Assembly: GCA_036785375.1 (NCBI GenBank)
Contig: JAWMAR010000104.1
Coordinates: 6,262,001-6,326,000 of the forward strand
DNA: 64,000 nucleotides
From: Leucoraja ocellata
Lineage: Eukaryota
Direction: 5' to 3'
A program made the translations under genes and the position numbers. Positions 1-64,000 of the stretch are shown one piece after another; the first letter of the stretch is position 1; every line of letters begins with the position of its first letter. The notes beneath the pieces are model-generated. The model was not told the origin of the DNA and made no database searches. It saw only the letters and a list, made by a program, of their open reading frames with translations.

Positions 1-1060
1 TTGCTTTAACAGGATATTTGGGATCATTGTCTTGCTGTAGAATGAACAGCCAGCCAATGAGTTTTGAGGCATGTGTTTGAACTTGAGCAAATATGATGTC
101 TCTACACACTTCAGAATTTATTAGCCGCTACCATCAGCAGTTGTATCATCAATGAAGATAAGTGAGCCCGTACCTTCAGCAGCTGTACATGCCCAGGCCA
201 TAACACCCCCACCACCTTGTTTCACAGATAAGGTGGTGTGCTTTGCATATTGGGCAGTCCCTTCTCTCTTCCATATTTTGCTCTTGCCATCACTCTGATA
301 TAAGTTAATCTTCGCCTCATCTGTCCACAAGACCCTTTTTCCAGAACTGTGGTTGCTCTTTTAAGTACATCTATGGACACTGGTCATTGACAAACCCACA
401 CCTGACTCCTGAAGAGTGTTTCTGATCTGTCGGACAGGTGTTTGGGGATTGTTCTTTATTATAGAGAGAATTCTTCTGTCATCAGCTGTGGAGGTCTTCC
501 TTGGCCTGCCAGTTCCTTTGCGGTTAGTAAGCTTGCCAGTACTCTCTTTCTTAATGATGTTCCAAACAGTTGATTTTGGTAAGCCTGAGGTTTGGCTGAT
601 GTCTCTAACAGTTTTATTCTTGTTTCTCAGTCTCAAAATGGCTTCTTTGACTTTCATTGGCACAACTTTGGTCCTCATGTTGATAAACAATAAAAAGTTT
701 CCAAAGATGATGGAAAGACTGGAGGAAAGACTAAGTGCTGAGAGCCCTCTTATACCTCCGGAAATAGGAGGTATAAAGGAGGCATTTAAACACATGAGCA
801 ATTACAAACACCTGCAAAGCCATGTGTCCCAAGCATTATGGTGTCCTGAAATGGTGGGGGGGGGGGGGGGGGGGGTATGAATAAACAGCTGTAATTTCTA
901 CATGGTGAAACCAAAATTGATTTTTTTTTTAAACCCCTTTAATAAAATCTGACTGCACTTTAACCACGTCATTTTTCCTATTACAAATCTCATTGTGGAG
1001 TACAGAGGCAGATAAATAAAAATATAGGTCTTTGTCCCAAACATTATGGAGGTGGCTATG
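1..1060 (-). mobile_element. Tc1/mariner DNA transposon, decayed, 5' part (runs off window start)
   Basis: Minus ORFs 361-801 (paired-like HTH: KTVRDISQTSGLPKSTVWNIIKK, GRPRK hook) and 121-330 (WTDEAKINL...GGGGVMAW, first D of the DDE domain). Direct repeats TGTCCCAA(G/A)CATTATGG at 825-841 and 1033-1049 indicate an IR/DR-type terminal repeat. Confidence 0.9.
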
Positions 1061-1298
1061 TTAAATATAATGTGTGTCTGGTCTCTGTCCCACCTGCTGT
1101 ACTGTGAACCACAGGTAGATGGCACCAAGCTTACATTCTGAAGAAGGGTCTCGACCCGAAACGTCGCCCATTCCTCTCCAGAGATGCTGCCTGTCCCACT
1201 GAGTTACTCCAGCATTTTGTATCTACCTTCAATTTAAACCCACATCTGCAGGTCTTTCCGACACTTACATTTTAGGATGATGAGCCTAAACACTAAAT

Positions 1299-1621
1299 CA
1301 GGGGTCAGCAACCTATGGCCCCCGGGCTGAATGCGGCCCGTAACCCGAAATCATCCGGCCCGCATCTTCTGTGAACATGTTTAAGAAAGAACTGCAGATG
1401 CTGGAAAAATGGAAGGTAGACAGAAATGTAGGAGAAACTCAGTGGGGGGAGACGTGCAAGGATTGCATGAGGCTGCCTCACCTGCTGAGTTTCTCCAGCA
1501 TTTTTGTCTACCTGTGAACATGATTTGATGTCTGCCATCCGGGATGAGATCCATGTGTACACGTGATAGATGTGGCCTGCCATCCACTAACAGACATGCA
1601 GAACAAGTTTGCCCACCCCTG
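1299..1621. mobile_element. hAT (Charlie-like) MITE containing a nested Penelope-like fragment
   Basis: Termini CAGGGGTC.../...CACCCCTG. Perfect 8-bp TSD CACTAAAT at 1291-1298 and 1622-1629. Inner insert flanked by CTGTGAACATG at 1369-1379 and 1512-1522. Confidence 0.85.
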
Positions 1622-1630
1622 CACTAAATC

Positions 1631-1663
1631 CTGATTGCTGCTGATTACTCACCTGTTGCTGGG
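1631..1663 (-). promoter_or_regulatory. Candidate MHC-II X1/X2 module with imperfect inverted Y box (module 1)
   Basis: Minus strand reads CCCAGCAACAGGTGAGTAATCAGCAGCAATCAG, versus HLA-DRA X1/X2 CCTAGCAACAGATGCGTCA. It could alternatively be a minus-strand splice donor (CAG|GTGAGT). Confidence 0.45.
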
Positions 1664-3661
1664 CAGAGGGACCAGGTTGAGATGTGTTTTGGTATACCGA
1701 GGAATGGTGAAGTAATGATCATGAGGTGGTTTCAGCAGCATTTCTGTAAACTTACTCAAAGCAATGTCCCAGAAAGGGCATGGTTCCGAGTGAGTGCCAC
1801 TCTGGGAGGGGCAGTACTGAGGGAGCGGCGCACTTTTTTCCAAAAATAAATAAGTCAATTATTTATAATAACATGTACAACACAAAAGAATACAAACAAA
1901 CCCATATAACACAAAAGTATTAGATATTTCACCATCCTTATTAAGGACACTTTATATCCCCCGCGGTGCCCAGCAGTCCCGAAAACCCCCCATGGCGCAC
2001 CTGGACATATATGGGGTCAGTTTTTACACAGGATCATGGTGGAGGTAGATAAGGTGGTTATGTTTAAGAGGTGCATGGAGGGATGGGGATCACATGCAGG
2101 TAGATAAGAGCTGGAGGGTGGATGCAGCTCTGTAGGACTTTGGCTGGGCTGAATTTACATGCGGTTCTGGTGCAGGATAAGTTACACCCCGGCTGCTCCG
2201 TGCCGAGGGTGTCGTTCCCCCTGCACAAAGCAACACGTTTCCCTCTATCCTCGTCTGCCAGCAACCCCTGGCTGATGGGGACGCTTGGTCACGTACACTA
2301 ACTCCAGCGTTCCCGGCACGTTGCTCCCTCTCGCTGGGAGCCCTGCTCTCTGAGATGACTTATTTTGTATCAACCTTTCATTTGGAGTGTAGCCATCTAA
2401 CACCATCCCATACAATCACACTATTCTTTTAAATCTCTCTTCTATTGTATTGTAACCCACCCCATCCCCTTTGCTCCACCTATTGTACTTGAGTTTGACT
2501 TTATTGGGTGATGCATAGTACAATCTGACTTGATAACACGCAACAAAACGCCGGAAAAGGCGTAGGCAGCCGGCTCGGGCTGGCGCCGTGACTCATGCTT
2601 GGCCAGGCCCAGAAGCAACCCAACCAGGACACCTTCAGCTCTACCCTCCTATGCACAGGGCGTCCAAAGATGAGGATGGTGGGTGTGAAGGCAAGGAGCA
2701 GACCCATTAGATGTTGGAACAGAGGATGCAACCTCACGCTGCACTACGGCAGGGGTGGTAGTGAGGGAGTGCTGCACTGCATCTCAATGCACAGGACTAG
2801 GCTCTTCAGCCAATAATATGCCAAACGTGATATCAATCTGCTGGCATGTGATCCATTCCCTGCATATCCGTGTACCTATTCAAAAGTATCTTAAATAGCA
2901 CCCACCAACCTTTAAAAAAACTTGCCCGCACATCTTTAAACTGTCCCTCTCACATTAATGCTAAATACTAATTTAAAAATTTCCATCCTATGAATAAGCT
3001 TCTAACTGTCTACCTTACCTATTCCTCTCTGGATGCTCCGGTTTCCACTCACATCCCAAAGACATGTGGGTTTGTAGGTTAATTGACCCTCTGTAAATTG
3101 TCCCTAGTGAGTAGGGAGTGGATGAGAAAGTGGGATAACAGAACTAGTGTTAACGGATGAATGATGGTCGGCGTGGGCCGAAGGGCCTGTTTGCATGCAG
3201 TATTTTTAAATCAATAAAACCCACGCTGCCTGAACTCGATGACAATGTCATGCCTGAGTTCTTATATGTGTTAGTAGATGCTTGTTTCCCAAGTTTCAAC
3301 GGACTACACTTCATTAAAAACTTCATGAGTTGCAAAATCCAGAGTCAAGAGTATTTACTTGTCAACTGAACCAGAACGATGACAGCCTTACTTGCTGTAG
3401 CTTGATATATTAAACTCAACAACAAACTGCAAGAAGAAACAGAAACTGCGGATGCTGATTTACAAAAAAAGACGAAGTGTTTCAGTCTGTTGAAGGGTTC
3501 TGACCAAAAACGTAATTTGTCCGTGTTCTCCAGAGATGCTGGCTGCCCCGCTGAGTCACTCCAACAAACGGCATGTGCGTTGTGAGTTTAATTTACAGAT
3601 ACAGCATGGAAACAGGTCCTTCAGTCCACCAGGTCCAAGCCGACAAAGGTGCCCCACCTAC

Positions 3662-4025
3662 ATTGGTCCTGTCTGCGAAGGGCGCTCAGCATCGCCAAGG
3701 ACTGCTCTCACCCCAACCATGGACTATTTAACCTACCATCCGGGAGGCGCTACAGGTCTCTCCGTTGCCCGACCAGCAGGTCCAGGAACAGCTTCTTCCC
3801 TGCGGCTGTCACACTACTCAACAATGTACCTCGGTGACTGCCAATCACCCCTCCCCCCCCCCCCCCCCTCCCGGACACTCCTACCACAGGAAAAACACTG
3901 ACTGCATGTAAATAGATTTATTTATTGAAATCATATTCTATGTTGCTCTTCCAGGGAGATGCTAAATGCATTTCGTTGTCTCTGTACTGTACACTGACAA
4001 TGACAAAGTTGAATCTGAATCTGTG
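3662..4025 (+). mobile_element. Rex1/Babar-like LINE 3' fragment
   Basis: ORF 3649-3837 (CLRRALSIAKDCSHPNHGLFNLPSGRRYRSL...SFFPAAVTLLN) is a typical RT C-terminus. Ends in a short (GAATCT)n tail. Confidence 0.7.
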
Positions 4026-4751
4026 TTTGGTCTAAAACACTCCTATCCATGTACCTGTCCAAGTGTCTGGGTCAGTAGTTATTTTCCCATTGGGGGAGGA
4101 TATTGGTATTAGTTTATGATTTTTTTGGGTAGTGGGATACAGCAAAAAACTTTTGCATGCTATCCAGGCTAATTATACCCTACACGAGTACAAATGAGAA
4201 ACTAAACAGTGCAGAATAGAGTGTTGCACGTAAAGAGGAAGTACAGAGATTTTTAAAAAGTGCAAGGGCCACATTGAAGTGGTAGGTGGGAGTTCAGGAA
4301 TAGTGTGGTTAAGGCAGAACAGCCAGTAGAGCCGCTGCCTCACGGTGCCAGAGAACCCAGGTTTGATCCTCGCCTCGGGTGCTGTTGTGTGGAATTTACA
4401 CATTCAGCCTGTGACCATGTGCATTTCCTCTGGGTGCTCCAGTTTGTTCATAAGTGATAGTAGAATGAGGCCATTCAGCCCATCAAGTCTACACCCGTAC
4501 TAATCCCACATCCCCAAAACCTGAATGTTTACAGGTTAATTGGCCCTCTAAATTGCCCCAGTGTGTAGGGATTGGATGAGAAAGTCAGATAACATCGATC
4601 ATAATAAGTGTGATCGATGGGCGGCGTGGACTCGGCGGGCTGAAGGACCTGTTTCTGTTCTGTCTCTGACTATGAAGGGTGCAATATTAATGCCCTTTGT
4701 TCTTGTTGCGGCTCCATTTGCTGTCAATTAACCAGTCAACCAATTGATTGA

Positions 4752-4971
4752 AGGTACACAAAAAAGCTGGAGAAACTCAGCGGGTGCAGCAGCGTCTATG
4801 GAGCAAAGGAAATAGGCAACGTTTCGGGCCGAAACCCTTCTTCAGACTGAAGAAGGGTTTCGGCCCGAAACGTTGCCTATTTCCTTCGCTCCATAGATGC
4901 TGCTGCACCCGCTGAGTTTCTCCAGCTTTTTTGTGTACCTTCGATTCTCCAGCATCTGCATTTCCTTCTTA
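4752..4971. mobile_element. Penelope-like (PLE) terminal-repeat insertion forming a near-perfect palindrome
   Basis: Arms 4750-4845 and 4847-4942 are reverse complements with about 2 mismatches. 14-bp TSD AACCAATTGATTGA at 4738-4751 and 4972-4985. Each arm carries CTGAAGAAGGGTTTCGGCCCGAAACGTT. Confidence 0.85.
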
Positions 4972-4973
4972 AA

Positions 4974-5008
4974 CCAATTGATTGATGTGTGACTCATCGG
5001 TTGCCAGG
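4974..5008 (-). promoter_or_regulatory. Candidate MHC-II X1/X2 module with nearby CCAAT (module 2)
   Basis: Minus strand CCTGGCAACCGATGAGTCA (4990-5008). CCAAT at 4974-4978. Confidence 0.6.
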
Positions 5009-7825
5009 CAGACTTCCCAGTTGTATTGTGTTTTTAGTTTAGCATGGAAAACAGGCTCTTCGGCCCACGAAGTCCACTCTGACCAGCGATCATCTGTTCT
5101 TACTGGCTAAAATAATGTGTAGGAAAGAATTGCAAATGCTGCTTTACATCAAAGATAGACACAAAATGCTGGAGTAACTCAGCGGGTCAGACAGCATCTC
5201 TGGCGAAAAGGATGTTGACTTTCCGGATCGAGATCCTTCTTCAGGCAGATGTTAAGCTGGAACGAGTGCAGAGAGGATTTATAAGGATGTTGTCGGGGCC
5301 CGAGGGAGAGGTTGAGCAGGCTATTCTTTTGAGCGCCAGAGGCTGAGAGGTGATCTTATATTGGTGTATGAAATCATGAGAGGAATAGATAGGGTGAATA
5401 CACACAGTCTTTTACCCAAAGTAGGGGATTCAGAACCAGAGGACGTAGGTTTAAGATGAGGGGGGAAAGATTTAGTAGGAACTTGAGGGGCAACTTTGTT
5501 ACACAAATGGTGGTACGTATATGGAACGAGCTGCCAGAAGAGTTAGTAGACAATTGACAATAGGTGCAGGAGTAGGCCATTCGGTCCTTTGAGTCAGCAC
5601 TGCCATTCAATGTGATCATGGCTGATCATCCACAATCAGTACCCCGTTCCTGCCTTCTCCCCATATCCCCTGAGGCAGGTACTATAACAATGTTTATTAA
5701 ACATTTGGACAGGTATATGGATAGGTTTGGAGAGATATGGACCAAATGCGGGCAGGTTCATACTGTTATCCTACTTTCTCATCCACTCTCTAGAACAGTA
5801 GGGACAATTTACTGAGGGTCAAGAGAATCTAAAACAGTGTAGATGGGGCATGTTGGTCAGCATGGGCCGATGGACCTGTTTCAATGCTATATGACTATAG
5901 GTTTCTATGACTCTTAAGAGGTGGCAGGGTGGTGCAGTGGTAGAGCTTGTGCCTTACGGCATCAGAATCATGGGATAGATCCTGACTATGGTTACTGTCT
6001 GTGCGGAGTTTGTAATTTCGTCCTGTGACTGCGTTGGCTTTCTCCAGGAGCTCAGGTTTGCATCTACACTCCAAAGACGTACAGGTTTGTTGGTTAATTG
6101 GCTTTTGTAAAATTGTAAATTGTCCCTAGTGTGTAGGATACTGCTAGTGTACAGGGATTGCAGGTCGGTGTGGACTCGGAGGGCCAAAAGGCCTGTTTCT
6201 GTGCTGTATCGCTAAAGACTAAAAGACTCATGCTCTTAAGGTGAGAGGGTTAAGGTTTAAGGCAAAGTCGACACTTGACTCTTGCAAGCGGTGACTAGCT
6301 ACCCGCAGAGAATGCAAACCGCTTCACAAACCTCTCTTAGACATCCTGGGGATGTGAAACTTGGTTTGAGTTTCCTGTTCCTCTTTCAGCAGTCAGACCT
6401 GCTGATTTGGCACGGCGCTAAAATCCCATGATTGTCCACCTTCCAACTTTGTGTGTCCGTGTGTCTTTGCTTTTTCAATCCATAGCTGCCTGAACTCAGA
6501 TATAGTTTGGAAACAGGCCCTTTGGCTCACCGACTCCACGCCGACCATCGATCACCCGTTCACACAAGTTCTATGTTATTCTACTTTCTCATCCGCTCCC
6601 TACACACCAGGGGCAATTTACAGAGGGCCAATACAATATAAAACAGTACGCACAGGAACTGTCCTCTCGGCCCACAATGTCTGTGGTGAACATTATGCCA
6701 AGATATACTGATCTCCTCTGCCTGCACTCGATCCATATCCCTCCATTCTCTACGCGCCTATCTAAAAGCCTCTTAAACGCCATGGTCATATCAAACACCA
6801 CCACCCTCGGTGTGAAAAACTTGTCCTGCACATCTCCTTTAAACTTTGCCCCTTTCACCTTAAAGCTAGTGTTGGACATTTCCACCCTGGGGAAAAGGTT
6901 GACTGTCTACCCTATCTAGCCATTCCAGTGAAAAGGCTTTGCTATCCAAGATTGTACATGGGTACAATCATGCCATACGCAAGTACCGACAGGTAGTTTA
7001 GTTTACATTTACGGCGTGGAAACAGGTTTTTCGGTCCACCAAATGCACCGATCATTGATCACCCATTCACACTGGTTGATTGGATTAATTGATCAATTGA
7101 AAGATACAGCATGGAAACTGGCCCTTCGGCCCACCAAGTCCACCTGTTCACACTAGGAAATTGGAGCACCCGAATGAAACCCACATGGTCACAGGGAGAA
7201 CATGCAAACTACACACACACACACAATGTCTTTATTTGGAAAATTCAAAGGCCTCACAGCACCAGAGACCCATGTTCGATCCTGCCCTTGGGTGCTGTCT
7301 GTGTGGAGTGTGCACGTTCTCCCTATGATCACGTGGGTTTCCTATGGGTGCTCCGGCTTCCTCCCATATATCCCAAAGACGTGCGGAGGAAAAGGATGAG
7401 TTCACATTTAGAACGGAGATGAGGAAACATTTTTTCTCACAGAGAGTGGCGAGTCTGTGGAATTCTCTGCTTCAGAGGGCGGTGGAGGCAGGTTCTCTAG
7501 ATGCTTTTAAGAGAGAGATATATAGGGATCTTAAAATAGCAGTCAGGGGACAAGGCAGGAACGGGGTACTGATTGGGGATGATCAGCCATGATCACATTG
7601 AATTGCGGTGCTGGCTCGAAGGGCCGAATGGCCTACTCCTGCATCTATTGTCTATTGTATGGGTTTATAGGTTAATTGGCCCTCTGTAAATTTCCCCGAA
7701 AGTGGGATAACAGAACTAGTGTGAATGGGTGGTTGATGGTTGGCGTGCACTCATGTTGCATCTCTAAGCTAAATTAAACTAAACTGTGTCCATGCTGCAT
7801 CCCTAAACTAATTTAAACTGTTTCC

Positions 7826-8462
7826 TTGCAGGCAGTGAAGAAAGGTCATGGCATGTTGGCCTTCAAAACAAGAGGATTTGAGTATAGGAGCAAAGAGGTG
7901 CATCTGCAGTTGTACAGGGCCTTGGTGAGACCACACCTTGAGTATTGTGTGCAGTTTTGGTCTCCAAATTTGAGGAAGGACATTCTTGCTATTGAGGGAG
8001 TGCAGCGTAGGTTCACAAGGTTAATTCCCGGGATGGGGGGACTGTCACATGTTGAAAGAATGGAGCGACTGGGCTTGTATACACTGGAATTTAGAAGCAG
8101 GGATCTTATTGAAACATATAAGATTATTAAGTGATTGGACATGCTAGAGGCAGGAAAAATGTTCCCGATGTTGGGGGAGTCCAGAACCAGGGGCCACAGT
8201 TTAAGAATATGGGGTAGGCCACTTAGAACGGAGATGAGGAAAAGCTTTTTCACCCATAGAGTTGTGAATCTGTGAAATTCTCTGCCGATTCTTTGGATTT
8301 TTTCAAGAGTGAGTTAGATAGAGCTCTGGGAGATAGCGGTCAGGGGATATGGTGAGAAGGCAGGAATGGGGTACTGATTGGGGATGATCAGCCATGATCA
8401 CAGTGAATGGCGGTGCTGGCTCTAAGGGCCGAATGGCCTACTCCTGCACCTATTGTCTATTG
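7826..8462 (+). mobile_element. CR1 LINE 3' fragment
   Basis: ORF 7826-8134 [21 protein letters not shown]1 3' UTR GGCCGAATGGCCTACTCCTGCACCTATTGTCTATTG. Confidence 0.9.
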
Positions 8463-8714
8463 CTGTATGTCTAAACTAATTTAAGTTAAACTAAACTGCC
8501 TCCATGCTGCATCTCTAAACTAAACTAGTCAAAGGCCAGGTAATTGTATGATAGAATAGGGCTGAAAGGTAGAATGGCCTTGTAAGTACTTCCTGTAAAC
8601 GCAAGTAGTTTCTCGGTAGCTGTGGCAGGTCTGAAGGGGAACTGAGCCGTGGCCGGCAGAGCTGTGTCTGGGTTTGGTCCAGCGACACCAGAGGCATTCA
8701 GAGGGAGAGAGACA

Positions 8715-8746
8715 ATTGGCTGACTGTTGACTCACCAGTTGCCGGG
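8715..8746 (-). promoter_or_regulatory. Candidate MHC-II X1/X2/inverted-Y module (module 3)
   Basis: Minus strand CCCGGCAACTGGTGAGTCAACAGTCAGCCAAT. Paralogous to 19424-19456. Confidence 0.55.
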
Positions 8747-9192
8747 GAGAAGTCGGAGATGAAGGCGAGTTTTTGAGGTCGTAATTAAAGAGCGAGCAGC
8801 TGCAACGTGTAAAGGCAGAGAATTAACTCTTGAGCTTGCAGCTGATCTCGTAGACACAGGGAACTGCAGAATCTTTGCAGAACATGGATAGGTGATGTTT
8901 CGGATCGGGACCCTTCTTCAGACTGATGGGGATGGGGGGAGAAAGCAGGGAGAGGTGGGGGCGGGACAAAGTCTGGCAAGTGACAGGTGGATACAGGTAA
9001 GGGGTTTGATTGGCAAATGGGTGGGCAGAGATAGGAAGAAGTCACTTCCTTGTGTCTGAAGAAGGGTCCCGACCCGAAACGTTGCCTGGCCATGTTCTCC
9101 ACAGATGGTGCCTCTCACCCGCCGAGTTCCTCCAGCACTTTGTGTCTTCATTTTGTAAACCAGCATTGGCAGTTCCTTGTGTCTCCAACATT

Positions 9193-12100
9193 GGAAACAT
9201 AGAAAATAGGTGCAGGAGTAGGCCATTCGGCCCTTTGAGCCAGCACCGCCATTCAATATGATCATGGCTGATCATCCAAAATCAGTACACCGTTCCTGCT
9301 CTTTCCCCATATCCCTTGATTCCCCCAGTCCCAAGAGCTAAATCTAACTCTCCCTTGAAAACTACAAGTTTCTTGTAAGATCCCCTCTCATCCATCTACA
9401 TTCCAGCGAATGCAAGCCCAATCGACCCATTCTTTCATCATACGTCTTTTCCGCCATCCTGGAAAATAACCTGATGAACCTATGCTGCACTCCCTCAATA
9501 GCAATATTTTCCTTCCTCAAATTAGGAGACCAAAATTGCACACAATTTTCTCACCAGGGCCCTGTACAACTGCAGTAGGACCTCCTTGCTCCTAAACTCA
9601 AATCGTCTCGCAATGAAGGCCATTGGCTTTCTTCACTGCCTGCTATACCTGCCTGCTTACTTTCAGTGACTGATGTACAAGCACACCCAGGTCTCGTTGC
9701 ATCTCCCCTTCTCCTAATCTGACACCATTTAGATAATAATCTGCAGAACATGGATAGGTGATGTTTCGGATCCTTCTTGTCCTTGCCCCCAAAGTGGATA
9801 ACCTCCCATCTACCCACATTATCCAGCATCTGCCATGCTTCTGCCCACTCACCCAACCTATAATCCAAGTCACCCTGCAACCCTGTTTAGTGCTTTAGTG
9901 TGTTTTGTGAGTTGGCTGGTGCCGCTGCTGCTGTGCAGTAATTTTTACACAGCATGTGTAGAGTCGCGTAGAGGAGGGATGAACTCCTGTGGCGACGGAC
10001 AGTTTACGGAATAAAACACCATATTCCATCTGAGCTGAAGAAGCCGTTCCGTGGTTGCCGTGCAGGTGCCAGGCTAAGGGCCAGGCTAAGGGCCTGGAGG
10101 TGGAGATACAAGCCGTTTCTGCTATCGATCCTTATGGGGAACATCAACTCATTCCCTAACAAGTGTGAGGAGTTGGAGGCCCTTATGAAGAACCAACGGG
10201 TCTACCGTGAATGCAGTCTCATGTGTTTTACCGAGACGTGGCTGATGGACATCATCCCGGATTCCTGTGTGGATCTCCCCGGCTTCACTTCGGTACGAGC
10301 AGATCGAGACCCGAAGGCGAGTGGGAAGATCAAAGGTGGGGACTTGCTCTGCTTGTGAATAATAGATGGTGTAATCCAGGTCACATAACTGTGAAAGATA
10401 AGATCTGTTGTCGGGATATTGAGCTCCTGGCGGTTGGACTGAGACCTTATTATGTACCGAGGGAGTTCTCCCACATCGTCGCCATTATTGTTTACATTCC
10501 TCCTCGAGCGGAGCCTGTAGTCGCATGTGACATCACCCAAGAGACTGTCGCAAGATTACAGACCCGACACCCGGACGTACTCATTGCCTTATCAGGGGAC
10601 TTCAATCATGTGAACATCAGCCCCCACTTGTCAGGCTTCTCACAGTATGTTGACTGTCCCACAAGGCACAATAAGACACTGGACTTGTGCTATGTCAATG
10701 TCAAGGAGGCCTATAGTGTCTTAGCCTTTGCACCGCTTGGCAAATCAGATCACAACCTGGTTTATCTAAGGCCTTCTTACAAACCCTGTGTACTGAGACA
10801 GCCTACAACCACCCGGTCTTTCAGAAAGTGGACACCAGAGGCCAGTGAATCACTGAGGGCCTGCTTTCAATGCACAGACTGGGACATACTGATGGAGTCA
10901 CAGGAATTAAACAGCTGTATGGACATCGACTGGATGGCTGGATGCATAACGGACTACATCAACTTCTGTAGGGATGCTGTTGTGCCAGTAAGAACTGTTT
11001 GTTGCTTTCCCAATAACAAACCTTGGATTACAAGCAACATTCAGAGCCTAAACGAGAAAAAGGAGGCTTTCAAGGTTGGTGATCGGGAAAAAATCAAGAG
11101 GGTACAGCACCACTTGAAAAGGAGTATGAAGCAGGCAAAAGGGGACTATAAAAAGGAAGCTGGAGAAGAAACTGCAGTACAACAACATCAAAGAGGTGTG
11201 GAGAGGAATGAAGACCATCACTGGCTTCAAGGAGAAGAGAAGCCAGCCGTCAGGAGACGTGGACAAGGCCAATGAGTTTAACCTGTACAGGTTTGATCTG
11301 GTATCCCCTCCCAACTCTACAGGTGCAGCCTCTCCCCCACCATCACCTCCACGAGGCAGCCCCCCCAACACCACAGCTGCAGCACCTCCTATGCAGGCAT
11401 CTCCTCAACTGTTCTTCACGGCGGACGAGGTGAGAGCTGAGCTGAGGAGGTTGTGCCCTGGTAAAGCAGCTGGCCCTGATGGTGTATGTCCCAGGCTACT
11501 AAAAGACTGTGCGGCTCAGCTGGCAGAGCCGCTCCAGACCATTTTCAACCTGAGCCTCCAGTCAGGGAGGGTACGAGGTTTGTGGAAAACATCATGTCTC
11601 GTGCCGGTTCCCAGAGCAGGGCGGCCGACTGAGATCGACGACTACAGACCGGTGGCCCTTACATCCCATATCATGAAGACAATGGAGCGGCTACTCATTT
11701 GTCTCCTGAGACCACAAGTCCAGCATGCACTTGACCCACTACAGTTTGCATACCAGGAGAACATTGGGGTGGATGACGCAGTCCTCTACATGCTGCACCG
11801 GATCTACTCCTTTTTGGACGAACCAGGTGGCTATGTGAGGATTATGTTCTTCGACTTCTCAAGTGCGTTCAACACCATCCAACCCCTGATTCTGAATGAC
11901 AAGCTTAAGAAGATGGGGGTGGATTCCACATTTATCTCCCGGATATACGACTACCTGACGGGTCGACCACAGTTTGTCAAGCTGGGGGACAGTGTCTCTG
12001 GCACAGTGGTGTGCAATGTTGGAGCCCCACAGGGAACGGTTCTGGCCCTGTTCCTCTTCACCCTGTATACAGCAGACTTTAACTATAAGTCTGACACATG

Positions 12101-14292
12101 CCACGTACAGAAATATTCAGATGATACAGCGATTGTGGCATGTGTAAGGAACGGGCAGGAGGAGGAATACAGGGACTTGGCCAGTTCCTTTTGTGCCTGG
12201 AGTGAAGAGAACTGTCTCATCCTGAACACAACTAAGACTAAAGAGATGGTGGTTAACTTTGGCAGGTCCAAGCTCCCCCTTCAGCCGGTCAACGCTGCTG
12301 GGGCTGACATTGAGGTGGTGCAGACATATAAATACCTTGGAGTGCACCTTGATAACAAACTGGACTGGTCTGTCAACTCTGACTCCCTCTACAAAAAAGG
12401 CCAGAGCAGACTCTTTTTCCTCAGAAGGCTCAAATCCTTCAATGTGTGTAGTGATATGCTGCACATGTTTTACAACACTGGGGTTGCAAGTGTTATTTTC
12501 TACGCTGTTGTCTGCTGGGGCAACAGCATTAGTGCAAAAAACACCAAGAAGCTGGTCAAACTGTTAAAACGAGCTAGCTCAGTGCTGGAGGGGAGAGTAG
12601 ACTCTGGGATGGATGTGATTGAGAGGCGTATGAGGCACAAGGTGCAGGTCATCCTGAAAAACCCTGGGCATCCCCTCCATGTAATTCTGGAGAGTCAAAA
12701 GAGCACTCGGAACAACAACCGGCTCCTCTCCCTGCCCTGTAGAACGGAGCGGTTCAGGAGATCCTTCACCCCTGCACCCATTAGATTTTATAATTTGGAC
12801 CGCTAGGCTGTAGGGGGATGCATTTTTGCAATTTTTAATTTTTAATTGTTAATTATTGGTCTTTTTAAGTATTTATTGCTCTCAGGAAGTGTCCACAGTG
12901 TATTCTATGTATTTTCTGTCTGCGTTCGTTTTGAATCTGTGGGTTTGTTGGTTGGGGGCTTCTGGACATCTGAATTTCCTTGAGGGGATCAATAAAGTAT
13001 TTAAAAAACAAAACAAAATAAAAACCTCCTAGCATCCTCCTCGCAGCTCACACTGCCACCCAGCTTTGTGTCATCCGCAAATTTTGAGATGTTACATTTA
13101 ATTCCCTCGTCTAAATCGTTAATATACAATGTAAACAACTGGAGTCCCAGCACCGAGCCTTGCGGCACACCCCTAGTCACTGCCTGCCATTCGGAAAAGG
13201 ACCCATTTAATTCCTACTCTTTGCTTCCTGTCTGCCAACCAGTTCTCTATCCATTTCAATACCCTACCCCCAATACCATGTGCTCTAATTTTGCACACTA
13301 AGCTCTTGTGTGGGACCTTGCCAAAGGGTTTTTGAAAGTCCAGATACACCACATCCACTGGCTCTCCCTTATCCATTCTATTGGTTACATCCTCAAAAAT
13401 AGCAAAAGATTATTCAAGCAGGATATCCCCTTCATAAATCCATGCTGACTTTGACCGATCCCATCATTACTTCACAAATGCGCTGTTATAACATCTTTAA
13501 TAATCGACTCCAGCATCTTCCCCACTACCGACGTAAGGCTAACTGGTCCATAATTCCCAGTTTTCTCTCTCCCTCCTTTCTTAAAAATGATCACCAATGC
13601 ATCCACGATTTCTTGGGCCACCTCCTTGAGTACTCTGGGATGCAGACCATCTGGCTCTGGGGATTTATCTGCCTTCAGTCCCAACAGATTACCTAACACC
13701 ATTTTGACTAATGTGGATTCCCTTCAGTTCCTCCCTCTCACTAGACCTTCAGTCCCCTAGTATTTCCAGGAGATTGTTTGTATCTTCCTTAATGAATACA
13801 GAACCAAAGTACTCATTTAACTGTTCTGCCATTTCCATGTTTCCCATTATAAATTCACCCGTCTCTGTCTGTAAGGGACCTACATTCGTCTTCACTAATC
13901 TTTTCCTTTTTTTACATACATCTAGTGACTTTTAGTCAGTTTTTATATTCCTGCAAGCTTTCTTTCATGCTCCCCCCCCCCTCTTAATTAACCCCTTTGT
14001 CCTCCTCTGTTGAGTTCTAAATTTCTCCCAGTCCTCTGGTTTGCCGCTTCTTCTGTATTATACATTTATATGCCTTTTCCGTGCTTTAACACTATCCTTG
14101 ACTTCCCTCGTCAGCCACGGTTGAGCCCAGTTTTGTTTTTTCGCCAGACAAGGATGTCCAATTTCTAGAGTTCGTCCATGCGGTCTTTAAATCTTCGCCA
14201 TTGCATCTCCACCGTCAACCCTTTAAGTATAATTTGCCAGTCTATCCTAGCCAATTCCCATCACGTACCTTCAAAGTCTCATTTATTCAAGT
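9193..14292 (-). mobile_element. 5'-truncated CR1 LINE, split by a Rex1/Babar insertion (CR1 parts about 9193-9882 and 13023-14292)
   Basis: Minus RT fragments (MDKGEPVDVVYLDFQKPFGKVPH; LKADKSPEPDGLHPRVLKE). The CR1 sequence GTCACCCTGCAACC/TCCTAGCATCC is continuous across the inner insert. Confidence 0.88.
9883..13022 (+). mobile_element. Near full-length Rex1/Babar-clade LINE (APE endonuclease + RT), two frameshifts
   Basis: Overlapping ORFs 10134-10358 (CFTETWL), 10211-11275 (GDFNH, LGKSDHN) and 11196-12806 (DFSSAFNTI, GAPQGTVL, KYSDD, YKYLGV). 3' end GGGATCAATAAAGTAT plus A-rich tail. Short TSD AACC at 9879-9882 and 13023-13026. Confidence 0.9.
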
Positions 14293-15089
14293 TTACACAA
14301 AAGGCTGTGAGATAAAGGAGTGAAGAAATACAAAATGTGAAGCCAGAGGAGGGAATATAGGTGGAAGGGGACCAGGAGGAGGGGAAGGGTTGTTGAAAGT
14401 TAGTTGCCTAAATTCAAGAGAGAGTTAGATTTAGCTCTTAGGGCTAAAGGAACCAAGGGATATGGGGGAAAAGCAGAAACGAGGTACTGATTTTAGATGA
14501 TCAGCCATGATCATATTGAATGGCAGTGCTGGCTCGAAGGGCTGAATGGTCTACTCCTGCACCTGTTTTTTTATGTTTCTAATTGAACATTTCACTGTTC
14601 ATATCAAAAGACACAAAATGCTGGAGAAACTCAACGGGTCAGGCAGCATCTCTGGAGAAAAAGGATGGTGACATTCCAGGTCGGGACCCTTCTTCAGACT
14701 GAGAGTAGGGGGTGGGTGGGGGGTGGGGGGGGGGGGGGGGGGGATTGAAGAGCTGGAGGTGAGAAAAGAGCAGGACTAATCAGGACCGACCTCAGGCAGG
14801 ATGGTGCCCTGGTTGGCCCAGTGTTGGCTAGGGAAGGTGTGATCAAAGATCATAGATCTTTGGGTGCAATCTCAAGAGGGAAACAATATGGAGAACTGTG
14901 GAACCGGTAATACGACCAAGATGGAGGAAGGGGGGGGGGGGGGAGGAGATTGTAAAAATTTAGTTAAAATTTGAGAATTCAAAATTCATACCACTGGGTT
15001 GTAAGCTACCCAAGTGGAATGTGAGGTGCGGTTCTCTAATTTGCGTGTGGTGGTTGGATTGTTGAGTTAGTGCGGCCATGCAGAAGATT

Positions 15090-15127
15090 CTGATTGGCGA
15101 GCAGTGGTTGAGTCATCAGTTGCCAGG
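15090..15127 (-). promoter_or_regulatory. MHC-II-type X1/X2/Y enhancer module (module 4, best candidate CIITA/RFX site of CD74)
   Basis: Minus strand CCTGGCAACTGATGACTCA, then a perfect Y box (CTGATTGG on + at 15090-15097). Lies 1.6 kb upstream of the CD74 ATG in non-repeat sequence. Confidence 0.75.
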
Positions 15128-15224
15128 TGAAGTCCGCTCTTTAAGAATAAGTTTTGTGTCGATGACTCACAAGTTGCAATAGCTGTTTGTCTGCTTTAGT
15201 CTTTCCTTTGAGTTTGGATGTAGT

Positions 15225-15648
15225 CAGTGCAGGATTTACGTATAAGCTAAACAAGCTATAGCTTAGGGCCCCACTTGCTAGGGGGCCCCCCGAAACAATT
15301 GATGGGCTCGAGGTCTAGGGGGGCCTCCAGCCAAGGCAGAACACCTACCGTTCAACTCTGGGTGGCCCCCCTCTCTATCTCTCTCTCACCATCTCCCCAG
15401 CTATCCGTGTCCGGGCCGCCGGGCTCCGCTCGCTCCTCATCCGCCGGCACGGCAGGCCGCCTTGCACATGCGCACAACCACGGCCAGCACATCATCGGCC
15501 GCCCTGCGCAGGCGCACTGCAACGGCAACTGGTCGGCACTGGGCACTTTCTCCCTCGCTTTGAATTGTGGGAGATTTGGCCGCCATGGCTGTTGGGGGCC
15601 TCACAAGTGGAACAGCTTAGGGCCTCTCTTCATCTAAATCCGCCACTG
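15225..15648. mobile_element. hAT-superfamily MITE
   Basis: TIRs CAGTGCAGGATTTA / TAAATCCGCCACTG. 8-bp TSD GATGTAGT (15217-15224) / GATGTAGG (15649-15656). Confidence 0.8.
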
Positions 15649-16519
15649 GATGTAGGGTTAGGATTATTCTATGCACAGGTACTATTGCTTTGTTTTGCAC
15701 CCCTTGGGGAAAGGTTCTGACTGTCTACCCTGTCTTTGTCTCTCTAGATTTTATATACGGCTATCTCGTCTTCCCTCAGCCTTCGAACTTCCAGACAGAG
15801 AAAACTATCCAAGACTGTCCAACCTCTCCTGAAGCTAATACGCCCCAATCCAGGCAGCATCCTGGTGAAATTGCTGTAAATATACCAGCCCCCTAAATCC
15901 CTACAATCAGTCTGAACCCAATTAACCTACAAACCTGCACGTTTGTGGAATTTTGGGAGGAAACCGGGGCATCCAGAGAAACCCACGCGGTCACAGGGTG
16001 AACGTGCAAACTCCACACACTCAGCACCCGCGGTCAGGACCAAACCCGGGTCTCTGGCACTGTGAGGCAGTGGCTCTACCCTCTGCGCCACTATTCCTCC
16101 ATCAGTTTGTGTTGTTTATTTTTGTATCTGCAGTTCCTAGTTTCTCTAGATGTGTACAAGACCTGTGTCTGTACTGTAGTTTAGTTTAGTTTGGCTTAGT
16201 TTAGTTGAGTTTATTGCCACGTTTACTGGAGGTACAGCAAAAAGCTTTTTTTGTGAGCGCTATCCAGTCGGCGGAAAAACTATACCTGATTACACTCGAG
16301 CCGTCAACAATGTACAGATACAGGATAAAGGGAATAATGTTTAGTTCTCGACCTGAAATATCACCTATTCCTTTTCCCCTGAGACGCTGCCTGACCGACC
16401 CTTGATGGTCCAAGGGTCTCCAATGGGGTAGAAGGGAGGTCAGGACTGCCCTCCAGTTGGTGAGAGGGTGGTTCAGTTGCTGATAACACAATTAGACAAA
16501 CACATTGCTGGTGCTTATA

Positions 16520-16620
16520 TTCGAGGGGCGGGTTTATATATGGTGAAGTACGGCAGGGACTTTCCAAGCTGCAGGAGAGCCAACTTCCTCGTTTTGGCTT
16601 TGTTGAGATTAAAACGTAGT
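16520..16620 (+). promoter_or_regulatory. CD74 proximal promoter: GC box, NF-kB site, PU.1/ETS site, TATA-like element
   Basis: GGGGCGGG 16525-16532; canonical kB GGGACTTTCC 16556-16565; ACTTCCTC (GAGGAAGT on minus) 16583-16590; ATTAAAA 16608-16614. All lie 90-180 bp upstream of the ATG. Confidence 0.7.
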
Positions 16621-16702
16621 GCCTGCCTTGCCCTGCACGCAGTCTGCACACACATCTCTCTAAGAGCTCTCCCTTCAGTCGACAGTGAAGTCCACCGTAA
16701 CC

Positions 16703-16814
16703 ATGTCAGCGAACGAGCAGCAGAACTCTTTGCTGCGAGACTCTCAACAGGATATAGCCAGCAACTCGGATGTGGAGTGAGAGGGGCTACCCCTGCTGCA
16801 GTGCCAGTCCACAG
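16703..16814 (+). CDS. CD74: CD74 exon 1 (cytoplasmic tail [25 protein letters not shown][fs][12 protein letters not shown])
   Basis: Kozak AACCATG; acidic-dileucine-like EQQNSLL; donor CAG|GTAAGG at 16815. 112 nt where 113 is needed, with TGA at 16778-16780 in the ATG frame. Confidence 0.85.
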
Positions 16815-19800
16815 GTAAGGTGTTAACCAAAGTCACTTTCCCATTCCCGATTCCCGGGTTCTGGGGCCTCAAGGATGGACCGCAACTAGGGTTGCCAACT
16901 TTCTCACTCCCAAATATAGGACAAACGGTCAAAATAAGGAACAAATTCTCGACGGCAATTCGTTGACCGACTTGGCCATGGCTGGGTGAATGATGAGTTG
17001 ATTGCACACACAGCCCAGCCGAGGGTCAGCTGAGGAGTTTTGGCCTGGGCGCGCGACGTCGTGCACAAAGTCCGGCACCCCATACACTCATGAATTGACG
17101 ATCGGCCATGAGAAGGAGGGTGGTGGTGTTGGCGTAAGCGAAGGTCCGAAGGTCGGACTGCCGACCGACCAGCCACGGGCGGGGCTGGACGCGGCACTCT
17201 GACCCGACAGTCCCCTCGACCCGAGTAGTAGCAGTCAAATACGGGACAAGGGCGGTCCCGTACGGGACAAACCAATTTAGCCCAATATATGGGATGTCCC
17301 AGTTAATACGGGACAGTTGGAAAACTTAACCGCAACTGTCCAGCACACTTTAGTTTATTGTCACGGGTTCTGAGGTGCAGTGAAAAGCTGGAATCCCAGA
17401 CCATCACACAAACCAACCTCCCTTCCATTGACAGTATACAGATACACTTCACGCTGCCTCGGCAAGACCACCAGAATAATCAAGGGCCAGTCTTTGGTAG
17501 ATACAAGGGAGGGGAGGGGGCGGGATTGATAGGCAGATGGTTGGAACAAAGGCCAGAGACAAAAGCAAGTGTGACATAAAAGGATTGAAGTTGCAAATGT
17601 GAAGCTAGAGGAAGGAATGTAGGTGAAAGAAGAGGGGGGGGGGAGAAATAGGTGTGAGTCTAGGATGGGGAGGAAGGGAAGGGGAGGAAGGGGGCTTGTT
17701 GGAGATTATCTAAAATTGGAGAATTCAATGTTCATACCATTGGGCGTAAGCGACCCAAGCTTAAATATAGAAACAAGTTTATTGAGTGCTGGAGGAACAG
17801 TATCTCTGTATCTCCGGAGGAATGTACAGGCGATGTTTTGAGTCGGGACCCTACTTCACACTTCTGCTTTCAGTTCATTGATGCATGAGATGTTTTGGGT
17901 CTAATTCAGGGAGTTAAAATAGTAAACTTTCAGGGGAAAACATAAAATAGGAAGTGTGATTTGCAGTCTGACAAAGCAATCTAAATATCAGATGTAGCCG
18001 AGGAGATTAGTTTAGCTTGGCATCATGGTCGGCACAGATATGGTGGCCGAAGGGCCTGTTCCGATGCTGTACTGTGCTGTATTAGTCACTGATCCTTCTG
18101 ATTTTGATTAATTGTTTGAAGGAAATCTGTGGGCAGTCACGTTGGCACAGCGGTAGAGTTGCTGCCTTACAGCAAAATGCAGTGCCAGAAACCCGGGTTC
18201 GATCACGACTACGGGTGCCGTCTGTATGGAGTTTGTACGTTCTCCCCGTGATCGGCGTGGGTTTTCTCCAAGGTCTTCGGTTTCCTCCCACGCTCCAAAA
18301 ACGTAGGTTAATTGGCTTGATAAAAATGTAAAATTGTCCAAGTTGGCGATATGCAGAGTACTGCCCCGCTGACTACAAAATTCAGAAGGTTCAGAAGGTT
18401 GTGGCTGTGTCATCCTTTATGTTTTAAAATTCTGGAAGTTTGAAGTTTAGTTGCTACATGTACCAAGGTACAGTGAAAAGCTTTTGTTGCGTGCAAACCA
18501 GTCAGTAGAAAGACTATACCTGATTACAATCAAGCCGTCTACAGTCTACAGATGAAGGGCATAACGATTATTGCAAGATAAAGTCTAGTGAAGTCTGATT
18601 AAAGATAGTCCGACGGGCATAGATAGAGTGGATGTGGAAAGATGTTCCACTGGTGGGAGAGTCTCGGACCAAAGGTGATAGCCTGGTCGCTCTTTTTAGA
18701 AAGGAGGTGAGGAGGAACTTCTTCATTGGCCAGACGGTAGTTAATCTGTGGAATTGCCACATAGGGCCGTGGAGGCCAAGTCAGTAGATTTATTTAAGGC
18801 AGAGATAGACAAATTCCTGATTAGAATGGATGTCAAGGGCTATGGGTGAAGGCAGAAAAATAGGGTTAGGAGGCAGAGATCAGCCATGATTTAGTGAGCT
18901 GGGAGGTCAGGACTGCTCTCTGGTTGGTGATAGTTGTGGACACAGCCCAGACCATCACACAAATAATCCTCCTTCCATTGAATCCAAGACCACCAGCATA
19001 ATCAAGGGACCAGTCTCACCCTGGTCACTCAATCTTCTCCCTCTCCCATCAGACAAGAGGTACAGAAGTGTGAAAATGCACACCTCCAGATTCAGGGACA
19101 ATTCCTTCCCCAGCTGTTATCGGGCAACTGAATCATCCTATCAACACCCAGAGAGTGGTCCTGACTTCCCATCTACCTCATTGGAGACCCTCGGACTATC
19201 TTTAATTGGAATTTAGCTTGCTCTAAACATTATTCCCTTTATCCTGTATCTGTACACTGTGGACAGCTTGATTGACATCATATATAGTCTTTCTACCGAC
19301 TGGTTAGCATGCAAGAACCTTTCACTCACTGTATGTTGGTACACGTGACAAAGACCGAACTATCTCCAATAGGTCCACATCGCCTGCCGAGCGACACCCA
19401 ATGCATTCAGAGGGAGAGAGACAATTGGCTGACTGTTGACTCACCAGTTGCCAGGGAGAAGTCGGAGATGAGGGAGAGTTTGAACCAGGACGTCATTAAA
19501 GAGCGAGCAGCTGCAATGTACAAAGGCAGATAATTAATTCCAGAGCTTGCAGCTAATCTCATAGACACAGGGAACTGCAGATGCTGGAAGCTTGAGCAAA
19601 ACACAAAGCGCTGGAGTAACTCAGCAGGTCAGGCGGCATCTTTGCAGAACATGGATAGGTGATTGGGGATGGGGGGAGAAAGCAGGGAGAGGTGAGGGTG
19701 GGACAAAGTCTGGCAAGTGGCAGGTGGATACAGGTAAGGGAGCTTGATTGGCAAATGGGTGGACAGAGATAGGAAGAAGTCATCTTCCTTGTGTCTGAAG

Positions 19801-22800
19801 AAGGGTTCCGACAGATGGTGCCTCTGACCCCGCCGAGTTACTCCAGCACTTTGGGTCTTCATTTTGTAACCCAGCATCAGCAGTTCCTTGTGTCTCCAAG
19901 ATTAAAAAAGGCTGCAAGATAAAGGAGATAAGGAGAGAAGAAATGCAAAATGTGAAGCCAGAGGAGGGAATATAGGTGGAAGGGGACCAGGAGGAGGGGT
20001 GGGTGAGGGGGAGGGTTATTGAAAGTTAGTTGCCTAAAATTCAAGAGAGAGTTAGATTTAGCTCTTGGGGATAAAGGAATCAACGGGGTACTGATTTTAG
20101 ATGAACAGCCGTGATCATATTGAATGGCAGTGCTGGCTTGAAGGGCCAAATGGCCTACTCCTGAACTCACTGTACCTCGGTACACATGAACTAACCAACT
20201 CCATTTCTGCCGAGCCACAGGTGGTATTCAGTGAGCATGGATTAAATTAAACTGAACTGAAAGAGGTAAAACGAGGAACTCAGCAGGTCAGGCAGCATCT
20301 GTGGAAGGGAACAGCCAGACAATGATTCAGATTGGGACCCTCCTTCAGACTGATGCAGTTGGTGGGGGCGGGACAAGGCCTGGCAACTAATAGGTAGATA
20401 AAGGGGACGGGGTTTTGTTGGCTGGAAGGGACAAAGACCAAGAGGTGAAAAGGTGACAAAAGGATGTCAGATTAAGGGATATGGGGAGGGGTGAAATGTA
20501 AAGCCGGAAGGAGGAATGTGGGTGGAAGGGGGCGGAGGGGATGGGAAGGGGGGGGGGGTGTATGGTGGGAGAAATGGGTGCACATCAGGGTGGAAGAGTG
20601 GCACAGCAAAGAGAGGGGGGAAGGGGGGGGGGGGGGAGGGGTTGTTACATAAAATTGGAGAATTCAATGTTCATGCCATTGCGTTAAAGTCATAGAATTA
20701 TAGCCATGCTGCATGGAAACAGCCCCTTCGGCCCGACTTGTCCATACCTGGATAGAATGGATGCAGAGAGGATGTTTCCACTCGTGGGAGATTCTAGGAC
20801 CAGAGGGCACAGCCTAAGAATAAAAGGACGTACCTTTAGAAAGGAGATGAGGAGGAATTTCTTTAGTCAGAGGGAGGTGAATCTGTGGAATTCTGACACA
20901 GACGGCTGTGGAGGCCGTCATTGGGTATTTTTAAGGTGGAGATTGACAGATTCGTGATTTAGTAACGGTTGTCAGGGGTTATGGGGAGAAGGCAGGAGAA
21001 TGGGGTTGAGAGGGAAATATAGATCTGAATGGCGGAGTACACAATGGGCCGAATGGCCTAATTCTGCTCCTAGAGCTTATAAATGTATGAATTTAAGCTG
21101 ACCAAGATCTCCCATCTATACCAATTATAAACCTTGAAAGATTTACATTTCCTGTTGTGGGGAATTTCCTGTTGTTGAACTGGTTTCACGCAATAAAAAC
21201 ACTTTTATAATTGTGAGTCTCTGGCATTCTCTCACCAAGTGGGAGTTCTTAGAATTAGGCTGACTGCTCTTTGATAAGGGCGGATTGTAAGTTTACTGTG
21301 GGTGGATTAGAATAGATGGTGTTGTGTTTGATGGGGCCAAAGGGCCTGTTTCTGTGCTGTCACTCTCCCTATGACTAGAGTCATACAGCATGGAAACAGG
21401 TCATTCGGCCCAACTTGCCCACGCCGACCACCATGCCCCATCTACACTAGTCCTACCTGCCCATTTTTAGGACCAGAAGGCACAGTCTCAGAGTAAAAGG
21501 ACGTACCTTTAGAAAGGAGACGAGGAGGAATTTCTTTAGCCAGGAGGTGGTGAATCCGTGGAATTCATTGCTAGAGATGGTGGTGGAGGCCTGGTCATTG
21601 GGTATTTTTAAGGAGATTGATAGGTTCTTGATTAGCATGGCGTCAAAGGTTATGAAAAGAAGGCAGGAGAAAGGGATTGAAAGGAAAAAAATAGATCAGC
21701 CATGATTGAATGGCGGAGTAGGACTGAATGGCCTGATTCTGACCCTGGTCTTATAAAACACCATAGTTAAGGAAGATTCAGGCAAAATACTGGTAAATAA
21801 GGTTAGTAAAGATGAGTGGCCAGCATGGACACGGTGGGCCGAATGGCCTGTTTCTGTGCTATGTGCGTTTATGTACCATCATCCGTTATGTGTAGGACGG
21901 TAATGCAGAGTCCGATAAAGGGTCTCGACCTGAAACGCCACCCATTCCTCTATCCAGAGACGCTGCCTGTTCCGCTGAGTTGCTTGCTGCGTTACTCCGT
22001 CACTCCAGCACTTTGTGTTCATCTTTGGTACAAACCATCATGACTTGGACACACACCAGGTGTAAATGCTGGAGGTTCCTCCCCATCAACACCATAGGAG
22101 TCAACAAAACCAACAGTTCATCAAGAGAAGGACTGCAGCCGTTCATGAGTGCGTCTCACCACCACTTTCTTGATGCCAATCAGGGAGTGATCTGGAAAAC
22201 ATGGATATGTGACACTTTGGGTTGGGACCCTTCTTCAGACTGTTGTGGCTTGGGAAGTGTGGGTGGGGGCAGGATGGGGAGGCGGGGAGAGTAGGATGGA
22301 AAACCCCCAACACAAAACCATGGCAAATCCACCTGGCCGTTTCCCCCTTGCTCATTTAACTTGGCATCATGCCAACACCAACACTGTGGGCCGAAGAGCC
22401 CGCTTCTGTGTTGTACTGTTCTATGTACACTGGGCTTATATTCTCTGGAATTTGGAAGGATGAGAGGATATCTTATAGAAACATATAAAATCCAGCCATG
22501 ATCACATTGTATGGCGGTGCTGGCTCGAAGGGCCGAATGGCCTACTTCTGCACCTATTGTCTATTGTCTATTGTCTAAAATTCTTAAGGGATTGGACAGG
22601 CTAGATGCAGGAAAAATGTTCTCCATGTATGTAAGTCCAGAACCAAGGGGTCACAGTTTAAGGATAAGGGGTAGGCCATTTTGGACTGAGATAAGGAACA
22701 AGTTTATCGCCCAGAGAGTTGTGAATCTGTGGAATTCTCTGCCACAGAAGGCAGTGGAGGCCAATCCACTGGATGTTTTCAAGAGAGAGTTAGATATCGA

Positions 22801-25800
22801 TCTTAGGGCTAATGGAATCAAGGGATATGGGGTAAAAGCATGAAAGGGGAACTGATTCTGGATGATCAGCCATGATCATATTGAAAGGCGGTGCTGGCTC
22901 GACGGCTGAATGGCCTACTCCTGCACCTATTTTCTATGTTTAAGAAAGAACTGCAGATGCTGGAAAAATCGAAGGTAGACAAAAATGCTGGAGGAACTCA
23001 GCGGGTGAGGCAGCATCTATGAAGAGGAGAAAAGGCGACGTTTCAGGTCGACACCTTCTCCAGACTGGTCGAGACCCTTCTTCTATGTTTCTATGTTAAT
23101 TTTTGTGTCTACCATGATCTGTAGACACTCTCCACCTCCACCAGGGGTCAGTGGTGAGACATAAATCTATTTTCTGGAAACTCATGCAACTGTGGGGGGG
23201 GGGTGAAGAACTGGAGTCGAGGAAATACCAGGACCAAGCACAAACGACCACTAATGATTTCAGGCAGGGTGGTGCCTGGTTGTCCATTGCTGGCCAGGGA
23301 AGGTGTGAGGGGAATGGACTGGGGATGTTTCGGGTCAGGACCTTCTTCGGACTAGTGGTGTAAACTGTAGTGGAGACGAGGAAACACTTTTTCTTACAGA
23401 GAGTTGAGTGTCTGTGGAGGCCAGTTCTCTGGATACTTTCAAGAGACAGCTAGATAGGCAGAGTCAGGGGATATGGGGAGAAGGCAGGAACGGGGTACTG
23501 ATTGGGGATAATCAGCCATGATCACATTGAATGGCGGTGCTGGCTTGAAGGGCCGAATGGCCTACTCCTTGCACCTATTGTCTTTTGTCTATTGCGGGAC
23601 CAATTCTTAACTGTCTTCCATCCATATCCCTGGATAAGGGAGTTGGGACCAGTGTAGATTGGGCATCTTGGTCGGCATGGATGAGTTGGGCTGAAGGGCC
23701 TGTTTGCGTGCTGTGTAGGATTCTGGAGAGTAGCTGAGAGACTTTGGAAGGAGGGAAATGAGAGAGAGAGAGAGAGATCCTGACATTTATTGGATTCACA
23801 GCTCATTGTTATTTGTTGTGCCATCCAGTGGAAGTTTTACAGTTCCACCAGTTTTACTTCCAGGGAATTACCCCGTTACTAATAATAATTAATTGACACA
23901 GACCTTCGGAAAGTCCCTTGCAAATTACAGGGAAACTCCCTGGACAAATTCACTGCGTCGCACATCACTAATAACACCCAATCATACCCAAATCCCTCCA
24001 AAAACTTGTTGTGGACTTTATCTGGCTCTAAACATTATTCCCTTTAACTTGTATCTGTACACTGCAGACGGCTTGCTTGTAATCATGTACAGTTTTTCCA
24101 CTGACTGGATAGCATGCAACAAAAGCTTTCCACTGTACCTCGGTACACGTGACAATAAACTGAACTGAACGGCAATGGGACTAGTGTAAATGAGTGGGTG
24201 GGCTGAAGGGCCTGTTTGTATGTTGTGTCTCTCTGTGGATCAGGGGCCACACACACACCTCTCAGATGTTGTACAGGCCAGTGAAGCATTGAGGTGCTCC
24301 TCCTCCTCACCATTGCCGTTTGCCTTCCAGGACCCTGAGCTGGGGCCGAGGGCTGCTCTACGCTGGCGTATCCATCCTGGTGGCCATCCTCATCGCCGGC
24401 CAGGTGGTCGGCATCATGTTCCTGATGAAGCAACAGGACAAGATAGACGGGCTGCAGAAGACCACGAGACGTCTTGAGAGCAAGTACTCGGCAAGCCGCG
24501 GACCATTCAGTAAGCAGTGCCGCCAGCAATGATCACTTACAATGATCAACTGATTGGGTGGTTGATTGGGTGATTCATTGAGTGCTTGATTGATTGACAT
24601 AATTGATTAATCTGTTTAATTAGATGATTGATTGATACACTGATTGATCAATTTATTGGTGACTGATTGACTGGTTAATTGACTGATTGATTGAATGAAT
24701 GACTGATTGATTCATTAATTAAATGATTCATTGGTTGATTGGGAATTACATAGAAACATAGAACATAGGTGCAGGAGTAGGCCATTCGGCCCTTCGAGCC
24801 TGCACCGCCATTCAATATGATCATGGTTGATCATCCAACTCAGTATCCTGTACCTGCCTTCTCTCCAGACCCCCTGATCCCTTTAGCCACAAGGGCCACA
24901 TCTAACTCCCTCGTAAATATAGCCAATGAACTGGCCTCAACTACCCTCTGTGGCAGAGAATTCCAGAGATTCACCACTCTCAGTGTGAAAAATGTTTTTC
25001 TCATCTCGGTCTTAAAGGATTTCCCCCTTATCCCTTAAGCTGTGACCCCTTGTCCTGGACTTCCCTAACATCGGGAACAATCTTCCTGCATCTGCCTGTC
25101 CAACCCCTTAAGAATTTTGTAAGTTTCTATAAGATCTCCCCTCAATCTCCTAAACTCTAGTGAGTATAAGCGAGTCTATCCAGTCTTCCTTCATATGGAA
25201 GTCCTGACTCCCTCTATGGCAATAATGTCCCTTCCTCAGATTTGGAGACCAAAACTGTACGCAATACTCCAGGTGTGGTCTCACCAAGACCCTGTACAAC
25301 TGCAGTAGAACTTCTCTGCTCCTATACTCAAATCCTTTTGCTATGAATGCTAACATACCATTCGCTTTCTTCACTGCCTGCTGCACCTGCATGCCTACTT
25401 TCAATGACTGGTGTACCATGACACCCAGGTCTCGTTGCATCTCCCCTTTTCCTAATCGACATTCCTTGATCGATTAATTGGTTGTGGATTGATTGACCGA
25501 TTGATTAGTTGATTAATTTATTTGTTAATTGATTGATTGATTGCCTGATGATTGGTCCACTACTTGCTTGTTGGCACCATGAGGCAGCAGCTCTACCCGC
25601 TGCACAACCATTGGGCTGGGGTTGTGAGGGGATTTAAAAAAAAACCTTTGGCCCACTCAGTTTGTTCCTCATTCTGTTTATTCGCCTACACTGAATTTCC
25701 CCAGAACCCTCTCTGAGCTAAGTAAAATCCTCAACGCACACACACACACACTCTGAGGGGGAGCCCCACGGTGAGCTGTTTGCTAGAATTGGGATCCGTC

Positions 25801-28800
25801 TGGCTTTAGAAGTATGATTCACTTTGGATTTCATCAGCTCAGATTAGATACACCGGTGATGTTTATTCTGCAATAGAACATAGTACAGCATAGCACTGGA
25901 ACAGGCCCTTCGGCCCACAATGTCCATGCCAAACATGATGGCAAGTCAAACTAATCTCCTCTGCCTGCACGTGATCCATATCCCGACATCCCCTACACTT
26001 CCAGGTGCCTATCTAAAAGCCTCTTAAACACCACTAGCGTATCTGCCTCCACTACCCACCCCTGACAGCGCCTTTCAGGCACCCACCACCCTCTGTGTGT
26101 AAAAAAAAATCCTTCAAACTTTAGAATCATAAATCATTCTGTAGAATCTCCTTTCAACTTTCCCCCTCTCACCTTCAAGCTGTGGCATCTAGTGTTGTAC
26201 ATTTCCATTCAGGGATAAAGGTTCTGACCCCATCTATGCCTCTGATAATTTTATATACTTCTATCATGTCTCTCCCAAGCATCTTGAGGTTCCAGAGAAA
26301 ACAATCCAAGTCTGTCCAACCTCTCCTTGTAGCTGAAACCCTCCAATACAGGCAGCATTCCGGTGAACAGGGAAAAGAGCGGGGGAGGGGGGGGGGGGGG
26401 ATTGGAGGAAGGAAGAGGGGGGTGAGGGTTGTGAAGCTGCATCTACAGTTCCATGTGTCTCCATTTTTTTCTTGTATCTTTTTATCCTTCAGGACCGAAG
26501 CCAATCATGCACCTGAGACCGATGATGATGGATCTGCCCATTTCCTACATCAACCCCAATGCCGACGCACCAAAGGTGACTTCTCACCGATACATTATGG
26601 AATATTAACTCCCCTTCCCATCCCACACCGACCTTTCTGCCCTGGGCCTCCTCCGTTCCCCTCATTAAGTCTCAACGGAATAAAGCAAGGGTTCGGGATT
26701 CAGAAGCTAAGACACAAAGTCGTGGAGGGGGCAGATGGAATGAAGTTCATGTTCATGTCCTTAAATCATAGAAACAGAATTAGGCCATTCGGCCATCCGA
26801 GTCGTGGCTTGACTTCATTCAATCATTCAATCATGGCTGATCTATCTTTCCCTCTCAATCCTATTCTCCCGTCTTCATCCCATATCCTTTGACACCCATA
26901 GTAAACAAGATCCGTCTTAAAAATATTAATCAATGGCCTTCTTAGCCGACTGTGGCAATGAATTCCATCGATTCACCACCCTCTGGCTAAAGACATTCAT
27001 CTCTATTTGAAGCTACATCCTTTTATTCTGAGCAAAAACATCCTCTCCACGTCCACTCGGTCCAGGCCTTTCATAATTTGGTGAGCAATGAGGGCTCCCC
27101 CCATCCTCCTAAACTCCAGCGAGTGCAGGCCCAGTGCCGACAAACGCTCATCATACGTTAACCCAATTTTCCCCGAGCTCATTGTCGTAAACCTCCCCTG
27201 GACCCTCTCCAACGCCAGAACTTCCTTCCTCAGATCTGATGCCCAAAACTAGTCCCAATAACGGAGATGGAAGCAGTTGGTCTAGGTGTAGAGATAGGTA
27301 GCATGGTCCACTCATCTGGTGTCCATGGATGGGATGGGTACCATGGATGTCCTTGGAAGGTCCACTAACATTCCTCAGAGGAGGAAATCTGCCTTAGCGA
27401 CCCTGCCTGAGCCTACACCCGCCAACGCGGTTAACTTCTCTCGAGACTGGGTTCCATGGAGCTGTATTTGTCACTTGTGCAACTGCACTGTGAAATTCAT
27501 TTCGCATTTATTACACATGCGGGCGCCACCATGTTTTGCCGCGAAATCCAAAAGTCCAAAGTCCCGTCGACCCGATTGACTCAATATATCGGAGCCGTTC
27601 CCCCGAATCTGTATCCCTCTCCTCACCCCGGCCATCTTTGTGACCCTGGGGGGCCTCCTGCAGCCCACCTTGAAGGGGCTGGAGGCATTCCCCAGGTTCA
27701 CCCATCCACCGCCCCTCGCTCCTCGCATCCAACGTCTCCAGCGGCTTCTTCCCGGTCACACCCATCGACAAAGCCTTCGGGCGGGCACTGCGGCCATGGC
27801 ACCTCCCACAAGGTACACAATATATACAAGGGCAATTAGGGGTGGGCAACAAATGCTGGCCTTTGGTGCCACATACCGACATCCGAACACTTGTGCTTGG
27901 TCCGCCAAGGCCTGCTGGAACTAAACATTTTAACTCCCATTCCCGCTCCCACACTCATTCCTGGGCCTCCATCATTGCCCGAGTGAGGCCACATGCAAAC
28001 TGTAGGAACAACACCTCATGTTCCGCTTGGGTAGCTGACATCCCAGCAGTATGAACGTTGAATTCTCCAATTTAAATCATACCCCCCTCTCTCTTTTTGA
28101 GTGTTCCACCCCTACCCCCAGTTATTCCTACCACCATCTCCCAGCCACCCCTCAGTCACCCCTTCCCCTACCCGTACATTCATATCCCATCCCTGAGATT
28201 CCCATTTCACTTTATCCCACCTCCCCCCCTCCAGTTCCTTCCACCCACATCCCTCCCTCTGACTTTATGCTTCACTCCTTCCTTCTCTCTTTCTCTGACT
28301 CCCCTTTGTCTACTTTTCACCTCCAGCTTTTATCACTTTACCACCAATCTGGCCATCACTCCCCCCCCCCCCCCCCCCCCCCCCAATCTGTATCCACCNN
28401 NNNNNNNNNNNNNNNNNNNNNNNNNNNNNNNNNNNNNNNNNNNNNNNNNNNNNNNNNNNNNNNNNNNNNNNNNNNNNNNNNNNNNNNNNNNNNNNNNNNN
28501 NNNNNNNNNNNNNNNNNNNNNNNNNNNNNNNNNNNNNNNNNNNNNNNNNNNNNNNNNNNNNNNNNNNNNNNNNNNNNNNNNNNNNNNNNNNNNNNNNNCA
28601 GTGTGTGTTGGTTGGGCGATAACGGAAATGTCACCCGTCTTTATCCTTGTCTTTCCTCAGCTTCCCACACCTAAATCTACAACTTCGCCAATGACCGTGA
28701 TGGAACAAGTTCATCAGCTGCTGAAGGTACCTCTCCAACCTATTACAGAACAGGTGGCACGGTGGCACAGCGGGAGAGTTGCTGCCTCCCAACTCCTGTG

Positions 28801-31800
28801 ACCTGGGTCCGATCCTGACTACGGGTGCTGGGTGTGAATGTGTGGGGTTTGCACGTTCTTCCTGGGACTGCGTGGTTTCCTCCGGGTGCTCCGGTTTCCC
28901 TCCCAAACTCAAAGACGTGCGGGTTTGGATAATCCCTCGTGTCGGATAGAAAACAGCTGATTAGTGGTCGGCATGGACTCAGTGGGTCGAATGGCCTCTT
29001 TCCACGCTGTATCTCTAAACTAAAACTAAACTTTATCTTAAAATTATTTGGAACAAAGGGTGGAGTTTATTTAATCTTGTCACGTCTACTGAGATACAAT
29101 GAAAAAGCTGTGTACTAGCATGCTATCCAGGAACTGGTGATATATGAGTACAACCATGCCACACACAAAGTACAATGGATGGTTTAGTTTCGACTCACAG
29201 CATGGAAATGGGCCCTTCGGCCCACTGAGTCCATGCCGACCATCGATCACCCGTTCACATGTTCTTTGTTGTCCCACTTTCTCATCCACTCCCTGAACCT
29301 ACAATCTGACAGGCCTTTGGGTTGTGTGTGGAAACTGGAGCACTCGTGAGGCAGCAGCTCTACCCGCTGCGGCCCCCCTGTTGCCCCACGTTGACGGGAC
29401 CTTTTGCCCGATCGTTAGGCTGATCGTTACTGCTCATTTTTTCCTCTCAGGATGGAAACCGAACAGAAGGGATTCCGGAAATGATTGGAAGCTTCTCCGA
29501 CACCTCCAGCTGCTGAAAGAGAATCTGAACGAATCCGACTGGAAGGTTGGTGTTTAATTGGCCAACGTGAGAATTCCTCCAGCACTTTGCGTACGCCGCA
29601 AGACTCGAGTATCTCCAGATCCTCGTGATGAGGAGAATTTATTTTGCCAGAGGGTGGTGATCTGTGGAATTTATTGCCACAGATGGTGGTGGAGGCCAAG
29701 TCATTGGGTATTTTTAAAGCGGAGATTGATAGATTCTTGATTAGTGAGGGTGTCAAAGGTTACGGGGAGAAGGCAAAATAATGGGGTTGAAAGGGATAGA
29801 TCAGCCACAATTGAATGGTGGAGTAGACTCGATGGGCTGAATGGCCTAGTTCTGCTCCTATGATATGAACTAGTTCTGCTCCTGTGGTATGAACCTCAAT
29901 CATATCCACAAGATACAGGTAGCGGGAGCTCTATCGTTGTGTGATAGTCTTAGCTACGGCCAACACCTTAAACTGACTGGACTATCTTGGTCGGTGAGGT
30001 TGCTGTAGGTCAGGATGACAAGGAAATTGAAGAGCATGCAGTGAAGACTTTGTCCTCAGGCAGACAGAAAAGATAGATCAGCCGTGATTGAATGGTGGGG
30101 TAGACTCGATAGGCAAAATGGCCTAAATGTGCTCCTATGTCTTATGAACATGAACTCTGCACTGCCAACCCCTGAAATAGTAACCTGGTGACGTGTGTTT
30201 TTTTTGGTGTATTTTAGGATTTTGAATCTTGGCTGCAGAACTGGTTCCTCTTCCAACTTGTTCAGCCTGAGAAGAAGACTGCACCAACCCAGGCACCCCA
30301 AGTACTGCCTCGCCATGAGATGCCATCCAGAGGTACGTGACAACCTTCTTCTCCCCATCCCAATGAGACCTTGCTCCAAGATCCTTGGCTTGCCGGCTTG
30401 AGTTACAGGGAGACTTTGGACAGCTTTGACATTTTTTTGATTGGAGCCTTGGAGGATGAGGGGTGACCTTATTTAGACTTTGCACTTTAGTTTAGACTAG
30501 GGTGGCACAGTGGCGGGGGCGGTAGAGTTGCTGCCCCACGGCGCCAGAGACCCAGGTTCGATCCTAACCTCGGGTGAGGTCTGTGCGGAGTTTGTACATT
30601 CTCCCTGTGACCACGTGGGTTTTCTCCGGGTGCTCCGGGTTCCTCCCACACCCCAAGGATGTGCGGATTTGTAGGTTAATTGGCTTTGGTAAAAATTGTA
30701 AATTGTTCCTAGTGTGTAGGATAGTGCTAGTGTACGGGGTGATTGCTATTCGGCATTGATTCAGTGGATCGAAGGGCCTGTTTCCGCGCTGTATGTTAAA
30801 GTCAAAAGAGTGGTCTTTTTGGGATGTGCAAGATCATGAGGGGCATGTTTAAAGTGAACGTCACAGTCTTTTTCCCAAGGGAATAGGATTTTAAAGATAG
30901 ACACAAAGTGCTGGAATAACTCAACGGGTCAGGCAGCATCTCTGGAGAACATGGATCGGTGATGTTTTGTGTCGGGACCCTTCTTTAGATGATCTTAAAG
31001 CCAGAGGGCACAGGCTTTAAGATGAACCTCAGGGACAAATTTTCACTCAAAGGGTAGTCCATAATCTGGAAGGAGCTGCCAGAGGAAGCTATTGAAGTCA
31101 CGTGGTTATGCAGGGATATGGATCACGTGCAGGGAGGGGAGATTAGTTTAACTTGGTTTCATATTTGGCACAGGCATTGTGGGCCGAAGGGCCTGTCCCT
31201 GTGTTGTACTGAAGAAGGGTCTTGACCTGAAACGTTGCCAATCCATGTCCTCCAGTGGTTTACTGACCCGCTGAGTTACTCCAGCACTTTGTGTCATCCT
31301 GTGCTGTGCCACTCAATGTTCTACTAGTTATGTTATCCCACTTTTCATCTATTCATTCACTTCCTACACACCAGGGGGGATTCACAGTGGGCTAATGAAC
31401 CAATTAACCTACAAACCTGCATGGACATGTCTTTGGGATGTGGAAGGAAACCGATGCACCCGAAGGAAAATCATGTGGTCACTGGGAGAACATACAAAGT
31501 ACAAACACTGATGCACACATGCTCGCACACGCACGCACACACACACGCACACACACACGTGCATACACACACTCGCGCACATGCACACACACACACGCGT
31601 GCGAAAACACACATTCACGCGCACACACACGCGCACACACGCACACACAGGCACACACATGCACACGCGCGCGCGCGCACACACGCATACACAGTACTCG
31701 AGGTCAGGATTGAACCTGGGTCTCTGGTGCTGTGAGGTAACGGCTCTACCCACATTGTCTTTGAGGGATTAGATTTCAGAGTTGATGACAATAAGGACAT

Positions 31801-34800
31801 ATTCCCTTTATCATTGTGGACGGCTTGATAGTAATCATGTATAGTCTTTCCGCTGACCGGATGGCATGCAACAAAAAGCTTTTCACTGTACCTAAACTAA
31901 ACTAAAGTAAGGTCACATCATTATTGGAGTGGGAGGCAGTGTCAAGCAGAACAAGCGTGCAAATCGCAGTGTGTATCTTCGGATGTTATTGTGTCACAAT
32001 AATGTTTTGTTAGTTGCCTTGAAGTGACCAAATGATTCTTGTCTCCACAGGGAGGAACGTCTTCTCCAGCATGGTCATGAGCCCACTGCTCAACCTTCCT
32101 ATCGCAGACAGTGCCTCCAAGCAATCCGGTCTTGCTGAAGTCGTTCCTAATAAAAAGGGTAACTATGCCGACGAGTATTTCAGAACATAGAACAGTACAG
32201 CAGAGGAACAGGCCCTTCGGCCCACAATGTCCGTGCTGACCATGATGCCAAGACCAACTCTTATGTACCTGCATGTAATCCATAGCCCTCCATTCCTGAC
32301 ATGTCCATCCATGCACCCATCCAAAAGCCTCATAAACATTACTGTCATATCTGCCTCCTCCACCACCACCCCTGGCAGCAAGTTCCATGCATCCCCCACC
32401 ATCTGTGTAACATACCTGCCCAGCACATCTCCTGTATAATTGGTCCCGCTCACTTTAATCATGTGCGCTCTGGAGTCATACAGTATGGAAATAAGCCCTT
32501 TGGCCCAACTCATCAAAGTCCACCAAGATGCCCCATCTAAGCTCGTCCCATTTGCCTGCGTTTGGCTCATATCCTTTTAAACTTTTCCTTTCCATTTTCA
32601 CCCTGGTAAAATCAGCTCTTCCCTTAACCTCCAACGCTCCAGAGAAAACAATCCAAGTCTGTCCAGCCTCTCCCTGTAACTAATCCAGGCATCATTCTGG
32701 TCAACCTCCTCTCCAAAAGCATCCACATCCTTCCTGTAATGGGGCGATCAGAACTGCACGCAATACTCCAAATGCACTGACCAAAGTCCTACAGAGCTGC
32801 ATTATGACTTCCTGACTCTTATACTCAAAGCCCTGACTGATGAAGGCAAGATTACTGTACGCCTTCTATACCGCTCAAAGCTATGTCCACAACTCTCTGC
32901 AATTTCCTGCGGTCTTGGATGTTCTGGGGAGCCTCAGGCTCTGCAGGACACTGATGTGACCGCTGTTATTTTTCCTCACGCAGTTTTCCATGCAGAGACT
33001 GAGTGTGAGAGACTGAAAAGGGTGGCGGAAATTAAGCCCGGAACATTCCAGCCAAGCTGTGACAAGGATGGGAACTATGAGCCAAAGCAATGCTGGCCAA
33101 GCACTGGCTACTGCTGGTGTTCCTATCCCAATGGGACCAAGATTGAAGAGACCGCAACCAGGAAACAACTGGATAATTGTCAAAGTAGGCTTGAGTTTCT
33201 TCAGCTACCTGTTGTACTGAGCCATAGTCACAGTTATAGAACCATAGGCATAGAGTCATAGACCCATATAGTCATAGAGCTACAGTCAGAGCTATAGTGT
33301 CATAGTGATAGTCATAGTGTCATAATCATAGTGTCATAGACCCATACAGACCCATAGAGTCATAGAGCCATCGTTTTAGCACCAGTCTTAGAGCCAGAGT
33401 CATGATCATGTAACGTCATAGAGTCTGAGCCAGTCATAGAGTCATAGAACCATAGTCATAGTCCCATAGAGCTATAGAATCAATCATAGTCATACAGCAT
33501 GAAAGCAGGCCCTTCGGCCCAACTTGTCCATGCTGACCACCCACCGAATCCCCTTCCAGAGACACTCTCCCCATCACCAAAGTTGACCATCAATTTACAG
33601 ATCCAGCGTGGAAAAAAGGCACCTTTGGCCCCCTGAGTCGACACCGACCCATACACTAGCTCCATTCTACACACCAGGGACAATTTACAAAAGCCAATTA
33701 ACCTACAAACCCGGATATCTTTGGACCGTGGGAGGAAACTGGCGCAACCGGAGAAAACCCACACGGTCCCAGGGTGGACGTACAAACTCAGTACAGACTG
33801 CAGTTGTGGTCAGGATCTAACCCATGTCTCTGGTGCTTCAAGGCAGCAACTCTGTTGCTGCGCCACCGTACCCATCCCTAGTTCTTAGGGAAATATTCCA
33901 TGAAAATGTTGATGAACTTTAACGGTTCCTATTGTGGACTAGTTTTGACTGAGGTTCTAACACATTGACAGGTGACATGTTAGCCTCACTTGCGGCTTAA
34001 ATGCGGCTTTCTTTCCACCTTCAGGCTACCAAAAGCCAGATGACCCAAACTTTTCCGGCTTTGGTGGTGAGTAGCAGGGATCGGCCATGGTTAACCCAAG
34101 ATGTCCACTTGGCGAAAGGGAAAGACAGACCCTTGTTGCCTCTAGCTTCCCTAATCCACTAACCACGATAGCCTATCCTTCCTCGGCCATTCCTTTAGAC
34201 TTTGGAGATACAGCATGGAAGCATTCCCTTCGGCCCACCGAGCCTGCGACAACCAGCGATCACCCCGTACACGAACATAATCCCACACACGAGGGACAAT
34301 TTACAGAAGCCTAGTAACCTACTAACCTGCACGTTTTTGGAGTGTGGGAGGAAACCCACTCGATTACAGGGAGAACGTACAAACTCCGTACTGACAGCAC
34401 CTGTAGTCAGGTTCGAACCCGAGTCTCTGGTGCTGTGAGGCAACAACATGACCGCTGCGCCACCGTGCCGCCCCTATTGAGGCTAATTGAACCTAACTTT
34501 ATAGTGAGTTCTTTGTCCCATTTGGCCCATTGAATCATGGCTGATCTATCCATTCTCCTGCCTCCTCCCCGTAACCTTTGACACCCTTACTGATCAAGAA
34601 CCTGACAATCTCTGCTTTAACAAAACATAGACTAGTAGAAAACATAGAACATAGACTAGTGTAGCACCTTTGACCGTGCTGGACATGATGCCAGGTTAAA
34701 GAAATGGCAGCACAGTGGTGTAATGGTAGGGCCTTTAATGCCTTATCAAAACCTATCAATCTCTGCTTTATAAATACCCAATGTCTTGACCTCCACAGCC

Positions 34801-37749
34801 GTCTGTGACAATGAATTCCATAATTCAATAGCGGTTGCATCGCTTTGATCATTAACCTTTGCACTAATGTCCTAAAACAGTGCGTCTACAATTTGGAAAG
34901 AGTAAACTTCTGAGACAAGTTATAAATGGGAGATATTCAAAGCTAAACTGAAGATAGAAAACAACACAAAAGGCACAGGGTGTAGAGACGCTGCCTCACA
35001 GCACCAGAGACCCGGGTTTCATCCTGATCTCCGTGTGTCTGTCTGTGTGTGTAGAGTTTGCATGTTCTCCCTGTGACCATGTGGGTTTCCTCCGGGTGCT
35101 CTGGTTTCCTCCCACATTCCGAATAGGTGCAGGTTTGCAGGTTAATTGGCCCTGTGTAAATTGGCCCCAGTGTGCAGGGGAGTGGATGAGAAGGTGGGAT
35201 AACATAGAACTAGTGTGAAGGTGTGATCGATGTTTTGGCTTGGCCTCGGTGGGCCGAAGGTCCTGTTTCCATGCTGTATCCCTAAACTAAATTACACTAA
35301 ACTAAATGGTGAAGAGTAGCTTTAATATTTTTCTCTGATGTTCTATGTTCCAGGATTCTAGAGATTAGTTCAAATAAAGAGAATTAAATTCAAGGAAACA
35401 TAGAACCTAGAACATAAAACAGTCGAGCACAGGAACAGGCCCTTCAGCCCACAATGTCTGTGCCAAACATGATGCCAAGATAAACTAATCTCTGCCTGCA
35501 TGTGATGCACAACCCTCCATTCCATACATAACCATGTGCCTGTCTTTAAAAATCCTCTTAAACGCCACAACGTATCTGCCTCGACCACCACCTCTGGCAG
35601 CGCGTCCCATGCACTCACCACCCTCTGTGCATAAACAAAAATTGTCCCACACATCTTTGAACTTTACCCCTCTTGTCTTAAAGCAATGCCCTCTAGTCTT
35701 GGACCTTTCCACCCTGGGGAAAAGGTTCTGATTGTCTACCCTGTCTATGCTTCTCATGATATGATAAACTTCTATCAGGTCTCCCCTCAACCTCTGACGC
35801 TGTAGAGAAAACAATCCAAGTTTGTCCAACCTCCCCTTATAATCCGAGCATCATTCTTGTGAACTGCTTCCGCACCATCCCCAAAGCCTCCACATCCTTC
35901 CTGTAAATGGGGCGGCACGGTGGCGCAGCGGTAGAGTTGATGCCTTACAGTGCCAGAGACCCGGGTTCGATCCTGACTGCGGGTGCTGTCTGTACGGAGT
36001 TTGTACATTCTCTCAGTGACCCGCGTGGGTTTTCTCCGGGTGCTCAGGTTTCCTCCCACACTCCAAAGACGTACAGGTTTGTAGGATAATTAGCTTTGGT
36101 AAAAATCGTAAATTGTTCCTAGTGTGTAGGATAGTGTATAAGGTGATCGCTGGTCAGCGCGGACTTGGTGGGCGGAAGGGCCTGTTTCCACACAGTTTCT
36201 CTAAAACTAAACAAAACAATGCCCTATAGTCCTTGCTATTCCACTCTGGGGGCAAGGTTCTGACTTTGTACCCTATCTATGCCTCTCATGAGCGTATAAA
36301 CATTCTATCTGATCTTCTTGTGAATCTCCGACGCTGTAGAGAAAACAAGCCAAACTTGTTCAACTTCTCCTTATCATCCGGGCATCATTCTGATAAACCT
36401 CCTCTGCACCCTCTCAATAGCCTCCACATCCTTCCTGTAATAAGTTCATAAGTTCACATCATAGCAACAGAATTAGGCCATTTGGCCCATCAAGTCTACT
36501 CCGCCATCCAGTTATGGTGGTCACGGTGTCGCAGTGGTAGAGTTGCTGCCTTACAGCGAACGCAGCGCCGGAGACCCGGGTTTGATCCTGACTACGGGTG
36601 CTGTCTGTACGGAGTTTGTACGTTCTCCCTGTGATCCACGTGGGTTTTCTCCGAGATCTTCGGTTTCTACCCACACTCCAAAGATGTACAGGTTTGTAGG
36701 TTAATTGGTTTGGTAAATGTAAAAATTGTCCCTGGTGTGTGTAGGATGGTGTCAATGTGCAGGGATCGCTGGTCGGCGCGGACCTGATGGGCTGAAGGGC
36801 CTGTTTCTGCTCTGTATCTCTAAACTAAACATTCTCCTGCCTTCTCCCCATAACCTTTAACGCCCATACTAATCAAGAATCTGTCAATCTTCAACTTAAG
36901 AATACCCATAGAAGGCCTCCACCGCCATCTGTGGCAATGAATTCCACAGATTCATCACCTTCTGATGAAATAAATTCCTCCTCATCTCCTTTCCAACCGT
37001 ACGTTCTTTTATTCTGAGGCTTTGGTTTCTGGCCCTAGACTCTCCCATTAGTGCAACCATTCTCTCCACATCCACTCTATCCGGGCCTTTCACTATCGGT
37101 AAGTTTCAATGATTGTCCCTCCTCATCCTTCTAAACTCCAGCGAGTACAGGCCCAGTCAAACGCAATGGAAGGCGGCAAGTAGCACTGCATTCGATACCC
37201 TAAATGTGTCCGAACTAAAGTGCTAGGTGTTGTACTTAACAGAGGTCCCTCTTCTCGGCCCTGCCTCACCATGGACATGGAATGAAGGAACTGCAAGCGC
37301 ACAAAACAGGAGCTAACATAACCATTCACTCCCTTTGCCTCGCTCCAACCACCCATAACACAGCTGATCCAACCACCCATAACACAGCTGATCTAACCAC
37401 CCATAACACAGCTGATCTAACCACCCATAACACAGCTGATCTAACCACTGCATTCTTCATAAGTTCATCAATTCATAAGTTCTAGGAGCAGAATTAGGCC
37501 ATTCGGCCCATCAAGTCTACTCTGCAATTCAGTCATGGCTGATCTATCCTTCCCTCTCAACACCATTCTCCTGCCTTCTCCTCATAACCCCTGACACCCT
37601 TGCCCTGCCTTGTCTTGCAATCTCTCAGCTCCTTGCTTGATGAATCTACCCAATATTTAAAGATAAAGGCTTTGCTGAAACAAGTTTGTTGAGATATCTC
37701 CAAAACTAACAATGTTTTTCTCTTTTTTCTTACAGCTTTTGAGGCCTAA
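16703..37749 (+). CDS. CD74: CD74 / MHC class II-associated invariant chain, 10 coding exons: join(16703-16814,24331-24509,26493-26575,28661-28726,29451-29545,30218-30332,32051-32158,32984-33184,34025-34066,37736-37749). Two 1-nt deletions as assembled.
   Basis: Domain order matches CD74: dileucine tail, type II TM with AGQ, CLIP, trimerisation ([16 protein letters not shown]), thyroglobulin type-1 (QC..STGYCWC), Ser-Gly site. All introns are GT-AG and phases agree once one base is restored in each of exons 1 and 5 (1017 nt, 338 aa). Confidence 0.95.
16887..17328. mobile_element. hAT-superfamily MITE at start of CD74 intron 1
   Basis: TIR TAGGGTTGCCAACT / AGTTGGAAAACTTA. Perfect 8-bp TSD ACCGCAAC at 16879-16886 and 17329-17336. 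Confidence 0.85.
19424..19456 (-). promoter_or_regulatory. Intronic MHC-II X1/X2/inverted-Y module (module 5)
   Basis: Minus strand CCCTGGCAACTGGTGAGTCAACAGTCAGCCAAT. 16/20 match to HLA-DRA CCCTAGCAACAGATGCGTCA. Confidence 0.65.
21147..21175 (+). promoter_or_regulatory. Intronic NF-kB site flanked by duplicated ETS-like cores
   Basis: GGGAATTTCC at 21160-21169. ATTTCCTGTTGT direct repeat at 21147-21158 and 21164-21175, in a non-repeat island. Confidence 0.45.
23863..23940. promoter_or_regulatory. Intronic cluster of three NF-kB sites
   Basis: GGGAATTACC 23863-23872; GGAAAGTCCC (reverse complement of GGGACTTTCC) 23908-23917; GGGAAACTCCC 23930-23940. Octamer-like TTGCAAAT at 23918-23925. Confidence 0.6.
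24331..24509 (+). CDS. CD74: CD74 exon 2 (transmembrane: [51 protein letters not shown]...)
   Basis: Acceptor TTGCCTTCCAG, donor TCA|GTAAGC. Hydrophobic helix with the conserved AGQ followed by QQxKI. Confidence 0.95.
24545..25555. repeat. Degenerate (ATTG)n microsatellite interrupted by a minus-strand CR1 3' fragment (about 24748-25460)
   Basis: ATTG/TGAT units on both sides. Inner ORF 25150-25440 [19 protein letters not shown] with (CATAGAAA) tail. Confidence 0.85.
26493..26575 (+). CDS. CD74: CD74 exon 3 (CLIP: [28 protein letters not shown])
   Basis: Long polypyrimidine acceptor ending CCTTCAG, donor AAG|GTGACT, phase 1 to 0. Resembles human [20 protein letters not shown]. Confidence 0.92.
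27850..28398 (+). mobile_element. Penelope-like element 3' region (decayed GIY-YIG endonuclease C-terminus plus pyrimidine-rich UTR)
   Basis: Degenerate HFNS.S.SH ... [14 protein letters not shown] motif at about 27925-28075. Confidence 0.65.
28399..28598. other. Assembly gap (200 N) in CD74 intron 3
   Basis: Run of N, ending 62 bp before exon 4. Confidence 1.
28661..28726 (+). CDS. CD74: CD74 exon 4 ([22 protein letters not shown])
   Basis: Acceptor TTTCCTCAG, donor AAG|GTACCT, phase 0-0. Resembles human MTEDHVMHLLQ. Confidence 0.9.
29451..29545 (+). CDS. CD74: CD74 exon 5 ([17 protein letters not shown][fs][15 protein letters not shown])
   Basis: Acceptor TTCCTCTCAG, donor AAG|GTTGGT. 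95 nt where 96 is needed; one base missing near 29502 gives TGA at 29514. Resembles human [25 protein letters not shown]. Confidence 0.9.
30218..30332 (+). CDS. CD74: CD74 exon 6 ([38 protein letters not shown])
   Basis: Acceptor ATTTTAG, donor GAG|GTACGT. Resembles human VFESWMHHWLLFEMS. Confidence 0.95.
31510..31692. repeat. (CA/CG)n imperfect microsatellite within a SINE
   Basis: cacacgcacgcacacacacacgc... tract. Confidence 0.95.
32051..32158 (+). CDS. CD74: CD74 extra exon 7 ([36 protein letters not shown]), CLIP-like
   Basis: Acceptor TTCTTGTCTCCACAG, donor AGG|GTAACT. 108 nt, phase 1-1, open in the CD74 frame, in a non-repeat island. Confidence 0.78.
32984..33184 (+). CDS. CD74: CD74 exon 8, thyroglobulin type-1 domain (p41-type exon)
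   Basis: ETECERLK...[36 protein letters not shown]...DNCQ with six Cys. Acceptor CACGCAG (alternative in-frame acceptor giving start 32996), donor AAA|GTAGGC, phase 1-1. Confidence 0.95.
33222..33495. repeat. Degenerate (CATAGAGT/CATAGT)n tandem repeat, expanded CR1/SINE tail
   Basis: Recurring gtcataga units abutting a minus-strand GGCCCTTCGGCCCA tail. Confidence 0.8.
34025..34066 (+). CDS. CD74: CD74 exon 9 ([14 protein letters not shown]; Ser-Gly glycosaminoglycan site)
   Basis: Acceptor CCACCTTCAG, donor GTG|GTGAGT, phase 1-1. Resembles human EDPSSGLG. Confidence 0.85.
35910..36215 (+). mobile_element. HE1-like tRNA-derived V-SINE (representative; further copies e.g. about 5920-6225 +, 18135-18340 +, 28755-29030 +, 30500-30800 +, 33600-33870 -, 34195-34472 -, 36518-36830 +, 50750-51055 +, 55755-56032 +)
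   Basis: A box TGGCGCAGCGG (35921), B box GGTTCGATCC (35964), V-domain GGGTTTTCTCCGGGTGCTC..TTTCCTCCCACACTCCAAAGAC, CR1-type tail GAAGGGCCTGTTTCC...(CTAAA)n. Confidence 0.9.
37347..37448. repeat. 24-bp tandem repeat, about 4 copies (AACCACCCATAACACAGCTGATCT)
   Basis: Directly visible, contiguous units without spacers. Confidence 0.95.
37736..37749 (+). CDS. CD74: CD74 terminal exon coding part (AFEA-stop)
   Basis: Branch point CTAAC at 37706-37710, long polypyrimidine tract, TTACAG acceptor. Phase 1 gives GCT TTT GAG GCC TAA, followed by AU-rich UTR-like sequence. Confidence 0.7.
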
Positions 37750-38631
37750 GGATGAAATGTCGATGGACACAGATCCTCAAGACCAGCTTTGCTCCCCAGA
37801 CATACATTAATTGCAAAGATTGATTAACATTTACTTTGATTGATAATTATTGGGCTGTTGACTTGCACCCAGTACATGTATCTTCTATCCTGCTTATGAT
37901 TTGTCCGTGAGGATTATTTAGCTAAAAAGTAGACAATCAAATTGCTCATAAGTTCATAAATTCATAAGTTGTAGCAGCAGAATTAGGCCATTCGGCCCAT
38001 CAAGGCTACTCCACCATTCAATCATGGCTGATCTATCTTTCCCTCTCAACCCCATTCTCCTGCATTCTCCCCATAACCTTTGACACCCTTACTAATCAAG
38101 AATCTGTCAATCTCCTCCTTAAAAATCCCCAATGACTTGGTCTTTACCTTTAGCCATCTGAGGCAATGAATTCCACAGATTCACCACCCTCTAACTAGAT
38201 GAATTCCTCCTCATCTCCTTGCTAAAGTTACCTCCTTTAATTCAGAGGCTGTGCCCTCTGGTTCTAGAGTCTGTACATTCACCCCATCTATTCCTCCCAT
38301 GATTTTATCAACCCTCTCACCTGAACACACATAATCCAGATGGCTCTGCCTAACACTGGGAACACCACCATCAGAGATTGAAGGATTGCAGGGGTATATA
38401 ACCCCCCCCCCCCATCACCATTACTTTGGGATTCAGTAGAGTTGGGGCTACAGTTTATGATTATCAGCAATGCCCCTTTTCAATTAAAAGATGCATTCAA
38501 GATATAAAAATTCACCACTTTGTTTTAAGAATTGCCAAGAATTAATTTGCTGAAGAATAATATTGCTTCTAGATTATGTTAATATTTGCTCATTGATAAT
38601 GGCTAACTATTGCTGGGGAATATTACGTTGC

Positions 38632-38637
38632 AATAAA
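38632..38637 (+). terminator. Probable CD74 polyadenylation signal
   Basis: AATAAA at the end of an AT-rich non-repeat stretch, followed by U/GU-rich sequence. Alternative ATTAAA at 38483-38488. Confidence 0.55.
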
Positions 38638-38802
38638 GGGTGTGGAATTTTATTTCATCTCTCTCTTTGAATTATTGTGACAATTGGGATTGGATGTTGG
38701 GGGTAAATGAAGGGTTGTTGTGTTAGGGGCCTGTCATCCAGGCTTCAGCCCATTATCGTTCAAAGCATTGGATGGAATAGATCTAAAGGTAAAGGTAGGG
38801 CT

Positions 38803-38821
38803 TTAGTTTAGTTTAGTTTAG

Positions 38822-38850
<29 letters not shown>
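38803..38850. repeat. (TTTAG)n microsatellite, retroposon tail
   Basis: Perfect pentamer run. Similar runs at about 51052-51105 and 57760-57784. Confidence 0.95.
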
Positions 38851-38853
<3 letters not shown>

Positions 38854-40261
38854 TCAAGTGTCCCGAGGTACAGTGAAAAGCTTTTTTGTTGCATTTTATC
38901 CAGACAGCGAAAAGACTAATGATGATTACAATCAAGCCGTCCACAGTGTACAGATACAGGATAAAGGGAATCATGTTTAGTGCAATATGAAGTCCAGTTA
39001 AGTCTGGTTAAAGATAGTTCAAAGGTCTCCAATGAGGTAGATGGGAGGACAGGACCACTGTCTAGTTGGTGATGGGATGGTTCAGTTGTCTGATAACAGC
39101 TGGGAAGAAGTTGTCCCTGAATCTGGAGGTGTGTGTTTTCACACTTCTGTACCTCTTGCCCGATAGAAGAGGGGAGAAGAGGGATTGACTGGGGTGTGAC
39201 TGGTCCTTGATTATGCTGGTGGTCTTGCCGAGGCAGCGTGAAGTGTAGATGGAGTCAATGGAAGGGAGGTTGGTTTGGGTGATGGTCTGGGCTGCGTCCA
39301 CAATTCTCTAAATTTTATCGGGATGCATCACAGCACGGCTTGGGAACAACCCCATCTAAGACCACAAGAAATTTTAAAGAGAAGTTGATGAAGTGCATGG
39401 GCTAGTGTTTCTGGAGAGGCAAGAGACAGAGATTTCGGTTCAAACTCAATAATTCTCAAGCGCGGAGTGTCACGGAGATGTCACTTTCCGGTCCATGTTC
39501 TCCGGAGATGCTGACTGAGTCACTGTGTTACTCCAGCACTTTGTTTCTTTTTTGTAAACAAGCATCTACAGTTCCTTATTCCTACAAGATTCATACGGAT
39601 ATTGCCACGAGATCTTGAGTTAAAGGTGGAGAGGTGGGCAGACTAGGCACATAAGGAACTGCAGATGCTGGAATCTTGAACAAAAAGTAGAGTGCTGGAG
39701 TAACTCAACAGGTCAGGGGGCATCTCTGGAGAACATGGATAGGTGACGTTTTGGGTCGGGACTCTTGTTCTCAGTTCCAGTCAATGTGGAAAAGGGTCCT
39801 GACCCAAAATGTCACCTATCCATATTCTGCAGAGATGCTGCCTGACCCGTTGAGATACTCCAGCACCTTTAAGACATTCACAGTTCATGAGCCATTCATT
39901 GATGGTGTTGTCTCCTGCAAGATCAAGGGGAAGGCAATATGATCAAAATGGACGTGAGATAAAAAACGACACATCGTGTTTCTTTGTTCTCCAATAAAGA
40001 AGAACCCAATTACATTTATATAGTGCCTTTTTAAAATATCCCAAAGAAATCTACAGCCTATAAGAAACAATACCATTATGCATCGCAAAGCTGATCAGTC
40101 ATTGAGTCACAGTTGTACAGAACGGAAACAGGCCCTTCAGCCCAACTTTTCCATGGTGACCAAGATGCCCCATTTACACTACTCCTACCCGCCCACGTTT
40201 GGCCCATATTCCTCTAAACCTTTCCTATCCATATTCCTGTGCAAATGCCTTTTAAATGTTG

Positions 40262-40502
40262 TTATGCCCCTGTCCCACTTAGGAAACCTGAACGGAAACC
40301 TCTGGAGACTTTGTGCCCCACCCAAGGTTTCCGTGCGGTTCCCAGAGGTTCCCGGAGGTTTTTGTCAGTCTCCCTACCTGCTTCCACTACCTGCAACCTC
40401 CGGCAATCACCTGCAACTTCTGGGAACCACATGGAAACCTTGGGTGGGGCACAAAGTCTCCAGAGGTTTCCGTTCAGGTTTCCTAAGTGAGACCGGGCAT
40501 AA
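40262..40502. mobile_element. Foldback MITE (PIF/Harbinger-like termini)
   Basis: About 90-bp TIRs TTATGCCCCTGTCCCACTTAGGAAACCTGAACGG... / ...CCGTTCAGGTTTCCTAAGTGAGACCGGGCATAA, inserted in a CR1 3' fragment. Confidence 0.8.
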
Positions 40503-41030
40503 CAGTACCTGCCTCAACTACCTCCTGTGGCAGCTCGTTCCATACACCCACCACCCTCTTCACCTTAAACCTATGTCCTGTGGTTCTTGATTCCCCTACT
40601 CTGGGTTAAAGACTCTGTGCATTCACCCTATTTATCCCCCTCATGATTTTATACACCTCTATAAGATCACCACTTAGTCTCCTGCGCTCCAAGGAATAAT
40701 CATAGCCTGCTCAACCTCTCCCTATAGCTCAGGCCCTCGAGTCCTGAACTTACCAAAACTGAACCCAATGCTCCAAATGTGACCTCAATATTCCAAATAC
40801 AATGCCCACCACAAATTTTACGATAGCATTATGATAGAAAATACAAATGTGTGATGTAAATGCAAATTAAATGTTGGCCAGCATAGACACTCCCATCTGT
40901 ATAGGAAATTTTTACTGTTGATCTGACTGGGCATTAATATAAATTTTAGTATAGAGATACAGCACAGAAACAGGCCTTCAGCCCACCGAGTCCACGCTGA
41001 CCATCGATCATCCTGTATACTAATTCTATC

Positions 41031-44000
41031 CATACAACCATATAACCATATAACAATTACAGCACGGAAACAGGCCATCTCAGCCCTACAAGTCCGTGCC
41101 GAACAACTTTTTTCCCTTAGACCCACCTGCCTGCACTCATACCATAACCCTCTATTCCCTTCTCATCCATATGCCTATCCAATTTATTTTTAAATGATAC
41201 CAACGAACCAGCCTCCACCACTTCCACTGGAAGCTCATTCCACACAGCTACCACTCTCTGAGTAAAGAAGTTCCCCCTCATGTTACCCCTAAACTTCTGT
41301 CCCTTAATTCTGAAATCATGTCCTCTTGTTTGAATCTTCCCTATTCTCAAAGGGAAAAGCTGATCCACATCAACTCTGTCTATCCCTCTCATCATTTTAA
41401 AGACCTCTATCAAGTCCCCCCCTTAACCTTCTGCGCTCCAGAGAATAAAGACCTAACTTATTCAACCTTTCTCTGTAACTTAGTTGTTGAAACCCAGGCA
41501 ACATTCTAGTAAATCTCCTCTGTACTCTCTCTATTTTGTTGACATCCTTCCTATAATTGGGCGACCAAAATTGTACACCATACTCCAGATTTGGTCTCAC
41601 CAATGCCTTGTACAATTTTAACATTACATCCCAGCTTCTATACTCAATGCTCTGATTTATAAAGGCTAGCATACCAAAAGCTTTCTTTACCACCCTATCT
41701 ATATGAGATTCCACCTTCAAGGAACTATGCACGGTTATTCCCAGATCCCTCTGGTTAACTGTATTCTTCAATTCCCTGCCATTTACCATGTACGTCCTAT
41801 TTTGATTTGTCCTGCCAAGGTGTAGCACCTCACATTTATCAGCATTAAACTCCATCTGCCATCTTTCAGCCCATTCTTCCAAATGGCCTAAATCATTCTG
41901 TAGACTTTGGAAATCCTCTTCATTATCCACAACACCCCCTATCTTGGTATCATCTGCATACTTACTAATCCAATTTACACACTTTCATCCAGATCATTGA
42001 TGTACATGACAAACAACAAAGGACCCAACACAGATCCCTGAGGCACCCCACTAGCCACCTGCGTCCAACCCGACAAACAACCATCCACCATTACCCTCTG
42101 GCTTCTCCCATTTAGCCATTGTTTAATCCATTTTGCTACTCCTGCATTTATACCCAACAGTTGAACCTTCTTAACCAACCTTCCATGAGGAACCTTGTCA
42201 AAGGCCTTACTAAAGTCCATATAGACAACATCCACTGCTTTACCCTCGTCAATTTCCCTGGTAACCTCTTCAAAAAATTCAAGAAGATTAGTCAAACATG
42301 ACCTTCCAGGCACAAATCCATGCTGACTGTTCCTAATCAGACCCTGTTTATCCAGATGCTTATATATATTATCTCTAAGTATCTTTTCCATTAATTCAGT
42401 GCCCACCACTGAAGTCAAACTAACAGGCCTATAATTGCTAGGTTTACTCTTAGAACCCTTTTAAAACAATGGAACAACATGCGCAGTACGCCAATCCTCA
42501 GGGACTATTCCCATTTCTAATGACATTTGAAATATTTCTGTCATAGCCCCGGCTATTTCTACACTAACTTCCCTCAATGTCCTAGGGAATATCCTGTCAG
42601 GACCTGGAGACTTTTATATTTTTCAAAAGTGTCAGTACTTCTTTTACTTTGAAACTCATAGTATCCATAGCTACTCTACTAGTTTCCATTACCTCACATA
42701 ATTCAATATCCTTCTCCTTGGTGAATACTGACGAAAAGAAATTGTTCAATATCTCCCCCCATCTCTTTTGGCTCTGCAGATAGCTGTCCACTCTGTCTCT
42801 CCAATGGACCAATTTTATCCCTCGTTATCCTTTTGCTATTAATATAGCTGTAGAAACCCTTTGTATTTACTTTCACCTTACTTGCCAAAGCAACCTCATG
42901 TCTTCTTTTAGCTTTTCTAATTTATTTCTTAAGATTATTTTTACATTCCTTATACTCCTCAAGCACCTCATTTACTTCATGCTGCCTATAATTATTGTAG
43001 ATCTCCCTCTTTTTCCGAACAAGATGTCCAATTTCCCTTGAAAACCAGGCCTCTTTCCACTTTTTACTGTTTCCTTTCAACCTAACGGGAACATAAAGAT
43101 TCTGTACTCTTAATATTTCCCCTTTAAATGTCCTCCATTTCTCTTCTATCCTTCCCATAAAACAAAATGTCCCAGTTCACTCCTTTTAAATCCTTTCGCA
43201 TCTCATCAAAGTTATCCTTTCTCCAATCAAAAATCTCAACCCTAGGTCCAGTTCTGACCCTCTCCATAATTATATTGAAACTAATGGTATTGTGATCACT
43301 GGACCCAAAGTGCTCCCCAACGCATACCTCCGCCACCTGTCCCGTCTCATTTCCTAACAGGAGGTCCAACACTGCCCCTCCTCTAGTAGGTACCTCTATG
43401 TATTGCTGCAAAAAACTATCCTGCACACATTTTACAAACTCCAAACCATCCAGCCCATTTACCGAATGTGTTTCCCAGTCTATGTGTGGAAAGTTGAAAT
43501 TTCCCATAATCACTACTTTGTGCTTACTACTAATATCTGCTATCTCCTTACATATTTGCTCTTCCAATTCTCGATCACCATTTGGCGGTCTATAATACAC
43601 CCCTATAAGTGTTGCTACCCCTTTCCCACTTCTTAGTTCCACCCAAATAGCCTCCCTAGATGAGCCCTCCAATCTATCCTGCCAAAGCACTGCTGTAATA
43701 TCTTCCCTGACTAGTAATGCAACACCTCCACCTCTTGCCCCATCAATTCTATCACACCTGAAGCAACAAAATCCTGGAATATTTGGTTTCCAATCACAGC
43801 CCTCCTACAACCATGTTTCACTGATCGCCACAACATCATAGAAACATAGAAACATAGAAACATGGAAATTAGGTGCAGGAGTAGGCCATTCAGCCCTTCG
43901 AGCCTGCACCGCATTTCAATATGATAATGGCTGATCATCCAACTCAGTATCGTGTGCCTGCCTTCTCTCCATACCCCCTGATCCCCTTAGCCACAAGGGC

Positions 44001-47000
44001 CACATCTAACTCCCTCTTAAATATAGCCAATGAACTGGCCTCAACTACCCTCTGTGGCAGAGAGTTCCAGAGATTCACCACTCTCTGTGTGAAAAAAGTT
44101 CTTCTCATCTCGGTTTTAAAGGATTTCCCCCTTATCCTTAAGCTGTGACCCCTTGCCCTGGACTTCCCTAACATCGGGAACAATCTTCCTGCATCTAGCC
44201 TGTCCAACCCCTTAAGAATTTTGTAAGTTTCTATAAGATCCCCTCTCAATCTCCTAAATTCTAGAGAGTATAAACCAAGTCTATCCATTCTTTCTTCATA
44301 AGACAGTCCTGACATCCCAGGAATCAGTCTGGTGAACCGTCTCTGCACTCCCTCTATGGCAATAATGTCCTTCCTCAGATATGGAGACCAAAACTGTACG
44401 CAATACTCCAGGTATGGTCTCACCAAGACCCTGTACAACTGCAGTAGAACCTCCCTGCTCCTATACTCAAATCCTTTTGCAATGAAAGCTAACATACCAT
44501 TCGCTTTCTTTACTGCCTGCTGCACCTGCATGCCTACCTTCAATGACTGGTGTACCATGACACCCAGGTCTCGCTGCATCTCCCCCTTTCTCAATCGGCC
44601 ACCATTTAGATAATAGTCTGCTTTCCCGTTTTTGCCACCAAAATGGATAACCTCACATTTATCCACATTATACTGCATCTGCCAAACATTTGCCCACTCA
44701 CCCAGCCTATCCAAGTCACCTTGCAGTCTCCTAGCATCCTCCTCACAGCTAACACTGCCCCCCAGCTTAGTGTCATCCGCAAACTTGGAGATATTGCCTT
44801 CAATTCCCTCATCCAGATCATTAATATATATTGTAAATAGCTGGGGTCCCAGCACTGAGCCTTGCGGTACCCCACTAGTCACTGCCTGCCACTGTGAAAA
44901 GGACCCGTTTACTCCTACTCTTTGCTTCCTGTTTGCCAGCCAGTTCTCTATCCACATCAATACTGAACCCCTAATGCCGTGTGCTTTAAGTTTGTATACT
45001 AATCTCTTATGTGGGACCTTGTCAAAAGCCTTCTGGAAGTCCAGATACACCACATCCACTGGTTCTCCCCTATCCACGCTACTAGTTACATCCTCGAAAA
45101 ATTCTATAAGATTCGTCAGACATGATTTACCTTTCGTAAATCCATGCTGACTTTGTCCAATGATTTCACCACTTTCCAAATGTGCTGCTATCCCATCTTT
45201 AATAACTGACTCTAGCAGTTTCCCCACTACCGATGTTAGACTAACTGGTCTGTAATTCCCCGTTTTCTCTCTCCCTCCCTTCTTAAAAAGTGGGGTTACA
45301 TTTGCTACCCGCCAATCCTCAGGAACTACTCCAGAATCTAAAGAGTTTTGAAAGATTATTACTAATGCATCCACTATTTCTGGAGCTACTTCCTTAAGTA
45401 CTCTGGGATGCAGCCTATCTGGCCCTGGGGATTTATCGGCCTTTAATCCATTCAATTTACCCAACACTACTTCCCGGCTAACCTGGATTTCACTCAATTC
45501 CTCCAACTCCTTTGACCCGCGGTCCCCTGCTATTTCCGGCAAATTATTTATGTCTTCCTTAGTGAATACGGAACCAAAGTAGTTATTCAATTGGTCCGCC
45601 ATATCCTTGTTCCCCATGATCAACTCACCTGTTTCTGACTGCAAGGGACCTACATTTGTTTTAACTAATCTCTTTCTTTTCACATATCTATAAAAACTTT
45701 TGCAGTCAGTTTTTATGTTCTCTGCCAGTTTTCTTTCATAATCTATTTTTCCTTTCCTAATTAAGCCCTTTGTCCTCCTCTGCTGGTCTCTGAATTTCTC
45801 CCAGTCCTCCGGTATGCTGCTTTTTCTGGCTAATTTGTACGCATCATCCTTCGCTTTGATACTATCCCTGATTTCCCTTGTTATCCACGGATGTACTACC
45901 TTCCCTGATTTATTCTTTTGCCAAACTGGGATGAACAATTTTTGTAGTTCATCCATGCAGTCTTTAAATGTCTTCCATTGCATATCCACCGTCAACCCTC
46001 TTAGAATTAATTGCCAGTCAATCTTGGCCAATTCACGTCTCATACCCTCAAAGTTACCTTTCTTTAAGTTCAGAACCATTGTTTCTGAATTAACAATGTC
46101 ACTCTCCATCCTAATGAAGAATTCAACCATATTATGGTCACTCTTGCCCAAGGGGGCACGTACAACAAGATTGCTAACTAACCCTTCCTCATTACTCAAT
46201 ACCCAGTCTAAAATAGCCTGCTCTCTCGTTGGTTCCTCTACATGTTGATTTAGATAACTATCACGCATACATTCCAAGAAATCCTCTTCCTCAGCACCCC
46301 TGCCAATTTGATTCACCCAATCTATATGTAGATTGAAGTCACCCATTATAACTGTTTTGCCTTTGCCGCACGCATTTCTAATTTCCTGTTTGATACCATC
46401 TCCAACTTCACTACTACTGTTAGGTGGCCTGTACACAACACCCACCAGCGTTTTCTGCCCCTTAGTGTTTCACAGCTCTACCCATACCGATTCCACATCC
46501 TCCAAACTAATGTCCTTCCTTTCCATTGCACTAATCTCCTCTCTAATCAGTAACGGTACCCCACCTCCTTTTCCTTTCTCTCTATCCCTCCAGAATATTG
46601 AATATCCCTGGATGTTCAGCTCCCAGCCTCGGTCACCCTGGAGCCATGTCTCCGTGATCCCAACTATATCATAGTCATTAATAGCTATCTGCACATTCAA
46701 CTCATCCACCTTATTACGAATGCTCCTTGCATTGAGACACAAAGCCTTCAGGCTTGTTTTTACAACACTCTTACCCCTTATACAATTATGTTGAAAAGTG
46801 TCCCTTTTTGATTTTTGCCCGGGTTTTGTCTGCCTGCCACTTTTACTTTTCACCTTGCTACCTATTGCTTCTACCCTCATTTTACACCCCTCGGTCTCTA
46901 CGCTCACACATTTAAGAAACCCTTTCCCTTTAACTCCATCATCCACTATCCCATTCGACACCCACCCCCCTTATTCAGTTTAAAGCCACCCGTGTAGCAG

Positions 47001-49563
47001 TGGCAAACCTGCCTGCCAGAATGCTGGTCCCACACCTGTTAAGATGCAATCCGTCCCTTTTGTACAGTTCCCCCTTACCCCAAAACAGATCCCAGTGGTC
47101 TAAGAATCTAAATCCCTGCCCCGTGCACCAGTTCCTCAGCCACACGTTCAGATCGCGTATCTCCCTGATCCTGCTCTCGCCAGCACGAGGAACTGGAAGC
47201 AAACCGGAGATAACAACCCTGGAGGTCCTGCTTTTCAACATTTTTCCGAGCTCTCTAAAGTCACGCTGCATAATATTCATCCTGTCCGACATCGTTTGTG
47301 CCGACATGCACTACCATTTCCGGATGTTCACCTTCGCCCTTGAGGATTTTCTGCACTCTGTCCGTGACATCCTGGATCCTGGCACCGGGAAGGCAGCACA
47401 CCATCCTCGCATCCCGTCTGTTGCCGCAGAAACCCCTGTCCGTACCTCTCACAATGGAGTCTCCCATTACAATGGCCTTGCCTGCCTTAGGCCTTTTTGG
47501 TTTTGGCTCAACAGCCCTATTCGCATCGCAAGCCAGTCCGTCGCTCAGTGTAAACACGTCTTCTGTCCCAACAGCTTCTAAGCGGGTGAACCTGTTCACA
47601 TGAGGTATACCACCCGGGGACGTTGGCATTCCATGCTTCCCTCCCTTTCTCACTATCTCCCACCTTCTCTCTTCCAGTACCTTACGTGTAACAATCGTAC
47701 TGTAGGACTTGTCGAGGAACGACTCCGTTTCTCGTACGAACCGGAGGTCATCCACTTGCTTCTCCAGTTCCCCAACACGGCCCTTCAGGAGCTCCACCTG
47801 GATGCACTTTTCGCATTTGTAGCAGCCAGAGGCACCAGCGGTGTCCTTGACCTCCCACATACTGCAAGCATCGCACTGAATCAGCTTGCCTGACATCTCC
47901 ATACTTCCAGGTGTCTATCCAGACTCTAAGCTCATCCACCTTTCTTACAATGCTCCTAGCATTAAAATATGCACATTTAAGAAACCCCTCGCCTCTTATT
48001 CTCCGTTTATTTCCTTTTTTTTCTTTCTCCTCTTGTGTCCGAGTGCTTCCCTTTTCTGCTTCCTGCCTCCCATTCTGTCTACTAGCTTTCTCTATTTGAG
48101 TCCCTCGCCCCAACCATTCTAGTTTTAAGTCTCCCCAGTGGCCTTTGCAAATTTCCCCGCCAGGATATTGGTCCCCCTCGGGTTCAAGTGCAACCCACCC
48201 TTTCTGTACAGGTCCCACCTTCCCCAAAAGAAGTCCCAATGATCCAGAAACTTGAATCCCTGCCCTCTGCACCAGTCTTTCAGCCACGCATTTATCCTCC
48301 ACCTCGCTCCATTCCTACTCTCACTGTCGCGTGGCACAGGCAGTAATCCTGAGATTGTTACCTTTTTGGTCCTTTTCCTTAACTCTCCTCCCAACTCCCT
48401 AAATCCTCCCTTCAGGACCTCTTCCCTTTTTTTACCTATGTCATTGGTACCTATATGTACCACGACCTCGGGCTCCTCTCCCTCTGATTTCAGGATATCT
48501 TGGACGCGTTGAGACACGTCCGAGACCTTGGCACCAGGGAGGCAGACCACCATCCTGGTCTCCCGACTGCGTCCACAGAATCGCCTATCCGACCCCCTAA
48601 CAATAGAGTCCCCAATTACTATTGCCCTCTTCTTTTTGTCCCTACCTTCAGGAGCAACAGGGCCGGTCTCTGTGCTGGAGGCCCGTCCGCTGTCGCTACC
48701 CCCGGGCAGGCTGTCACCCCCATCCGTACTCAAACAGGAGTACTTATTTGCAAGGTGTACCGACATTGGAGTACTCACTCGTTCCTGCCTCTGCCCCTTG
48801 CCCTTCCTTAGCGTGACCCACATGTCTCTCTCCCGTGGTTTTGGAGTGACCACCTCCCTATAACTCCCCTCTATGACCTCCTCACTCTCCCTGACCAGAC
48901 AGAGGTCATCGAGCTGATGCTCCAGGATCCTAATACGGTCCCTTAGGAGCCCCATCTCGCTGCACCTGGTGCAGATGTGGACGTCTGGAGGGCCATCCGA
49001 CACCATGACCTCCCACATCTGACATCCCGAATAGTACACTGCTCTGGCTGTCATTCTCCCGCCTTACCCTGGATCCGATACAAGTACAATACAATAGAAA
49101 CTGCTGGGAGAAATCAGCAGGTATCTGACTCACAACAGCTGCTCCCTCTTGACCTTTAAACTGCACCTTAATTATATAAACAAAAAGCACTGTACCCTTA
49201 ACTCACTGTACCTTTACTAAAGCACTGTACCCTTAGCCCACTGTACCCTTGGCTCACTGTACCTTTACTAAAGCACTGTACCTTTAGCTCACTGTACCCT
49301 TGGCTCACTGTAACTTTAACCAGAAAGCAGAAATGCTAACCTGAGGTTGCACCCAATCAGCTGCTTCCTCTAGTCTGCTTCCACCAATCAGCGGCTTCCA
49401 CCAGAACCCTCCCTATGAAGTGTGGAACGTTACAGACTTTGGTAAGCCCTGACCCTCCTCCACTCGCTCCAACGGTCCCGGGCCTCTGTAAAAGCAAGCC
49501 CTGCACTCGATTTATATACTCACCGCCCTGACCCTCCTCCACTCGCTCCAACGGTCCCGGGCC
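41031..49563 (-). mobile_element. Full-length CR1 LINE A (parts 41031-43840 and 47900-49563) inserted in a SINE
   Basis: ORF1 48125-49054 (zinc-finger-like N-terminus plus SGNH/GDSL esterase IVIGDSIVR...HIGTNDIG...GLHLN). Fragmented ORF2 at about 41117-43830. 5' UTR tandem repeats 49187-49320. TSD TCTATC at 41025-41030 and 49564-49569. Confidence 0.92.
43841..47899 (-). mobile_element. Young CR1 LINE B nested in CR1 A
   Basis: ORF1 47261-47902 plus 46975-47307 (one frameshift). ORF2 46470-46961 plus 43944-46445 is in one frame with a single TGA at 46470-46472 (APE GITETW, GDFN, SDH; RT GVPQGS, FADD). (TTTCTATG)n tail. CATA duplicated at 43837-43840 and 47900-47903. Confidence 0.95.
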
Positions 49564-49833
49564 TCTATCGCACACACTAAGGACAATTTACGGAAGTCAA
49601 TTAACCTACAAACCTTCACGCCTTTGGAGTATGACAGGAAATTTGAGGACCCAGAGAAAACTCACGAGGTCACAGAGAGAACGTAGAAACTCCACACAGA
49701 CAGCACCTGTGGTCAGGATCGATGCTGGGTCACTATAGTTGTGAGGCAACTGCTCTACAGCTGTGCCACTGTGCCATTCTCACATCTGGTAACATCTGAC
49801 CAGGAAGGCCGGTGACAGTGAGTGCGGCATTAC

Positions 49834-49938
49834 CTCCATCGTGCCGAGGGAGTCCCAGTTTGGGCTTTACGCTGGTGTCTCTGGACTTGAAACCATCAAC
49901 CTTCAGACTCGAGAGGGGAGGGCGAGACATTTTGTTGC
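49834..49938 (-). other. Candidate orphan exon of an unidentified minus-strand transcript
   Basis: TTCATTAG acceptor, GAG|GTAATG donor, 105 nt, open phase 1-1 (NKMSRPPLSSLKVDGFKSRDTSVKPKLGLPRHDG). No recognised homology. Confidence 0.3.
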
Positions 49939-51559
49939 CTAATGAACTAAAGGTGGGATTATATGTGTCTTCAAGTGTCATGTGTTCTGATAATGTATCA
50001 ATGAAAATGACAATTTCAAATTTCAATGAAAATCAATGAAAATTAATGAAGGCCGAACTATGATACCAACACCAACTCATATCTGCCGGCACTTAATCCA
50101 TATCCCTCCATTCCCTGCATATCCATATGCCTATCTAAAAGCCTCTTAAACACCACTATTGTATGCCTCCACCACCACCCCTAGTAGCGCGTTCCAGGCA
50201 CCCACCACCCTCTGTGTAAAAAACTTGCCCGGCACATCTCCTTCAAACTTTGCCCCTCTCACCTTACGGCCATGTGCGGTGATAGAGTCTGCTTTATTCT
50301 GCCTCACTTTGAATGAATGAATGATGATACTTTATTGTCATATTGCAGATATGATATTTTGATGAGGATAGTGGGTGGATAAATTATATTGTATATAAAA
50401 AAACAAAGTGCAGGATGAACTGAGTGGGTCAGGCAGCATCAGTGGAGAAATGGACAGGTGATGTTTTGGGTCGGGACCCTTCTTTGACTGATGGAGTTGG
50501 GGGGAGAAAGCTAGCAAAGAGTTGATAGACACAAAAAGCTGGAGTAACTCAATGGGGCAGGCAGCATCTCTGGAGAGAAGGAATGGTTGACGTTTCGGGT
50601 TGAGACCCTTCTTCAGACTAGGTCTTCAGTTTTAACCAGCATCTGCAGTTCATTCCTACACAAGTAAGAAAAAAGGTTCCCTCCCTCTGGCTTTACATTT
50701 TATTCCTTTTTCAAACCTCTTTGCTCCTTATGAAGACCAGTATTATTAGGGTGGCACAGTAGCGGAGCCAGAGACACGGGTTCGATTCTGACCTTGGGTG
50801 CTGTCTGTCTGTGTGGAGTTTGCATGTTTTCCCTGTGACCGCATGAGTTTCCTCCAGGTGCTCCGGTTTCCTCCCACACCCCAAAGACCTGCGGGTTTGT
50901 AGGTTAATTGGCCCTCTGTAAATTACCCCCAGTGTGTAGGAAATGAATGAGAAAATGGTATAACACAGAACTAGTGTTAACGGGTGATCTATTCTCTGCG
51001 CAGACTCGGTGGGCTGAAGGGCCTGTTTCCATGCAGTGTCTCTAAACTAAAGTAAACTAAACTCAACTAAACTAAACTAAACTAAACTAAACTAAACCAA
51101 ACTAAAACTGAAGGAACTACAAATACTGGTTTATAAAAACATAAAGTGCGGGTCAGGCAGCATCTCTGGAGAACATGGATAGGTGACATCTTGGGTTGGG
51201 ACCCTTCTTCAGACTGATTGTAGTGGGGTGCAGGAGGTGGGGGGGGGGGAGAGAAAGCTAGAAGAGAGGTTGGGCAGGACAAAGCTTGACAAGTGATAGG
51301 TGGTTGCAGGTGAGGGGTGGAGGGTTGTTAGGCTGATGGATGGTCAGATGCCAAAGATGGGAGGAAAACCAAAGGGTGTGAGATAGAGACAAAGGGAATG
51401 AAATTTATGGGCTAGAGATATAGGCGGAATGGGGGTGGGGGGAAATGGAGCAGGATAGTAAGAGAATTGGCCTGGGGTGGGGAACAGGAAAGAGGGGGGA
51501 GGGGTGACAAAGTGGGGGATTACCTAAAATTGGCAAATTCAATAAGAAAGGCACAGTTT

Positions 51560-52840
51560 CGGTGGTCATGGGGAATTTCAATATGTAGGGAGACTGGGGA
51601 AATCAGGTTGGTACTGAATCCTAAGAGTGGGAATTTGTAGAGTGCCTCCGAGATGGTTTCTTAGAGCAGCTTGTAGTGGAGCCAGGGAAAAGGCAATTCT
51701 TGATTTGATGTTGTGTAATGAACCACATTTGATTAGACAGCTTAAGGTAAAGGACCATCTAGGTAGTGACCATAATATGTTCAAATTCAAGCTGCAATTT
51801 GAGAGGGATAAGATGACATCAGATGTGATGGTGTTACAGCCAAGCAAAGTGGACTACAGAGGCATGAGGGAGGAGTTGACTAAAGTTGATTGTAAAGAGA
51901 TCCTAGCAGGAATGATGCTATAACAGCAATGGCAGGAATTTCTGGGAATAATTCACAGGATCTTTTCATTCCAAAGAGGAAGAAAGATTCTAACGGGAGA
52001 AAGAGGTGACCGTGGCTGACAAGGGAAGTCAAGGACGGTATAAAACTAAAAGAGAAGGCACATAACATTGCAAAGATTAGTGGGAAGCCAGAGGATTGGG
52101 GTCTTTTAAAAAACGAAAGAAGGTAACTAAAAAAAGGCAATACGGGGAGAAAAGATGAAAGTAAGCTAGCCAATAATATAAAAGAGGATAGCAAAGGTTT
52201 CTTCAGATATCTAAAGAGTAAGAAAGCGGCAAGAATGGACATTGGCCCGCTGCAAAATGATGCTGAAGAAGTGATAATGTGGAATAAAGAAATAGCAGAG
52301 TAATTGAATAGCTTGCAGTTCCTAGCTTCTATAGCATTTTGGTGTGTGGGGAGTTTGGGTCCATAGCTCTTCAGAACACTGTGGTTTGTCTTGGATTTCC
52401 TTGGAAGTTTGTGAATATTTGCCGGCTCTGGGCCTGTACTTGCTGGAGTTTAGGATGAGAGGGGATCTCATTGAAACATACCGAATAGTGAGAGGCCTGG
52501 ATAACGTGGATGTGGAGAAGATGTTTCCACTAGTGGGAGAGTCTAGGACCAGAGGGCACAGCCTCAGAATAAAAGGACGCACCTTTAGAAAGGAGGGGAG
52601 GAGGATTTTCTTCAGTCAGAGGGTGGTGAATCTGTGGAATTCATTGCCACGGAAGGCTGTGGAGGCCATCAATGGGTATTTTTAAAACTGAGATTGACAA
52701 GTTCTTGATTATTATGGGTGTCAAAGGCTACGGGGAGAAGGCAGGAGAATTGGGTTGAGAGGAAAGATAGCTCAGTCATGATTAAATGGCGGAGTAGACT
52801 CAATGGACCAAATGGCCTAATTCTGCTCCTATGATTTTTG
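51560..52840 (+). mobile_element. Decayed CR1 ORF2 fragments
   Basis: REKAILDLMLCNEP...HLGSDHN (51627-51923) and [16 protein letters not shown]...[14 protein letters not shown] (52344-52685). Confidence 0.85.
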
Positions 52841-53680
52841 AATTTATGAGTTTCATCTTTCAGGGAATACAGATTAATTTTGTTCTGTTGGAATGGAAGA
52901 AATGGTGCAGGTGGTAGAGCCGCTGTCTCACAACACCAGAGATCCAGGTTCGATCCTGACCTCGGTGCTACCTGTGTGTGGAGTTTGCACATTCTGTCTG
53001 TGACCGTGTGGGTTTTGTCTGGGTGCTCCGGATTCCTCCCACATCCCTAAGACATGCGAGTGTGTAGATTAATTGGCCCTCTGTAGATTACCCCTACTGT
53101 GTAGGGAGGGGATGAGAAAATGAGATAATGTTAAACTAGCTGGAATGTGTGAGTGATGGTCGGCGTGGACTCGGTGGGCCAAAGAGCCTGTCTCCAGGCT
53201 GTATCTCGACACAAAACTAAACTAAAATAATGATGGTCAACTTCCCCACACTTCTATAGACTGGCAACTTATTCACAACTATCTGGGCATTTGGTAAATG
53301 TAAAAATTGTCCCTAATGTATCTAGTGTTAATGTGCGGGGATCGCTGGTCGGCGTGGTTCCAGTGGGCCAAAGGGCCTGTTTCCATGCTGTATCTCTAAA
53401 CTAAACACAGTTTGTTCAGACAGGACCTGTGAAAGGACACCCTTGTAATGGACTGTTCGAACTACTTCCCTCCGGCAGACGTTACAAGGCCTTCTACGCC
53501 CGAAACTCCAGACTCAGAAACAGCTTCATTCCCAGAGTTATAGCGGCTCTGAACCGGCCCTGCTGAGTGCCCCCCATCCCCACTGGACTGTCTCCCTCAG
53601 ATGGTCACGTTGCACAGTTTATTTATTTTTTATTTTTTTGACATCGGTTGGAAGCTGCATACTTAATCTTGTTGCACTGA

Positions 53681-53808
53681 NNNNNNNNNNNNNNNNNNNN
53701 NNNNNNNNNNNNNNNNNNNNNNNNNNNNNNNNNNNNNNNNNNNNNNNNNNNNNNNNNNNNNNNNNNNNNNNNNNNNNNNNNNNNNNNNNNNNNNNNNNNN
53801 NNNNNNNN
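53681..53808. other. Assembly gap (128 N)
   Basis: Run of N. Confidence 1.
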
Positions 53809-56442
53809 ACCACACATTTAATATTTTGGGCAGAATGTACAAGGAACTTGTGGGGGGAAAACATTTTTGTCGAAAGGGTGGTTTATTGTGAAAGTCATTG
53901 TGTGTAGGGTGGTGGGAACTGAGTTACAGAGTTACACAGCATGGAAACAGGCCCTTCGGCCCAACTCCGTCTATGCCGATCATGATGGATCATTTCTACC
54001 CCTTCGATTAAACAACAAAATGAGACGGCATGCACAGCAACTGTGCAACTGTGGAAAATCCCCATCGCACTTCCTCTTTCATTTGAACTCACAAAGAGGA
54101 TCTGCATAACTTTTCATTGAGTTACAGACACAAAAACAGCACAGAACCAGGCCCTTTTGCCCATTGAGTCGGTGCCGACCAGCGACCACCCCATACACTA
54201 GCACTATCCTACACATTATGGACAATTTACAATGTTACCAAATCCAAATAATCTACAAACCTGCATGTCTTTGGAGTGTGGGAGGAAACTGGAGCACTTG
54301 GGGAAAACCCATGCGGTCACAGGCAGCACCCGTAGTCAGGATCGAACCTGGGTCTCTGAGGCTGTGAGGCAGCAGCTCTACCGCTGCACCACTGTGCAAT
54401 CCTGTCATTCCAAACCTAGCCCTATCCACAAGGACACAAAGTGCTGGAGTAACTCGACGGGTAATGCAGCATCTCTGGAGAACATGGATAGGTGACGTTT
54501 CAGGCCGGGATCCTTCTTCAGACAGATTGTGGGCCATTCTTGTGCTGCAGTGTTCTATGTTCTATGTTTCTGATCAGTCAGGCCCGAACCCAAAACATCA
54601 CCGATCCATGTTCTCCAGAGATGCTACCTGACCCCATGAATTACTCAGCATTTTGTGTCCTATTAAAAATAAATGTCCTCGGGCTCTTGATTCCCCTACT
54701 CTGCGTAACCTTCAGATTCAGATTCAGATTCAGATTCAGATTCAGAAAACTTATTGTCTGTCGTAACAGAAAATCTCTTTGACGTGGCTCAACATACAGA
54801 CAGAACAATGTACTGATAAGCAGTCATACAACACAGATTTCTGCGAGCACACACATCGATCTTAAAAGCAAATATAAAGATTAAAAACTGTAAAAATAGA
54901 CAAGATAAAAATTGTGGATACGTGTAAAGTGACAATGCGTCAGGGTTAATTTGTCCATTGTTCAAACCCACATGTCTATGCTGACCATGATGCCAACCTC
55001 ATCTGCCTGCGTATATCTCTCAATTCACTGCATATCCACGTGCCTGTCCATAAGTCTCTTAAACACCACTATCGTATCTGCCTCCACCACCAGCCCCCTG
55101 GCAGTGCATTCCAGGCACCCACCACCCTCTGTGCCAAAAAACTCATCTCCTTTAAACTACGCCTGTCTCACCTTTCACCTATGCCCCCTAATCTTTGGGG
55201 AAAAGATTCTGACTGTCTACCCTATCTATGACTCTCATAATTTTATAACCTATTAAGTCTCCCGCAGCCTCCGCCATTCCAGAGAAAATAATCCAAACCT
55301 GTCCAATCTGTCCTGAAAGCTAATGTCCTCCAATCCAGGCAGCATTCTGGTAAACCTTCTTTGCACCCTTTCCAAAGCTTCCACATCTTCCTGTAATTGG
55401 GGGGGGGGGGGGGGGGGGGGGGGGCAGAACTACATGCAATACCCCAAACATGACCTGACCAAAGTCCTATTGATCTGTACATTCAAGTGCAAAAGAGGAA
55501 ATGGGTAAAGTCTGAGGTAAAGATTCTTGTTTCCATTGTACTCGACACTTCCGCCCCTAAAGTTGTTCTTCATGGGCTTCTGGTCATGAAATACACTAGT
55601 AAAGCAGATGTTTCCTCTCTGACTGGAGTGAAGTGACCCCTTTGCCACTTTCTCTTGAAGTTCTCTTTTGTTGAGGTTTCACGTTTCCCCTTCCCGCCCT
55701 CGCTTCCCGTTTTGTGCGCTGTAGACTGATGTCACACACCTCACGACAAACTGAGTAGAGCCGCTGCCTCACAGCGCCAGAGACCCGGGTTCGATCCTAA
55801 CTACGGGTGCTGTCTGTGCGTTGTTTGTGCCTTCTCCCCGTGACTGCGTGGGCTTTCTCCGGGTGCTCCGGTTTCCTCCCACACTCCAAAGGCATGTGGG
55901 TTTGCAGAATAATTGGCTTCTGTGAAAACTGTAAATTGTCCCTAGTGTGTAGGATAGTGCTAGCATGCAGGATAATCGCTGGTTGGTGGGGACTCAGTGG
56001 GCCAAAGAGCCCGTTTCTGCTCTGTATCTCTAATGGCTGAAGTCATAAAGGGGGCAGAGGGCAGTGTGGAGACCATTCAGTCCCTCCAGCCCATGCTACA
56101 ATTCAACCAACTCGAGGTTGGTCTGCATTCTAACACCAATTAGTCTTATATTCATGTAGGCAACCTTTTAGCAAAGATCAACCCTTCAGGCGAAACGTTC
56201 ATTCTGACCAAGTTGCCCCAACTAAGCTAGTGTCATTTGCCAGCATTTGGCCCGTATCCCTCGAAACATTTCCTGTTCATGTACCTGGACTTTTTGTCCT
56301 GACCTCCCATCGGGCAACTGACCCATCCTATCACCAATTAGAGAGCCGTCCTGACCTCATTGTAAACCTTTAAACTATCTTTAATCGGACTTTATCTTGC
56401 ACTAAACATTATCTCCTTTACCCTGCATCTGTACACTGTGGA

Positions 56443-57165
56443 CATAGAAACATAGAAATTAGGTGCAGGAGTAGGCCATCCGGCCCTTCGAGCCTGCACC
56501 GCCATTCAATATGATCATGGCTGATCATCCAACTCAGTATCCCGTACCTGCCTTCTCTCCATACCCCCTGATCCCCTTAGCCACAAGGGCCACATCTAAC
56601 TCCCTCTTAAATATAGCCAATGAACTGGCCTCAACTACCCTCTGTGGCAGAGAGTTCCAGAGATTCACCACTCTCTGTGTGAAAAAAGTTATTCTCATCT
56701 CGGTTTTAAAGGATTTCCCCCTTATCCTTAAGCTGCGACCCCTTGTCCTGGACTTCCCCAACATCGGGAACAATCTTCCTGCATCTAGCCTGTCCAACCC
56801 CTTAAGAATTTTGTAAGTTTCTATAAGACTCCCTCTCAATCTCCTAAATTCTAGAGAGTATAAACCAAGTCTATCCAGTCTTTCTTCATAAGACAGTCCT
56901 GACATCCCAGGAATCAGTCTGATGAACCTTCTCTGCACTCCCTCTATGGCAATAATGTCCTTCCTCAGATTTGGAGACCAAAACTGTACGCAATACTCCA
57001 GGTGTGGTCTCACCAAGACCCTGTACAACTGCAGTAGAACCTCCCTGCTCCTATACTCAAATCCTTTTGCAATGAAAGCTAACATACCATTCGCTTTCTT
57101 CACTGCCTGCTGCACCTGCATGCCTACCTTCAATGACTGGTGTACCATGACACCCAGGTCTCGCT
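56443..57165 (-). mobile_element. 5'-truncated copy of the CR1 B family
   Basis: Near-identical to the 3' end of element B (about 43850-44575) and to about 24748-25435. ORF 56534-57322 is a read-through from flanking repeat. Confidence 0.92.
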
Positions 57166-60100
57166 CGATTGACACCCAGGACGGCTCGATTGTGATCATG
57201 CATTGTCTTTCTGCTGACTGGTCAACAAGCAACAAAAAGCTTTTCACTGTACCTCGGTACACGTGACAATAAACTAAACTCAAACTAAACTTGAGGGTAT
57301 TACCTTGTACTTTATCATCCACTCCCTACACACCAGGGGATAAATTATAGAGGGCCAATTCACCTGCAATCCTGCACGTCTTTGCGATGTGGGAAGAAAC
57401 CGGAGCACCCGGACAAAACCCACCTGGTGCCAGGGAGACGTGAAAACTCCACACAATCAGCACCTGAGGTCAGGGTTGAACCCGGGTCTTTGGCGCTGTT
57501 CAGATTCAGATTCAATCTTTATTGTCATTGTGCAGTGTACTGTACAGAGACAACGAAATGCAGTTAGCATCTCCCCAGAGGAGCGAACATAGAATAATGA
57601 GCAATAAATATATATACGTACATACAGACAACAACTCTACCGGCTGTGCCACTGTGCTGCTCAAACTAAAGTAGTACTGAAGAGATCAATAGGAATTGGT
57701 TGGTGGGGCCTAAGGACCTGTCGCTTGAGAGGTGGCAATGGAGAAATTGATGCGTTCTAATTTAGTTTAGTTTAGTTTAGTTTATTGTCACATGTACCGA
57801 GGTACGTTAAAGAGTTTTATTGTTGCATGCTATCCAGTCGACGGAAAGACTATAGATGATTACAATCAAGCCGTCCGCAGTGGGCAGATACAGGATAAAG
57901 GGAATAACGGTTAGTGCACGATAAAGTCCGATTAAAGATAGCCTGACGGTCATCTTCCCAAATTCCATGGATTTGAGATCCGACAGATTAAGAGGCAGCA
58001 AGTGGAGCACGACAATTTAATAAAAAGGAAGACAGAAAATGAGGAAGTGCGGTCCTGTCCACTAGCAAATGGTGGAATTCACCAACACGGAACTGGTTTC
58101 AGGGCCCTAATCGGGTTAGCGAGAGGCAACATGATAGGGAAAACATGTTCAACAAACCTATTCAAGCTTTGCCGAACACTTGCGCTCGGTCCATCAAGGC
58201 CCGCTGGTTATCCCGGTGCAACGAGATATCCCGTCTACCACGAACATCCCTGCCAAAGGTCGTCTATTGTTGGCCTTGATTTGTTCTGGTCTTTTCTTGC
58301 TTCCAGTTCTCCTCCCCTACACAATCTGAAGTAGGGTCCCGACCCGAAAAGTCACCTATCCATGTTCTCCGCCGATGATGTCCGACCCGCTGAGTTACTC
58401 CAGCACTTTGTGTTCCTTTGTGCAAACCAGCGTCTGCAGTCCCTTGTCAACATAAACTGGAGGCAAGAAAAGGCCTGAACAAATGGATCATATATTGTCC
58501 CATTGTCGGCTTGGAAACAGTGATAACGTGAGGAATACAAGGATCCAAACAGTGGACTAGGGTGGGGAAGGGGGGGAGATGTGAGGGAGGGGGGAAGGGG
58601 GGGAGAGGTGAGGGGAGGCAATGCAGGAGTCACTTGAAATTGGGGAAATCAACGTTCACACCATTTGGTTGTAAGCTGCTCAAGCAAAATATGAGGTGCT
58701 GTTCCTCCAATTTGCGCTGGGCCTCACTCTGACAAAGGAGGAGGCCCAGGACAGAAGGGTCAATGTGGGAATGACCTATGTGAAAGGGAGTTCTGCTTAA
58801 CCTGCTGAACTACTCCAGCACAAAAGTTTCTGTCTTTTTGTGCAATAACCAGCATCTGCGGTTCCTGGTTTCTACGGCAACCAAGGCAGTTCCATGCAGC
58901 CAATACTTTCAACGAAACACAGTCACCACCTTGAGTCGAAGTAATGTCACGCCAGTTGGCCTGTTCCACTTTTCCATGTTTTTAAAACATTTTTAAAAGC
59001 AGCAGAGCTGTTGCCTCACAGCGCCAGAGACCCAGGTTCGACCCTGACTACGTGTGCTGTCTGTACGGAGTTTGTACGTTCTCCCTGTGACCGTGTGGAT
59101 TTTCTCCAGGTGCTCTGGCTTCTTCCCACTCTCCAAAGATGTGCAGGTTTGCAGGCAAGATGCAGTCCACGTTCGCTCCATGCACTCGGGCCTCTTGGTG
59201 CGGCCCCCGGTCCAGGTGAGCCCCAGGCTGCTGCAGGTTCTCCAGCGGCCCACTCCACCATCGAGGCCGTGCACTGCCTCCTGCAGCCAGTCTGCTTGCT
59301 GGCCCTCTGCTCCTCGTACCTGCCATCTTGGATATCTTCGGGCCTTTATTCCAGAGTCTACCACCATGACCGACTCCCTCCACCCTCCTCTTTGGTTCCC
59401 GGTCTTTGGGGGTGTGCAGGGGCTATAAGGTCATAAGGTCAGAAGTGATAGTAGTAGAATTAGGCCATTTGGCCCATCAAATCTCCTCTGTTGTTCAATC
59501 ATGGCTGACCTATCTCTCCCTCCTAACCCCATTCTCCTGTCTTCTTCCCGTAACCGCTGACACCTGAAGGGCCGGGCTCGGTGGTTCTGCTGCAGGGGGG
59601 GCCAGGCCTGTGTCGGGGTATGGCCACGCTCGCCACGGAAGTGTTTGTGGGACCGATCTTGAGGGTTGAGCTCGAGGGTCTGTCCATGTTCATCCCTGGT
59701 GCTGGCAAATCTTCACCAGCAGGTGGAGCAACAGGCCCACAAAACAACTACAACTCCTCTTCCCAGACACTGTTTAAACGTCGACACAAAGTGCTGGAGT
59801 AACTCACCGGGTCCAGACCCAAAATGTCATCTACACATTTTCTTCAGAGATTCTGCCTGACCCGCTGAGTTAGTCCAGCATTTGTGTCTTTTTTTGTAAA
59901 CCAGCATCTGCAGTTCCTTATTTCTACAATGAGATGTGATATGATAGGCTAGCTTATGTTCATAAATTCTAGGAGCAGAATTAGGCCATTCAGCTACTCT
60001 GCCATTCAATCTTGGCTGATCTATATTTCCCTCTCAACTCTATTCTCCTGCCTTCTACCCATAACCCTTGACACCTGAACTAATCAAGAACCTATCAATC

Positions 60101-61935
60101 TCCGCTTTAAAAATACCCAAAGACTTGGCCTTCACAGCTGTCTGTGGTTGGGTACAATGGTTAGCATGGACAGGATGGGCTGAAGGGCCAGTTCTGTGCC
60201 GTCTAGCTCTATAATCCTAAGAGTGACATTTGAATTCACCTTTCTTCATAACATGAAACTGATGCTTTCTCTGACTGGCGAATGTACTCACTTCCATAGG
60301 AACCCTCTAATCATTGACTCCATCTACACCACACTGCCTCGGCAAGGCCACCAGCATCATCAATCACCGGTCTCACTCCCTCTTCTCCCCTCTCCCATCA
60401 GGCAAGAGGTACATGTGTGAAAACACACATCTCCAGATTCAGGAACAGTTTCTTCCCAGCTGTTATCAAGCAACTGAACCATCCTATGACCAACTGGAGA
60501 ATGGTCCTGACCTCCCAGCTACCTCAATAGATACCTTGGACCAACTTTAATCTATACTGGACTTTATCCTGCACCAAATGCTATTCCATTTATCCTGTAT
60601 CTGTACACTGTAAATGGCATGATTCTAATCATGTATAGTCATTCCGCTGACTGGATAGCATGCAACGAAAAGCTTCTCACTGTACCTCAGTACATGTGAC
60701 TATACTAAATGAAATTAATCTAAACGTGTCTTTTCGCTGACTGGATAGTACATACCAAAAATCGTTTCACTGTACCTCGGTGTGCGTGACATAGCATCAT
60801 AGAGTCATAGAGACATGCAGCATGGAAACAGGGCGTTAGGCCCACCTTGCCCACACCAACCAACATGTCCCATCTACACCGGTCCCACCTGTCTGCATTT
60901 GGCCCATATCTCTCTAAACCTGTCCTAACCATGTACCTGTCCAAATGTTTCTTAAACGTTGCGATAGTGCCTGCCACAACCACCTCCTCCAGCTGCTCAT
61001 TCCATACACCACACTGTGAAAAAGCCACCCCTCAGACTCCTATAAAATCTTTTCCCCTTCATAAACCTATTCTCTGGTTCTCGATTTCCCTACTCCGGGC
61101 AGGAGACTCTGGGCATCGACCCGATCTATTCTTCTCGTGAATCTTGGACAACTCTATAAGATCACTCCTCATCCTCCTGCGCTCCAGGAAATAATGTCCT
61201 AGCCTCTCCCCCGTGTCCTGGCAATATCCTCAATAATCTTCTCTGCACCCTTTCCAACATCTTTCCTATAACATGGTGCCCAGAACTGAACACAATACTT
61301 TAAATGCTGTTTTATAATAAACTAAACTAAACTAGTCTTTCCGCTGACTGGATAGCACGTAACAAAAACATTTTTCACTGTACCTCGGTACACGTGACAA
61401 TAAACTAAAATAAGACAAACTAGCTGTCCTCAAATGCATTGTGCATCCATGGTTCGGAGAGGGAGTCTGAGGCTCCGTCTCATTGACACTAATAATTTTT
61501 CTTCCGACTTCTTTCTGAAGTAGATGAGTCACTGATTAATTAAAAACTGTGATTTTGCTTTACATTCTTACAAGCCACAAGGTTAAACCTGTGACAATGC
61601 ACACACAGAAAAAAACCCTCACTGCATTACCATATAGTTGTGCAGCACTGGGATTAATAAAGGTATGAAATATAAAAGCCTGACAGCAGATTCCATGAAG
61701 CCTCCCCCTGGAATGAATCTCACAAAATATATTTGAGAACTTAACCACATTTCCAAAAAAATAGTTTCCATGGAAACAGGCCCTTCAGCCCACCGAGTCC
61801 ACGTCGACTATAGGTCCACTCCCTACCCACGAGGAGGCCATTTACAGAGGGTCTCTAGAGAGACCAGCTTCGCTGCGGCTTAATCAGCTTCGACCCTCCA
61901 TTAACTCTGATTAGCCATTGTAACTAACAGTTCAT

Positions 61936-62137
61936 TACAGATGCTCCCCGATTTACGATGTTTCCATTTACGATATTTCAACTTTACGATGGTGCAGATG
62001 CTGGGCAACGAGAGCGAGCCATACATCACTTCCGGGCACGTGATTACATTACATTAAATGCATCTTTGACTTATGATATTTTCGATTTACGATTGGTTTG
62101 TCGGAACGTAACCCCATCGTAGGCCGAGGAACAGCTG
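61936..62137. mobile_element. Tigger/pogo-like MITE
   Basis: TA-CAGATGCTCCCCGATTTACGATG ... CATCGTAGGCCGAGGAACAGCTG imperfect TIRs with internal TTTACGAT repeats. Confidence 0.55.
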
Positions 62138-62224
62138 AATTTCATTTGTACCTATTAACTGCTCATTTTGCGAAGCTCAGCGTGTAGAAACGTTGCCTCA
62201 TAGTGCCAAATACAGTGGTTCAAT

Positions 62225-62890
62225 GTGTTGTTTGTGCGGTTGTGTGTGTGCGTCTACGTATGTGCCTGTGTGTGTGTGTGTATTTGTGTGCGTGTGTGTT
62301 TGTGTGTGTGTCTATGTTTACGTCTGCACGTGCGGGTGTGTATGTGTACTTGTGTGCGTGTGTCTATGTTTATGTATGCACGTGCGTGTGTGTGTATGTA
62401 CAGGTGTGTGTGTGTGTGTATCCATGTTTATGTCTGCACGTGCGTGTGTGTGTGTGTACTGGTGTGCGTGTGTGTGTCCATGTTTATGTCTGCACGTGCG
62501 TATGTGTGTGTGTACTGGTGTGTGTGTGTGTGTGTCCATGTTTATGTATGCACGTGCGTGTGTGTGTGTGTACTGGTGTGCGTGTGTGTGTCCATGTTTA
62601 TGTCTGCACGTGCGTGTGTGTGTGTGTACTGGTGTGTGTGTGTGTGTGTCCATGTTTATGTCTGCACGTGCGTGTGTGTGTGTGTACTGGTGTGCGTGTG
62701 TGTGTCCATGTTTATGTCTGCACGTGCGTATGTGTGTGTGTACTGGTGTGTGTGTGTAGTAGAGAAAATGGGCGGAAGCGCCTGTTTTTTTTTACTCATT
62801 GAGATATTGTGTCTGCCTGTGTGTGCGTGTGCTTGTCTGTGTGCATGCGTTCATATGTGTGTGTGTGTGTGTGGGTGTATGTGTGCATTT
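62225..62890. repeat. TG-rich minisatellite, core 46-50-bp unit (CCATGTTTATGTCTGCACGTGCG(TG)nTACTGG(TG)n) at about 62310-62757
   Basis: About 9 visible units, flanked by degenerate (TG)n, lying inside a SINE. Confidence 0.95.
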
Positions 62891-63452
62891 GTGTGGAGTT
62901 TGCACTTCTCCCTGTGACCGCGTGGGTTTTTCCGGGTGCTTCAATTTCCTCCCACTTCTGTCAATTGCTGCCCAGTGTGAGAGTGAGGGGTAGAATCAGG
63001 GGGAGTTGGAGAATAGAATGGTATAAGAGTGAGAGAGAGAGAGAGAGAGCTGAACCATTCTATCCAAACAGTGAATTGTCCTGACCTCCCATCTACCTCA
63101 TTGGAGACCCCCCCTATCTTTAATCGGACTTTACTGGACTTTGCACTAAACATTACCCTGTATCTATACACTGTGGACGGCTCGATTGTAATCATGTATA
63201 GTCTTTCCGTCGACTGCATAGAACGCAACATAAACTCAACTCAACACCCAATCACAGCATGAAACTACACAAAGTGCTGGAGTAACTCCGCACCTCAGGC
63301 AGCAGCTCTGAAGTTGATCCGCTGAGTTACTCCAGCACGTTGTGTCCTTTTATGTAAACCAGCATCTGCAGTTCCTTGTTTCTACACAATCATTGCATGA
63401 GTTATGTCAACGATGTTCTCTCAATCAAGAGGCTGCACTTGGATACTGCAGT

Positions 63453-63486
63453 GTCTGAAGAAGGTTCTCGACCCGAAACGTCACCC
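63453..63486 (+). ncRNA. Penelope-associated minimal hammerhead-ribozyme-like motif (representative; other copies at about 1138-1165 +, 4847-4874 +, 4818-4845 -, 9056-9083 +, 31210-31237 +, 50590-50617 -)
   Basis: CTGAAGA-A-[GG(G/T)TCTCGACCC stem II]-GAAAC-GTC: hammerhead core CUGAnGA/GAAA/UH with a loopless palindromic ACGT helix III. Confidence 0.55.
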
Positions 63487-64000
63487 ATTCCTTCTGTCCA
63501 GAGAAGCTGCCTCACCTGCTGAGTTTCTCCTGCATTTTTGTCGACCTTCGATTTTTCCAGCATCTGCAGTTCTTTCTTAAACTGTGTGTTCAGGTTGGTT
63601 GTCCCCTGCTATAGGAGGGATGCCATTAAACTGGAAAGAGTGCAGTGAAGATTTACGGGGATGTTGCCAGGACTCGAGTGCCTGAGCTATAGGGTGAGGT
63701 TGAGCGGGCTGGTGAGTACTGCAGCGCGTACAGGCCCAGAGCCATTGAACGCTCATCAGACGTTAACCCAATCATTCCCATGTTGAGGTAGATACAGCAA
63801 CAAAGCGTGAAAGACACTTGGACAGGTACATGGATAGGACAGGTTTAGAGGGATATGGGCCAAAAGTGGGCAGGTGGGACTAGTTTCATCGCGGTGTAAC
63901 TCTAGCACTTGAGGTGACAAGCAGCAGACTCCCAGTCGGAAGAAGCTGTCCTGAACCAAAACATCACCCATTCATGTTCTCCAGAGATGCTGCCTGACCT

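What the first reader, a model, noticed from the sequence alone, without database searches (positions are those of the whole stretch)
1631..19456. Array of five co-oriented MHC-II X1/X2(-Y) modules across 18 kb: candidate CIITA/RFX multi-enhancer for an elasmobranch CD74
Seen on the minus strand: CCCAGCAACAGGTGAGTAA (1645-1663), CCTGGCAACCGATGAGTCA (4990-5008), CCCGGCAACTGGTGAGTCA (8728-8746), CCTGGCAACTGATGACTCA (15109-15127) and CCTGGCAACTGGTGAGTCA (19437-19455). Each has a CCAAT-like box 6-11 bp beyond X2, lies in a non-repeat island, and is inverted relative to the gene. A weaker sixth half-module is at 15163-15182. I saw none in the 3' 40 kb. Established: HLA-DRA X1/X2 is CCTAGCAACAGATGCGTCA, and mammalian CD74 uses upstream and intron-1 X-Y modules bound by RFX, CREB/AP-1, NF-Y and CIITA. 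Inference: this regulatory logic is conserved from the gnathostome ancestor and multiplied locally. X2 here is an AP-1-type TGASTCA and X-Y spacing is shorter than in DRA. No convincing S box was found.
Basis: partly seen in the sequence, partly recalled or inferred. Interest (0 to 1): 0.78.

Follow-up and report, generated by a model that had tools for sequence, protein, structure and literature searches.

The report
Skate CD74 repeated immune enhancer array
Five copies of the DNA motif that switches on antigen-presentation genes surround a skate's invariant-chain (CD74) gene and resemble the unusual layout of the human CD74 promoter, so they likely act as long-range enhancers of a control system as old as jawed vertebrates, although no activity has been measured.

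Summary
The five X1/X2 boxes are real and lie around a skate CD74: four between RPS14 and the start codon, one in intron 1, all inverted. A matrix from six skate MHC-promoter X boxes (five first found with a CD74-derived matrix) ranks them top five in the window, with none in 250 kb of background. They are not five independent events: two are a 510-bp local duplicate, and the window is probably a second haplotype of a region assembled twice. They fail the canonical X-Y test: skate MHC promoters keep the HLA-DRA geometry, whereas here the CCAAT-like box is flipped and close, as at the CIITA-bound human CD74 promoter. New here: a shared AAAAC 21-23 bp 5' of X, no X box near the promoter, and a parallel distal array at the skate class II alpha gene. 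The 'sixth half-module' may be a retroelement remnant. Best reading: distal RFX/CIITA enhancers (about 0.6), a new variant of the mammalian Ii distal modules. Function and cross-species conservation are untested. The scan had not noted this before.

The parts
1634..1690 (-). Module M1: AAAAC, X1/X2 at 1645-1663, one-mismatch CCAAT-like box 6 bp after X2; 15.0 kb upstream of the CD74 ATG. X2 is a perfect AP-1 site in the second assembled copy.
4974..5034 (-). Module M2: AAAAC, X1/X2 at 4990-5008, overlapping CCAAT-like boxes of both orientations at offsets 8 and 11; fills a 63-bp island between two SINEs; 11.7 kb upstream
8715..8773 (-). Module M3: AAAAC, X1/X2 at 8728-8746, CCAAT at offset 8; 8.0 kb upstream; duplicate of M5
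8681..9192 (.). Locally duplicated ~510-bp segment (other copy 19390-19903) carrying M3 and SINE pieces
15093..15155 (-). Module M4: AAAAC, X1/X2 at 15109-15127, CCAAT at offset 11; nearest to the promoter (1.6 kb upstream) and closest to the human CD74 promoter spacing (12)
15163..15225 (-). M6 half-site (15163-15182) and its 5' flank; scores poorly as an X box (5.5 against 14.9-23.7) and may be a decayed end of a dispersed retroelement
16525..16590 (+). Proximal promoter motifs: GC box 16525, NF-kB site 16556, ETS/PU.1-like site 16583; no X box (best score 8.6 in 15200-16820)
16703..16814 (+). CD74 exon 1 coding part; one base shorter than the second assembled copy, so frameshifted here
19424..19482 (-). 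Module M5 in intron 1 (+2.7 kb): AAAC (AAAAC in the second copy), X1/X2 at 19437-19455, CCAAT at offset 8
24331..24509 (+). CD74 exon 2 (transmembrane; Pfam MHC2-interact)
26495..33185 (+). CD74 exons 3-8 (CLIP, trimerisation domain, thyroglobulin exon); second one-base frameshift near 29500 in this copy

Best explanation
The five inverted boxes are RFX-type X1/X2 sites around the skate CD74 gene that likely work as distal enhancers, assembling RFX, a bZIP factor and NF-Y to recruit CIITA and loop to a core promoter that has no X box of its own. Shown: sequence, positions, match to this genome's MHC X boxes, genome-wide rarity, duplication of M3/M5, absence of a proximal X box. Inferred from mammalian work: the factors, CIITA recruitment and looping. 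Inferred: the array grew by local duplication of one module whose flipped, close CCAAT box is the CD74-type arrangement also seen at the human CD74 promoter; AAAAC would be an S/W-region element.
For: (1) A matrix from six skate MHC promoter X boxes ranks M1-M5 first to fifth in 64 kb; 0 hits in 20001-64000, 0 in 250 kb of other loci, 0.14 per shuffled 20 kb. (2) Strict 19-mer: 10 hits in 3.44 Gb, 9 at the two assembled CD74 copies. X1 + AP-1 + near same-strand CAAT: 7 hits, 6 at CD74 and 1 at 19 kb upstream of the class II alpha gene. (3) AAAAC shared by four sites in a 3-bp register: 0 of 20000 random sets; AAAC + X finds 13 places, 9 at CD74 and 4 in a TRIM-linked family with canonical Y. 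(4) The human CD74 promoter, bound by CIITA in all five data sets, has same-strand CCAAT 12 bp after X2, and two more CIITA peaks lie in intron 1 (PMC4381081 supplement file 3; offsets read by hand). (5) The skate class II alpha gene has six more X boxes over 38 kb upstream, four with canonical Y, three of them tandem duplicates. (6) M2 persists in a 63-bp island between SINEs. (7) RFXAP is in the genome.
Against: Canonical X-Y geometry, which tracks CIITA-dependent regulation in human (PMC4381081, PMC1802633 passages), is met by 0 of 5, while 5 of 6 skate MHC promoter boxes have the DRA offset of 18. CCAAT is perfect in 3 of 5 and its offset varies from 6 to 11, which changes helical phase. 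No common S box at the 16-bp position was seen by eye. Five of the six training boxes were first found with the CD74-derived matrix, and all genome patterns were designed from the sites. Constraint tests are weak: 2 substitutions in 325 module bases against 256 in 19657 between the two copies, and 1 of 59 against 26 of 371 between M3 and M5; neither is significant. M2's AAAAC runs into a SINE tail. No RNA, chromatin or other-species DNA could be examined. CIITA and RFX5 genes were not searched for.
Confidence: 0.62

Rival explanations
1. The sites are real RFX plus AP-1 enhancers but do not depend on CIITA: AP-1/BATF factors and RFX would give CD74 a CIITA-independent, activation-driven input that works with the promoter's NF-kB site.
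For: All five X2 boxes are AP-1 type in the intact copy, whereas four canonical distal boxes at class II alpha are CRE type. Y geometry is non-canonical. Human CD74 keeps part of its expression without CIITA (0.2-0.3 of control, PMC4381081 Table 1).
Against: The human CD74 promoter has the same flipped geometry and binds CIITA; HLA-DPB1 has an AP-1-type X2 and a CIITA peak; imperfect modules still act as CIITA-dependent enhancers (PMC2278383 passages).
Confidence: 0.17
2. Only one or two modules (M4, perhaps M5) work; the rest are neutral passengers of small local duplications in a repeat-rich region.
For: M3/M5 is a plain duplicate carrying SINE pieces; M1/M2 share 5' flanks; M1 and M2 have imperfect CCAAT boxes; polymorphism tests show no significant constraint.
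Against: Outside M3/M5 the 3' flanks are unalignable while X1, X2, AAAAC and CAAT remain, which neutral decay would not give; the class II alpha locus shows the same multiplication.
Confidence: 0.13
3. The modules are relics or exapted ends of a dispersed ~880-bp LINE-type element whose terminus carries an A-tract, an X1 half-site, an AP-1 site and CCAA at similar spacing, so the likeness to human CD74 is convergent or accidental.
For: 14 of 25 hits of the looser composite are this element. M6's flank aligns to it (0 of 300 random, anchored); M2 is marginal (11 of 300).
Against: M1, M3, M4, M5 flanks score at background; the profile finds only their core (E 0.9-8) and M6 only weakly (E 0.25; 19 of 300 shuffles); the element lacks the 5' half of X1; related subfamilies lack the core.
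Confidence: 0.08

Closest known systems
Mammalian Ii/CD74 regulatory set: promoter module plus two intron-1 enhancers (Ii S'-Y', Ii Y''-S''; PMC1802633 Table 1, PMC2883540 passages, PMC4381081 supplement; Krawczyk 2004 and Moore 1998 seen only as citations)
   Same: Several X boxes per gene, one or more in intron 1 at 1.4-3 kb; GC box and NF-kB site in the core promoter; RPS14 upstream (human synteny recalled); same-strand CCAAT shortly after X2 as at the human promoter.
   Different: Five copies over 18 kb, four far upstream; none near the promoter; all inverted; all with flipped close CCAAT (the human +2970 module is canonical); all AP-1-type X2; shared AAAAC.
Distal S'-Y' / XL enhancers of the human MHC class II locus (PMC7866136, PMC1802633 passages)
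   Same: Distal X-box modules, some inverted, away from the promoter; the skate class II alpha locus has a comparable array.
   Different: Those were defined by canonical S-X-Y order and spacing or X homology and shown to bind RFX and CIITA; these fail the spacing and are untested.
Canonical S-X1-X2-Y promoter module (HLA-DRA type), also present at skate class I and class II alpha promoters
   Same: X1 sequence, pyrimidine-rich 5' edge, adjoining bZIP site.
   Different: Y box orientation and spacing, no recognisable S box, distal and inverted position.

Membership tests
Canonical S-X1-X2-Y module | X1 box of RFX type | tested here: met
   Top five scores with a matrix from skate MHC promoters; five of top six with X1 alone
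Canonical S-X1-X2-Y module | Adjoining X2 (CRE/AP-1-like) | tested here: met
   AP-1 site in 4 of 5 here, 5 of 5 in the second copy
Canonical S-X1-X2-Y module | Inverted CCAAT (ATTGG on the X strand) about 18 bp after X2 | tested here: not met
   0 of 5; skate MHC promoter boxes 18, 18, 20, 18, 18, 18
Canonical S-X1-X2-Y module | S box about 16 bp 5' of X | tested here: inconclusive
   Only shared word in 60 bp upstream is AAAAC, 21-23 bp from X; whether it stands in for S/W is unknown
CD74-promoter-type module (flipped, close CCAAT) | Same-strand CCAAT about 12 bp after X2 | tested here: inconclusive
   Orientation matches; perfect box at 8, 8, 11, one-mismatch boxes at 6 and 8; human 12; shared CAAT in an 8-bp register arises in 182 of 20000 random sets
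Distal RFX/CIITA enhancer (S'-Y'/XL) | Lies away from the promoter of a class II pathway gene | tested here: met
   -15.0, -11.7, -8.0, -1.6 and +2.7 kb from the CD74 ATG
Distal RFX/CIITA enhancer (S'-Y'/XL) | Bound by RFX and CIITA in vivo; CIITA-dependent reporter activity | not testable with these tools
   Needs ChIP, ATAC or reporters
Distal RFX/CIITA enhancer (S'-Y'/XL) | Conserved across related species | not testable with these tools
   No relatives' genomes held
Dispersed repeat | Flanks shared with many unlinked copies | tested here: not met
   141 bp around M3 matches only 4 places, all at CD74 (search skips very common words); M1-M5 flanks do not align to the look-alike element; M6 is doubtful

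The most novel reading that the evidence does not exclude
The flipped, close Y box is an ancestral CD74-specific enhanceosome, distinct from the DRA-type one since the jawed-vertebrate ancestor, and the skate runs CD74 wholly from a five-module inverted array with no proximal module and with a new AAAAC upstream element. That would give several natural replicates for finding the still unidentified S/W-region factor and for how CIITA tolerates two geometries.
Probability: 0.3. Interest if true: 0.72.

Novelty: new variant of a known kind. Interest (0 to 1): 0.52.

Why it matters
It is sequence evidence that RFX/CIITA-type control of the class II pathway, including distal enhancer arrays at both CD74 and class II alpha, exists in cartilaginous fish, and that the odd layout of the human CD74 promoter may be very old. 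The same genome holds canonical and flipped modules side by side, which makes a reporter test of enhanceosome grammar straightforward. The general principle (distal X-box enhancers at CD74) is already known in mammals.

Tried and rejected
RNA evidence for the start site and expression could not be obtained, so the promoter is placed from the ATG only. Two real CD74 paralogues: unlikely; the second copy starts within 1.5 kb of a 200-N gap, spans about 185 kb at about 98% and includes RPS14, so it was not counted as independent evidence; a recent tandem duplication with pseudogenisation is not excluded. A divergent gene as target: the upstream neighbour RPS14 is on the same strand and ends before the array; ORFs in the interval were only partly scanned (6 window ORFs from 2181-15717, one LINE reverse transcriptase). 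Structured RNA: no Rfam match in the window or 20 kb upstream. Further modules upstream: none beyond the duplicate set in 200 kb. ISRE, EICE, GAS and PU.1 motifs near the modules: none in unique sequence except an IRF half-site near M4/M6. Class II beta: no match in the assembly, so its promoter was not seen. One search used a one-base-shifted class II alpha box and is superseded for scores. The C51 hit has no AAAC or CCAAT and is within chance (control 2). Primary papers on the Ii promoter and shark Ii were not held.
Full report
OBSERVATION. The five 19-mers and the half-site are present as written. I call them M1 (1645), M2 (4990), M3 (8728), M4 (15109), M5 (19437) and M6 (15163). A pattern made from them gives 5 window matches against 0.22 in shuffles, which is circular; leave-one-out matrices still place each held-out site in the top five. 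All are in unmasked islands, M2 in one of 63 bp. M3 and M5 are copies of a ~510-bp segment and the 5' flanks of M1 and M2 are alike (3 of 5000 random pairs), so at most four sites are independent.

THE GENE. Pfam MHC2-interact matches window 24338-24529. Exon 2 is 97-98% identical to skate proteins, and these place the ATG at 16703 and later exons to 33186. RPS14 lies just upstream on the same strand. M1-M4 are 15.0, 11.7, 8.0 and 1.6 kb upstream, M5 is 2.7 kb into intron 1, and all are antisense. The core promoter has a GC box, an NF-kB site and an ETS-like site (motif definitions recalled) but no X box: best score 8.6 against 14.9-23.7 for the modules.

ASSEMBLY. The window has a 97-98% twin 176 kb upstream. 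The duplication begins within 1.5 kb of a 200-N gap and runs about 185 kb, with 860 substitutions and 237 indels in 61,797 aligned bases. The twin's CD74 exons 1 and 5 are in frame; the window's each lack one base. This fits a second haplotype assembled in tandem, though read depth was not available. In the twin M1 has a perfect AP-1 site and M5 a full AAAAC.

SPECIFICITY. The strict pattern has 10 hits in 3.44 Gb, 9 at the two CD74 copies, control 2. X1 + AP-1 + near same-strand CAAT has 7 hits, 6 at CD74 and 1 upstream of class II alpha. A looser pattern without the 5' half of X1 has 25 hits: 6 at CD74, 14 that read as the end of one dispersed element (9 fetched and aligned), 5 others.

INTERNAL CONTROLS. 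The class II alpha promoter, read by eye about 200 bp before the leader exon, has an X box and an ATTGG 18 bp after X2. Five more boxes lie at class I loci; three precede leader-like exons, two are a paralogous pair without a leader seen. Their offsets are 18, 20, 18, 18, 18; HLA-DRA's is 18 as read from PMC4381081 supplement file 3. A matrix from these six ranks M1-M5 first to fifth in the window, with 0 hits in 20001-64000, 0 in 250 kb of other loci and 0.14 per shuffled 20 kb; five of the six were first picked with the CD74 matrix plus a Y filter, so independence is partial. Class II alpha also has six distal boxes over 38 kb upstream, all sense: four canonical (three are ~2-kb tandem duplicates), one with AP-1 and an adjacent CCAAT, one without Y. 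RFXAP is encoded.

GEOMETRY. No module has the canonical Y. Instead a same-strand CCAAT follows at 8, 8 and 11 bp, with one-mismatch forms at 6 and 8. The human CD74 promoter peak, found in all five CIITA data sets, reads on the gene strand as X1, X2, then same-strand CCAAT after 12 bp (reverse-complemented and counted by hand). Two further peaks lie at +1436 and +2970; by the table's strand column both are antisense, although the names in PMC1802633 imply one of each orientation. So the skate modules resemble the CD74 promoter, not DRA. An AP-1-type X2 also occurs at skate class I promoters and HLA-DPB1. The only word shared upstream is AAAAC, 21-23 bp from X (0 of 20000 random sets). Adding AAAC to a relaxed X pattern gives 13 hits: 9 at CD74 and 4 in a paralogous family with canonical Y near TRIM genes. 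One canonical class II alpha distal box has AAAC at 20 bp. M2's AAAAC is continuous with a SINE tail, which weakens it.

MECHANISM. Most likely (0.62) each module binds RFX at X1, a bZIP dimer at X2 and NF-Y at the CCAAT box, recruits CIITA, and contacts the NF-kB/GC-box promoter. The sequence facts are shown; the factors and looping are inferred from mammalian studies (passages of PMC1802633, PMC2278383, PMC7866136, PMC2883540). Rivals: CIITA-independent RFX/AP-1 enhancers (0.17), mostly neutral duplicates (0.13), retroelement origin (0.08). For the last, the ~880-bp element ends in an A-tract, X1 half-site, AP-1 site and CCAA. M6's flank aligns to it in an anchored test (0 of 300 random) but weakly otherwise (5 of 1000 random, 19 of 300 shuffles, profile E 0.25); M2 is marginal; M1, M3, M4, M5 are at background. 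Constraint tests were not significant.

KNOWN AND NEW. Distal and intronic X-box enhancers of CD74 and class II are known in mammals. Ten full-text searches (listings only) showed no paper on cis-regulation of a chondrichthyan CD74; the library lacks most subscription papers, and the shark invariant-chain paper and the early Ii promoter papers were not held, so the flipped Y of mammalian Ii is probably described there (recalled) and shark promoter data may be too. Seen: passages of PMC4381081 (plus part 1 of 8 and searches of supplement file 3; file 1 not searchable), PMC1802633, PMC2278383, PMC2883540, PMC4374748, PMC7866136, PMC6523485, PMC6155461; abstract and references of PMC2191494. Earlier findings of the scan held nothing on this.

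VERDICT. A real, locus-specific array; works like the mammalian distal RFX/CIITA enhancers by inference; not a member of the canonical S-X-Y class. New variant of a known kind; interest 0.52.

Noticed in passing
G000:C541:474191-512157 (L089, L058, L057, L041, L038): Seven sense-oriented X boxes upstream of the MHC class II alpha gene: the promoter box and six distal ones, three from ~2-kb tandem duplications; NF-kB and ISRE-like motifs follow some of them.
   Followed up: partly
L053:9590-9760 and 12 other places (C230, C521, C591, C846, C2854, C1506, C481, C156): A paralogous family of elements with kB-like, ISRE-like, X1/X2 and canonical Y boxes, resembling a class I-type module; two of them lie near TRIM genes (RING, B-box, PRY-SPRY exons).
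   Followed up: partly
L062:976-1094 and L067:3218-3320: Skate class I promoters with two X-Y modules in tandem, 84-100 bp apart, one CRE type and one AP-1 type.
   Followed up: partly
L026-L034: Dispersed ~880-bp LINE-type element whose terminus carries an X1 half-site and an AP-1 site; related subfamilies lack it. It could seed AP-1 sites across the genome.
   Followed up: partly
G000:C104:5964000-6149223 against 6150900-6326000: About 185 kb assembled twice in tandem across a 200-N gap; the window's CD74 copy has two one-base frameshifts. RFXAP also appears twice with equal scores.
   Followed up: yes
window 2003-2551: A 350-570-bp segment repeated three more times in and around RPS14 (85-93% identity); no Rfam match.
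   Followed up: partly
window 9883-13022: LINE insertion with a reverse transcriptase ORF between M3 and M4.
   Followed up: partly
G000:C104:6212513-6220361 (L020): An 8-kb array of 81-bp tandem repeats at about 98.6% identity.
   Followed up: no
G000, whole: No MHC class II beta exon was found and only one class II alpha; the assembly may lack part of the MHC.
   Followed up: no
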